A stretch of DNA of 38,352 nt, taken from positions 1 to 38,352 of the forward strand of contig MEYT01000036.1 of NCBI GenBank assembly GCA_001774105.1, given 5' to 3'. The translations under genes were made by a program, and so were the position numbers. The notes below the pieces were generated by a model. The model saw only the letters and a list, made by a program, of their open reading frames with translations. It was not told the DNA's origin and searched no databases. How positions within the stretch are numbered: the stretch's first letter is position 1; each line of letters opens with the position of its first letter. This DNA is from Candidatus Azambacteria bacterium RIFCSPLOWO2_01_FULL_46_26 (GTDB lineage: Bacteria > Patescibacteriota > Minisyncoccia > UBA9936). Positions 1-38,352 of the stretch are shown in pieces.

Positions 1-52
1 ACCCGGGCTGCAAGACCCCCAGCCTCGCGTACTACCACTATACGACGTCCCG
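1..52 (-). tRNA. tRNA-Pro(GGG), 3' part cut off by the window edge
   Basis: Reverse complement reads CGGGACG-TC-GTAT-AGTGGT-AGTAC-G-CGAGG-CTGGGGG-TCTTG-CAGC-CCGGG-T: acceptor 5' strand starting CGG, D arm, anticodon GGG, start of T arm. Confidence 0.9.
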
Positions 53-88
53 AAAAAAGGCCGCGGACTGGCCGCGGCTCTTTAGGCG

Positions 89-280
89 TTACTTCTTTTC
101 CTTATAAAGAGTTCGCATGCATTCGGTGCAGATTTTGGCCTTTTTCCCCGAAGGCAAAACAGCCCATTGAAGATTAGGGTATTTTCTTTTTTTCGTTGTC
201 GGGTTATACTTACCGCGTAGCTTTATCAGGCGCGTGACCAAAGTTGATTTTTTACCGCAATTTAGACAGATTCTGGACAT
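89..280 (-). CDS. rpmB: 50S ribosomal protein L28
   Basis: 63 aa basic protein; MSRICxxCGK, YPNLQ and KICTECMRT match the zinc-binding form of bL28. Confidence 0.92.
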   Translation of the reverse strand: MSRICLNCGKKSTLVTRLIKLRGKYNPTTKKRKYPNLQWAVLPSGKKAKICTECMRTLYKEKK

Positions 281-345
281 AAAAATATAATCTTTTAATT
301 TTCTGATTCGTAGGTATCATACTATAATTTTATTTTTTTTGCAAC

Positions 346-978
346 ATGGCGATTGAATTTTACGTTTTTTATATTGCCGTACTGATTTTTTCCGTCGTAA
401 TCCACGAGGTGTCGCACGGAACGATAGCCAACCGGCTCGGCGACCCGACGGCAAAATTCGCCGGCCGCTTGACTTTGAATCCCATTAAACATTTAGATTT
501 ATGGGGATCCATTATATTGCCGGTCTTTTTAATACTTGTAAGAAGTCCGATTCTTTTCGGCTGGGCAAAGCCGGTGCCTTATAACCCCTATAATCTCAAG
601 AACCAAAAATGGGGGCCGGCCATGGTGGCCGCGGCGGGTCCGGCCAGCAATTTGCTTTTAGCGGTTTTTTTCGGCCTGATTATCCGGCTTGCCGGCGCCT
701 TTGATCAATCGGGATTTTTCGGCCTGCTCGCCGGCTATTTTCAAATCATTGTTTTTTTAAACTTAACCTTGGCGATTTTTAATCTTCTGCCGATACCGCC
801 GCTTGACGGCTCAAAAGTCCTTTTTGCCGCCCTGCCTTATTCTTACGAACACATTAGAGTGTTTCTTGAACAATACGGCCTCGTTATTCTTCTTTTTGTA
901 CTTTTTTTCGGAGGTAATTTCATCTTTCCCGTCATCCGATTTCTTTTTCAAATAATCACCGGAACCGACATTTTCTGA
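346..978 (+). CDS. Site-2 protease family (M50) membrane metalloprotease
   Basis: HEVSH, GRLTLNP, AAAGPASN and NLLPIPPLDG motifs; several hydrophobic helices. Confidence 0.93.
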   Translation: MAIEFYVFYIAVLIFSVVIHEVSHGTIANRLGDPTAKFAGRLTLNPIKHLDLWGSIILPVFLILVRSPILFGWAKPVPYNPYNLKNQKWGPAMVAAAGPASNLLLAVFFGLIIRLAGAFDQSGFFGLLAGYFQIIVFLNLTLAIFNLLPIPPLDGSKVLFAALPYSYEHIRVFLEQYGLVILLFVLFFGGNFIFPVIRFLFQIITGTDIF

Positions 979-999
979 TTTTGAAACAACCTCAAAGAT

Positions 1000-1026
1000 A
1001 AAACCCCGATTTGGATCGGGGTTTTT
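1000..1026. terminator. Bidirectional intrinsic terminator between convergent genes
   Basis: AAAACCCCGAT-ttgg-ATCGGGGTTTT hairpin with A and T tracts on either side. Confidence 0.8.
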
Positions 1027-1038
1027 AAATTTTATTGA

Positions 1039-2142
1039 TTAAACCTCTTCAAATATAAACGGCAGACGATGAAAAATATTTTTCATCTTTTCCCGCCATT
1101 CACTTTTATTTTCGGTCCCGTCGAGCAGATACAGCAGCGCGGCGAACGAAGACAGCAAAGAATTTCCGTCCTGAGGAGTGAAGCAGGTTCCTTCAATCTC
1201 TCTTCCGCCGTTCAAGACCTCAAGCGACGGCAGGCAGACGACGGTTTGATTTAAAATTCTTCCGAAATGCCCCCAGTCGCGTCCGGCGGAAAAGACGACG
1301 TTGTTCATCGTCTGGTGCGTCGTGGCGGTTAAAGGATTTTCCCAGAAACGGGCGGTTGCTTCGGCCAAAGTCAGCGATGTTTTCAGTTTTAAATTGAAAT
1401 CAATCACGTGCATGTACGGGTTGGGCGACTTGTGCGCCCGGCTGTGGATGTCCAGATCGCCACGGACGCTGATCGTCCTCAAGACCGCCATTGCGTCAGC
1501 CGCCTGATGCGAACCAAACTTCGGATCGCTCGGAGTTCCAACCTCAATTCCGATGATTCCTTTCTTTTGGCTGACGTCGCTTACGCGGCGCTGGAGATAA
1601 AAGCGTCCGCTTTCCAGATAATTCGGCCCTTCATGCGCCAGGACCAAAGTTTGCAGAATGGCCAAAATGTTGTGGGTATTGCAGGAAACCACCTGAATGA
1701 ATTTATGCGGCGAGCCGGACCAATAAAGCGCCTTATTATTGATATTGTAAGCGAAAGGGATTCCGAATCCCTTGGCGCCGCCTTGGGCGATAAAACCGCG
1801 GCACTTTTGCGTATGGTGCCGATAAAAATAAAAATCCTCCTTCATTTTCAAAGCCAGATCGTCCTTCGTGCAATCAATGATAACATTGGCCAAAGAAAGA
1901 GCTGTTTCAAAATCATAATCCGGCGTCATGCCGAATTGGACGAACTTTGAAAATTTTTCTTTATACGCGCAGATTTTGGCGCCGCAGGATTGAAAACGCC
2001 GAACCATGCCGACATCTTCAACCCGGGGCGTATTTTTGAGAATTATGATTTCGTCAATTCCGAGCTGGCTTTTAAGCTCCAAAGCGGCTTTTGCCAGCGG
2101 CTGGCCGATCGTTCCGGTGCCGACAATCAGTACTCTTGTCAT
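1039..2142 (-). CDS. Type II (archaeal-type) glyceraldehyde-3-phosphate dehydrogenase-like NAD(P)-dependent oxidoreductase
   Basis: Rossmann GTGTIG, IIDCT, AQGG and catalytic-like VVSCNTH (archaeal GAPDH has VVSCNT; bacterial type I has ASCTTNC). Confidence 0.65.
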   Translation of the reverse strand: MTRVLIVGTGTIGQPLAKAALELKSQLGIDEIIILKNTPRVEDVGMVRRFQSCGAKICAYKEKFSKFVQFGMTPDYDFETALSLANVIIDCTKDDLALKMKEDFYFYRHHTQKCRGFIAQGGAKGFGIPFAYNINNKALYWSGSPHKFIQVVSCNTHNILAILQTLVLAHEGPNYLESGRFYLQRRVSDVSQKKGIIGIEVGTPSDPKFGSHQAADAMAVLRTISVRGDLDIHSRAHKSPNPYMHVIDFNLKLKTSLTLAEATARFWENPLTATTHQTMNNVVFSAGRDWGHFGRILNQTVVCLPSLEVLNGGREIEGTCFTPQDGNSLLSSFAALLYLLDGTENKSEWREKMKNIFHRLPFIFEEV

Positions 2143-2223
2143 TTTCTCTCCGATTTATTGTCAAAGAACCTCTGCTTTTTGTTTAACATTTAACGGACTA
2201 AAAGTCAATTTGCTTAACCAAAT

Positions 2224-2376
2224 AAAAAAGCTTTGCCGCCAAGAAGTTAAGTGATTTTAGAAAAAATCCAAGTGGGTGCCCGCAATTTCGGCCCACAGGC
2301 CGAAATGATATAGAGCTCCCGGTCAAGAACGATTGACCTAAAATCATGCTTGACTTTCTTGTGCGGCAAAGCTTTT
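2224..2376 (-). ncRNA. ssrS: Probable 6S RNA
   Basis: About 150 nt rod-like fold: AAAGCTTTGCCGC/GCGGCAAAGCTTT closing stem, TGATTTTAG/CTAAAATCA inner stem, central bubble, GGGAGC...GGGCACCC helix and terminal hairpin ATTTCGGCC/GGCCGAAAT; sigma70-like promoter directly upstream. Confidence 0.65.
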
Positions 2377-2379
2377 TTA

Positions 2380-2408
2380 ATTATAGCGCATTTCCAAAGG
2401 CAAGTAAA
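2380..2408 (-). promoter_or_regulatory. Sigma70-type promoter of the putative 6S RNA
   Basis: TTTACT-N17-TATAAT on the minus strand, ending a few nt before the long hairpin. Confidence 0.6.
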
Positions 2409-2409
2409 T

Positions 2410-2880
2410 TCAGGCGGCTTTGATAATGCGGTCGACATCGCCGATTTCATCCAGAATTCCCGGAATTAAATCGTATTTTTTCGCCTCTTCAAACGAAACC
2501 CAGGCGTATTCGGTCAGGTCCTGGCATAATTTGACTTCTCCCGAACCGTATTCGCACCAGTAAGAAAACGTGATTACCGGCCAGCCGTCCGGACGGATGA
2601 AAACCAAATCCGTAAGATAGCGGGGCTTTTCTATTTCAAGATTTACTTCTTCTCTCACTTCCTTTTTCAACAGCCAATCGATGATCCCGTACCAGGCGTC
2701 GGTTGTGGTTTTGGGCACGTTTTGATATTCGGTCAGCACGAGTTTGCCGCCCGGCACGGTCCACATGTTCGGGTACGCTTTTTCACGGGGCGAGCGTTTG
2801 ACGATGAGAAACTTGCCGTCTTTGGCGATAATGGCCGTGGCGACGACGAAATGAAGGCGGGGATCCAATTGATTTGACAT
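2410..2880 (-). CDS. NUDIX hydrolase
   Basis: WTVPGG and a degenerate Nudix box LKKEVREEVNL, with an insertion inside the box. Confidence 0.88.
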   Translation of the reverse strand: MSNQLDPRLHFVVATAIIAKDGKFLIVKRSPREKAYPNMWTVPGGKLVLTEYQNVPKTTTDAWYGIIDWLLKKEVREEVNLEIEKPRYLTDLVFIRPDGWPVITFSYWCEYGSGEVKLCQDLTEYAWVSFEEAKKYDLIPGILDEIGDVDRIIKAA

Positions 2881-2896
2881 AAGGAACGCCTGCGAA

Positions 2897-3487
2897 TTAA
2901 AACATTATATCCTCCTCGGCGCGTTTGTACTCAAAGATTTCCTCCGCGGCAAACCAAAACGCGAGCTCGTGCGTCGCTTCCTGAGGCGTTTCCGAAGCGT
3001 GAATCAGATTATGAACCGCCCGCTGATTTTTATTGGCCAAAGCAGCCGAGTCAACCGAAAAATCGCCGCGGATAGTTCCCATCTCGGCCAGCGCAGGAAT
3101 GGAATTGCCGACCAGTTTTCTGACCATATCAACGCTGTGAATTCCTTCCACAACTATTTTCACGATCGGTCCGGAAGTCATAAAATTGATAATCCACTCC
3201 CTGACCGCGACTCCGATTTTCATCGGGTCGTCGGTGCCCATTTCTTTAATCGGATCCCAGCCGTACTTTGCGTAAGTCGCCAATGACTTTTCGCCGAGCC
3301 GCTTGACCCATGCCTCGTCTTTCGGATAATGAAAATCTATTTGTTCTTTGCTCGCCCGAAGCATTTTCAGGGCGATAACCTTCAGGCCGCGCTTTTCTAT
3401 CCGGCCAATGATTTCTCCGATCAAACCGCGCTTAACGCCGTCCGGCTTGACCAAGACGACGGTGCGTTCTTGTGTTGGATGAGACAT
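2897..3487 (-). CDS. ndk: Nucleoside diphosphate kinase (long form)
   Basis: ERTVVLVKPDGVKRGLIGEI, GTIRGDF and active-site NLIHASE. Confidence 0.96.
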   Translation of the reverse strand: MSHPTQERTVVLVKPDGVKRGLIGEIIGRIEKRGLKVIALKMLRASKEQIDFHYPKDEAWVKRLGEKSLATYAKYGWDPIKEMGTDDPMKIGVAVREWIINFMTSGPIVKIVVEGIHSVDMVRKLVGNSIPALAEMGTIRGDFSVDSAALANKNQRAVHNLIHASETPQEATHELAFWFAAEEIFEYKRAEEDIMF

Positions 3488-3558
3488 AATTTTACGAAAT
3501 ATTAATTAACGCGAATATACGAATAAAATATCACAAATATTTTGAACAATCAACTTTT

Positions 3559-4443
3559 TTACCTCTCGGTTTTCACTTTCAACTCTCGACCATTGCTCAA
3601 TATTTCAACCGTGCCGTTTATGTCGTTTCTGAAAATTTGCGTTCCAAATTGTCCAAGCCGCGTCAAAACTTCGCGGGTCGGGTGGCCATAGGAATTTTTA
3701 CGGCCGACCTGAATCACGGCGATTTTTGGGCCAACGGCTTTTAAAAATTCTTCGGAACTTGAGGTCTTTGAACCGTGATGAGCGACTTTCAAGACGTCCG
3801 AGGCCAAATTTGCGCCGTTTTCGGCCGCGAGTCCGATTTCAACCGGCGCCTCAATGTCGCCGGTAAGCAGAAAAGAATTTTTGCCGAAACTCAGACGGCC
3901 GACAATTGAGGCGTTATTCACGTCGCCGGAATAATATTTGCCGGCCAAATCTTTTTCGGGATGCAGAATTTCAAAATAAACCCCAGAGCCCAGCCGAATT
4001 TTCTGTCCTTTTTTGGCGATCGTCACGGGAATATTTTTCTCTTCAATGACCTTTTGCCATTCCGCGAAAGCCGGTGAATTATACAAAACGCCGGTGGTCA
4101 AAATCCGGCCGATTTTATACCGTTTCGCGACTTCAATCAGGCCGGCCATGTGATCAAGCTGAGGGTGAGTCAAAATCATCAAATCAATCGAGCGATCGTA
4201 AAAAGGCATCAGCCGCCCGAGCCGCGACAGAATTATCGAATCCGGCCCGCCGTCCACGAGGACTTGATTGCCGGCAGGGGTCTGAATGAAAATAGCGTCG
4301 CCTTGGCCGACGTCAAGATAATTAACGGACACGGAATCGCCGGGCGGCAATGTCAGGACGACAAACCAGACCAAAAACGCGGTTGCCGCGAGAAATCCCA
4401 AAAAATAAAATTTTAAATTCTTGATAAACCTTGACTTTTTCAT
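3559..4443 (-). CDS. ComEC-associated metallo-beta-lactamase-fold protein (stand-alone C-terminal nuclease domain)
   Basis: LDVGQGDA, THPQLDHMAG, LTGD, KVAHHGSKTS and GHP motifs; N-terminal membrane anchor. Confidence 0.92.
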   Translation of the reverse strand: MKKSRFIKNLKFYFLGFLAATAFLVWFVVLTLPPGDSVSVNYLDVGQGDAIFIQTPAGNQVLVDGGPDSIILSRLGRLMPFYDRSIDLMILTHPQLDHMAGLIEVAKRYKIGRILTTGVLYNSPAFAEWQKVIEEKNIPVTIAKKGQKIRLGSGVYFEILHPEKDLAGKYYSGDVNNASIVGRLSFGKNSFLLTGDIEAPVEIGLAAENGANLASDVLKVAHHGSKTSSSEEFLKAVGPKIAVIQVGRKNSYGHPTREVLTRLGQFGTQIFRNDINGTVEILSNGRELKVKTER

Positions 4444-4459
4444 TAATATGAATTATACT
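4431..4459 (+). promoter_or_regulatory. Sigma70-type promoter for the small Cys-rich ORF
   Basis: TTGACT-N17-TATACT, overlapping the start of the divergent MBL gene. Confidence 0.55.
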
Positions 4460-4490
4460 ATAATAACAAAATTTAAAGAGAGGAGGGGGA

Positions 4491-4688
4491 ATGAAGACAG
4501 TAGAGGAAAAGGGAAACGCCTGCCACGACAGATTCGAAGAAGGACGGGGAAACAGCACGGGTCCCGAACACATGACAGAGACAAACCAGCTGGTGGAATG
4601 CCTGCACTGCCCCGACGCGGCGGAATGCTGGGAAGACAAAGAACAAATTTTTAATCTTTTAAGACAAAACCAGTACAGCCAGGAATAA
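4491..4688 (+). CDS. Small acidic Cys-containing hypothetical protein
   Basis: 65 aa; strong SD (GAGGAGGGGG) and upstream promoter; fills the gap between the two comEC halves; C-x25-CxxC-x5-C pattern. Confidence 0.6.
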   Translation: MKTVEEKGNACHDRFEEGRGNSTGPEHMTETNQLVECLHCPDAAECWEDKEQIFNLLRQNQYSQE

Positions 4689-4699
4689 CAAACGTTTAA

Positions 4700-6256
4700 T
4701 CAAACGGGGCCGGAAAATAAACCGGCTCTTTTCTTTAACCAAAAACCAAGCCAAATCAAAAGAGCGTAATACAAAACGGCGAAAATAAAAGGAAAATTAA
4801 AAATTTCAAGCGAAGCGTAAGGAAATTTGGCCAGGCCTTCGACAACCCAAATTTCATAGCTCAAAAACAGCCAGACAACGGAAGCGGCGATCTTGGCCAA
4901 GGGCATAAAAACAAAACCGAGCGCGGCCGAAATAAAACCGAAAAACATGGTCAGCGGAATTGCCGGCAAAATCAAAACGTTGGCCAAAGGAGAAATCAGG
5001 GAGAGCCGGTCGAAATTGTAAATTAAAACCGGCAGAACCGCCGCTTGAGCCGATATCGTCGTCAGGAATATTTCTTTTATTTTTTCAAAAGCGCGCTTTG
5101 CAAACGGCGTTAATTTTTCTTCCATTTCCTGTTTCATGAAAATTCTCGCCAAAATCGGCTGGAAATAAATCAAGCCCAGCGCGGCCAAAAAAGAAAGCTG
5201 AAAGCCCGCGTCCCAACGTAAAAGTTTCGGATTAAACCAAAGCATCGCCGCGGCGGCGAAAACAAGAGCGTTGGTAACCTGATAAATCCGCCCTTCTTTC
5301 GAGGCCAACAAAACCAAAGAACCCATGATCGCGGCCCTGACCACCGAGGCCTGAGCGCCGGTCAGCGCGGTAAAAAATAAAATGGTCAGCAAAGTGAGCC
5401 AAAAAATCATCGGCCGCGACAATCGCAAAAATCCCAAAAACGCGGCCAGAACGAAAGCAATGATGGTTATGTTGTAGCCGGAAATGGCAATAATATGAGT
5501 GACGCCGGCAGTATTAAAAGCCTCCATCAAATCCGGCGGAATGGCCTGGCGGCTGCCGATCAAAAGCGCGCTTAAAAATGAGGCTTGCGGCTCGGGCAAA
5601 ATTTGAGCGATAACTTCTTCAAACTTATTTTTGAAAGATAAAATATATCGGTAATAAATTTTTCCGTTGCCGAAAGAAATCTGATTGATGTATTTTGGAT
5701 AAGCGATAACGGAAAAAATATCGTCTTTTGCCAAAAAGGCGCGGTAATCAAAATCATCAAATTTCGGCGGGGTCTTCAATTTGCCGACGATCTCTATTTC
5801 GTCGCCGTACTGATATCGCGGATATTTTCGGGCCGTTACGATGATTCTTCCGCCGACGCCTGCCTGCGCAGGCAGGTTTGTCTCGGCGTTGCCGGCCAAT
5901 TTAATTTTCGACGCCCTGACTTCGTATTTGACGGCTGCCGGCCCGGCCTCCGGTTCATTATCGATAATTCCGATAATGGACGCTTCCCCCAAATCGTTGT
6001 AAGAGCTTATCGGAATTTCCGGCGACAAATTCTCCGGCTTTGAAAGAAAATCCTGCCGCCAAAAAGCGACCGCGGCGACAATGACGCAAAAACCCAACAA
6101 AACAATTTTTTTGTTCTTCCAAAAAACGGAAATTAAAAATATTCCCAAAATCAAAATTCCCCCTAAAAATGACGGGGGAATTTTGATTAAAGAACTCAGT
6201 CCGATTCCAACAATGAAAGAAAAACAGAGGAGTAAAAATATTTTCGCCTTGGACAT
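4700..6256 (-). CDS. comEC: ComEC/Rec2 DNA uptake channel (OB-fold plus competence domain)
   Basis: GVTHIIAISGYNI, ASVVRAAIMG and DAGFQLSFLA motifs; many TM helices. Confidence 0.95.
   Translation of the reverse strand: MSKAKIFLLLCFSFIVGIGLSSLIKIPPSFLGGILILGIFLISVFWKNKKIVLLGFCVIVAAVAFWRQDFLSKPENLSPEIPISSYNDLGEASIIGIIDNEPEAGPAAVKYEVRASKIKLAGNAETNLPAQAGVGGRIIVTARKYPRYQYGDEIEIVGKLKTPPKFDDFDYRAFLAKDDIFSVIAYPKYINQISFGNGKIYYRYILSFKNKFEEVIAQILPEPQASFLSALLIGSRQAIPPDLMEAFNTAGVTHIIAISGYNITIIAFVLAAFLGFLRLSRPMIFWLTLLTILFFTALTGAQASVVRAAIMGSLVLLASKEGRIYQVTNALVFAAAAMLWFNPKLLRWDAGFQLSFLAALGLIYFQPILARIFMKQEMEEKLTPFAKRAFEKIKEIFLTTISAQAAVLPVLIYNFDRLSLISPLANVLILPAIPLTMFFGFISAALGFVFMPLAKIAASVVWLFLSYEIWVVEGLAKFPYASLEIFNFPFIFAVLYYALLIWLGFWLKKRAGLFSGPV
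5859..5876. repeat. 18-bp perfect palindrome inserted in frame in comEC
   Basis: CCTGCCTGCGCAGGCAGG, translated as LPAQAG. Confidence 0.75.
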
Positions 6257-6263
6257 GATAAAG

Positions 6264-8456
6264 CTAGATTGTGCAGGTCGGGCAGGAGCCGGGCAGAATA
6301 TCAGGAATAGTCGCTTCGGGGTCTTTAAGTTCGGGCGAAATTTCCTGCTCCATGACCAACTTCGTTTCCTCCTTTTGAGGCGCCGCTCCGACTTGCAGAA
6401 TCTGCATTTGTTTTGAACCGCTTCTGTAAATGGTGATGCCCTTGCATCCGTATTTATAAGCCAGCATATAGGCCTTCTTCACGTCCTCAAGAGTGGCGGT
6501 TTCCGGAAAATTGATGGTTTTAGACACGGCATTGTCAACGTGTTTTTGAAAAGCCGCCTGCATTTTGACGTGATCTTCGGGAGTGATATCGTGAGCGGTC
6601 ACAAAAATTTTCTGCCACCTCAAAGGAACTTCTTTCAATCCCTGAACGCTTCCGGTCGCCGCCACTTTGTTCAACAAATCATCCGTATAAAAGCCTTCTT
6701 TTCGCGCGATTTCTTCAAAAAGAGGATTAATTTCAAGCAGTTCAACCGGTTTTTCCGCTTCTTTGCCGATGAAAGAATAGCGCCTATAAACCAAGGCAAA
6801 AATCGGCTCAATTCCCTGGGAAACTCCGGCAATGATGCCGATGGTACCGGTCGGCGCGATAGTGGTCGTCGCGACGTTTCTCATTCTCGTCCCGCCTTTT
6901 CTGTCAAAAACGCTGCCTTTAAAATTCGGAAAAACGCCCCGTTTTTTGGCCAGCTCGTTTGACATTCGATCCGCTTCGTCGTCGATGAACTTCATGATTT
7001 TGGACGCCAACTGAAACGCCTTTTGCGAGTTGTAGGGAATCGCGAGCCGAATCAGCATGTCGGACCAACCCATCACGCCCAAACCGATGCGGCGATTGCC
7101 GCGAGTCATTGCCTCTATTTCGGGCAAAGGATAGCGGTTCATCTCCACGACGTTATCCAAAAAATGAACCGCGTCGCGCACGGTCTCGCGCAAATGTTCC
7201 CAATCAACGTCCCACCTCTGCTTTTTTTGCTTCAACATCTTGATCAAATTAATGCTCCCCAAATTGCACGACTCATACGGCAACAGCGGCTGTTCGCCGC
7301 ACGGATTGGTCGCCTCAATCTTGCCCAAGTACGGCGTCGGATTGCCCCGCTCATTGTTCATTCTGTCAATGAAAACTACACCCGGATCGCCCGTTTCCCA
7401 GGCAAGTTTCACGATTAAATCCAAAACTTCCCCGGCATCCAATTGCTTGACCGTCTGACCGCTGCGGGGGTTTATCAAATCATAGTTTCTTCCCTTCTCG
7501 ACGGCATCCATGAACTCGTCGGTGATGGCGACGGAAATGTTGAAATTTTGCAAAATTCCTTCGCTCTTTTTGGCGGTGATGAACTCCATAACGTCAGGGT
7601 GATCCACTCTCAGAATTCCCATGTTCGCTCCTCTTCTTTTTCCGCCCTGCTTAATCACTTCCGTCGCTTTGTCAAAAACGGTCATGAAAGAAACCGGGCC
7701 GGAAGCGACTCCGCTTGTTGATTTAACGACATCCCCTTTCGGCCTCAAACGCGCGAACGAAAATCCGGTGCCCCCACCGCTTTGATGAATCAAAGCGGTG
7801 TCGCGAATCGCGCCGAAAATGCTTCCTATTGAATCTTCAACCGGGATAACAAAGCAGGCGGAGAGCTGCTGAAGAACCGAACCGGCGTTCATCAAAGTCG
7901 GAGAATTTGGCAAAAACTCCAAAAGAGCTTTCATCCGAAAAAATTTTTCTTCGGTTTTAAAAAGCTCGTCGTCACCGATGTTGGGATTATAAATCTTTTC
8001 GGCCGCGGCGATATTCTGAGCGACCCGCTTGAATAGGTCGCTGGGCGTCTCAACCAATTTTCCGTTGACGTCTTTTCTTAAATAGCGCGATTCCAAAACC
8101 TTCAGGGCGTTCGGCGTCAATTTTATCTTTACGTCTTTTGCCAAAAGAAAATACTTTAATTCCCGAATTTCGGTCCGCTTTTGGCGATAGGCGGCGTAAG
8201 CGTCGGCCACGTTTTTAAAACCCTCGACTTGAAGGGTTTCAATGACGATATCCTGAATATCTTCCACTCCCGGAGTTCGTTTCTGGAACCGTTCGTTTAA
8301 AACTTTCACGGCTTTATCCGAAATTCTCTTCGCCACGACGCCGTCCTCTTCGCCGGTCGCGGTAATCGCTTTATGGATCGCGTCGGTAATCCGCTTCTGG
8401 TCGAAAGGAACAACCCGACCGTCCCGTTTTTTGATTTGCTGAATTAAATTTTTCAT
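6264..8456 (-). CDS. nrdJ: Adenosylcobalamin-dependent (class II) ribonucleotide reductase with N-terminal ATP cone
   Basis: IKKRDGRVVPFD ATP cone; NSPTLMNAG, SACFV, TNPCGEQPL, CNLGS, TIAPTGT; KGITIYR lacks the class I Tyr-Tyr pair; C-terminal CPTC; no small subunit nearby. Confidence 0.9.
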   Translation of the reverse strand: MKNLIQQIKKRDGRVVPFDQKRITDAIHKAITATGEEDGVVAKRISDKAVKVLNERFQKRTPGVEDIQDIVIETLQVEGFKNVADAYAAYRQKRTEIRELKYFLLAKDVKIKLTPNALKVLESRYLRKDVNGKLVETPSDLFKRVAQNIAAAEKIYNPNIGDDELFKTEEKFFRMKALLEFLPNSPTLMNAGSVLQQLSACFVIPVEDSIGSIFGAIRDTALIHQSGGGTGFSFARLRPKGDVVKSTSGVASGPVSFMTVFDKATEVIKQGGKRRGANMGILRVDHPDVMEFITAKKSEGILQNFNISVAITDEFMDAVEKGRNYDLINPRSGQTVKQLDAGEVLDLIVKLAWETGDPGVVFIDRMNNERGNPTPYLGKIEATNPCGEQPLLPYESCNLGSINLIKMLKQKKQRWDVDWEHLRETVRDAVHFLDNVVEMNRYPLPEIEAMTRGNRRIGLGVMGWSDMLIRLAIPYNSQKAFQLASKIMKFIDDEADRMSNELAKKRGVFPNFKGSVFDRKGGTRMRNVATTTIAPTGTIGIIAGVSQGIEPIFALVYRRYSFIGKEAEKPVELLEINPLFEEIARKEGFYTDDLLNKVAATGSVQGLKEVPLRWQKIFVTAHDITPEDHVKMQAAFQKHVDNAVSKTINFPETATLEDVKKAYMLAYKYGCKGITIYRSGSKQMQILQVGAAPQKEETKLVMEQEISPELKDPEATIPDILPGSCPTCTI

Positions 8457-8458
8457 TC

Positions 8459-9220
8459 TTATTTTATCATTTTAAAGCTTTTTATCATCGCGTCGGCAAT
8501 CTCTAAAAATTTTACCACAGCCGGGTCTTGCCGAGAAGGATTAAAATGGCTTTCACTTGAAACCGTCAACGCGTAAATTTTGCCGCCGTAAGGGAGATAA
8601 ACAATCCTTGCCGAACCGCCTTCGGCGTCCAAATATTGCTCAAGGCCGGAGATTCCTGGAACGGAAATCTCTTTTTCGTAATAATCCAATCTGAACGCTT
8701 TGTCGGCCTCATAAAGTTTTTTAAGTTCGGCGGCTTCCTTCGCGGAAAGAAAACGATCAAAACTTCCCAAACCGGCGCCCGGCTCATCGGTTTGCTCCAG
8801 CCACCCCTGAAGATCGAACTGCTCCGGATTTTCCTTGACCGAAACAAAAAACAAGCCGGGGACGGCGGGCGTTTTTCCTTCGCCCCGCGGTTCGGCCGCA
8901 GGTTCAAACGTCGCGTAACCCTCGGTTTCCCGAACGTTCCAGTCTTTGGGATGGCTGATTTCGTACTCGCCGGAAAAACTTTTATAAAGCGACATTTCGA
9001 CAACGGCTTTTTCTTCCTTGGTCAATTCTTTTAATTCCTGTTCAAGTTTTTCGGTTTTTGTCATTTCTCTTTCAATCGCGACCCAGCTTTGCTGCCAGAG
9101 ATAATTAAAATAAATAAACGCCGCGATGACGAGTCCGGCGAGAATCAGCAGAAAATACGGATACTTCTCAATAAAATATTTCTTGAGACGTGCTTCAGTC
9201 TCCTGTTCGTAATAAACCAT
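8459..9220 (-). CDS. Membrane-anchored hypothetical protein, possibly PsbP-like extracellular domain
   Basis: Single TM helix, coiled-coil segment, YEISHPKDW and terminal MIKSFK pattern; tightly packed between ftsZ and nrdJ. Confidence 0.7.
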   Translation of the reverse strand: MVYYEQETEARLKKYFIEKYPYFLLILAGLVIAAFIYFNYLWQQSWVAIEREMTKTEKLEQELKELTKEEKAVVEMSLYKSFSGEYEISHPKDWNVRETEGYATFEPAAEPRGEGKTPAVPGLFFVSVKENPEQFDLQGWLEQTDEPGAGLGSFDRFLSAKEAAELKKLYEADKAFRLDYYEKEISVPGISGLEQYLDAEGGSARIVYLPYGGKIYALTVSSESHFNPSRQDPAVVKFLEIADAMIKSFKMIK

Positions 9221-9229
9221 TTTGATTTT

Positions 9230-10384
9230 TTACTTCATTTTCTTTCTGATGAACGTCGGGATGTCCCATTCGGTTTCGTCTTTCAAATCCGAATCTGACG
9301 AAGCAATCTTCTTGGTTTTGTGGTCGGCGCTCTGCCGAAAGAGTTCCTCGGACGGCGCCTTCTTCTCCGTTTCGGCGTTCGCGGCGCCGTTTATTTTTAA
9401 AGGTAATGAAACGGTTTTAACCGGCGCCCCCTCGTCAAAACCGGTGGCTATAACGGTTACTCTAATCTCGCCTTTCTTTAACTTATCGTCATGTATCGCG
9501 CCAAAGATGATTTTGGCGTCGGAGTCAATCGATTCGGTTATTACTTTGGCCGCCTCGTTGACTTCAAGCATGCCGAGATCCTGGCCGCCGCTGATGGAGA
9601 AAAGAACGCCTTTTGCGCCGTCAATGGAAAGTTCAAGCAAAGGAGAATTTATGGCCGCCTTAGCCGCGACAATCGCCCGATCTTCGCCTGTGGCCGAGCC
9701 GATACCCATCAAAGCCGAACCCGCGTTCTGCATAATCGCCCGGATGTCGGCGAAGTCAACGTTAATTATTCCCGGATAGGTGATTAAATTGGAAATTCCC
9801 TGCACGCCCTGGCGCAAGACATCGTCAACCTTCGCGAAAGCGTCAATTAAAGAAGTGTTTCTGTCAATAATCTGCAAAATCCTGTCGTTGGGAATGACAA
9901 TAAGCGCGTCAACACGCTCTTTCAATTGAGCCCATCCTTCTTCGGCGAGCTGCCTTCGCTGAGCGCCTTCAAAACTGAAAGGTTTCGTCACAACGCCTAT
10001 GGTCAAAGCGCCCGAATCCTTGGCAATCTCCGCGATCACCGGCGAAGCGCCAGTGCCGGTTCCGCCGCCCAAACCGCAGGTAATGAAAACCATGTCCGCG
10101 CCTTTGAGCGCCTGCTGAATCTCTTCCCTGTTTTCTTCGGCCGCCTGGCGGCCGATTTCTGGATTCATTCCGGCGCCCAATCCTCGCGTCGCGTTTTTGC
10201 CAATGTGAATTTTTTCATTGGCTTTGCAGTTATGCAAATCTTGGGCGTCGGTGTTGACGGCCAAAAACTCGACACCTTTGATGTTCGCCGCCACCATCCT
10301 TGATATGGCGTTCCCGCCGCCGCCGCCGACTCCGACCACTTTAATTTTCGCGAATGTCTCCATGTCCGGTTTTATTTGAGGCAT
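9230..10384 (-). CDS. ftsZ: Cell division protein FtsZ
   Basis: [16 protein letters not shown] tubulin signature, NVDFAD and C-terminal DIPTFIRK. Confidence 0.99.
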
Positions 10385-10392
10385 AAATGTTA

Positions 10393-10477
10393 TAATTTCT
10401 AATTTCTAATTTCTAATTTCTAATTTCTAATTTCTAATAATTTGAAAATTTGGATTTAATTGAAAATTGGAAATTTC
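10393..10477. repeat. Heptamer tandem array (TAATTTC)x6 followed by degenerate inverted copies
   Basis: Six exact units at 10393-10434, then GAAAATT/GGAAATT-like units to about 10477, filling the ftsA-ftsZ spacer. Confidence 0.92.
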
Positions 10478-10478
10478 T

Positions 10479-11729
10479 TTAAGGCAGTATCGCCCTGAAC
10501 CAATGCTTAATTTTATCAAAAATTGAGCCGTCCATCAATGGGATTTTTGGGACCATTGAACCGAGCCCCTCTTTCTTGCCTTCAAGGTCCTGACCCATCA
10601 ATACAAGGCCGAGGGCGCAAGCGAAAGTGGGGTCGTCAACCCTGTCAACCAAGCCGCCCAATTCTTCGGCCGGAAAGCCGATTTGCGCCGGCAATTTCAA
10701 TTCCCTTTTGGCCAAATCAACGAGTCCTTGCAATTTCGCTCCGCCTCCGACGAGGATGACTCCGGCCGGCAGCATGCCCTGGCGGTTTATCTTTTTTAAT
10801 TCTTTATTTACCAGATCAAAAATCTCGCAAATCCTCGCTTCAATGATGTCCGCCAGCATCCGTCGCGAAACTTTCGTTTGATCTTCAACGCCGAACTTCG
10901 CCAAATCAATCGTTTCTTTTTTCCCGATTTCCGAGGCCGCGCATGAACCGTACTCCAATTTTATTTTTTCGGCAACGTCAATGGAAGTTCTCAAGCCGAT
11001 CGCGATGTCGTTCGTAATGTGTCCGGAACCGATCGGCAAAATATTCGCGTAAACAATGTCTCCGTCTTCAAACACGCCCAGTCCCGTCGTGCCGGCGCCC
11101 AGATCGAGGGTTAAAACGCCCAGCTCTTTTTGACGGGAATTCAGAACGGCGCGGCTTGAAGCCAAAGAAGACAAAATGAATTCACTCGGTTCGATTCCCG
11201 CCTCCGACAAACACTTGTTTAAATTTTTTAAAACCGGCGTTGAGCCCTCAATGATCAGAACGTCGACTTCCAAACGGATGCCGTGCATGCCGACAGGGTC
11301 TTTTATGCCTTTTTCGCTGTCAATGATGAATTCTCTCGGAATTACGTGAAGTATTTCGCGATTCGCCGCGAGGGTCACCGCCTCGGCCTGGCGGATCACG
11401 CGCATTACGTCATCCTCCGAAATCTCCTGATCCGCCCTTGATACCGCGACCACCCCGCGGGACGAACGGCAGCCGATGTGGCTTCCGCCGACGCTCACGT
11501 AGGCCTCACGAACGGAAACGCCGCTTGCCCGCTCGGCCATTTTCACGGCTTCCCGTATGCTTCTTGCCGCGGCGTCAATGTCGGTAATTATGCCTCTTCG
11601 CAATCCGTTCACGGAAGATTGGCCCGTCCCAAGAATACGAAGTTTCTGCGCCGCTCCGAGCTTCTGGGCAACGACCGTTTGAACCGTGGAAGTTCCGATG
11701 TCTAAACCTATGATGATGTCGTTTTTCAT
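10479..11729 (-). CDS. ftsA: Cell division protein FtsA
   Basis: GLDIGT, DPVGMHGIRLE, DLGAGTT, ITNDIA, AEKIK and GGGAKL motifs; upstream of ftsZ. Confidence 0.98.
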   Translation of the reverse strand: MKNDIIIGLDIGTSTVQTVVAQKLGAAQKLRILGTGQSSVNGLRRGIITDIDAAARSIREAVKMAERASGVSVREAYVSVGGSHIGCRSSRGVVAVSRADQEISEDDVMRVIRQAEAVTLAANREILHVIPREFIIDSEKGIKDPVGMHGIRLEVDVLIIEGSTPVLKNLNKCLSEAGIEPSEFILSSLASSRAVLNSRQKELGVLTLDLGAGTTGLGVFEDGDIVYANILPIGSGHITNDIAIGLRTSIDVAEKIKLEYGSCAASEIGKKETIDLAKFGVEDQTKVSRRMLADIIEARICEIFDLVNKELKKINRQGMLPAGVILVGGGAKLQGLVDLAKRELKLPAQIGFPAEELGGLVDRVDDPTFACALGLVLMGQDLEGKKEGLGSMVPKIPLMDGSIFDKIKHWFRAILP

Positions 11730-11744
11730 AACGAATGCGAATTT

Positions 11745-12206
11745 TTATTTGATTATTTCCATTATTTTACTTTGGGTTTTCTCCATTTTTTTTGCTTCCC
11801 TCGCGCTCCGCTCGTGTTCGTATCCCGCCAGATGCAATATGCCGTGAATCAGCAAAATAGTCAGTTCTTTCAATAATGAATGTTTGCTTCGTTTTGCCTG
11901 TTTCCGCGCAACCGGCAAACAGACGACTACCTCTCCCAATCTTATAATTTTTTCCGGCGCTTTGACAAATTTTTTGCCCCGTTCAATCTGGCTGAACGAC
12001 AGGACGTCGGTCGGCTTGTCTTTGCCTCTATACGTTTTATTCAGCGCCCGCATTCTTTTCCCGCCGACCAGCGCCAAACTCACTTCCGCTTCCTTGCCCC
12101 GAGCCAAGCCGAGGGGTTTTTTTATCTCCTCAAGCGCCGCTTCCGCCGCTTGCTTAAGACGCTTCTCTTCAATCCTTGTTTTGGTAAGATTATTAATTTC
12201 AATCAT
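11745..12206 (-). CDS. ybeY: rRNA maturation endoribonuclease YbeY
   Basis: LNKTYRGKDKPTDVLSF and HGILHLAGYEH motifs. Confidence 0.97.
   Translation of the reverse strand: MIEINNLTKTRIEEKRLKQAAEAALEEIKKPLGLARGKEAEVSLALVGGKRMRALNKTYRGKDKPTDVLSFSQIERGKKFVKAPEKIIRLGEVVVCLPVARKQAKRSKHSLLKELTILLIHGILHLAGYEHERSAREAKKMEKTQSKIMEIIK
12096..12116. repeat. REP-like element inserted in frame in ybeY
   Basis: GCCCCGAGCCAAGCCGAGGGG (PLGLARG); near match to the element at 26945-26964 in leuS. Confidence 0.7.
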
Positions 12207-12676
12207 CCTAATTTGGCCATTTCTTCTTTCACAATCTTACTGACCGCCCCTCCCTCGGCGCGGCCCTTTGTCTCTCTCATCAGCGCGGCCATCACTTTCC
12301 CAAAATCTTTTTCGCTTTTGGCTCCGGATTTCGCGATTGCCTCTTTAACTTTTGCCCTCAATTCTTCTTCGCTCATCTGCGCCGGCAAGTACGCCATAAG
12401 CATATCAAGCTCGGATTTTTCTTTGGCCGCCAGCTCAGGCCTGCCGCCCTTTTCAAACTGTTCGCTCGCGTCTTTGCGTTTTTTTGCTTCGCTTGAAATC
12501 ACCCCGAGCAATTCTTCTTCGGTCAATTCAACGTCCCGTCCGGTCTTCTCTCTTGTCCTTTTTTCGATTTGCTTATTATAAATCGCGGAAATGAGCATTC
12601 TTAAAACCGAACGCTTTAATTCGTCGCCGGTCTTAAACGTTTCTTTTAAATCGGATTGGATTTTTTGAAGCGTCAT
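12203..12676 (-). CDS. GatB/YqeY domain protein
   Basis: KKRKDASEQFEKGGRPELAAKE, YLPAQMSEEE and DFGKVM; usual position downstream of rpsU. Confidence 0.94.
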   Translation of the reverse strand: MTLQKIQSDLKETFKTGDELKRSVLRMLISAIYNKQIEKRTREKTGRDVELTEEELLGVISSEAKKRKDASEQFEKGGRPELAAKEKSELDMLMAYLPAQMSEEELRAKVKEAIAKSGAKSEKDFGKVMAALMRETKGRAEGGAVSKIVKEEMAKLG

Positions 12677-12681
12677 GCGAT

Positions 12682-12930
12682 TTAACGGTATTTTTTGTAC
12701 GGTTTTTCCTCTTCCTTCAAAAGACCGAGCTTTCTCAGCTTCTCCATTTCTTTGGTTTTTTCGATTCTATAAAGCGCGGAAAGTTTTTTCTGCCGTTTGG
12801 TCGGTTCCGCCCGGTGATACCTTTTCTTTCTCGCTTCAACCAAAACATGGCTTTGCTGCACCCTGCGGGTAAAGCGCCTCAAAAAACTTCCTGTTGTTTC
12901 TTTTTCTTTTTTCTTTAAAAATACCGGCAT
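12682..12930 (-). CDS. rpsU: 30S ribosomal protein S21
   Basis: Basic protein with LRRFTRRVQQS and KKRYH; SD GAAAGGAGG before the ATG at 12930; HIT-rpsU-yqeY synteny. Confidence 0.8.
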   Translation of the reverse strand: MPVFLKKKEKETTGSFLRRFTRRVQQSHVLVEARKKRYHRAEPTKRQKKLSALYRIEKTKEMEKLRKLGLLKEEEKPYKKYR

Positions 12931-12952
12931 AAAAACACCTCCTTTCAATTGT

Positions 12953-13022
12953 TACGAATTTACGAATCCGTACGAATACACGAATAAAAATGTTCTCATT
13001 CGTACATTCGTAACAATTCGTA
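12953..13022. repeat. TACGAAT short-repeat cluster with inverted ATTCGTA copies
   Basis: TACGAAT at 12953, 12961, 12971 and CACGAAT at 12979; ATTCGTA at 12998, 13006, 13016. Confidence 0.85.
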
Positions 13023-13031
13023 CATCCGCGG

Positions 13032-13391
13032 TCAAGGCATTCCTCTCTTTTCTCCGGCCTTCCATCCTCCAAGCAAATGCAAATGCAAATGATCAATCAA
13101 CTGGCCGCCGCCACGCCCGACGTTGAAAACCAATTTGTAACCGGTCTCATCCAGGCCAAAATCTTTTGCCGCTTTTTTGGCCGCCAAAAACATGGCAGTT
13201 ATCATTTTTTCGTCTTCCGGCTCCAGATCGTTTACGGAATCAATGTGTCTTTGCTCCATTTTCGGGACAATCAAGAGGTGGATTGGGGCGCTGGGACGAA
13301 TGTCCTTAAAAACCATCAACTCATCGGCATCATAAACTATCTCCGACGGCAATTGTTTATTTACGATTTTGCAAAAAAGACAAGTTGTCAC
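13032..13391 (-). CDS. HIT (histidine triad) nucleotide-binding protein
   Basis: CLFCKI, FKDIRPSAPIHLLIVPK and HLHLHLLGG; GTG at 13391 preferred over TTG at 13406, start uncertain. Confidence 0.95.
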   Translation of the reverse strand: MTTCLFCKIVNKQLPSEIVYDADELMVFKDIRPSAPIHLLIVPKMEQRHIDSVNDLEPEDEKMITAMFLAAKKAAKDFGLDETGYKLVFNVGRGGGQLIDHLHLHLLGGWKAGEKRGMP

Positions 13392-13404
13392 AAGTATCGA
13401 TGCC

Positions 13405-13487
13405 AATATACGAATTGATACTAATTATACGAATGCGGGGATTTAGTATCAGTATTTATTCGTATCATTAGTATGCATTCGTATATT
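13405..13487. repeat. Second TAC(G/T)AAT / ATT(C/A)GTA inverted short-repeat cluster
   Basis: TACGAAT 13409, TACTAAT 13419, TACGAAT 13428; ATTCGTA 13458, ATTAGTA 13467, ATTCGTA 13477. Confidence 0.85.
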
Positions 13488-13496
13488 TGCATCGCG

Positions 13497-14783
13497 TTAT
13501 TTCTTCAATCTCTTCTTCACTTCGTTCAAAATTTTCTCAAGCGGAATGATTTCCTGAACTCCGGACGACATTTCCCGCAAAATAATGTTTCCGTCCATCA
13601 CCTCTTTTTGTCCCAAAATCAAACTGATCTGCGTTCCAATTTTATCGGCAATCCGAAGCTGGGCTTTTATGCTTTGTTTGCTGAACGCTTCGGCGGGCGC
13701 GAGACCGGCTTTGCGAAACTCCTCAAATAAAACCAGACTCTTTTTCTTCGCCCGATCGCCCAATTGAATCAAAAATATTTTCGGGCGAATGCCGGCCGAA
13801 GGAACTTTGATTTCCTGGACCTTCATTAAATTGACCGTCCGTTCCACCCCTCCCGCGGCACCCATGGCTGGCGTGCTTTTGCCGCCCAAAACCTCAATAA
13901 AATCGTCAAAACGTCCGCCGGCGCCCAAAGCCGCGACTTGCGTCTGAGCGCTGTCGGGCCAAATTTCAAAAACCGTTTTCGTGTAATAATCCAACCCGCG
14001 CACCAAAAAAGGGTTCAAATTATAGGGCAGTTCAAGCTCGTCCAAAAATTCCAGAACGCTCTTGAAATGATCGTGGCATTCTTTGCAAAGGTGATCAACC
14101 GTGTGCGGCGCCTGACTCTTGAAAAGCTGACATTTTTCGTCTTTGCAGTCAAGGAGCCGCAATGGATTTTCTTTAAAACGCCGGCGGCAATCCGAGCAAA
14201 GCTTTTTAACCCGATTGCGGTAATAATCTTTAAGCAGAGAACGGTAGCCGGGCCGGCAGACCTTGCAGCCGATACTGTTGATTTGAACGGTTAAACCCTT
14301 GATGCCGAGCTCCGAATAAATATTATAAAAAACTTTTATCAGCTGGGCGTCAATCACGGGATCGGATTCTCCGATGACTTCAAAACCGAATTGGTAAAAT
14401 TGGCGATAGCGTCCGGATTGCGGCTGTTCGTAACGGAACATCGGGCCGAAATAGAACAACTTCAACGGCTGGGGCATAACGGAAAGGCCGTGCTCGATGT
14501 ACGCCCGCATGACTCCGGCCGTTCCTTCCGGCCTTAAAGTCAAGGAATCGCCTCCTTTGGTTTTAAAGGTGAACGTCTGTTTTTCCACGATGTCGGAAGA
14601 CAGTCCGAGAGTTTTCGAAAAAAGTCCGCTGTCTTCCGCGATCGGCGAGTCAATTCGTTTAAAGCCATATTCGGCCGCCAAAGTTCTGACGACTTTTCTC
14701 AGCCGCTCCCAGTATTTTTGGTCCTGCGGCAAAATGTCGTGAAAACCTTTAGGCGTTTGAAAAATTTGAGCGGTTTTTGGCAT
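13497..14783 (-). CDS. hisS: Histidine--tRNA ligase
   Basis: LRPEGTA, FRYEQPQSGRYRQFYQ, LVRGLDYYT and GGRFD motifs. Confidence 0.98.
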   Translation of the reverse strand: MPKTAQIFQTPKGFHDILPQDQKYWERLRKVVRTLAAEYGFKRIDSPIAEDSGLFSKTLGLSSDIVEKQTFTFKTKGGDSLTLRPEGTAGVMRAYIEHGLSVMPQPLKLFYFGPMFRYEQPQSGRYRQFYQFGFEVIGESDPVIDAQLIKVFYNIYSELGIKGLTVQINSIGCKVCRPGYRSLLKDYYRNRVKKLCSDCRRRFKENPLRLLDCKDEKCQLFKSQAPHTVDHLCKECHDHFKSVLEFLDELELPYNLNPFLVRGLDYYTKTVFEIWPDSAQTQVAALGAGGRFDDFIEVLGGKSTPAMGAAGGVERTVNLMKVQEIKVPSAGIRPKIFLIQLGDRAKKKSLVLFEEFRKAGLAPAEAFSKQSIKAQLRIADKIGTQISLILGQKEVMDGNIILREMSSGVQEIIPLEKILNEVKKRLKK

Positions 14784-14801
14784 AAGTTACGAATTCGTAA
14801 A

Positions 14802-15359
14802 TTAGTAATTTGGCGTTTCGAACGCTTGCGCTTTGTTGATAGGCCATGCTCTCAGCCATGTCCGGCCGACAATATAGGACCCGGACAATTTTCCGAAACG
14901 GCGGGAATCCAAAGAAAAATCGCGATTGTCTCCCAAAACAAAATAATCGTCAGAACCCAAGGACGCGTCCAAATCGCCCCGGGTAATCCGTCCGCGCAAA
15001 TACGCGCTTTCATCCAAAACAAACCCTTCCGGCTGATTCCGGTTAAAAATTTTCACGATCCCGCCTTCAATCTTCACCCGCTCTCCCGGCAAGCCGATTA
15101 TTCGCTTGATGAAATATTGGGAAGTGTCTTGCGGATACTTCAGCACAATGACATCCCCGCGCTTTGGCTCGGAAAAACGGTAAGAAATCTCGTCAACAAT
15201 CAAATAATCCCGGTCGTAAAAATTCGGCTCCATGCTCGCCCCGCGGACGAAAAACGGTTGAATGACGAAATAACGGATCGGCCCGACGATTAAAAGAGAT
15301 ATGACCGTCAGCTTGGTTATTTCCCAAAGAAAAATTTTAATCTGCCGTAAAAAATTCAT
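14802..15359 (-). CDS. lepB: Signal peptidase I
   Basis: GASMEPN (catalytic Ser), FIKRIIGLPGE (Lys), GDNRDFSLDSR; ATG at 15359 is the likely start. Confidence 0.96.
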   Translation of the reverse strand: MNFLRQIKIFLWEITKLTVISLLIVGPIRYFVIQPFFVRGASMEPNFYDRDYLIVDEISYRFSEPKRGDVIVLKYPQDTSQYFIKRIIGLPGERVKIEGGIVKIFNRNQPEGFVLDESAYLRGRITRGDLDASLGSDDYFVLGDNRDFSLDSRRFGKLSGSYIVGRTWLRAWPINKAQAFETPNY

Positions 15360-15417
15360 GTTTTGTGCTTCCAAGTTAGCACAGATTTTTAAAAAAATCA
15401 AATTCTCTTGCAATTAG

Positions 15418-15819
15418 GATTACGCCGCGGTTTTTTTGAAAATCGGAAAAAAATACGGCTTAAAACAATTGCTGAACATAACCGTCCTTCTTGGGGTAAT
15501 CAGCACGATCTGGTATCTCTGGCTTGTCGGCGAGAAAACGGCCATTGCTTTCAGCATCCTCGGCGGCATTGTTTCAATGGTTACGCTTTTGGCGATTCTT
15601 GATCTGGCGGCCCGTTCCTGCCCGAAAATGGCCGAAGGGACTTTTTTCGCTCTCTTAATGTCGGTCTACAACGGCGGAGCAATGGTCTCAAAGGTCCTTG
15701 GCGGTTTTCTTCTTCAATACACCGGCTTGCAAACTCTCATTATTATCAGCGCGGTCTTCACCGCTTTCTGCTGGCTATTGGTTCCTCTGATAAAATTAGA
15801 GGACGAAAATTTACATTAG
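15418..15819 (+). pseudogene. C-terminal fragment of a BT1/folate-biopterin-type MFS transporter
   Basis: Only about four TM helices; ARSCPKMAEGTFFALLMSVYN resembles the BT1 family motif; no ATG or SD, in-frame TAG at 15415-15417. Confidence 0.6.
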
Positions 15820-15834
15820 AGGACGAAAATTTAC
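15795..15834 (+). repeat. Exact 20-bp tandem duplication
   Basis: ATTAGAGGACGAAAATTTAC twice; the second copy supplies the TAG of the MFS fragment. Confidence 0.95.
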
Positions 15835-15838
15835 AAAG

Positions 15839-15863
15839 GCCCGTGTAACAGCGGGCTTTTTTT
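15839..15863 (+). terminator. Intrinsic terminator
   Basis: GCCCG...CGGGC stem followed by T7. Confidence 0.65.
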
Positions 15864-15875
15864 ATAATGAGCGGA

Positions 15876-15961
15876 GGGGACTAAATTTTGAAAATCGTAG
15901 GCGGGGGCGGCCAACCGAGTCTGCGAGGTTGGGGTTAAGCGATTTTCAAAATTTAGTCCCC
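15876..15961. repeat. 86-bp element with perfect 22-bp terminal inverted repeats
   Basis: GGGGACTAAATTTTGAAAATCG (15876-15897) and its reverse complement (15940-15961); internal CCAACC...GGTTGG. Confidence 0.85.
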
Positions 15962-15969
15962 GGAGCGTT

Positions 15970-17334
15970 TTATTGTAATAACTTCACCGCTTTAACAAAT
16001 TGCTCGCCTCTGTCAAATTCGTTTTGAAATAAATTGAACGAGGCGGCGGCGGGCGATAAAAGAACGGCATCTCTTTTTTGGGCGAGCCGCCGGGCATGAA
16101 TGACGGCCTGTTTCATGTCGGGCGCGTCAATCACGGCTTTTAATTTTAGATTTTTGGTTCGCGCGAGGTGTTTTTGAAATTCAACTTTCATCTTCTCGGT
16201 CGCCGAACCGGGAAGCAAAACAAGAAAATCCGCGTTTTTTAAAATTTCTCCGGCAAAAACCGAGTAATCCAAATTTTTATCCTCGCCGCCGGCGATAAGA
16301 ATTAAACGCCCGTTTTTAAACAACGACCTCGCGGCTTTGATTGCCTCAATCCCCGCGCCGGGATTTGTCGCGCCGGAGTCGTTGATGTAAGTGACGCCTT
16401 TGATTTTCCCGACTTTTTCCAAACGATGCGGTAGTAATTTGAGGCGCGGAATCAGCGATAAAATTTCTTTTCGCGAAATCTTAAAAAGTTTCGCGATCTC
16501 AATCGCGGCCGCGAGATTCGCGGCGTTGTGAGCGAGCGAGAGAAAAGGAATGGATTTTGCGACGATTTTTGAAAAATAAATTTTTTTTGAACGCGCGTTT
16601 TTTGTCAGTTTTTCAAGCAGGCGATTGTCTTCGGGAATTATAAGGAAATCCTCCGGTTTTTGAAATCTAAAAATATTCATTTTTGCTTTGGCGTATTGGG
16701 CAAAAGAAGAGTAGCGGTTCAGGTGGTCAGGAAAAATATTCGTGATTACAGCAATGTGAGGACTTTTTTTCTTTTCGGCCAGCGCCTCAAGCTGAAAACT
16801 GGAAAGCTCCAAAATAACCGGCCCGCCTTGACTCGGCGAGGCAAGCCCGCCTTTTTTGATTTTGGGCAGTACTTCCAAAACCGATTTGCCGATGTTTCCC
16901 CCCAAAACCGCGTTTTTGTATTTTCTTTTCAAAATTTGATGAATCAAAAAAGCGGTCGTTGACTTGCCTTTTGTGCCGGTAACGCCGACGACCGGCGCGG
17001 GACACAAATCAAAAAAAATTCCGACATCCGTCTCAATCGGAACTCCGCTCTTTTTCGCCAATGCCAAAAACTTGGATTCATTCGGAACTCCGGGATTTTT
17101 AATAATCAAATCGGCGTTTTTAAAATCTTCTTGACGATGTTTACCCAAAATATAACGAATCGGCAGCCCTTTCAATCGCCCCAATGACTCTCGTAATTTA
17201 CCCCTTGTCTTTAAATCCGTAACCAAAACCCTTGCCCCGGCCTTGGCAAAAAATTCAGCGGCCCCGACCCCTCCGCCGCTTATTCCAAGCCCCATTATCG
17301 TCACTTTTTTGTTTTTGAAATCAGATTTGACCAT
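15970..17334 (-). CDS. murD: UDP-N-acetylmuramoyl-L-alanine--D-glutamate ligase
   Basis: GLGISG, GVTGTKGKSTT, LELSSFQL, DHLNRY, HRLE, INDS and LLSPAAASF motifs. Confidence 0.97.
   Translation of the reverse strand: MVKSDFKNKKVTIMGLGISGGGVGAAEFFAKAGARVLVTDLKTRGKLRESLGRLKGLPIRYILGKHRQEDFKNADLIIKNPGVPNESKFLALAKKSGVPIETDVGIFFDLCPAPVVGVTGTKGKSTTAFLIHQILKRKYKNAVLGGNIGKSVLEVLPKIKKGGLASPSQGGPVILELSSFQLEALAEKKKSPHIAVITNIFPDHLNRYSSFAQYAKAKMNIFRFQKPEDFLIIPEDNRLLEKLTKNARSKKIYFSKIVAKSIPFLSLAHNAANLAAAIEIAKLFKISRKEILSLIPRLKLLPHRLEKVGKIKGVTYINDSGATNPGAGIEAIKAARSLFKNGRLILIAGGEDKNLDYSVFAGEILKNADFLVLLPGSATEKMKVEFQKHLARTKNLKLKAVIDAPDMKQAVIHARRLAQKRDAVLLSPAAASFNLFQNEFDRGEQFVKAVKLLQ
16821..16846. repeat. REP-like element inserted in frame in murD
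   Basis: Minus strand GCTTGCCTCGCCGAGTCAAGGCGGGC (LASPSQGG) just before ILELSSFQL; shares both ends with the element at 27546-27570. Confidence 0.7.
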
Positions 17335-17371
17335 TCTGTTTTAAATTTACCATAAACAAGCGGAAATAAGA

Positions 17372-17399
17372 AAAGGGTTCTCTTTTTTGAGAACCCTTT
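17372..17399 (-). terminator. Intrinsic terminator closing the cytochrome block
   Basis: AAAGGGTTCTC-tttttt-GAGAACCCTTT, T-rich downstream on the minus strand. Confidence 0.8.
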
Positions 17400-17411
17400 G
17401 TTGATTTAATT

Positions 17412-17585
17412 TTATCGATCGGCCAAGGCCAGAACGTAGCCCTTTTCAATCAACTCTTGCAAGCGCCATTTCGGCACGTAATCATAAACCAACTTCTTCT
17501 TTTCCTTGTCCCAGCAAAGAACGTGAACGTAACCTTGTTCTTCGCTAAGTTTTTTGACATCCTCAGGCGTAAAAGCTCTTGCCAC
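17412..17585 (-). CDS. 57-aa hypothetical protein (absent from the ORF track)
   Basis: SD AAGGAGG, GTG start; MARAFTPEDVKKLSEEQGYVHVLCWDKEKKKLVYDYVPKWRLQELIEKGYVLALADR; ends just before the terminator. Confidence 0.65.
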   Translation of the reverse strand: MARAFTPEDVKKLSEEQGYVHVLCWDKEKKKLVYDYVPKWRLQELIEKGYVLALADR

Positions 17586-17631
17586 GATTTTCCTCCTTCC
17601 AAACGCCTTCCATCACGCCATCCAATCTTTA

Positions 17632-17814
17632 CTAGTCCCTTATGGCCACATACATTGTCGCGAGAATAATTCCCAGCGCCATTGAGCCGAGTCCGGCAAG
17701 CGCGAACAAAAAAGGAGAATCGCTCGCGGCTCCGCCCAAAACTATCGTTATCGCGCCCCCGTACACCAAAAGTCTTGAAGACGCCGCAAGCGCCGAATGC
17801 CAAAAATTTCTCAT
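17632..17814 (-). CDS. 60-aa small membrane protein (two TM helices)
   Basis: SD AAGGAGG before the ATG; two hydrophobic segments. Confidence 0.65.
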   Translation of the reverse strand: MRNFWHSALAASSRLLVYGGAITIVLGGAASDSPFLFALAGLGSMALGIILATMYVAIRD

Positions 17815-17838
17815 TTGTCATCCTCCTTATAATCCTTG

Positions 17839-17925
17839 TCAGAATCCGAGCAGAGAAAGCGCCAAAAGCAAAAAACAAACGAAGTACAAAAACGCCAGCA
17901 CGGAAAGCTTTTCCCATTTTTCCAT
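17839..17925 (-). CDS. 28-aa single-TM peptide
   Basis: AGGAGAG SD overlapping the cytochrome c stop; MEKWEKLSVLAFLYFVCFLLLALSLLGF. Confidence 0.5.
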   Translation of the reverse strand: MEKWEKLSVLAFLYFVCFLLLALSLLGF

Positions 17926-17933
17926 TTTCTCTC

Positions 17934-18278
17934 CTACTTCTGCAGTTCGCGTATGTAACTTACGATGTCGTGAATCTGATCTTCCGAATAAGTGTCCGCG
18001 TAAGGCGGCATTCCGGTTCCGGGAACTCCTTTGGAAATCTTCTGGAATAACTGCCCGTCGGTCATTTGTTTCACCCGTCCGTCGCGTAAAGACGGAATCA
18101 TCGGCGGCATGCCTTCGCCCTTTGGACGATGACATCCCACACAGCTTTTTCCGTATAAAACCTTTCCGTTCTGTGCGTTGCCGGCGGCATCGGCCAATGT
18201 CGTAAAAATAGTCCCGCAAAAGACAATCAAAACAATACCAATAATAAAAACCGGAATAATCAACAATCTTTCTTTCAT
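17934..18278 (-). CDS. Monoheme class I cytochrome c (c6/cbb3-III-like), exported or membrane anchored
   Basis: GKVLYGKSCVGCH heme motif, distal Met in GMPPY, terminal DIVSYIREL helix; hydrophobic N-terminus; SD GAGGGGG. Confidence 0.93.
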   Translation of the reverse strand: MKERLLIIPVFIIGIVLIVFCGTIFTTLADAAGNAQNGKVLYGKSCVGCHRPKGEGMPPMIPSLRDGRVKQMTDGQLFQKISKGVPGTGMPPYADTYSEDQIHDIVSYIRELQK

Positions 18279-18337
18279 TGTCATCCCCCTCTTTTTTGTT
18301 GTCAAACAACTTGCCGCACCTCTTTAAACTATTAAAG

Positions 18338-18365
18338 ATTATAAGCTAAAACCATAAAAAGTCAA
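18338..18365 (-). promoter_or_regulatory. Sigma70-type promoter of the monoheme cytochrome operon
   Basis: TTGACT-N16-TATAAT. Confidence 0.65.
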
Positions 18366-18405
18366 GGGAAATTTAGATAAAAGCGGATATCCGGGTTTTC
18401 AATGT

Positions 18406-18437
18406 AAAAATAAACCCCGCACAATATTTATGCGGGG
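18406..18437 (-). terminator. Intrinsic terminator after the NHL gene
   Basis: CCCCGCA...TGCGGGG followed by TTTATTTTT on the minus strand. Confidence 0.7.
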
Positions 18438-18458
18438 CAACAATTTACCACTTTTATT

Positions 18459-19835
18459 TTACTTGACTTTTAACCTTCCGTAACCAAACACCGCCACCTT
18501 GCCGTGCGAAATGCTCTTATCGCCAACCTTTTCAATCGCTCCGCTCTGGCTTGTTATCCAGATCAGATATTCAATCTCAAAATCAGGCGCGGCGAACTTC
18601 TGAAAGTATTTAATGTTTTCCGGGCTGGTGTCAACCGCCATATCGCTCGGGCGCTCCAAATTGGGCACTTTCTGGCCGGATGTTTCGTCAAACACCGGTT
18701 CTCCGCCCCAGACGGCGTAAGGAAAATACACCAGGTCTCCTCTTGCGTTATCTTTCGGCAAGATCTTTTCAGAAAATGTTTTAACGTAAGGCAAGCGGAC
18801 AATGCGCGCGCTCTGCCCGACCAAAGTGATGCCGCTGTCCAAACCGTATATGTCACCGTTGGGAGCCGCGGCCACGGCCAACGCGCTGTCAAAGCCCAAA
18901 ATATTGGGGGCACGCACGCCGAATTGATCAATGAATTTGCCCTCGGAATCGAATTTCAGGATGCGGCCGTTCATTTCCTCACTGATATACAGATTATTTT
19001 GGCCGTCAACGTCAACGTCCGACGGCTGATGGAGCAGAATTTTTCCACCCCGCTTCGTTTGAATGTCTTTTGTCAACGCGTCGGCGGAAGACGCGACTTT
19101 TTGCTGCACTTCCTTTTTTTCCAGAACCTTCTCGCTGCCGCCGTTCTCCGCAAATTCTTTCCAAATTTCCCGCGGCATTCCCACAACCCTTAAAATTTCC
19201 CCGGTGTTTTTATCAAGAATAAAAACGCTTTCCGCGGACGGTTTATTTGACAACCTTTGAAGGCCCTGATCAACCGCGTAAATTTTGTCTCCTTTTATCC
19301 TGATTCTTTGGGGAGCAAAAACGCAATTGATTTTTTTCAGAAGATTCATCTTTTCGTCAAAGACCGCGATTTTTTTCGCCGAAGGATACGTCAAATATAA
19401 AAATCTTCCGTCCGTATCCATTCCAAAAGCGTCGCTGAACTCTTTTCTCTTGACTTCTTCGACTTTCGGCGGATTGGAAAGGAAATCAAACACCCAAACG
19501 GTGTCGCCGTCCAGAATGTACGCCCTTCCCTCCATCACCGCGATTGACGTCGGCGAACCGATAAAACGATCGGGTTCTGTTTTTTCACCGAGCAGAATAT
19601 CGAGCCATTTTGGCGTTTTCTTCGCGGGACCCTTCAAGGTAAAAAGCAATTGCCATCTTTGAATCTGATTAAGCGGCATGTCTTTGAATTGCTCCGGCAG
19701 TTTATGGGGATAAAAACGCTCTTCTTCGTCGGCCTCCGCTCCCCCGTTCGGAATGCTTTTATTTTCGGCGAGGGCATTAGAGCTAAAACAGACGAGCAGT
19801 AAAAAAATCGGAACCAATCGTGTCAATCGCGTCAT
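18459..19835 (-). CDS. Secreted NHL-repeat beta-propeller protein
   Basis: Signal peptide ending ALA; repeated blades such as PTSIAV..YILD and PSDVDVDGQNNLYISEEMNGRILKFDSEGKFIDQFG. Confidence 0.85.
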   Translation of the reverse strand: MTRLTRLVPIFLLLVCFSSNALAENKSIPNGGAEADEEERFYPHKLPEQFKDMPLNQIQRWQLLFTLKGPAKKTPKWLDILLGEKTEPDRFIGSPTSIAVMEGRAYILDGDTVWVFDFLSNPPKVEEVKRKEFSDAFGMDTDGRFLYLTYPSAKKIAVFDEKMNLLKKINCVFAPQRIRIKGDKIYAVDQGLQRLSNKPSAESVFILDKNTGEILRVVGMPREIWKEFAENGGSEKVLEKKEVQQKVASSADALTKDIQTKRGGKILLHQPSDVDVDGQNNLYISEEMNGRILKFDSEGKFIDQFGVRAPNILGFDSALAVAAAPNGDIYGLDSGITLVGQSARIVRLPYVKTFSEKILPKDNARGDLVYFPYAVWGGEPVFDETSGQKVPNLERPSDMAVDTSPENIKYFQKFAAPDFEIEYLIWITSQSGAIEKVGDKSISHGKVAVFGYGRLKVK

Positions 19836-19906
19836 TTTGATTCTCCTTTCTTTGGTTGTTTTTCAGAAATTTCATCCCGCTTCTTTTTAAAAAGAAGCGG
19901 GATTTC

Positions 19907-21982
19907 TTAAAAATGTCTTGCAAGATTAATCCTGAAAAGGAATCCGTCTCTCTCCGTGTTGTTTTCATTGACTTCGTACTTCTCCAAAGCTCTTCTGATA
20001 AAAACATTCACGGACAACTGCCTCACTTCATGAGAAAACGCCAATTGCAAGGCCGAAACGTTTCTTTCGGTTTTGCCTATTGCGGAGGAGTCATAAGTTA
20101 CACCAGCCGTCACTCTCGTCTTGACGGTTTCGAAAATAGCGTTTATTCCGGAATTTAAAAGCCGGATGTCGTTCTGCTCCGTTTTGCGATAGTCAATATC
20201 GCTTCTGCCGCCCTGCCATGTTAAACGCAGTTTTTCATTAACCGGAATCGTGAGCGAGAACCTCGACGTCGCACGGTGAAAAGGGTAATTCAGTTGGGCA
20301 TTATCTTCAAAATCAATGCCGGATGTTATTTCCGCTTTCCGCCACCGCTCAAACGCGTATCTTGAATCCAAGCCGAAACTTCGGTTTTGACCGGAATTAT
20401 CCGATAACTGATTGTAGGCGCTTCCGCTCCCGCCGGTTGTGTTTTGTTCAACGTTTCTTAAACGAAAATACGGCTCAGCCAGTCCGTCAAACAAACTGAT
20501 TCTTGCCGAAACAGTTTGAACGGTATTTCGCGCCAAACCGCGCGGCACAAAATTTTCGTACCCAACAAGCACGGTTTCTCCGTTTAAAATCCGCGTTCCG
20601 GGAATTCTTTCGACATAAGTCGGAGAGCCGAGCTTGTAAATCCGGTAGTCCGCTCCTTCCTGGTAAATTATCGTGCCGGAAATGTCGGTTACCACAACCG
20701 ATTCCGTCGAAATTTCCTGTCCCTCCAGCATAACCGCTTCGTAATCGGAGATTTTATGCATTTCCCCGCTGACAAAAACGTGTTCTTCTCCCGCCCTGAA
20801 CAGATCCGACGATGAAATTTCGTAGCCCAAAGAAAGTTTTCCGTCAAAAGCGGGAAAAATTTGTTTGGCATAGTCAACCCGCGCCAATTTTTCATCCAAG
20901 GTTTGTTCAAAAGCGGAAAATTGTTTTTTTTCGCGCCCAGCTTCCACTTCGGTAAAAAGACTCTCGCCCAATTGATGGGAAAAGCCGCCGCGCGCCTCAT
21001 AAGCGTTTTCTTCTTTTGACAGCCATTCGCTTTCCGCGGCGCCGCCCGAAACTTCCCGGTTTATTTGAGAAGCGCCGAAACTGACAAAGCTGTCCAGTTT
21101 CTGCAATTTGTCGCGAAAAATCCAAAACCGTTGTTCCTGCCTGAGAGCAAAACCGGAATAATCCGAAACGCCGTTCCGCGAATTCAAACTCAAAGACGTC
21201 TTTGTCCTCAAGGTATTGTCCAAAAATTTACCGGCTGCCGTTCCATGGAAATAATGGCTGACGTAATCCGATTCATGCTCTTTTTGGTTTAAAGAAAAGC
21301 GTCTTGAATAGAGCTGTTCGCGAAAATTCAAGTTAACGGAAACTTTTTCCCATTGTTTTTCCGTGTCCGCCTCGAAACTTTTCCGTTCTTCGTGAATGTC
21401 AAAATCATAATCGACAAGCGATTTATTGCCGCGAAAAACATTACTTGCGTCGCTGCCGAAGACGTCAAAACGAAAATTCAAGGGCCAGCCGACAACGGTT
21501 TTTCCCAAATCAAACGTTAAACCGCCGTGTTTTTGGTCGGCCAAATAATCCATGTTAGGCGTATGGCCGATATCCGCGAGGCGTCTTTGAAAAAAGAATG
21601 AACCGCCGTAAGGAGTTTCCTTCAAAAAATATCCGTCAATACCGAAATTTTTCGCGAAATCCGCTCCTTGATATTCCGCGAGGCCCTGACCGAACGCAAT
21701 TCCGCCGCCAACTTTCAGCCCGACAAACCTCTTGTGATAAATGAAAAATCTTTCTTCGATTCTCAACTCTTCATTCATCAGCCGGTACTCGCCGATAATT
21801 TTATTTTTTCCGGAACTAATCTTTTGTAGGTCCTCCCGCAGGGAAAATCCAAGTTCGCCGGCCGGGCGTTCGAAATAAAACGGCCCAAAATTCGCTATCG
21901 GCTTAATTTCGGCGGACTCGCAGATTGGCGTCAGACAAAACAAAATCACGAATCCTATCGCGAACAACAATCTCCTGGTCAT
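19907..21982 (-). CDS. Predicted outer-membrane beta-barrel (porin-like) protein
   Basis: Signal peptide from ATG 21982 (SD AAGGAG); about 690 aa rich in G/F/Y/S/R with alternating amphipathic strands; C-terminal FLFRINLARHF ending in Phe (beta-signal); adjacent to multiheme cytochromes. Confidence 0.72.
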   Translation of the reverse strand: MTRRLLFAIGFVILFCLTPICESAEIKPIANFGPFYFERPAGELGFSLREDLQKISSGKNKIIGEYRLMNEELRIEERFFIYHKRFVGLKVGGGIAFGQGLAEYQGADFAKNFGIDGYFLKETPYGGSFFFQRRLADIGHTPNMDYLADQKHGGLTFDLGKTVVGWPLNFRFDVFGSDASNVFRGNKSLVDYDFDIHEERKSFEADTEKQWEKVSVNLNFREQLYSRRFSLNQKEHESDYVSHYFHGTAAGKFLDNTLRTKTSLSLNSRNGVSDYSGFALRQEQRFWIFRDKLQKLDSFVSFGASQINREVSGGAAESEWLSKEENAYEARGGFSHQLGESLFTEVEAGREKKQFSAFEQTLDEKLARVDYAKQIFPAFDGKLSLGYEISSSDLFRAGEEHVFVSGEMHKISDYEAVMLEGQEISTESVVVTDISGTIIYQEGADYRIYKLGSPTYVERIPGTRILNGETVLVGYENFVPRGLARNTVQTVSARISLFDGLAEPYFRLRNVEQNTTGGSGSAYNQLSDNSGQNRSFGLDSRYAFERWRKAEITSGIDFEDNAQLNYPFHRATSRFSLTIPVNEKLRLTWQGGRSDIDYRKTEQNDIRLLNSGINAIFETVKTRVTAGVTYDSSAIGKTERNVSALQLAFSHEVRQLSVNVFIRRALEKYEVNENNTERDGFLFRINLARHF

Positions 21983-22132
21983 CGCTTTTCTCCTTTTGTA
22001 TTCTATTGTTAAAAAACGTGCGAAATCAATCGCAAATTTTGTCGCGAATACCGAAAAACTGATTCGGAACAAAATTCGAGATTTATTAAGGGCCGGAGAA
22101 TGAAATTTTAATTTCATTCTCCGGCTTCTTTA

Positions 22133-22831
22133 TTATTTTTTCGTCAAATGATGGATGTCATTGTGGCAAGCGACGCATTGCGGAAAATTCCACATCGCCT
22201 GTTTTTGAGGCGTATCGTCCGGAGCCGGTTTGTGGCACTGCATGCAAACTTCTTTTTCCGCCATTTTCAAAAACTTTTCTTCTTTGTTGTGCGGCTCGTG
22301 ACAGGTAAGGCATATTCCGGCCTGATTCAATTCTTTGGCTTTTTCTGCCGGAAAATGACTGAAGTCCTTTTTATCCATGTGACACTGCGTGCAAAGATCA
22401 ATATCGGCCTTTTTTAAAAGTTTTTTTTCTTTTGACCGATGAGGTTCGTGGCAGAAACCGCACATTCCCATTTTAACCGGCCAATGCCTTTCTTCTCCTG
22501 TAAACGATTCCTTGTCGTGGCATTGAAAACATGTTTCAGCCAAAGCCGGTCCTATTGTCATCGGCTTATCGTCTTTGTGGCAAGCGTTGCACCATTGCTG
22601 CTTCCATGGCACGTGCCGGCTCTGCCATTTCTCCTCCTCTTTTTGCTTCATCTTCTTGACAATGTCGGCTATATCTTCGGAAGACGAATGGCTTTTTTCT
22701 TTTTCTTTCCGCAATTCTTCTTCCGCGGGCACGCCGTCAATGAAAAAAGAAAGCCATTTCCTTCCGTTTGTCCCAGCGCATCCGTTCACAATAATAACGA
22801 TCAAAAATATCAAAACCGGCCATTTTTTCAT
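22133..22831 (-). CDS. Heptaheme c-type cytochrome, probable lipoprotein
   Basis: Seven CxxCH motifs (CNACH, CFQCH, CGFCH, CTQCH, CLTCH, CMQCH, CVACH) in paired HxP..CxxCHxPH arrangement; lipobox-like VNGC. Confidence 0.95.
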   Translation of the reverse strand: MKKWPVLIFLIVIIVNGCAGTNGRKWLSFFIDGVPAEEELRKEKEKSHSSSEDIADIVKKMKQKEEEKWQSRHVPWKQQWCNACHKDDKPMTIGPALAETCFQCHDKESFTGEERHWPVKMGMCGFCHEPHRSKEKKLLKKADIDLCTQCHMDKKDFSHFPAEKAKELNQAGICLTCHEPHNKEEKFLKMAEKEVCMQCHKPAPDDTPQKQAMWNFPQCVACHNDIHHLTKK

Positions 22832-22970
22832 TTCATCACCCCCTTTTATTACCGTTTGCGATTTAGATTACCTTCAAGACAGCGGCACCGCGCCGATTAC
22901 GCGATTATCAAAGAATCCATCATTTTTAAAGGTGCAAGCGGTATTTATTTTCTCCGCTATTTTCACGCGA

Positions 22971-22999
22971 ATTATACAGAAAAATCCTATAAAAGTCAA
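22971..22999 (-). promoter_or_regulatory. Sigma70-type promoter of the heptaheme-porin-NHL operon
   Basis: TTGACT-N17-TATAAT, about 140 nt upstream of the ATG. Confidence 0.75.
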
Positions 23000-23034
23000 G
23001 TATATTAAGGGAATTCGGACTTCATCTTACTAAT

Positions 23035-23067
23035 TAAAAAACCGCAGATAATTTTTATATCTGCGGT
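23035..23067 (-). terminator. Intrinsic terminator after the tetraheme cytochrome
   Basis: ACCGCAGATA...TATCTGCGGT followed by a T tract on the minus strand. Confidence 0.8.
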
Positions 23068-23087
23068 GATTGATTAATTCTTTTTTG

Positions 23088-23762
23088 TTATTGATGCAAA
23101 TCCTGCCATTTTCCTTTATGGCAAGCGCCACAAAGAGTGCCGCCTATTCCGTTGCCGTCATCATCAAACGGAAGAGTGAGGTAATGTCCGTAAGGTCCGC
23201 CGTCGCCTTTGTGCATATAGCCGTGGCAAGTGGCGCAAGTCAGAACATTTTTATTGGGGCCTCCCAAATAAAACGTCTCTTGCATCTCCGAGAGAGGCGC
23301 CATTACATCCTGTAAAACCGAAGGCGTTCGGCTGCCGCGCCGAGAGATTAAGTCGTCGGTAATTTCCACGCCGATGGGATGATGGATGTGCCCGTCCGTC
23401 GGATTAATGTACTTTTCCGACAGATGAGAACTGCTTATCCATCTGGGGTTGCCGTGACACTTAAGACAAAATTCGCCGAGCGGATCAAGTGTCGGAGTGG
23501 ACAATATCGTGTAAGACGTATAATTTTGCCAAACTCCGCTTGCGTCAAATTCGCTTGTCGAACGATAAAGCCAGGGGTATCCCGGGAAAATGGTTTTGCC
23601 GTCCTGAAGTCCCGCGTGCTCCGCGTTGTGACAATTCGCGCAAGTAGTGGGGTTGTAAGCCGGATTATAAGTGTGGCCGGCGTCAGCTTCAGGAACAACC
23701 ATCCAAAGCATTACCGCCGTAAGTATTAAAACCGCCGTCGCGCATGCCATTTTCTTTAGCAT
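23088..23762 (-). CDS. Secreted tetraheme c-type cytochrome
   Basis: Four CxxCH motifs (CANCH, CLKCH, CATCH, CGACH), HHPIG motif, Sec signal ending ADA; SD GGGAGGG. Confidence 0.93.
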   Translation of the reverse strand: MLKKMACATAVLILTAVMLWMVVPEADAGHTYNPAYNPTTCANCHNAEHAGLQDGKTIFPGYPWLYRSTSEFDASGVWQNYTSYTILSTPTLDPLGEFCLKCHGNPRWISSSHLSEKYINPTDGHIHHPIGVEITDDLISRRGSRTPSVLQDVMAPLSEMQETFYLGGPNKNVLTCATCHGYMHKGDGGPYGHYLTLPFDDDGNGIGGTLCGACHKGKWQDLHQ

Positions 23763-23904
23763 ATATTTCCCTCCCTGTTGTTAAAGAAATTCAAAATAAT
23801 ATCTCGATGATACCGCGCCGCGATATTACCGCATTTCCACCCTACATCTTGCGTAAAAATTTGTCAAGACTCTGTTTTTATTTTTGGGCATATTTAAATC
23901 TCAA

Positions 23905-23934
23905 GAAAAAAGCCAAAGCTTTTACGCTTTGGCT
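23905..23934 (-). terminator. Intrinsic terminator after the DUF411 gene
   Basis: AGCCAAAGC...GCTTTGGCT followed by a T tract on the minus strand. Confidence 0.75.
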
Positions 23935-23963
23935 ATTAAATTGCTCGTTAAAATGAAAAATTT

Positions 23964-24407
23964 TCAAGGAATAATCACGACAGGAAACTGTCCTTTGCCG
24001 TCTCCCATCCCGGGGGCGTTTTTGGGCATACCGGGCAGGGCGATGCCCCTGACATTGGGTTTATCCCGCAAAAGCTTTTTAATACTTTCCGCGGGGACGT
24101 GCCCCTCAATAATATAGCCGGAAGATGTTATGGCCGTATGACAGCTTTGCAAATTTTGGGGGATATTGTATTGCTTTTTTACCCCCGCCACGTCATCCGT
24201 ATGGATAACATCCGCGTCAAATCCGTTTTCCCGCAAGTAATCAATGTATGAATGACAGCACCCGCAACTGGGTGAAGCATAAACCGTTATTTTTTCAGCC
24301 GCCATTGCTCTGTCAGCGAACGATTCAAGTTTCCAAAAAACTCCCAGCGAAAGTAACACGCCGGCACAAATAATAAATATGACCCAAATTTTTCCCCTAG
24401 CGCCCAT
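23964..24407 (-). CDS. DUF411 family metal-binding protein
   Basis: SPSCGCC, SCHTA, EGHVPA and GIALPGMP..APGM motifs. Confidence 0.92.
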   Translation of the reverse strand: MGARGKIWVIFIICAGVLLSLGVFWKLESFADRAMAAEKITVYASPSCGCCHSYIDYLRENGFDADVIHTDDVAGVKKQYNIPQNLQSCHTAITSSGYIIEGHVPAESIKKLLRDKPNVRGIALPGMPKNAPGMGDGKGQFPVVIIP

Positions 24408-24426
24408 AAAGCACCCCCTTTTTGTT

Positions 24427-24457
24427 AAAAAACACCGCCACTTTAAGTGGCGGTGTT
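24427..24457 (-). terminator. Near-perfect palindrome, probable leuS terminator
   Basis: AACACCGCCACTT-t-AAGTGGCGGTGTT followed by Ts on the minus strand. Confidence 0.7.
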
Positions 24458-24486
24458 AATATAACATACTTAAAAAATATTGTCAA
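24458..24486 (-). promoter_or_regulatory. Sigma70-type promoter for the DUF411 gene
   Basis: TTGACA-N17-TATATT with TGn extension. Confidence 0.6.
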
Positions 24487-24490
24487 ATTT

Positions 24491-27043
24491 CTATCCGACA
24501 ATATTAATCAATTTTCCGGGAACAAAAATAATTTTCTTGGCTTCTTTTTCCGCAAGCCATGTCTTAACCTTTTCTCGCCCAAGCGCGAGCCGCGCCGCCT
24601 CTTCCCGAGAAATGCCGGCTGGCGCTTCAAACAGGTCGCGCACTTTGCCGTTGATTTGAACAATCAGAGTAAAAGTTTCTTCTTTAATGAATTTTGGATT
24701 AAATTTCGGCCATTTCGCCAAGTGAACGCTTCCCTTTTCATCCCTTCGACCGCGCTCAGGGCTTGCCGATTGACTCCAAAGTTCTTCGGCTATGTGCGGA
24801 GCAAACGGGGCAAGCAATTTAATTACCAATTTCCAATTTTCAATTTCCAATGATGGTTGTTTTTCCAATTCATTCACTAAAATCATTAAAGAGCTGATCG
24901 CGGTATTATACTGCAAATTTTCAATATCTTCCGTAACTTTTTTGATGGTTTTGTGCAATGCCTTATTTAAGTCATCTTGAGGGCTTTGCCCGAAGGATCT
25001 TTTGAGATTCTTCCCCCGCCTTGGCGGGGTCAGAATGACGGAATGAGTTAATTTCCAAATTCGCTCAAGAAACCTTGTAATACCGCGAATTCCTGTGTCC
25101 CTGAAATCTCCTCCCTGCTCAAACGGCCCCAAAAACATCAAGTACATTCTCAACGTGTCCGCTCCGTAGGCGCGAATATATTCGTCCGGATTGACGACAT
25201 TGCCTTTGGATTTTGACATCTTGGCGCCGTCTTTGATTAAAAGACCATGGGCCCGAAATTTCTTGAACGGCTCTTCAAAATGGATAAAACCCAAATCACG
25301 CAGCGCCATCGCGACAAAGCGGACATATAAAAGATGAAGCACGGCATGTTCGGCGCCGCCGATGTACATATCCACGGGCAACCATTTTCGCGCCAAACGT
25401 GAAAATGCTGAATTTTCAATTTTCAATTTCCAATTTTCAGATGCCATAAGATAACCGAGATAATACCAGGAAGAATCCAAAAACGTGTCGCAGACGTCGG
25501 TTTCGCGGCGCGCCCATGATTTGCATTTTGGACAGCGGACTTTAAAAAATTTTTCCACAATTGCCAGAGGTGACTTTTCCGTTCCGGTCGGCCGGAAATC
25601 TTTAATGTGAGGAAGTTTTACCGGCAAATCCTTTTCCGGAACCGCGTGCCAGCCGGGCATATCTTTTCTTTCTCCTCTTCCCTCATGCCTGCAGGTTTCA
25701 CAAAAAATTAAAGGAATGGGCGCTCCCCAATACCTTTGTCTTGAAATCAGCCAATCGCGCAATCTGAAAGTCGTTTTTTTCTCGGCCAAATCTTTTTTCG
25801 CCAGCCATTCCGCTATCGCATTCTTGGCTTTTTGACAAAACATTCCGGTGAATTCGTTTGAGGCAACCAAGTAACCCTCTTCTTCATATGCCCTCTCAAG
25901 AACCGGGCATTTCGGCTCGGGGTAATTCGGGCAAATTACCATCTTTATGGGCAAGTTAAATTTTTTGGCGAACTCAAAGTCCCTTTGGTCATGCGCCGGA
26001 ACGGCCATAATCGCGCCGGTGCCGTATCCGGCCAAAACATAATCGGCGACAAAAATCGGAATTTCTTCTCCGGTTGCCGGATTTGTCGCTTTGATTCCCT
26101 TAATTTCAACGCCGGTTTTTTCCAGCCCTTCGGCAATCCGTTCAGCTTCTGATTTATTTTTCGCTCCCGCGATATATCTTTTGACTTCTTCCCAATTTTC
26201 AATTTGCAATTTTAAATTTTCAATTTTTGAATGTTCCGGCGCTAAAACAACGTAAGTCGCCCCAAAAAGCGTATCAGCTCGTGTGGTAAAAACCTCAATT
26301 GGAAATTGGAAATTGGGAATTGGAAATTTCACTACTGCTCCTTCCGACTTGCTTATCCAATTCCTTTGGGCGACTTTTATTTTTTCCGACCAGTCGATTT
26401 TTTCAAGATTGTTCAAAAGCCGCTCGGCGTAATCGATAATTTTGAAAAACCACTGCTCAAGCTCTTTTTTAACAACCGCCGTCCCACAGCGCTCACATTC
26501 GCCGGCGATGACCTGCTCGTCGGCAAGCACGGTTTTGCACGACGGACACCAATTGACCGCCTGTTTCTTGCGATACGCCAGTCCGCTCTTAAACATCTGG
26601 ACGAAAATCCACTGGGTCCATTTGTAATATTCCGGGTCGTACGTTTCAAGCCGCTCCTCCCACGCGAAACCGTTGCCGATCATCCGAAGCTGGCGGTAAA
26701 AATTTTTCTCGGAGATTTTCGCCTGATCCGCCGGGTGTTTTCCGATTTTTAGGGCGTAATTTTCCGAATGGATTCCGAAGCCGTCAAGGCCGATCGGCTC
26801 AAACACGTCATGCCCCTGCATTCTTTTGAAACGGCCGTAAATATCCGCGCCGACAAAAGCGTACATATTGCCGACATGCAAACCCTCGGCCGAAGGATAC
26901 GGAAACATCATTAAATTATAAAAAGGCCGTTTTAATTTTTTCTTGCCCCGAGCTTGTCGAGGGGTGAAGTTCGGCTCGTACACGCGCTTCTTTTGCCAAA
27001 TCTTCTGCCACTTCTTTTCAATTTTTTGAGGATTATACTTCAT
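24491..27043 (-). CDS. leuS: Leucine--tRNA ligase carrying several repeat-derived in-frame inserts
   Basis: MFPYPSAEGLHVGN (HIGH), FTTRADT editing motif, DWLISRQRYWG, KMSKS and VQINGKVR. Confidence 0.98.
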   Translation of the reverse strand: MKYNPQKIEKKWQKIWQKKRVYEPNFTPRQARGKKKLKRPFYNLMMFPYPSAEGLHVGNMYAFVGADIYGRFKRMQGHDVFEPIGLDGFGIHSENYALKIGKHPADQAKISEKNFYRQLRMIGNGFAWEERLETYDPEYYKWTQWIFVQMFKSGLAYRKKQAVNWCPSCKTVLADEQVIAGECERCGTAVVKKELEQWFFKIIDYAERLLNNLEKIDWSEKIKVAQRNWISKSEGAVVKFPIPNFQFPIEVFTTRADTLFGATYVVLAPEHSKIENLKLQIENWEEVKRYIAGAKNKSEAERIAEGLEKTGVEIKGIKATNPATGEEIPIFVADYVLAGYGTGAIMAVPAHDQRDFEFAKKFNLPIKMVICPNYPEPKCPVLERAYEEEGYLVASNEFTGMFCQKAKNAIAEWLAKKDLAEKKTTFRLRDWLISRQRYWGAPIPLIFCETCRHEGRGERKDMPGWHAVPEKDLPVKLPHIKDFRPTGTEKSPLAIVEKFFKVRCPKCKSWARRETDVCDTFLDSSWYYLGYLMASENWKLKIENSAFSRLARKWLPVDMYIGGAEHAVLHLLYVRFVAMALRDLGFIHFEEPFKKFRAHGLLIKDGAKMSKSKGNVVNPDEYIRAYGADTLRMYLMFLGPFEQGGDFRDTGIRGITRFLERIWKLTHSVILTPPRRGKNLKRSFGQSPQDDLNKALHKTIKKVTEDIENLQYNTAISSLMILVNELEKQPSLEIENWKLVIKLLAPFAPHIAEELWSQSASPERGRRDEKGSVHLAKWPKFNPKFIKEETFTLIVQINGKVRDLFEAPAGISREEAARLALGREKVKTWLAEKEAKKIIFVPGKLINIVG
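24742..24762. repeat. REP-like element in frame in leuS
   Basis: CCCTTCGACCGCGCTCAGGGC (SPERGRR); same family as 12096 and 26945. Confidence 0.7.
24971..25039. repeat. 69-bp composite palindromic element in frame in leuS
   Basis: GTCATCTTGA...AGGATCT-tttg-AGATTCT...TCAGAATGAC, 23 codons (VILTPPRRGKNLKRSFGQSPQDD). Confidence 0.8.
26945..26964. repeat. REP-like element in frame near the leuS N-terminus
   Basis: GCCCCGAGCTTGTCGAGGGG (PRQARG). Confidence 0.7.
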
Positions 27044-27186
27044 CTTATTTAAAATTGTATGCCAAAAAAATTAAATTGTAAACCTCCGTATTCGGGTTCA
27101 CTTGTTTTGGTATTTTGGAATGTGATATAATGTTAAAGTGAAATAAAAGAAATTTAAATAATGGCGTTGAAAGATTCTTTCTTTGA

Positions 27187-27780
27187 ATGTCGTTTAAAAA
27201 ATTTTATCAAACCATTATGAACCAAGCACTGATCAATTATATCCAAAAAGCGAAAGCGGCCGGAAGGAGCGAGGAGGAAATCAAGAACACGGCTCTCGGA
27301 ATGGGTTGGAAAGAAAATGACGTAATGGAAGCGTTTAAGGCCGCTACAGGCGAGAGCGTTCCCGTTCCGCCGCCAACCCCTGAGGCCGCGATGGCTCAAG
27401 CCGTCCCGTCAAAGGCGTTTTCCGCCAAACTCATTTTAATAATAATTGGCGCTGTCGCGCTCTTAATCATTGGCGGAGGATCGGCCTATTATTTTCTTGT
27501 CATAAAACCGGCGCAAGAAGCGGCACAACAGCCGCCGATTGAACAGCCTGCCTCGCCGGCAGGCGGGCCGCAAGTCCCGACTCCGCCGGAAGAGCAACCG
27601 ATAGCGCCGCCAGAAGAAATTCAACCGCCCGAGGCACAACCATCGGAGATTCCGCCGACCGGAACCGAGACGGCGCCGACGGAACCAACCGAACCGCAAC
27701 CGGAAGCACAGCCCCAACCGGAACTTCCGTCACCTCCGCCTCCACCGCCTCCTCCTCCCGACGCGCCGCCGTCCCCTTAA
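27187..27780 (+). CDS. Single-TM protein with small N-terminal helical domain and Pro/Glu/Gln-rich extracellular tail
   Basis: YIQKAKAAGRSEEEIK..GW domain, TM helix, poly-Pro C-terminus; start may be the ATG at 27217. Confidence 0.8.
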   Translation: MSFKKFYQTIMNQALINYIQKAKAAGRSEEEIKNTALGMGWKENDVMEAFKAATGESVPVPPPTPEAAMAQAVPSKAFSAKLILIIIGAVALLIIGGGSAYYFLVIKPAQEAAQQPPIEQPASPAGGPQVPTPPEEQPIAPPEEIQPPEAQPSEIPPTGTETAPTEPTEPQPEAQPQPELPSPPPPPPPPPDAPPSP

Positions 27781-27796
27781 GTCGGCAATGTAAAAC

Positions 27797-27825
27797 AAAA
27801 CTCGGCTGTTCTTAAGCCGAGTTTT
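27797..27825. terminator. Bidirectional terminator between convergent genes
   Basis: AAAACTCGGCT...AGCCGAGTTTT. Confidence 0.75.
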
Positions 27826-28579
27826 TTAATGAGTCAACAACTTTTACTTTTGGGGCATTTTTCAGCCACTCAATTTTTTTATTTTGCGAACAATCGGGAT
27901 TAAACCATTCGCACAATTTTTGGGCGTCTTCTTTCCAAAGCCGGATACAACCGTGGCTGGCGCGATAGCCGGGCAAAGCGCCGCCGTGCAACCAGTAAGC
28001 GATTCCGCGACTGCTTTGATAAAACATCATTGCGTAAGGCATGGGGACGGGCTTGCCGGTCGGGTCTTTATAAATCGAGGAATAATGATCGCGGTCAACG
28101 GCCAGAATTTTGAAATCGCCGGTCGGCGTTTTACAGGTTCGCCAGAATTTTCTTTTATCAAGGCACTTCGGCGCGGCCGAAGAAATCGGACCGCCAAAAA
28201 CCAAATTGCCGAATTCGTAAGCGCCGAACCATTATTCTTCCAAATCCACCAAAATGAATTTTTCTTCGTTCTTTGCTTCTTCAAAAAACGCTGGCAGAGG
28301 CGAATATCCGGCGGCTTGCTCCAAATCAACCGGCACCTTTATTTTTTGTCCCGCAAACAAATGGTCTTTGTCCAACCGGTTGAACCTGGCGATAACGCGC
28401 CATTTTTCGCCGAAAAGTTTTTCGAAAGTATCGCCCTTTTTTACCGTGTAAACCTCGCTTGCGACTTTATTCTGCGAAGGAAATCTCTCCAAATCTTTCG
28501 CCTCGGCCGGAGACAATTTGCCGACATTTAATAAAATGAGGAAAAATAAAAAGACAATTCCCTTCTTCACGACCCTCAC
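27812..28579 (-). pseudogene. LysM-domain L,D-transpeptidase (YkuD family) interrupted by one in-frame TAA
   Basis: The two track ORFs share a frame: FILVDLEE*WFGAYEFGNLVFGGPISS; LysM YTVKKGDT and catalytic LHGG...ASHGCIRL; stop at 28232-28234. Confidence 0.85.
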
Positions 28580-28622
28580 CTCCTTTTAAAAGAGCGTGTA
28601 AAAAATAATTATACCAGAAATC

Positions 28623-29489
28623 TCAAATTCCAAAAAGAGTCCGTGCGTTCAGAGTGGTTTGACGGGCGACTTCTTCAAAAGAAACCCCTTTCAATTCGGC
28701 GATCTTTTTTGCCGCTTCTTCAACGTAAAGCGGCTCGTTTCTTTTTCCCCGGTACGGAACCGGCGCGACGTAAGGCGCGTCGGTCTCAACCATTATCTTT
28801 TCAAGCGGCGCGATTTTAATCACCTCGTTCCAGTCCTTGACGAAAGTGATGACGCCGGTAAAAGAAATCAAAAAATCCAATTCAAACAATATTTCCGCCT
28901 CGTTCAACGTTCCGGCGAAAAAATGATTGACCCCTTTCAGTTTCGGCTCTTTCTTTTTGGCTTCTTTCAAAATCGCGAGCATGTCCTGATAAGCGTCTTT
29001 TTGGCCGAAAGACGAGTCCCTGCAGTGAATTATCGCCGGCTTTTTGGCTTTAGCCGCCAATTCAAGATGTTTCGCGAATATTTCTTTTTGTTTTTCTTGC
29101 GCCCGCGCCTTTTCCCCCTCGCTTAAGTCCTTAAGATGAAAATAATCAAGGCCGGTTTCGCCAACGGCAACGGCTTTCGGATTTTTCGCCAGCTCCGAAT
29201 ATTTTTCAAAATCAAACTCTTCGGCTTTCGTTTTAAATTTTACGAGTTCGTCAAGTTCCGAAGAATCGTAATGGCCTTCAAGCAAATGAATCGGATGAAG
29301 GCCGACTGCGGCATAGACCCCTTCCTCGTAATTTTGAGCCATTCTTATGGCCCGCTCGGAAGTGGAATACTGGGAGCCGACATTAATCAACCAGACGCCC
29401 GCCTTAAGCGCGCGCTCAATCACTTCTTTCCCGTCCTCTTTGAAGGCCGAAAAATTCACGTGTGTATGAGTGTCTATGAGTTTTGGCAT
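28623..29489 (-). CDS. tatD: TatD family nuclease
   Basis: IDTHTH, GLHP, GETGLDY, IIHCR, ETDAPY and RGKRNEP motifs. Confidence 0.96.
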   Translation of the reverse strand: MPKLIDTHTHVNFSAFKEDGKEVIERALKAGVWLINVGSQYSTSERAIRMAQNYEEGVYAAVGLHPIHLLEGHYDSSELDELVKFKTKAEEFDFEKYSELAKNPKAVAVGETGLDYFHLKDLSEGEKARAQEKQKEIFAKHLELAAKAKKPAIIHCRDSSFGQKDAYQDMLAILKEAKKKEPKLKGVNHFFAGTLNEAEILFELDFLISFTGVITFVKDWNEVIKIAPLEKIMVETDAPYVAPVPYRGKRNEPLYVEEAAKKIAELKGVSFEEVARQTTLNARTLFGI

Positions 29490-29492
29490 GAT

Positions 29493-30980
29493 TTATTTAG
29501 GCAATCTCGGAAATAATGACGCTTGTTTTTTAATCGCAAATTTATTGTCCCACTCGTCTTTCGCGGTTTTTTCAATACCCAATTGCTCAAAAATTTTGTC
29601 CGCGGTCTTGGGCATAAACGGCTCCAAAAGCCACGCGATATGCGCGAGGGAAGTTAAAAGGTTAAGCATCGCCTGATCGAACTCTTTCTCCTTGCCCTGT
29701 TTCAGCAACTCCCACGGTTTTTCTTTGTCAACATATTCGTCGCAAAAACCGATAAGCCGCCAGATTGTTTCAAGCGCCTCGTTAAATTTCATTTCGGCCA
29801 AGTGCTTTTCGTAGTTCTCCCAAGCCCTGTCTATTATTTCCCGAACGTCGGCTGAAATTTTTAATTCCTTTTTGGCGGTTCTTTTTTCCGCCAAAGTCAG
29901 GACGCGCGCGACAAGATTTCCCAGGCCGTTGGCAAGGTCGGCATTATACCGCTCCTCAAACTTCTCGAAAGTAAAATCGCCGTCCTCGGTCGGAGGAATT
30001 TCCCGCAGAAGATAATATCTCGCCGCGTCCGCGCCATATTTTTTAATAACCTCAAAAGGATCAATCACGTTGCCCAATGTCTTTGACATTTTTTGGCCGC
30101 CGGAAGTGATAAAGCCGTGAACGAAAAGATTTTTCGGCAAGGGAAGCCCGGCCGAAAGAAGCATCGCCAGCCAGATTAAAGCGTGAAATCTCAAAATGTC
30201 TTTGCCAATAATGTGAACATCGGCCGGCCAATATTTCTGAAAATTCTCGCCGTCCTCCGCATACCCAAGAAGAGAAATGTAGTTCACGAGGGCGTCGCTC
30301 CAAACGTATATCGTGTGAGTCGGGTCGTCGGGAACCGGAATACCCCACGAAAGGTCTTTGGAAGGCCTTGAAAAACTCACATCTTCAACTCCCTCGGCGA
30401 TGAACGAAAGAATTTCGTTTTTTCGCCCGGCCGGAACGATTTTAAATTCCTCGGTTCGGATGATTGACTCCAATTCGTTCGCGTAGCGCGAAAGCCGGAA
30501 AAAATAATTTTCTTCCTCAATTGTTTCCGGTTCTTTAAAATGAATCGGGCATTTTCCGTCTTTCAATTCCGAGGACTTCATAAACGCCTCATGCCCCACG
30601 CAGTAAAGCCCTTTGTAATTGGCCTTGTAAATATCCCCTTTGTTTACCAGTTTTCGCCACATTTTTTCAACTGCCGGCCAGTGCCTTTTTTGGTCCGTGG
30701 TGCGGACAAAATCGTTGTTGGAAATATTTAAGGCGCCGGCCAATTCTTTAAATTTGGCCGCGGTTTCATCAACGAACTCTCCAACCGGTTTTCCCGCCTT
30801 TTCCGCGGCTTCAACAATCTTCCGGCCGTGCTCATCGGTTCCGGTCAAAAAGAAAACATCGTCTCCTTTAAGCCGCTTCCAGCGAGCCAAAACATCCGCC
30901 TGCGCCAATTCCAGCGCGTATCCGATATGCGGCAGGGCGTTCACATAAGCAATTGAAGTGGTGATATAAAATTTGCCCAT
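29493..30980 (-). CDS. metG: Methionine--tRNA ligase
   Basis: FYITTSIAYVNALPHIGY, GTDEHG, YVWSDAL, GKDILRFH and KMSKT; ATG at 30980 preferred. Confidence 0.97.
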   Translation of the reverse strand: MGKFYITTSIAYVNALPHIGYALELAQADVLARWKRLKGDDVFFLTGTDEHGRKIVEAAEKAGKPVGEFVDETAAKFKELAGALNISNNDFVRTTDQKRHWPAVEKMWRKLVNKGDIYKANYKGLYCVGHEAFMKSSELKDGKCPIHFKEPETIEEENYFFRLSRYANELESIIRTEEFKIVPAGRKNEILSFIAEGVEDVSFSRPSKDLSWGIPVPDDPTHTIYVWSDALVNYISLLGYAEDGENFQKYWPADVHIIGKDILRFHALIWLAMLLSAGLPLPKNLFVHGFITSGGQKMSKTLGNVIDPFEVIKKYGADAARYYLLREIPPTEDGDFTFEKFEERYNADLANGLGNLVARVLTLAEKRTAKKELKISADVREIIDRAWENYEKHLAEMKFNEALETIWRLIGFCDEYVDKEKPWELLKQGKEKEFDQAMLNLLTSLAHIAWLLEPFMPKTADKIFEQLGIEKTAKDEWDNKFAIKKQASLFPRLPK

Positions 30981-31039
30981 TTTATAGAAATTTTTGAGCT
31001 CCACTTTGGGGCGAAAAAAATTTCGCAACAAAATGGAGC

Positions 31040-31141
31040 ACCCAGCACATAAATTTACATTTGTCGCAACTACAAACTATGATTATTTCTAGGTAGCCAT
31101 TGTTTATACCTCGCCGACTATTGTAAATTTATGTGCTGGGT
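31040..31141. repeat. 102-bp element with perfect 20-bp terminal inverted repeats (MITE-like)
   Basis: ACCCAGCACATAAATTTACA (31040-31059) and its reverse complement (31122-31141). Confidence 0.85.
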
Positions 31142-31154
31142 AAAGGTTTTGTTA

Positions 31155-31868
31155 TCAAAAATCCTGCGCCTGCGGCTTAGATTTTTGAACAAAGCCCTTT
31201 ACAACAATCACAAACTCTCCCAATATTTTATCAGTTTTCAGCGATTCAATCACTTTTTCGGGATTGCCACGATAGGTCGTTTCAAACTTTTTTGTCAGTT
31301 CGCGGCAGACGACGAGATTCGCATCCGGCGCGAAATTTTTGACTTCTTCAAACGCTTTCAAAATCCGATGAGGCGATTCGTAAAAAACAACGATTCTTTT
31401 TTTCGCTTCCTCGGCCAAATTCCGGAAAAAGGTCTGCCGTCCCTTTTTGTGTGGCGGAAATCCCAGAAACAAGAATTCATCTGCCGGAAAACCGGAAATA
31501 GAAAGTGCGGCGATAAGCGCGCAAGGCCCGGGAACGGAAACAATTTTTACTTCGTTTCCAAACCTTTCAACAACCGCCTCAACCAGCTTCCCGCCCGGGT
31601 CGGAAATTCCGGGCGTGCCCGCGTCGGACACATACGCGAGATTTTTGCCGCTTTCAAGCAGCTCAATAATTTGTTCCGTTTTTGCCGCTCCCGAATGCTG
31701 AAAATAACTTAGAGTCGGGGTCTTGATGTCGTATCGTTCCAAAAGTTTTTTCGTAACCCGCGTGTCTTCGCAAACAATCATATCAACCTCTTTCAAAATC
31801 CGCAAAACCCTCAAAGAAACATCTTCAAGATTGCCTATCGGCGTGGCGACAATATATAATGTAGTCAT
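31155..31868 (-). CDS. rsmI: 16S rRNA C1402 2'-O-methyltransferase
   Basis: LYIVATPIGNLED, CEDTR, SDAGTPGISDPG, FYESPHR and RELTKKFE. Confidence 0.97.
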   Translation of the reverse strand: MTTLYIVATPIGNLEDVSLRVLRILKEVDMIVCEDTRVTKKLLERYDIKTPTLSYFQHSGAAKTEQIIELLESGKNLAYVSDAGTPGISDPGGKLVEAVVERFGNEVKIVSVPGPCALIAALSISGFPADEFLFLGFPPHKKGRQTFFRNLAEEAKKRIVVFYESPHRILKAFEEVKNFAPDANLVVCRELTKKFETTYRGNPEKVIESLKTDKILGEFVIVVKGFVQKSKPQAQDF

Positions 31869-32318
31869 ATGATTCTCACTCCTCATGTTTTAACCGGCGC
31901 CCTAATCGGCGCGCAAACAACGAATCCCCTTGCCGCGTTTGTTTTCGGCCTCGTTTCACATTATCTGATAGACAAAATTCCCCATTGGGATTACGACATC
32001 AAAAAAATTGAAGAAAAATCCGGCGGCGGTAAAGTCATAACGCAATGGCTGAAAATCGGATTTGACCTCTCGCTTCCTTTTTTCATTATGGGATTTCTCG
32101 CGCCAAACGAACAAATTTTAAAACTTTCATTACTCGGCGCGGCTGGCGCGACATTGCCGGATTTTCTCGTGTATCTCAGTTGGCGATTTCCAATGAAAAT
32201 TTTAACCGCTCACGCCAAATTTCACGACAAAAACCACTCAAAAATAAAATTAGGCCTCTTGGCCGGCCCGGTGAGTTATCTCGCGATTATTTTCCTTTTC
32301 CTCCTTCTTTATCCTTAA
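31869..32318 (+). CDS. Membrane protein, possibly metal-dependent hydrolase (YdjM-like)
   Basis: HVLTGA, SHYLIDKIPHWD, LPD and FHDKNH motifs among TM helices. Confidence 0.75.
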   Translation: MILTPHVLTGALIGAQTTNPLAAFVFGLVSHYLIDKIPHWDYDIKKIEEKSGGGKVITQWLKIGFDLSLPFFIMGFLAPNEQILKLSLLGAAGATLPDFLVYLSWRFPMKILTAHAKFHDKNHSKIKLGLLAGPVSYLAIIFLFLLLYP

Positions 32319-32325
32319 AATCGCT

Positions 32326-33348
32326 TTAGGCCTCAATCTTCCTCTTTTCAAAATCGCTCCAAAACTCGCCAAGCATCGCGGCAACGGGAACGCTGATCAG
32401 CATCCCAAGAATTCCGCCCAAGCGGAATCCTATCAGCAGGGACAAAATTACCACCACCGGACTCAAGCCGACAATCTTGCGCATCACCTGCGGAACAATC
32501 ACATGATTCTCAAACTGCTGAATAATAACGAACAAAAGCAAAACCATCGCTCCCAAAAACAAATCCTGAACCGCCGCCAGCAGCACGGCGATTGTTCCGG
32601 AAATCAACACCCCAACAATCGGCATCAATTCGGCAATGCCGGCAATGATGGCCAAAACCAGGGCGTATTTTACGCCCAAGAGCAAAAGCCCAATATAAAC
32701 CGCCACGCCGACAACAAAGCCGAGCAAAAGCTGGCCCTGTGCCCACCGGCCGATTTTTCTTTTTGAGCGAGTCCAGAGATCCATCACATACTCTTCATAA
32801 TGAAGAGGGGTGAGCGCTCTCAAAAAATTATCAATGCCGCGCGGTTGGATTGAAAGATAAAACGAGATGACGACGGTCAGAACCAAAGAAGTAATGCCGC
32901 CGAAAACGGCTATCACCGCCTCTAAGCTGTTGGAAGCAACCAGACCCAAACTGCCTTCCAGTTGCCGCAGGAAACCTTTCAGGGTCTCTGTTAAATTTTG
33001 TTCGGTGGCCGGCTGAATCGTCCGGATAAAGGAGTTGATTTTTTCAACATAAGCCGGCATTACGGCGGAAAGTTCCCGGATCTCCATCAAAAGCACGGGG
33101 ACGATCAAATAAACAAGAAAACCGATGAAGCCGAAAGCAGTCAGATAGACTGCCAAAACCGTGAAAATTCTGGAAACGCCTTTTTTTTCAAACCATTGCG
33201 CCAGAGGGTCAATGGCCGAGGCAATGACCAGAGCCAAAAACAAAATTGCCGCGATGTCGCGCACGGCGTAAAGAAAAACAATCAATAAAAAAACGAGTAA
33301 AATTCTGAAAATCGTCGGCCAAGAAATTTCGATTGTTCTTTTTTCCAT
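32326..33348 (-). CDS. AI-2E family transporter
   Basis: GQLLL, AELMPIVG, QQFENHVIVPQVM and GMLISVP motifs. Confidence 0.93.
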   Translation of the reverse strand: MEKRTIEISWPTIFRILLVFLLIVFLYAVRDIAAILFLALVIASAIDPLAQWFEKKGVSRIFTVLAVYLTAFGFIGFLVYLIVPVLLMEIRELSAVMPAYVEKINSFIRTIQPATEQNLTETLKGFLRQLEGSLGLVASNSLEAVIAVFGGITSLVLTVVISFYLSIQPRGIDNFLRALTPLHYEEYVMDLWTRSKRKIGRWAQGQLLLGFVVGVAVYIGLLLLGVKYALVLAIIAGIAELMPIVGVLISGTIAVLLAAVQDLFLGAMVLLLFVIIQQFENHVIVPQVMRKIVGLSPVVVILSLLIGFRLGGILGMLISVPVAAMLGEFWSDFEKRKIEA

Positions 33349-33371
33349 ATACCTTAATTATATCCTTTCTT

Positions 33372-34637
33372 TCATATTTTTAACAACTTCTGAAATTCTC
33401 TATCGTCTTTAAGCGGCCCGATTAAGGCCAAATTCAGCTTGGACGGGTGGAAAATATCCCGGGCGACTCTTAAGATGTCTTTCCGGCTGACGGCGTTGAT
33501 TTTCCTCAAAATTTGTTCGGGCTTCAAAATTTTATTGAGAGCGATTTCCTGCTCGCCGACGAATTCTGCCCAATCGTCGGAACTTTCAAAAGCCAGAAGC
33601 ATTTTCCCTTTAAAATAATCTTTTGCTTTTTTCAGTTCCTCGGCGGTCACGCCCTTGTCGCGGACGAGCCGAAACTCTCTTAAAATCGCGACAATCGCGT
33701 CTTTGACTTTTTCGTTGTTAACGCCGGCCCTGACCGCCAAAAAACCGGTGTCGCTTGAGTTGTCAACCATTGAGCCGATGTAATAAGCCAGGCCCTTTTT
33801 TTCTCTGATCGTAACCCAGAGCCGGGAGCTCATTGACCCGCCCAGAATTGACGACAAAACAGACAGGGCGTATTTTCTCGGGTCAAAAACATTATAAGCC
33901 CGAACGCCGAGGCAAAAATGGGTCTGTTCGGTTTTTTTGTAAAAAATCAGATTTTCCGGTTTTGACTGCTTTTCAATAACCGGTGCTTTGCTTTTCGGTT
34001 CCCCTTTCCTGATTTTTGAAAAATAATGTTCAATTTTATTCAAAATGTTTTTTTCGTCGAATTTTCCGGCAACCGTAACGACAATGTTGTCGGCAACATA
34101 CTGATTGTGAAAATATTGAACCAATTCCGGCCGCTTTAATTTTGAAATAACCTCTTTTTTACCGAGGATCTCCCAGCCGGCCGGCTGATCGCCGTAAAGC
34201 AGGCGGTCGAAAAGCACGCCGGTGTAATGGCTGGGCATGTCGTTGTACATGTTAATTTCTTCAATAATCACTCCCCGCTCCCGCTCGATTTCTTTCGGAT
34301 TGAACGTTGAATTGAGCAGAATGTCTGAAACAATGTCAAGAGCCAAATCAAGATGGTTGAAGTCCGCCTTAACCCAGTAGCCGGTCCGTTCGTCGCCGGT
34401 AAAAGCGTTGTGTTCGGCGCCCACCCGGTCAAGCTCGGTGGAAATTTGCAGGGCGGTCGGCCGCTTCTTCGTCCCCTTGAACATTACATGCTCCAAAAAA
34501 TGCGACAGCCCGTTTATTTCCCTTGTTTCGTATTTTGAGCCGGTCCCGACCAAAACCAAAACCGTAACGCTCCGCACATCCTTCATCGGCACGGTAATCA
34601 CGCGCAATCCGTTTTTTAACGTGGTTTTATGAAACAT
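33372..34637 (-). CDS. M16 family zinc peptidase
   Basis: Inverted zinc motif HFLEH, NAFT, ERGVIIEE and SSRLW..IREKKGLAY. Confidence 0.95.
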   Translation of the reverse strand: MFHKTTLKNGLRVITVPMKDVRSVTVLVLVGTGSKYETREINGLSHFLEHVMFKGTKKRPTALQISTELDRVGAEHNAFTGDERTGYWVKADFNHLDLALDIVSDILLNSTFNPKEIERERGVIIEEINMYNDMPSHYTGVLFDRLLYGDQPAGWEILGKKEVISKLKRPELVQYFHNQYVADNIVVTVAGKFDEKNILNKIEHYFSKIRKGEPKSKAPVIEKQSKPENLIFYKKTEQTHFCLGVRAYNVFDPRKYALSVLSSILGGSMSSRLWVTIREKKGLAYYIGSMVDNSSDTGFLAVRAGVNNEKVKDAIVAILREFRLVRDKGVTAEELKKAKDYFKGKMLLAFESSDDWAEFVGEQEIALNKILKPEQILRKINAVSRKDILRVARDIFHPSKLNLALIGPLKDDREFQKLLKI

Positions 34638-35949
34638 GTTTTTTAAAATATTCCGTTAAATCTCCTACTTTCATTCTCTCCTGCTTCATCGTATCTCTAT
34701 CCCGAACCGTAACCGTATCGTCTTCAAGCGTTTCAAAATCAACCGTTACGCAAAAGGGCGTGCCGATTTCGTCTTGGCGGCGGTAGCGCTTGCCGATGTT
34801 GCCGATGTCATCCCAGCTCACCATAAAACTTTGTTTAAGATTTTCATAAATCGTCTTTGCTTTCTCACCAAGTTGAGGTTTGTTGGCTAACAGAGGAAAT
34901 ACCGCAACCTTGTAAGGCGCAAGAACCGGCGGCAAAGATAAATAAACTCTTTGCTCGCCCTTAACTTCTTCCTCTTTATAATGCTCGCTCAAAACCGCCA
35001 AAAACGTCCGGTCAACCCCGAAAGTCGGCTCTATCACGTGAGGGATAAATCGTTCTTTTTTCTCCTCATCAAAGTAACTCAAGTCCTGCCCGCTCGCTTC
35101 CTGATGATTTTTCAGGTCAAAGTCGCCTCTGTAAGCGATGCCGTATAGTTCGTCTTTTTTGAAAGGAAAATTATAGTCAATGTCAACCGTTCTTTTTGAA
35201 TAATGCGCCCGGTCTTCCGCCGGCACTTCCCGAAACGTTAAATTCGCGTCGCTCAAGCCGATCATTCTCAGCCATTTTTTCATCTCTGAAAGCCAATACT
35301 CAAATTGTTTTTCCCATTCGCCCTCCTTAATAAAATACTCTATTTCCATCTGCTCAAACTCGCGCGTTCGGAAAATAAAATTTCCGGGAGTGATTTCGTT
35401 GCGGAACGCCTTGCCGATTTGCGCCAAACCGAAGGGGATTTTCGGGTGGAGCGAATCGTTGATATTCTTAAAATTTACGAACATCCCTTGAGCCGTCTCC
35501 GGACGCAGATAAGTCAAACCGGTTTCATCCTCAACCGGCCCCAAAAAGGTCTTAAGCATTGTGTTGAACTGCCGCGGCTCGGAAAGCGCGCCGCCGCATT
35601 CGGGGCATTTCTTTCCGTCAACGTGGTCTGCCCGAAATCTTTTTTTGCATTTTTTGCACTCAACCAGCATATCCGAAAATCCCTTCTCGTGCCCCGAGGC
35701 CTGCCAGACCTTGCGGTTCATAATCAAAGCCGCGTCAACGCCGAACATGTCGTCCCGCTTATGAACAAAAAAGTCCCACCAAAGCGCTTTAATGTTATTT
35801 TTAAGCTCAACGCCCAAAGGCCCGTAATCCCAGGAATTGGCCAGCCCGCCGTAAATGTCCGAGCCCGGATACACAAACCCGCGCCGTTTGCACAGCGAAA
35901 CGATTTTGTCCATTTTGTCGGCAATTTTTTCCATATCGTTATTCCTCAT
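34627..35949 (-). CDS. glyQS: Glycine--tRNA ligase (homodimeric type)
   Basis: IYGGLANSWDYGPLG, LRPETAQG, FRNEITP, RTREFEQME and IGKRYRRQDEIGTP. Confidence 0.97.
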   Translation of the reverse strand: MRNNDMEKIADKMDKIVSLCKRRGFVYPGSDIYGGLANSWDYGPLGVELKNNIKALWWDFFVHKRDDMFGVDAALIMNRKVWQASGHEKGFSDMLVECKKCKKRFRADHVDGKKCPECGGALSEPRQFNTMLKTFLGPVEDETGLTYLRPETAQGMFVNFKNINDSLHPKIPFGLAQIGKAFRNEITPGNFIFRTREFEQMEIEYFIKEGEWEKQFEYWLSEMKKWLRMIGLSDANLTFREVPAEDRAHYSKRTVDIDYNFPFKKDELYGIAYRGDFDLKNHQEASGQDLSYFDEEKKERFIPHVIEPTFGVDRTFLAVLSEHYKEEEVKGEQRVYLSLPPVLAPYKVAVFPLLANKPQLGEKAKTIYENLKQSFMVSWDDIGNIGKRYRRQDEIGTPFCVTVDFETLEDDTVTVRDRDTMKQERMKVGDLTEYFKKHVS

Positions 35950-35997
35950 CTTACCTGAAAATTTTCCCTTTGTCCAAGCCGCAAAGCGTGTTATTAT

Positions 35998-37233
35998 ATG
36001 TGTGAAATGAAGAAATATGCCGTCATTTTTATTTTCATTTTTCTTTTAGTCGCGGGCGCGTGGCTTGGATATTTTTATTGGCAAAATTTGCGAGGGTTAG
36101 GGCCGGCGTTGAAACCGCCGCCCGAAGATATTGCCAAACTCCTGCCGCCTGAAAAATCGGCACAAGTTCCGCCGGCAATAAACGAAACCGAATTTCCTTT
36201 AAAATTGCCGGCTGGTTTTAAAATCTCCATTTTCGCCAAAGGCCTCGAAAGTCCCAGAGTTATGACGTATGACCCGGCGGGAAATATCGTCGTGAGCATT
36301 CCGGCGCAGGGAAAAGTCGTCGCCTTGCCGGACAAAAATAGCGACGGCGTTGCCGACGAAGTTGTTACTGTAATTGACGGCCTGAACCGGCCGCACGGCT
36401 TGGCAACGCGATGCACTGAAAAATGCGAATTTTTTATTGCGGAATCAAACCAAGTGGCCTACTACGACTATAATACAAAAAATTTAAAAACGTTTAACAA
36501 AAGAAAAATTATTGACTTGCCGAGCGGCGGCAACCACATCACAAGAACTATTCTTTTCATGCCAAGCCCGAATGACCATAAACTTTTAACTTCCGTCGGC
36601 TCAACCTGCAATGTTTGTGAAGAAAATGACTGGCTAAGGGCGAAAATTTTAATTTCAAACGCCGACGGCGGCGATTTGAAAACTTTCGCGTCCGGACTTC
36701 GCAATTCCGTGTTTATGACCATTCATCCGGTAACCGGAAAAATCTGGGCAACGGAAATGGGGCGCGATTTATTGGGCGATAATTTGCCGCCGGATGAAAT
36801 AAACATTGTTGAAGAAGGTAAAGATTACGGTTGGCCCTATTTTTACGGAAAAGACATCAGAGACGCGGCGTTTGAACCGGATGTTATGTTTGAACAAAAT
36901 CCCGATCGCTTCGGCAGTCACATTGACATACCGGCGCATTCCGCGCCTCTCGGCCTCGCGTTCATTCCCGAGGAAGGATGGCCGCAGGAGTATTGGCACA
37001 ACCTGCTTGTCGCCTACCACGGCTCATGGAACAGAACCGTTCCGACCGGCTACAAAATCGTCCGTTACAAATTAGACGCGCAAGGCAACTATTTAGGAGA
37101 AGAAGATTTTATTTCCGGCTGGCTCACGAACGAGGGCGCGCTCGGAAGGCCGGTTGACATCCTTGTCCAACCCGGCGGCATTATTTATGTCTCGGACGAC
37201 AAAGCCGGAGTGATTTACAAAATCACGCGCTAA
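35998..37233 (+). CDS. PQQ-dependent sugar/sorbosone dehydrogenase family beta-propeller, membrane anchored
   Basis: GSTCNVC, GLRNSV, PPDEIN, YGWPY, AHSAPLG, HGSWNR and GRPVD; start may be the ATG at 36007. Confidence 0.9.
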   Translation: MCEMKKYAVIFIFIFLLVAGAWLGYFYWQNLRGLGPALKPPPEDIAKLLPPEKSAQVPPAINETEFPLKLPAGFKISIFAKGLESPRVMTYDPAGNIVVSIPAQGKVVALPDKNSDGVADEVVTVIDGLNRPHGLATRCTEKCEFFIAESNQVAYYDYNTKNLKTFNKRKIIDLPSGGNHITRTILFMPSPNDHKLLTSVGSTCNVCEENDWLRAKILISNADGGDLKTFASGLRNSVFMTIHPVTGKIWATEMGRDLLGDNLPPDEINIVEEGKDYGWPYFYGKDIRDAAFEPDVMFEQNPDRFGSHIDIPAHSAPLGLAFIPEEGWPQEYWHNLLVAYHGSWNRTVPTGYKIVRYKLDAQGNYLGEEDFISGWLTNEGALGRPVDILVQPGGIIYVSDDKAGVIYKITR

Positions 37234-37300
37234 ATTTAATTTGACCGAAAAACAAAACTTTGGTATCGTATTTTTGCATTCCTCTGTCCCTCAAGCCCTC

Positions 37301-37365
37301 GGGCCGTTAGAAATTTAATGGCCCGGAATTCTTACAAACTATAATAGATCAATTTCTAACGGCCC
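37301..37365. repeat. 15-bp inverted repeat element abutting tRNA-Arg
   Basis: GGGCCGTTAGAAATT (37301-37315) and AATTTCTAACGGCCC (37351-37365). Confidence 0.8.
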
Positions 37366-37433
37366 TCGTAGTTCAACGGATAGAACAGCACACTCCTAAC
37401 GTGCGGATCGAGGTTCAATTCCTCGCGAGGGCA
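37362..37433 (+). tRNA. tRNA-Arg(CCT)
   Basis: GCCCTCG/CGAGGGC acceptor, GTTC/GAAC D stem, loop CTCCTAA, T loop TTCAATT; CCA not encoded. Confidence 0.93.
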
Positions 37434-37487
37434 CATAGTAAAATGAATAAAAAATTAAAACAGACTCGGTATATCATATAATTACTA

Positions 37488-37516
37488 TTGCACATGGAGG
37501 CTTTTTTGGGTACAAT
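37488..37516 (+). promoter_or_regulatory. Sigma70-type promoter predicting a leaderless transcript
   Basis: TTGCAC-N17-TACAAT, ending 6 nt before the ATG at 37523. Confidence 0.6.
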
Positions 37517-37522
37517 AGTATT

Positions 37523-38215
37523 ATGAATAGAACGAAAATAAAAAAGAAAGTTCGTCAACTTCGTTCTAACGGCAAAACCTACAAAGAAATTCAAAAAAAA
37601 TTAAACTCTCGGATTCCTAAAAGTACTTTATCAAATTGGTGTCGCGGCATTGATCTGCCCAAGAACTATTTTCTAAAGGTAAAAGAGTTAAACAATAGAA
37701 ATTTAGCAAGAGGCAGGCAGACCAGTTTATTAAATCGAAAAAAACAGCAAGAATTATTCTTAAAACGTAAACGAGAAGAGGCGGAAAAAGCTATAACTAA
37801 ATCGTCTTTAAGTGGTTTGCATCTAAAATTAATTCTTGCCACTCTGTATTTAGGTGAAGGCGCTAAATGGAAAGGTCATCGCGGATTAATGCTTGGCAGT
37901 TCTGACCCGATAATTATTCTTCTCTATATTAAACTTCTTAGTAAATGCTATGGAATAAATAGAAATCAGTTAAAATGCAGAATTAGTTACCGCGCAGATC
38001 AAGATATTGAGGCATTAGAAAAATATTGGTCTAAAACCACGGGAATTCATAGAGAAAATTTCTACCAGACCAAACCAGACCCAAGAACAATAGGTAAAAA
38101 AACTTTAAAAAGCCAATATAAAGGCGTTTGCGTAATAACTTGCAAAGGAACAGACATTCAATTAGAACTAGAACAACTTATAAATACTCTGGCCAAGAAA
38201 ATAACGGGCCTGTAG
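37523..38215 (+). CDS. HTH plus LAGLIDADG-like domain protein, putative tRNA-associated endonuclease
   Basis: N-terminal HTH (LRSNGKTYKEI..IPKSTLSNW), LATLYLGEGAK helix and SSDP motif; very basic; visibly more AT-rich than neighbours. Confidence 0.6.
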   Translation: MNRTKIKKKVRQLRSNGKTYKEIQKKLNSRIPKSTLSNWCRGIDLPKNYFLKVKELNNRNLARGRQTSLLNRKKQQELFLKRKREEAEKAITKSSLSGLHLKLILATLYLGEGAKWKGHRGLMLGSSDPIIILLYIKLLSKCYGINRNQLKCRISYRADQDIEALEKYWSKTTGIHRENFYQTKPDPRTIGKKTLKSQYKGVCVITCKGTDIQLELEQLINTLAKKITGL

Positions 38216-38280
38216 CTTAGAGGAAAAGCGTGTGCATGGCATGCACAAGACCGCGGGTTCGAGTCCCGCCAGGTCCACCA
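38206..38280 (+). tRNA. tRNA-Ala(GGC)
   Basis: GGGCCTG/CAGGTCC acceptor with G3:U70, TGTGC-ATGGCAT-GCACA anticodon arm, TTCGAGT T loop, encoded CCA. Confidence 0.97.
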
Positions 38281-38321
38281 AAAAGTTCGGACTCATTTCC
38301 AGCAGAACCCCGACTAATGTG

Positions 38322-38340
38322 CCACGCGCGGAGCGCGTGG
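38322..38340. repeat. Short GC-rich palindrome
   Basis: CCACGCGC-gga-GCGCGTGG; no T tract, so REP-like rather than a terminator. Confidence 0.5.
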
Positions 38341-38352
38341 TGAAGCGAAACT

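Follow-up and report, generated by a model that had tools for sequence, protein, structure and literature searches.

On its minus strand, at positions 19907..21982 (stop codon included), the window analysed here (the whole stretch of 38,352 nucleotides, 38 kb) carries the gene for a 691-aa predicted outer-membrane-type beta-barrel, a member of an unannotated family. Our preferred reading, held with modest confidence, is that this Sec-exported protein of ~28 strands with an Ig-like loop domain would be the sheath of a Mtr/Uet-like porin-cytochrome electron conduit. An MtrA/DmsE-like heptahaem cytochrome would be seated in or at the barrel, an NHL propeller may scaffold or cap the barrel-cytochrome complex, and a tetrahaem cytochrome would connect the conduit to the membrane respiratory chain, with a presumed direction of electron flow. 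The barrel might be inserted in an LPS-free outer layer that has gone unrecognised, in a diderm host's outer membrane, or in another layer.

CPR bacteria (Patescibacteria) account for much of bacterial diversity and are regarded as monoderm symbionts that do not respire. Here, a cluster of barrel and MtrA-like cytochrome genes is conserved in one of the few respiratory CPR lineages; if the conduit were confirmed, tiny cells would pass electrons across an envelope layer so far undescribed. Should a layer of the lineage's own hold barrels, this would bear on when and how Terrabacteria lost the outer membrane, and a barrel working in the membrane of another cell would represent a new form of coupling between symbiont and host. 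The work also exposes a large barrel-like family without annotation in Pfam or NCBIfam.

Gene start and export

The mechanically called open reading frame runs over 19907..22117 and encodes 736 aa. We prefer a start at 21982 (Met46 of this frame), because an AAAGGAG lies 8 nt 5' of it and because the equivalent Met is the start in 4/4 close homologues. The 736-aa frame (ATG at 22117) was rejected in view of the homologue starts and the ribosome-binding site at 21982, and its extra 45 codons overlap the 17-bp hairpin described below. The protein opens with a Sec signal peptide, residues 1-24 (21911..21982, minus strand), read directly from the barrel protein sequence as MTRRLLFAIGFVILFCLTPICESA with E as the residue that follows. 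The initial annotation had proposed a signal peptide, and it is indeed present, with similar starts in the homologues. Within the signal peptide, identity is just 21-54% among close homologues, and the mature part of the closest homologue is 99-100% identical. Codon usage, GC and GC3 of the barrel gene and its module match those of the flanking housekeeping genes; on this agreement, and on the depth and monophyly of the window's clade, recent horizontal transfer was rejected.

Strand pattern and barrel topology

The amphipathic strand pattern noted initially was recovered beyond shuffled controls in both a family profile and the single sequence. In the profile, built from 95 sequences, the alternation threshold was exceeded at 30.3% of positions compared to 11.5 +/- 2.1% in 200 shuffled profiles, and the single sequence gave 22 amphipathic segments compared to 14.7 +/- 2.7 in shuffles (z 2.7). 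The same scoring gave a z of 2.8 for the E. coli BamA barrel, 1.8 for the FhuA barrel, 1.0 for the soluble beta-rich DegP and 1.2 for the neighbouring NHL protein, a weak separation of barrels from soluble beta proteins by the single-sequence count.

An alternative explanation is that the protein forms no membrane barrel and is a secreted, beta-rich wall or S-layer protein of a monoderm (e.g. a stacked beta-sandwich or beta-solenoid), with the amphipathic periodicity and the terminal Phe being incidental. Soluble beta proteins also alternate, as the weakly discriminating single-sequence score illustrates, and periodic surface layers are seen on CPR cells by cryo-TEM. Mean-field covariation (247 sequences, Meff ~212-215) gave no strand-pairing signal either; of its two runs, one produced gap artefacts and the other conserved-column artefacts, and the result is uninformative. 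We nevertheless regard this explanation as very unlikely, partly in view of the regularity of the segments. At a threshold of 1.1, the family profile showed 17 strand-like amphipathic segments in the N-terminal barrel part (residues 25-394; 20801..21910, minus strand) and 11 in the C-terminal barrel part (residues 487-691; 19910..20524, minus strand, with FRINLARHF at its end), an even count of 28 outside the insert that varies with the threshold. Long connectors (9-26 residues) alternate with short ones (<=5) in the N-terminal part, and long/short switches were found in 15/15 and 9/9 cases in the two parts (15/15 and 9/10 at a threshold of 1.2; 15/16 and 9/9 at 1.3), with the 26 connectors regularly long and short. 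Shuffled profiles had a mean of 8.2 segments, reached at least 17 in 1/481 cases and had a switch fraction of 0.38. Two other alignments (A2 and A6) were noisier, with 35 and 36 segments, and segment calling under-counted single known barrels (FhuA 13, BamA 9), so that its figures should not be read as a validated strand count. The mature chain contains 0 Cys, which also argues against a wall protein. From these features we predict an outer-membrane-type beta-barrel of ~28 antiparallel strands (14 hairpins) with both termini at the inner side.

The inserted domain

Between the two barrel parts, within a 'long' connector, lies a conserved inserted domain at residues ~395-486 (20525..20800, minus strand). 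It contains VVVTDISGTIIYQEGADYRIY, the internal segment that had been singled out as a possible inserted soluble domain; the segment is present and falls where conservation within the family is highest. Over this insert of ~90 aa, the mean top-residue frequency was 0.45 compared to 0.31 in the flanks, and distant relatives showed 35-47% identity in the insert compared to 18-30% in the flanks. The insert is probably an Ig-like beta-sandwich, and our topology model predicts that it lies in extracellular loop 9, a long outward loop. When the insert was searched on its own, designed 'Pizza' propellers were the best PDB match (E 0.56), which we took as chance.

That conservation peaks in the insert rather than in the barrel flanks would suit a real outer-membrane-type barrel that is not a cytochrome sheath, i.e. 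a general porin, exporter or adhesin that works through its Ig-like loop. In that case, the position of its gene between those of the cytochrome and the NHL protein would be inherited gene order, with no physical association. We find this unlikely on account of the gene cluster described below.

The C-terminal motif

The terminal FRINLARHF of the initial annotation was found as described, and its motif, hydrophobic-x-hydrophobic-x-R-x-F, is family-wide. Among 131 relatives of 600-760 aa, the terminal F is present in 112 and R at -3 in 115, with hydrophobic residues at -5, -7 and -9, a regularity that argues against an incidental Phe in a wall protein. The textbook beta-signal ends in Phe or Trp, is aromatic or hydrophobic at -3 and is hydrophobic at -5, -7 and -9. 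Arg at -3 departs from it (E. coli FhuA ends in ...TATFRF), so the signal, previously called 'BAM-type', is only partly canonical: the terminal F and the hydrophobic -5, -7 and -9 agree, and the -3 position does not. Within the window's clade, the six full-length members all end in R-x-F, at identities down to 39%. Because of this conservation and of a codon usage equal to that of the neighbours, the option that the barrel gene is retained cargo appears unlikely.

Family and database relationships

An exhaustive search at E <= 1e-3 gave 571 representatives (50% identity) of a ~650-700-aa family, and the CPR subfamily and a Bacteroidota clade aligned over 598 homologous columns (hhalign probability 100%, E 1.1e-40). 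Organism names of relatives were Bacteroidota or Bacteroidales (7), Chlorobi (1) and 'bacterium' (1), and the nearest Atlas clusters were from Pseudomonadota, Thermodesulfobacteriota and Planctomycetota. A profile search of a word-indexed protein database returned 5 proteins, and a protein search of plasmid records returned nothing useful. This family has no Pfam or NCBIfam model, carries a conserved, putative Ig-like loop domain and occurs in diderm phyla, Bacteroidota and Chlorobi among them. Its spread across diderm phyla argues against a monoderm wall protein; its size and its occurrence in phyla where extracellular electron transfer is not a known trait (e.g. the Bacteroidota clade) would fit a porin, exporter or adhesin that sheathes no cytochrome.

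The window's barrel protein had 0 matches in Pfam and 0 in NCBIfam, and this lack of a significant match to any barrel family would be expected of a soluble wall protein. In a curated-family scan of 70 relatives, 57 had no family at all, and 7 had weak porin or outer-membrane-protein matches, all outside the insert and recurring on either side of it, which counts against a wall protein. The single match above a curated cut-off (relative P0076; 25.2 bits compared to 23.7) was to BBP2_2, a generic 'putative beta-barrel porin' family, a point for a barrel with no role as a sheath. Three family profiles found no solved relative in the PDB, and 6r2q chain B, which we take to be MtrB, was not among the matches at E <= 10; hhalign likewise gave no match between the family and E. 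coli FhuA.

The gene cluster in the window

The barrel gene adjoins that of a heptahaem c-type cytochrome (22133..22831, minus strand; 232 aa), an MtrA/DmsE-like protein with 7 CXXCH motifs in doubled-CXXCH domains. TIGR03508 matches for the DmsE/MtrA-type cytochrome directly upstream of the barrel stood at E 8e-19, the value for the window's heptahaem, and 2.8e-27, both below the cut-off. The best solved relative of the heptahaem was 6r2q chain A (E 3e-10), which carries CXXCH motifs. The heptahaem is a probable lipoprotein, because an invariant Cys18 follows a hydrophobic N-terminus; the lipobox is non-canonical. A cytochrome of this type is known inside a barrel of similar size (sections of PMC7096707 available to us), which argues against a porin or adhesin that is only a neighbour.

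A perfect hairpin of 17 bp (22090..22127) separates the stop codon of the heptahaem gene from the start of the barrel gene, and the region 21975-22140 folds at -48.2 kcal/mol (z -6.2). This strong hairpin, which is possibly a terminator, an attenuator or an mRNA stabiliser, is accompanied by promoter-like sites between the two genes, and such a break would suit a barrel that works apart from the cytochrome. On the other side of the barrel gene, 71 nt 3' of it, is the gene for a secreted NHL-repeat beta-propeller protein of 458 aa (18459..19835, minus strand), followed on its 3' side by a terminator-like hairpin (18414..18438, minus strand); the NHL and barrel genes probably form one transcription unit. 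Further upstream are a secreted or membrane-anchored tetrahaem cytochrome of 224 aa with 4 CXXCH motifs (23088..23762, minus strand) and, as upstream neighbour, a DUF411 (CopG-like) protein that has a membrane anchor at its N-terminus (23964..24407, minus strand). Membership of the DUF411 protein in the module is doubtful because it has no match in the related locus described next. The window also contains a borderline match to an MtrC/MtrF domain (30.6 bits compared to a cut-off of 30). The cluster is set among housekeeping genes, without a bc complex.

A related locus in a CPR genome

Our searches recovered this cluster at one other genome locus only (L001), that of 'Ca. Parcunitrobacter nitroensis', a respiratory CPR bacterium of the Parcubacteria. 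There, too, the cytochrome gene is followed by that of a ~700-aa barrel and then by the NHL gene, at 38%, 39% and 47% identity, respectively, and the tetrahaem cytochromes are 52% identical. The genes that surround the three-gene cluster are entirely different between the window and L001. The persistence of a contiguous cluster at such low identity amid different surroundings, based on two genomes, speaks against inherited gene order as the reason for the barrel's position and is consistent with the conduit that we prefer. The counterpart of the heptahaem in L001 is a decahaem that matches 6r2q chain A at E 1.1e-12, and the four L001 genes have as neighbours Rieske/cytochrome b genes, which adjoin the tetrahaem gene, and the gene of a HAO-like cytochrome with 9 haems. 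In the description of this genome (Castelle et al. 2017, PMC5220378), the decahaem and the tetrahaems were treated as electron carriers only, and neither its main text nor three small supplement files contain 'porin', 'outer membrane', 'beta-barrel' or 'NHL' (0 occurrences).

The host envelope

We infer, from synteny only, that the host is a Parcunitrobacter-like CPR bacterium; apart from S21, the window contains no rRNA or ribosomal marker genes. CPR bacteria are held to be without an outer membrane, and cryo-TEM has shown CPR cells that have none. A barrel family otherwise found in diderm phyla would lose its paradox if the window organism, and perhaps the whole Parcunitrobacter-like lineage, were an ordinary diderm with an LPS-free outer membrane and a BamA-type insertase, since the cluster would then be a normal porin-cytochrome complex. 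The conservation of R-x-F in 6/6 members of the window's clade, as though an insertase still reads it, and the placement of the window by synteny only leave room for this. In addition, the envelope of Parcunitrobacter is called 'unclear' in PMC5220378, which reports no BamA search.

We consider an ordinary diderm rather unlikely all the same. Parcunitrobacter falls within Parcubacteria by 16S, ribosomal proteins and a gyrA on the same scaffold, and no lpxC, kdsA or fatty-acid synthesis was reported in its 0.884-Mb genome (LBUF02, in 18 scaffolds; PMC5220378). The CPR-like cells without an outer membrane in cryo-TEM also count against it. E. coli BamA, Skp, LpxA, LpxB and LpxD had no significant match in the 38-kb window or in 22 kb of the relative, and these two loci, a small sample, contain no diderm marker. 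TolB as a diderm marker in L001 was rejected, as the PD40 protein in question reached 164 bits compared to a cut-off of 343 and lies beside a large peptidase.

Another thought is that a CPR epibiont without an outer membrane exports the barrel, whose R-x-F end an insertase could still read, along with the MtrA-like cytochrome to a diderm host and places both in that host's outer membrane, giving an inter-cellular electron conduit. We hold this to be highly improbable; if it were true, a symbiont with a 0.9-Mb genome would respire through its host or drain the host's electrons. Overall, the initial interpretation of an outer-membrane-type barrel at odds with a presumed monoderm host is partly supported, by the sequence hallmarks, by the adjacent heptahaem and by the recurrence of the cluster in a CPR relative; its C-terminal signal is canonical only in part.

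Comparison with known porin-cytochrome systems

A close parallel to the putative conduit is offered by MtrAB(C), MtoAB and PioAB (Shewanella, Sideroxydans, Rhodopseudomonas), in which a DmsE/MtrA-type multihaem cytochrome is likewise followed by a ~700-aa barrel. Compared to these systems, the window barrel has no detectable sequence relation to the MtrB/PioB models or to chain B of 6r2q, and carries the conserved loop domain of ~90 aa. The window cytochrome has 7 haems, and its counterpart in the relative has 10; the window cytochrome also has a lipoprotein-like Cys that MtrA, to our knowledge, does not have. Unlike MtrAB(C), the window has no MtrC-like surface decahaem, and an NHL propeller is part of its cluster. 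As far as the sections of PMC7096707 available to us describe it, MtrB is a predicted 28-strand porin with MtrA embedded inside; MtrB is given 26 strands in the parts of the Uet preprint that we could consult (bioRxiv 10.1101/2022.05.06.490989).

The Uet cluster (uetA-J) of 'Ca. Tenderia electrophaga' and some Gallionella (bioRxiv 10.1101/2022.05.06.490989 and PMC10734462, both consulted in excerpt) resembles the window in its tetrahaem (UetA), predicted 28-strand barrel (UetC, ALP54624.1), NHL propellers (UetH/I) and doubled-CXXCH multihaem (UetJ). The joint occurrence of tetrahaem, barrel, NHL and multihaem genes there also argues against a barrel unrelated to its neighbours. In contrast to Uet as described in these excerpts, genes for trihaem c7 proteins, a cupredoxin and a peptidyl-prolyl isomerase are missing from the window, and the window cytochrome has 7 haems rather than 11; the likeness to UetC is by description only, and Uet is found in ordinary members of the Gammaproteobacteria and Betaproteobacteria. 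PCC3 and PCC4 of iron oxidisers, proposed from gene neighbourhood alone, also place a predicted porin gene beside multihaem cytochromes; according to the accessible sections of PMC5566968, PCC3 cytochromes have 21-35+ haems and PCC3/PCC4 include a conserved five-helix inner-membrane protein, and the window has neither. Extracellular electron transfer by a monoderm is represented by the Gram-positive Thermincola, with membrane-anchored and wall-embedded multihaem cytochromes. In the same sections of PMC7096707, the Thermincola chain is described without a barrel, and the barrel kept in the window cluster is a misfit to such a chain.

Gene model and neighbourhood of the predicted barrel gene

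A mechanical ORF call gave 19907..22117 (736 aa) on the minus strand. The start at 21982 proposed by the initial annotation was nevertheless retained as the right one, because an RBS-like AAAGGAG lies 8 nt upstream of it, the equivalent Met is the first residue in four close homologues (97, 87, 81 and 55% identity), and the extra 45 codons of the longer ORF overlap a 17-bp hairpin. The 691-aa product (19907..21982, minus strand) opens with a typical signal peptide, has no Cys after it and ends in FRINLARHF; every sequence feature named in that annotation was present.

The barrel gene and its neighbours share the minus strand. First comes a DUF411 protein gene (23964-24407), then those for a tetrahaem cytochrome (23088-23762; 4 CXXCH), a heptahaem cytochrome (22133-22831; 7 CXXCH), the barrel and, 71 nt downstream of the barrel gene, an NHL-repeat protein (18459-19835). 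Terminator-like hairpins were found 3' of the DUF411, tetrahaem and NHL genes. The perfect 17-bp hairpin at 22090-22127 separates the stop codon of the heptahaem gene from the start of the barrel gene and is part of a 166-nt region that folds at -48.2 kcal/mol (z -6.2). From this placement of hairpins, the barrel and NHL genes probably form one transcription unit, and the cytochrome genes may be transcribed separately. By eye, no obvious counterpart of the 22090-22127 hairpin was seen in the equivalent spacer of the related locus L001 (described below). The module is flanked by housekeeping genes (leuS, murD, lepB, hisS, ftsA, ftsZ, nrd, comEC and metG) and is not distinct from its surroundings in GC, GC3 or codon usage.

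The 1.1 kb between murD and the NHL gene (17335-18458) holds only overlapping ORFs of 155-187 aa, for which no family match was found, and several promoter-like sites on its minus strand. Where the 3' end of leuS meets the 5' part of the DUF411 gene (24399-24514, minus strand), a weak match to the Enterococcus sRNA model RF02634 (32.7 bits compared to a gathering cut-off of 100; E 1.3e-4) is probably due to chance.

Other features of the window

The spacer between ftsA and ftsZ contains a tandem repeat without mismatches, (TAATTTC) x 6.6, at 10393-10438. Related repeats of 7-nt period lie within the leuS coding sequence (24821-24851, 25411-25439, 26193-26227 and 26297-26328), three of the four encoding an 'IENWKL'-like peptide (LeuRS residues ~274-289, 533-548 and 732-742). 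A 127-aa MFS-transporter fragment on the plus strand within 15436-15961 (Pfam MFS_1, E 1.3e-10) looks like a gene remnant; 3' of it are two perfect tandem copies of a 20-nt unit (15795-15835) and, immediately ahead of murD, a perfect 22-nt inverted repeat (15876-15897 / 15940-15961). In the region 37362-38280, a low-GC ORF at 37523-38215 (plus strand; GC 0.339, compared to ~0.46 elsewhere) with a weak HTH match is located between tRNA-Arg(CCT) and tRNA-Ala(GGC), overlaps the start of the latter, and could be a short insertion of mobile or foreign DNA. The 367-aa ORF at 1039-2142 (minus strand) resembles archaeal type II glyceraldehyde-3-phosphate dehydrogenase, which is unusual in a bacterium; it matched NCBIfam NF003251 at E 1.7e-23 (83 bits, cut-off 185) and had no Pfam match.

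The predicted barrel family and its inserted domain

The barrel protein matched no Pfam or NCBIfam model, and a word-indexed protein search returned only four close homologues, all unnamed. An exhaustive HMMER search retrieved 571 cluster representatives with E <= 1e-3; the count falls to 70 when the cut-off is 1e-10 and to 11 when it is 1e-30. Most of the proteins are 640-700 aa long, and in most of the distant matches the best-scoring stretch is at query residues ~325-520, i.e. at the insert. As judged from profiles, homology across the family is whole-length, because a 13-sequence profile of the window subfamily and one built from 39 sequences in a distant clade align over 598 columns (probability 100%, E 1.1e-40). 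That clade gave 133 matches at E <= 1e-10; among the 120 of these listed, every product name given was 'hypothetical protein' and none carried a precomputed Pfam domain, and the NCBI organism names on nine of the matches listed comprised seven Bacteroidota or Bacteroidales, one Chlorobi and one 'bacterium'. The nearest Atlas clusters (score 0.98) consist of hypothetical proteins (663-690 aa), most commonly from Pseudomonadota, Thermodesulfobacteriota and Planctomycetota, and a cluster at 0.88-0.89 with Porin_4 on 33% of its members is a lead only. In a FastTree phylogeny of 74 rows, the barrel protein grouped with relatives P0002-P0005 and P0007 (six rows, support 100) within a subfamily of 15 rows (support 100); the rest of that subfamily has a very different amino-acid make-up. 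It is unlikely that the gene is a decaying relic, because the terminal motif is preserved in six full-length members of the clade with identities as low as 39%.

The insert (residues ~395-486) is the best-conserved region of the family, with a mean top-residue frequency of 0.45 compared to 0.31 in its flanks and, for distant relatives, 35-47% identity compared to 18-30% elsewhere. On its own it had no match in Pfam or the PDB. Five copies of an insert-like stretch occur in a 1245-aa Baseplate_J protein (P0046), and therefore this small domain decorates baseplate proteins of the phage or tail-like kind as well as the barrel family. One copy (1058-1141) matches the PHROG 'major tail protein with Ig-like domain', and four relatives gave weak matches to a phage tail-tube model over its positions ~87-190 (E 1e-6 to 9e-3). 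An Ig-like beta-sandwich fold is a lead rather than a result.

Sequence evidence on the predicted barrel fold

From sequence evidence, we consider it highly probable that the 691-aa protein folds as a barrel. In a 95-sequence profile, the threshold for period-2 alternation was passed at 30.3% of positions, compared to 11.5 +/- 2.1% in shuffled profiles. Cutting this profile into same-phase segments (threshold 1.1 for the main figures) divided residues 25-394 into 17 segments and residues 487-691 into 11, and the connectors alternated between long (8-26 residues) and short (<=5 residues) with no exception (15/15 and 9/9 switches). This alternation was nearly as clean at thresholds of 1.2 (15/15 and 9/10) and 1.3 (15/16 and 9/9) and degraded at 0.9, 1.0, 1.4 and 1.5 (e.g. 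13/16 and 5/9 at 0.9), while shuffled profiles gave a mean of 8.2 segments, at least 17 segments in 1 of 481 profiles, and a switch fraction of 0.38. Canonical outer-membrane topology has tight hairpins joined by long loops and both termini on one side; on that reading, the segments would form fourteen tight hairpins plus long loops, and the 95-residue insert would be part of the ninth of the long loops, which face outward. The segmentation was noisier on two other alignments (35 and 36 segments), and the method finds few segments in single sequences of known barrels (13 in FhuA, 9 in BamA).

Among 131 relatives of 600-760 aa, the C-terminal residue is F in 112, and positions -5, -7 and -9 are hydrophobic across the family. 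R at -3 (115 of 131) departs from the textbook C-terminal signal and counts against a barrel. As a rival reading, we regard a non-membrane beta protein as very unlikely. A family-model scan of 70 relatives (E <= 0.05) yielded no match in 57, unrelated singletons only in six, and outer-membrane-protein-type matches in seven: OMP_b-brl (three times), Porin_4, BBP2_2 (25.2 bits, cut-off 23.7), DUF2490 and DUF481, the last two of which we take to be members of the beta-barrel clan. These seven matches fall either side of the insert, never inside it. No such match was obtained in Pfam or NCBIfam for the barrel protein itself, three family profiles had no solved-structure match at E <= 10, and hhalign of the family against FhuA found nothing.

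A candidate electron conduit and the envelope question

Doubled-CXXCH domains were recognised in the heptahaem cytochrome at E 8e-27, and the protein also matches the DmsE/MtrA family, though below threshold (E 8e-19). Its Cys18, after a hydrophobic N-terminus, is invariant, and its conserved FFIDGVP motif is common to the L001 decahaem. The best solved relative was 6r2q chain A (E 3e-10), which carries the label 'Cystathionine beta-synthase', yet the alignment shows CXXCH motifs in the chain; we take 6R2Q to be the Shewanella baltica MtrCAB complex and chain A to be MtrA.

A scan of GTDB species representatives with two peptide patterns, which picks up close relatives only, matched 24 stretches, two of which encode a relative and represent one locus. 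This locus, L001, lies on LBUF02000001.1 of Parcubacteria group bacterium GW2011_GWA2_38_13b (OD1-rel_38_13_curated_1) and is ordered decahaem lipoprotein-like cytochrome, barrel homologue, NHL, tetrahaem, Rieske, cytochrome b and 9-haem cytochrome. Identity to the window's genes is 38% for the multihaem, 39% for the barrel, 47% for NHL and 52% for the tetrahaem. This synteny suggests that the organism of the window is itself a Parcunitrobacter-like CPR bacterium. LBUF02000001.1 is the 'Ca. Parcunitrobacter nitroensis' respiratory scaffold described by Castelle et al. 2017 (PMC5220378). They assign the organism, which has a 0.884-Mb genome, to the Parcubacteria from its 16S, its ribosomal proteins and the gyrA of this scaffold, report that lpxC, kdsA and fatty-acid synthesis are missing, and term the envelope 'unclear'. 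The paper names the decahaem and tetrahaems solely as electron carriers, and 'porin', 'outer membrane', 'beta-barrel' and 'NHL' do not occur in its main text or in three small supplement files. Within 2322-6755, L001 also encodes a PD40 beta-propeller protein with a sub-threshold TolB-type match (164 bits, cut-off 343); since it precedes a 1109-aa M1/M28/PDZ peptidase, it is more likely a partner of that peptidase than a Tol-Pal component.

The most likely reading of the window cluster, which we favour by a modest degree, is a porin-cytochrome conduit. In this model a barrel of ~28 strands would have the MtrA-like cytochrome in its interior or next to it, with the NHL propeller as a scaffold on the outer side and the tetrahaem as the connection to the bc complex. 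NHL proteins are described with outer cytochrome clusters in Tenderia and Desulfovibrio ferrophilus. That the barrel has a job unrelated to cytochromes is improbable.

The initial annotation had pointed to the paradox of an outer-membrane-type barrel in a presumed monoderm. CPR are described in the literature as having no outer membrane: none was visible by cryo-TEM in ultrasmall cells that were attached to Gram-negative hosts (PMC7906910), and the few CPR bacteria described are stated to be monoderm (PMC8871954). An ordinary diderm envelope, which would dissolve the paradox and overlaps with the conduit reading, is possible though unlikely; no feature within the 38-kb window decides the envelope type.

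Comparison with known systems

In a word-matching literature search outside subscription journals, no description of a barrel-cytochrome cluster from CPR came up. The porin-cytochrome operons in the FeGenie paper come from Zixibacteria, Tectomicrobia, Dadabacteria and Handelsmanbacteria, none of them CPR, and strings of the Parcunitrobacter genome are absent from the 12 supplement files searched of its 14. We likened the window cluster to MtrAB/MtoAB/PioAB by gene order and cytochrome type; in sequence, its barrel matches neither the MtrB models nor the chain of known structure. PCC3/PCC4 differ in haem number and in having an inner-membrane protein that is missing from the window (PMC5566968), and the cytochrome chains of Gram-positive Thermincola, unlike the window cluster, are described without a barrel (PMC7096707). 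The closest system by gene content is the Uet cluster, with its tetrahaem, predicted 28-strand barrel, NHL and doubled-CXXCH multihaem (bioRxiv 10.1101/2022.05.06.490989; PMC10734462), whose specific trihaem, cupredoxin and PPIase genes are absent from the window. The window cluster is a member of neither the MtrAB type nor Uet. We read it as a candidate module of the porin-cytochrome type whose barrel belongs to an unannotated family with a loop domain, from a lineage regarded as having no outer membrane.

Follow-up and report, generated by a model that had tools for sequence, protein, structure and literature searches.

Why does a protein-coding gene end inside the tRNA gene that follows it? 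The question was raised by a window of 38,352 nt, i.e., the whole stretch analysed, positions 1-38,352 of contig MEYT01000036.1 (assembly GCA_001774105.1) of Candidatus Azambacteria bacterium RIFCSPLOWO2_01_FULL_46_26. The gene and its two tRNA neighbours were placed as follows.

37362 to 37434, plus strand: tRNA-Arg(CCT), flanking the cassette on its upstream side (ARAGORN; Rfam, 62.4 bits)
37523 to 38215, plus strand: ORF of 230 amino acids and a stop codon, with an ATG start; a helix-turn-helix (HTH) domain joined to an endonuclease-like domain
38206 to 38280, plus strand: tRNA-Ala(GGC) (ARAGORN; Rfam tRNA match at 38206 to 38277, 66.5 bits)
38206 to 38215, plus strand: overlap of the ORF and tRNA-Ala(GGC), 10 nt, in which TAG at 38213-38215 forms tRNA nucleotides 8-10

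The last codons of the ORF are ACG GGC CTG TAG. A sequence-only reading had described an AT-rich gene lying between two tRNAs with its stop codon inside tRNA-Ala, and this description was confirmed in each part. The GC content was 0.334 at positions 37501-38000, compared with approximately 0.46 for the window, and GC3 of the ORF was 0.278, compared with 0.529 in the long flanking ORFs. The tRNA-Ala(GGC) looks intact, because a G3:U70 pair and an encoded CCA can be read in its sequence. The upstream tRNA-Arg(CCT) is also the immediate plus-strand neighbour in loci L002, L003, L007, L010, L016, L020, and L023. Elsewhere in the window, a ComEC competence gene was found at 4700-6256, which may be an entry route for foreign DNA. 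The window repeats D3 and I3 were short and imperfect, and they were taken as chance.

The protein has 620 homologs, and the family comprises 1848 clusters at 50% identity with E<=1e-3. The end of the gene was compared in 46 loci of related genomes. A same-strand tRNA was present at the end of the homolog in 45/46 loci, i.e., tRNA-Ala(GGC) in 37 and tRNA-Val(GAC) in 8, which agrees with the linkage to tRNA 5' ends that had been proposed for checking. The stop codon was formed by tRNA nucleotides 8-10, in the same frame, in 28 of 46 gene-tRNA junctions, the window included. It lay inside or past the tRNA start in 39 and just upstream of the tRNA in the other 7. A stop inside the tRNA is frequent, not obligatory. 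L001 has a paralog before tRNA-Arg(CCT), and L039 and L041 have paralogs before tRNA-Gly(GCC). The family is divided into tRNA-specific sublineages, i.e., Ala-GGC, Val-GAC, Gly-GCC, and Arg-CCT, which the earlier reading had overlooked. The idea that target tRNAs share G34/C36 anticodons (GGC, GAC, GCC) was dropped when the paralog at tRNA-Arg(CCT) was found.

The same junction can be read in public protein sequences. Glycine was the second-to-last residue in 86/223 full-length family proteins, against 5.4% glycine overall, and many C-terminal tails, taken as protein sequences alone, resemble a translated D-arm. For comparison, 90 other tRNAs in the same loci were surveyed, and 6 of them had an ORF of at least 150 amino acids ending at -15 to +29. 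Three of these six ORFs were endonuclease-like and three were ordinary genes, stopping 2-13 nt before the tRNA (L010, L023, L029). The gene-tRNA junction is a trait of the family rather than chance.

Vertical conservation at the locus had been named as a result that would count against a mobile gene. Simple vertical descent was not what the trees gave. In 8 loci, AU tests of the gene tree against the tree of a syntenic flank gene rejected congruence (p 0.0008 and 2.4e-8), for groups that were named after identities had been seen. Gene identities and flank-protein identities disagreed as well. The closest gene pair, L002 and L006, had 83% protein and 81% DNA identity, yet their adjacent tRNAs were 58% identical. 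Elsewhere, tRNAs of 99% identity adjoined genes of just 50-60% identity. Over 861 pairs, the gene identity was decoupled from the identity of the adjacent tRNA (r 0.33). In L001, L002, L003, L006, and L007, similarity started at the -35 box and stopped at tRNA nucleotides 4-7, and the alignments delimit a conserved segment that evidently opens with the -35 box and closes within the initial 4-7 nt of the tRNA. A cassette always carrying the tRNA 5' part was rejected for the Ala type, because similarity stops at nucleotides 4-7 and the 38 Ala-type copies were all free of displaced tRNA fragments.

Occupied and empty sites were contrasted for Arg-type and Val-type tRNAs. A family member was seen upstream of 1/19 tRNA-Arg(CCT) genes, i.e., that of L001, and the site was empty in the relatives L006 and L007. 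The inserted paralog of L001 is flanked by a 27-nt copy of tRNA-Arg nucleotides 1-27 on its upstream side and by an intact tRNA, whose 5' part is different, on its downstream side. The tRNA-Val(GAC) of L029 was empty. Decay was also seen. L046 is a remnant keeping residues 157-219 alone, and the copies in L018 and L020 were frameshifted, although these come from metagenome-assembled genomes and the frameshifts may be assembly errors. Gene GC was below flank GC in 41/43 loci and GC3 was lower in 36/42. Genuine Saccharimonadales copies were basal in the Ala clade, and much of the inheritance may therefore be vertical. The tree labelled by NCBI phylum was uninformative, with many generic "uncultured Candidatus Saccharibacteria bacterium" titles and poor support on most branches. 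Taken over these gene and flank comparisons, the cassette appears clearly to have moved between genomes independently of its neighbours.

The encoded protein was divided into the following parts.

37523 to 37660, plus strand: N-terminal HTH domain, residues 1-46, homeodomain-like or transposase PAI type
37667 to 37801, plus strand: long single helix joining both domains, residues 49-93 (AlphaFold2 model)
37805 to 38212, plus strand: C-terminal domain without a Pfam family, residues 95-230, with conserved polar residues
37835 to 37861, plus strand: LAGLIDADG-like motif LATLYLGEG, residues 105-113, with the E112 codon at 37856-37858

Synonymous sites were saturated while amino acids were conserved across the family, and the protein is evidently under strong purifying selection. 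The window protein matched HTH_3 (E 7.5e-4), 26/111 members matched HTH_23 at E<=0.01, and the family profile matched the PAI domain of Sleeping Beauty among PDB sequences (E 0.0017). The AlphaFold2 model had a pLDDT of 90.5 overall; the model from a single sequence was poor (pLDDT 57) and was set aside. In the C-terminal domain, E112, K115, R157, D159, Q160, D186, R188, and Y199 are conserved polar residues. R157, D186, R188, and Y199 were each kept in 109-111 of 111 members, R157 and R188 in 109-110 and Y199 in all 111. Position 112 was E in 107/111 and D in 1/111, and G113 was found in 103/111. A domain without a Pfam family and with eight nearly invariant polar residues is a target for structural work.

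The sequence-only reading had called the gene LAGLIDADG-like, and one part of this holds. The motif LATLYLGEG, at the C-terminal end of a modelled helix (98-111), has the form of a LAGLIDADG motif, i.e., a helix with a conserved acidic residue at its end and glycine next to it. Single-motif LAGLIDADG proteins are expected to dimerise via their motif helices, and this was found in the model alone. The homodimer model of residues 95-230 scored 0.46, compared with 0.00 for the best of 3 controls, where the mark for this score is reached by 20/30 proteins solved as one-chain pairs and by 1/23 solved as single chains. At least 78% of the contacts were common to the runs, with pLDDT of at least 80. 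The modelled interface is symmetric and is formed by helix 96-112, with self-contacts at 100, 104, and 107. The model supports dimerisation through the LAGLIDADG-like motif helix.

The other part, family membership, was not confirmed by Pfam, PDB profile, Foldseek, or hhalign. In Pfam, no LAGLIDADG family matched the window protein at E<=10, and none matched any of the 111 members at E<=0.01; LAGLIDADG_3 was hit in 4/111 at E 0.013-5, the best of which, 0.013, is below the cut-off. The family profile found no solved LAGLIDADG protein among PDB sequences even at E<=10. The profile and structure searches against LAGLIDADG folds that had been suggested as a check gave no significant match. Foldseek returned nothing with E<1e-3 on PDB, where the top matches were OmpA-like and IspF proteins, and nothing with E<1e-3 on BFVD, where LAGLIDADG or homing enzymes appeared at E 0.8-1.1 (ranks 20, 25, and 39; best rmsd 3.0 A over 114 columns). 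No hhalign comparison was significant, either with the bona fide PF14528 family or with two single LAGLIDADG proteins. Against the family, the HTH alone was aligned (probability 2%); against the double-motif protein of L041, the motif region was aligned over 47 columns with 32% identity (probability 1.3%). In the predicted order of elements, strands 3 and 4 are separated by an additional helix, compared with the alpha-beta-beta-alpha-beta-beta-alpha core. Of the 30 ESM Atlas models nearest to the C-terminal domain, none had a LAGLIDADG Pfam family, and the feature search of this domain against named ESM Atlas clusters gave no usable match. NCBIfam had no family for the window protein, the PDB sequence search with the single protein gave chance-level matches only, PHROGs matched only HTH-type regulator families, and tblastn against 50,697 phage records gave no match. 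The LAGLIDADG assignment of the C-terminal domain is not established, and no nuclease family is assigned to this domain.

Genes with recognizable endonuclease motifs were found at the same kind of site.

L006, 4875 to 5930: gene with Pfam LAGLIDADG_3 (6.4e-10), with its stop at nucleotide 23 of tRNA-Ser(CGA)
L041, 2741 to 3475: gene with two LAGLIDADG motifs, ending before tRNA-Leu
L006, 997 to 1473: gene with an HNH motif, ending before tRNA-His

The protein of the first gene has an N-terminal HTH and a double-motif LAGLIDADG_3 (PF14528). NCBI uses the name "LAGLIDADG family homing endonuclease" for some members of its family, and tRNA-Ser-like C-terminal tails were present in 102 of its 120 listed homologs. 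Bona fide LAGLIDADG and HNH genes share the tRNA 5' niche in these loci, a point that had been overlooked before.

The region upstream of the ORF contains the following sites.

37455 to 37482, plus strand: second promoter-like site TTAAAA-16-TATAAT (promoter scan), absent as a conserved feature in other loci
37483 to 37520, no strand: 11-nt inverted repeat (I9), 37483-37493 and 37510-37520, 91% complementary, spanning the -35 and -10 boxes
37488 to 37516, plus strand: family-specific promoter, -35 TTGCAC at 37488-37493 and -10 TACAAT at 37511-37516, with a spacing of 17 nt

The -10 box TACAAT of the window ends 6 nt ahead of the ATG, and a distance of 6-8 nt was seen in 29/35 loci. The promoter position predicts a leaderless mRNA for the family, and the same prediction made earlier for the window holds in this conserved geometry. 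The site at 37455-37482, if used, would give a leader of approximately 35 nt, so that a leaderless mRNA is not proven by the window alone. The family promoter motif is conserved well outside the sigma-70 hexamers. It occurred 18 times in 721,450 nt searched, and all 18 occurrences were directly upstream of a family gene. The inverted repeat is a candidate operator at which the dimeric HTH protein would bind. A tRNA-specific promoter inside the ORF is unsupported: the promoter scan of the window had no site within 280 nt of tRNA-Ala, and reduced synonymous variation at the ORF 3' end, a sign of an embedded promoter, was not seen. The nearest upstream tRNA is encoded on the opposite strand in 12 loci, where read-through from upstream therefore cannot supply the tRNA.

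RNase P cuts at tRNA position 1, and LAGLIDADG proteins are homing endonucleases. It is reasonable to consider the unit from approximately 37488 to approximately 38212 a site-specific selfish cassette, free-standing and homing-endonuclease-like, at the 5' flank of tRNA-Ala(GGC), and we hold this explanation to be fairly probable. We infer the cleavage activity and its target, and likewise that the mRNA loses its stop codon when RNase P cuts and that the cassette promoter drives the tRNA. The protein would act as a dimer, and its HTH domains and the domain with the LAGLIDADG motif (E112) would recognise and cut cassette-free tRNA loci. Repair from the occupied allele would then copy the cassette in, with the conserved flanking tRNA genes as homology. 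The cassette promoter may transcribe the ORF and the tRNA as a single RNA. Because the stop codon is inside the tRNA, the RNase P cut at nucleotide 1 would yield the tRNA and a stop-less mRNA. Such an mRNA would keep the endonuclease output low, and the tRNA would come to rely on the cassette promoter.

A wider reading is tentative, and we lean against it at present. Patescibacteria may hold a guild of unrelated homing-endonuclease genes in tRNA 5' leaders, i.e., the family with HTH and LAGLIDADG motif, the LAGLIDADG_3 family, and HNH genes. These genes would replace the tRNA promoter and stop inside the mature tRNA, mostly at U8-A9-G10. Each transcript would serve either as mRNA or as tRNA and a stop-less message that leads to ribosome rescue. 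If true, this would be a new entanglement of a selfish gene with an essential host RNA, in which endonuclease dosage is limited and clean loss of the element is costly.

Other explanations of the locus were weighed against the same data. The gene may encode a domesticated HTH transcription factor whose nuclease-like domain is dead or repurposed; the protein would bind the inverted repeat of its own promoter and so control the co-transcribed tRNA, and the cassette would persist because it benefits the cell. WhiA, a LAGLIDADG-derived HTH protein working as a transcription factor, is a precedent. Strong purifying selection would fit, as would the promoter motif, which is conserved past the sigma-70 hexamers and found at this gene only, the 11-nt inverted repeat that covers both boxes of the window promoter, the modelled dimer, the HTH domain, and the searches by Pfam, PDB profile, Foldseek, and hhalign, in which no nuclease family was detected. 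However, eight polar residues, the acidic one of the motif among them, are near-invariant, beyond what DNA binding should require. The conflict of gene and flank trees, the decoupling of gene from tRNA identity, the truncated and frameshifted copies, and the GC content consistently below the flanks also speak against a cellular regulator. Bona fide homing-endonuclease genes occupy the same niche, and tRNA-Arg(CCT) is mostly without a family member (1/19 occupied). We regard domestication as unlikely. Chance overlap of an ordinary gene in a compact genome, or an artefact of ORF calling, has a negligible probability. Tight packing does occur, as shown by the three ordinary genes ending 2-13 nt before a tRNA (L010, L023, L029), but 0/3 of them overlap it. 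The adjoining tRNA in 45/46 homologs and the 28/46 junctions identical in frame and stop position are counted as refuting this explanation, and the protein tails across public data carry the same signature.

An integrating element was also considered, in which a recombinase- or transposase-like protein inserts the cassette into the tRNA 5' part and supplies a replacement 5' segment, mirroring the integrases at tRNA 3' ends. The old tRNA-Arg nucleotides 1-27 upstream of the L001 paralog, with an intact tRNA of different 5' part downstream, are what such insertion would leave. In L004, the first 18 nt of tRNA-Ala(TGC) are repeated 143 nt upstream of that tRNA, with a hairpin-bearing insert between. 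The N-terminal domain resembles HTH domains of transposases and resolvases, and Y199 (111/111) with R157 and R188 (109-110/111) would suit a recombinase. Against this, the Ala-type tRNA 5' part does not travel, as similarity stops at tRNA nucleotides 4-7. Displaced fragments were found at 0/38 Ala-type copies, the L001 case is the one clear case beside any family member, and no recombinase or transposase catalytic family was matched. This explanation is judged improbable, somewhat more so than domestication.

The selfish homing-endonuclease-like cassette is therefore the reading that we carry forward. If its mechanism holds, it would be a natural system where tRNA maturation competes with translation termination on one RNA, and it would explain part of the variability of tRNA clusters in ultra-small bacteria. 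The family may offer tRNA-gene-specific DNA-binding or cutting proteins, whose HTH and catalytic modules would be separable. Its recurrence in many Patescibacteria suggests that selfish genes use a niche of which little is known.

Homing endonuclease genes have been described in introns, in inteins, and between the genes of phages. In the literature search, no description was found of a large family at the chromosomal tRNA 5' edge with the stop inside the tRNA. The closest enzymes are the I-CreI-type single-motif homodimeric LAGLIDADG enzymes, which share the helix ending in an acidic residue and glycine (LATLYLGEG) and the two-fold dimer modelled here. I-ShaI, from the rRNA insertion sequences of CPR bacteria (PMC11270868), shares the Patescibacteria host and the use of a highly conserved RNA gene as address, and that article on CPR rRNA endonucleases mentions tRNA 0 times. 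Unlike the enzymes of I-CreI and I-ShaI type, the window family is free-standing, outside any intron or insertion sequence, and beside a tRNA, not in rRNA. It has an N-terminal HTH and a 45-residue linker helix, and neither its sequence nor its profile or fold gave a significant match to LAGLIDADG families. The LAGLIDADG_3 family at tRNA-Ser(CGA) in L006 is similar in host phylum, in the order of HTH then nuclease, in its position directly 5' of a tRNA, and in the stop inside the tRNA. However, it is a bona fide Pfam family with two motifs (monomer type), approximately 350 amino acids, and a different tRNA, and it has no detectable homology to the window family outside the HTH.

SegB is a phage GIY-YIG enzyme with its own stop codon and no tRNA overlap, and it is inherited with the neighbouring tRNA region by "intronless homing". 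The free-standing homing endonucleases of T4-like phages, above all SegB in the tRNA gene cluster (PMC13096335), are comparable as free-standing endonuclease genes among tRNA genes. The window family, in contrast, is chromosomal, in cellular genomes, and overlaps the tRNA. Integrative elements of phage and ICE type use tyrosine integrases, target the 3' part of tRNAs, are kilobases long, and rebuild the tRNA. They also take a tRNA gene as address, and L001 resembles them in its intact downstream tRNA with a displaced fragment on the other side, whereas the cassette uses the 5' edge, has a length of approximately 0.73 kb, and lacks an integrase. In mitochondrial "tRNA punctuation", incomplete stop codons are completed by polyadenylation. 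Non-stop mRNAs in mitochondria are the subject of PMC9674279. As in that system, the mRNA 3' end of the cassette would be set by tRNA 5' processing, and the stop status would depend on the cut. The difference is that processing here would remove the stop codon, which predicts ribosome rescue.

The window gene was found to run into the tRNA that follows it. The features at this junction are listed below, in window coordinates.

37362..37434, tRNA-Arg(CCT), read beside the window gene
37455-37482, a second promoter-like site from the promoter scan
37488-37493 and 37511-37516, promoter boxes TTGCAC and TACAAT with 17 nt spacing; 6 nt separate the -10 box from the ATG
37523..38215, + strand, family ORF with ATG start, 230 aa, terminal codons ACG GGC CTG TAG
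38206..38280, + strand, tRNA-Ala(GGC) from ARAGORN; Rfam tRNA model at 38206..38277, 66.5 bits

By these coordinates, the final 10 nt of the ORF are nt 1-10 of the tRNA, and its stop codon is U8-A9-G10 of tRNA-Ala(GGC). The sequence-only reading had claimed a stop inside tRNA-Ala and an AT-rich gene, and both were borne out, i.e., by the ORF end against the ARAGORN and Rfam tRNA starting at 38206, and by a GC of 0.334 against approximately 0.46 for the whole window. The GC3 of the gene was 0.278, compared with 0.529 in the flanking long ORFs. A G3:U70 pair and an encoded CCA were read in the tRNA sequence.

The rest of the window holds ordinary Patescibacteria-type housekeeping genes, among them those for FtsZ, FtsA, ribonucleotide reductase, several aminoacyl-tRNA synthetases, and ComEC. 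Two neighbouring ORFs at 22133-23762 carried multihaem cytochrome c motifs (Paired_CXXCH_1, 8.1e-27; Cytochrome_C7), which is unexpected as the rest of the region resembles a metabolically reduced Patescibacteria bacterium. On the minus strand at 17450-22117, three long ORFs in series (155, 458, and 736 aa) matched no Pfam family at E<=1e-5. At 37301-37365, GGGCCGTTAGAAATT / AATTTCTAACGGCCC form a perfect inverted repeat of 15 nt with arms 35 nt apart; its right arm overlaps nt 1-4 of tRNA-Arg(CCT) and its loop holds a TATAAT box.

In a 90%-clustered collection, 620 homologs of the window protein were found at E<=1e-3; the named ones came from Parcubacteria-type candidate phyla and were annotated 'hypothetical'. 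A 50%-identity library gave 1848 matching clusters at E<=1e-3, 479 at E<=1e-10, and 93 at E<=1e-30. By scanning species-representative genomes, 58 stretches were matched and 46 homologous loci (L001-L046, each with its own coordinates) were confirmed, a number that is not a frequency because two strict peptide patterns were used in the scan. The gene was directly followed by tRNA-Ala(GGC) on the + strand in 37/46 loci (Ala-type) and by tRNA-Val(GAC) in 8/46 (Val-type, L038-L045, 32-37% identical). The proposal that homologs sit at tRNA 5' ends therefore stood, with a tRNA directly downstream on the same strand in 45 of the 46 loci. L030 was the sole locus with tRNA-Ala(GGC) upstream on the opposite strand. 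There (3828-4699), gene and tRNA are divergent, the 5' end of the minus-strand tRNA is about 90 nt from the gene start, and the gene has no tRNA downstream.

The loci with a downstream tRNA, window included, gave 46 junctions. The stop codon was nt 8-10 of the tRNA in 28 of them, including all eight Val-type copies; it was TAG in 27 of these 28 and TAA in L012. Ten further junctions had the stop elsewhere in the tRNA (nt 11, 14, 20/21, or 27), one ORF (L005) read through the entire tRNA, and in seven the stop began 2-16 nt 5' of nt 1. When every ORF of 50 aa or more in the loci and window was searched by profile, three further members emerged.

L001 2306-3025, paralog, stop 14 nt before tRNA-Arg(CCT) (Arg-type)
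L039 3090-3932, paralog, stop 36 nt before tRNA-Gly(GCC)
L041 4983-5702, paralog, stop at nt 13-15 of tRNA-Gly(GCC)

The tRNA clusters of L001, L039, and L041 thus hold two family members each. Among public sequences without genomic context, the penultimate residue was Gly in 86/223 full-length-like family proteins, against 5.4% Gly overall, and C-terminal tails, e.g., RAHSLEEKR, RAHSSVG, and GPVAQR, resemble translated tRNA 5' ends. The cassette, i.e., the unit of promoter and ORF, has its fixed place at the 5' edges of tRNAs, and its sublineages are tied to particular tRNAs.

No Shine-Dalgarno sequence was found between the -10 box and the ATG of the window gene. A -10-like hexamer, mostly TACAAT, ended 6-8 nt before the ATG in 29 of the 35 loci with a clear start. 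The promoter predicting a leaderless mRNA, as the sequence-only reading had it, is accordingly upheld as a prediction from sequence. In a search of 721,450 nt, both strands included, the longer motif T[TG][GT][CT]ACA-N13-17-GTA[CT][AG]AT occurred 18 times, each time (18/18) directly 5' of a family gene. Since it is exclusive to family genes, the promoter is part of the unit, and the cassette is an ORF, predicted to be leaderless, with a promoter of its own. Read-through of an upstream tRNA operon cannot feed the downstream tRNA in 12 of the loci, where the closest tRNA on the upstream side has the opposite orientation. No conserved promoter was found within the ORF 3' end, because synonymous sites there are as variable as elsewhere.

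Gene identity was decoupled from that of the adjacent tRNA (r 0.33, 861 pairs). L002 and L006 share 83% protein and 81% DNA identity in the gene and 58% in the adjoining tRNAs, and L001 and L006 share 80%, 82%, and 59%, respectively. Conversely, the tRNAs of L004-L008 and of L015-L025 are 99% identical, with genes of merely 60% and 50%. DNA similarity among L001, L002, L003, L006, and L007 extends from the -35 box to tRNA nt 4-7, and the upstream neighbours of these cassettes vary, i.e., tRNA-Glu, tRNA-Arg(CCT), or a tRNA-like sequence. The last, at about 3885-3960 in L006, 5' of the cassette promoter, resembles tRNA-Glu(TTC) of L001, but its anticodon loop is 9 nt long and it was called by neither ARAGORN nor Rfam. 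It is perhaps a degenerate tRNA or an unusual one.

Flanks were compared by a syntenic upstream protein of about 350 aa. Its identity was 72-77% among L001, L006, and L007, 64-65% for L010, and 52-55% for L002 and L003, whereas gene identity to the trio was 78-82% for L002 and only 54-55% for L010. In AU tests, with groups chosen after the identities were known, congruence was rejected in both directions: the gene data rejected {L001, L006, L007, L010} (p 0.0008) and the flank data rejected {L001, L002, L003, L006, L007} (p 2.4e-8). In the Saccharimonadales loci L032, L033, and L036, flank proteins were 76-80% identical and genes 42-57%. Gene GC was below flank GC in 41/43 loci, and GC3 was lower in 36/42. 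Relative to its flanks, the cassette has moved horizontally. In the tree, the Ala clade has genuine Saccharimonadales copies at its base and the Val clade forms a group apart (both support 100), and therefore descent within classes also contributes. Thus the view that the gene is not vertically conserved held for the conflict of gene and flank trees, but not for this descent within classes.

Decayed and empty sites were also found. L046 keeps a remnant of residues 157-219 alone, 5' of its tRNA, and L018 and L020 carry N-terminal frameshifts, for which assembly error is possible. Among the tRNA-Arg(CCT) genes of the loci and window, 1/19 had a family member upstream, and tRNA-Val(GAC) of L029 had none. 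That single case, in L001, has a displaced 27-nt copy of tRNA-Arg(CCT) nt 1-27 at 2318-2344, just 5' of the paralog promoter, matching the L007 tRNA at 26/27 positions (E 2.7e-7). The tRNA-Arg(CCT) downstream of the paralog is intact, with a different 5' part and a 3' acceptor strand to match, and the corresponding site is empty in the relatives L006 and L007. In L004, an exact 18-nt copy of the tRNA-Ala(TGC) 5' end was seen at 2702-2719, 143 nt upstream of that tRNA (2863-2934), and the stretch between them has a long perfect hairpin but no ORF. This may mark an earlier insertion into the 5' part of the tRNA, or may itself be a small mobile element.

Residues 1-46 of the window protein are a homeodomain-like HTH (HTH_3, E 7.5e-4); HTH_23 matched 26/111 family members at E<=0.01, and the family profile matched the Sleeping Beauty PAI domain (E 0.0017). 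An AlphaFold2 model from a 30-sequence alignment (pLDDT 90.5) placed a 45-residue helix (49-93) between the HTH and an alpha/beta C-domain (95-230), whose first helix ends in the LAGLIDADG-like motif LATLYLGEG. Over 111 sequences with identity down to 28%, W169 and Y199 were invariant (111/111), followed by R157 and D186 (110 each), R188 (109), E112 (107, plus one D), K115 and Q160 (105 each), and D159 (102). With third codon positions near saturation and these residues fixed, purifying selection acts on the protein. When residues 95-230 were modelled as a homodimer, the score was 0.46, compared with 0.00 for the highest of three controls. This passes the mark for a dimer, which was reached by 20/30 proteins solved as one-chain pairs and 1/23 solved as single chains. 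The runs shared at least 78% of contacts with pLDDT of at least 80, and helix 96-112 forms the symmetric interface, where residues 100, 104, and 107 each touch their counterpart. The modelling supports a C-domain dimer as a prediction, and its geometry is that expected of single-motif LAGLIDADG enzymes.

The claim of a LAGLIDADG protein agrees with the motif and the modelled dimer, but family and fold searches gave no significant match. Pfam LAGLIDADG models matched none of the 111 members at E<=0.01 (LAGLIDADG_3 in four, E 0.013-5), and no solved LAGLIDADG protein matched the family profile at E<=10. Foldseek gave no match at E<1e-3 in PDB and BFVD, with LAGLIDADG or homing enzymes in BFVD only at E ~1. 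By hhalign, the HTH alone aligned with a bona fide LAGLIDADG_3 family (probability 2%), and the motif region aligned with one double-motif protein (47 columns, 32% identity, probability 1.3%). The C-domain is therefore described as LAGLIDADG-motif-bearing, without fold assignment. In the ESM Atlas, two of the clusters lying nearest, which probably belong to this family, were automatically named 'Homing endonuclease LAGLIDADG domain-containing protein'. The closest C-domain structural neighbours there (TM 0.82-0.92) were clusters without a name and HTH_23 proteins of 280-310 aa from Actinomycetota, with no LAGLIDADG Pfam family among them. Another close neighbour was a 154-aa cluster, in which Uroviricota (tailed phages) is the most frequent of the known taxa. 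From these predicted structures, the C-domain extends beyond Patescibacteria.

Other endonuclease-like genes were found at tRNA 5' edges.

L006 4875-5930, bona fide double-motif LAGLIDADG_3 gene with N-terminal HTH (Pfam LAGLIDADG_3 6.4e-10, also LAGLIDADG_1 and LAGLIDADG_2)
L041 2741-3475, ORF with two canonical LAGLIDADG motifs, ending 7 nt before tRNA-Leu(GAG) (LAGLIDADG_3 at E 2.9e-4, narrowly missing the cut-off)
L006 997-1473, HNH-motif ORF filling the tRNA-Arg(TCT)/tRNA-His spacer and ending 11 nt before tRNA-His

The first has its stop at nt 23 of tRNA-Ser(CGA) (5909-5998) and 1014 homologs at E<=1e-5, some named 'LAGLIDADG family homing endonuclease' at NCBI. Tails such as GEVPKWS, GGVPKWL, or GGVG occurred in 102 of the 120 homologs listed, by a pattern composed after viewing the tails and confirmed at the DNA level in L006 only; they resemble what the 5' end of a tRNA-Ser would give on translation. 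The stop and the tails make this a second, unrelated family with the same overlap. The L041 cluster joins its double-motif ORF with two members of the window family. Thus, the tRNA 5' edge is an address that endonuclease genes share in these genomes. In L007 (1084-1727), a spacer of similar length to the HNH spacer holds only a 48-aa ORF, and tRNA-Arg(TCT) and tRNA-His are 3-15 nt apart in L001, L010, L017, and L023.

Three other explanations were weighed. The gene could be a domesticated HTH factor that regulates itself; in its favour, an 11-nt inverted repeat in the window holds both promoter boxes, and against it, gene and flank histories conflict across loci. We regard this as unlikely. 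An integrating element with a recombinase-like enzyme seems a little less likely again; the displaced tRNA fragment beside the Arg-type paralog speaks for it, and against it, none was found at any Ala-type copy. That the overlap arose by chance is scarcely credible. In the control, an ORF of 150 aa or more had its end at -15..+29 of 6/90 other tRNAs in the loci; of these ORFs, three were ordinary genes with stops 2-13 nt 5' of the tRNA and three were endonuclease-like.

The preferred reading is a mobile endonuclease-like cassette. The dimeric protein would cleave cassette-free alleles, and repair templated by the occupied allele would copy the cassette in, with the conserved tRNA genes at one end or at both providing homology. 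Donor DNA could be taken up by competence, as ComEC is encoded in the window. The cassette promoter would yield a single RNA with ORF and tRNA. RNase P cleaves at tRNA nt 1; at the 39/46 junctions with the stop inside or beyond the tRNA start, this cut would leave a stop-less mRNA, so that cassette expression would be self-limited. Loss of the cassette would deprive the tRNA of its promoter.

Searches of a paper library listed no work on the window family, nor on endonuclease genes that run into the 5' end of a tRNA. LAGLIDADG enzymes, including the homodimeric I-ShaI, are described from CPR rRNA insertion sequences (PMC11270868), and that article does not mention tRNA. In function, the window family is best compared with T4 SegB, whose gene lies among tRNA genes of the phage.
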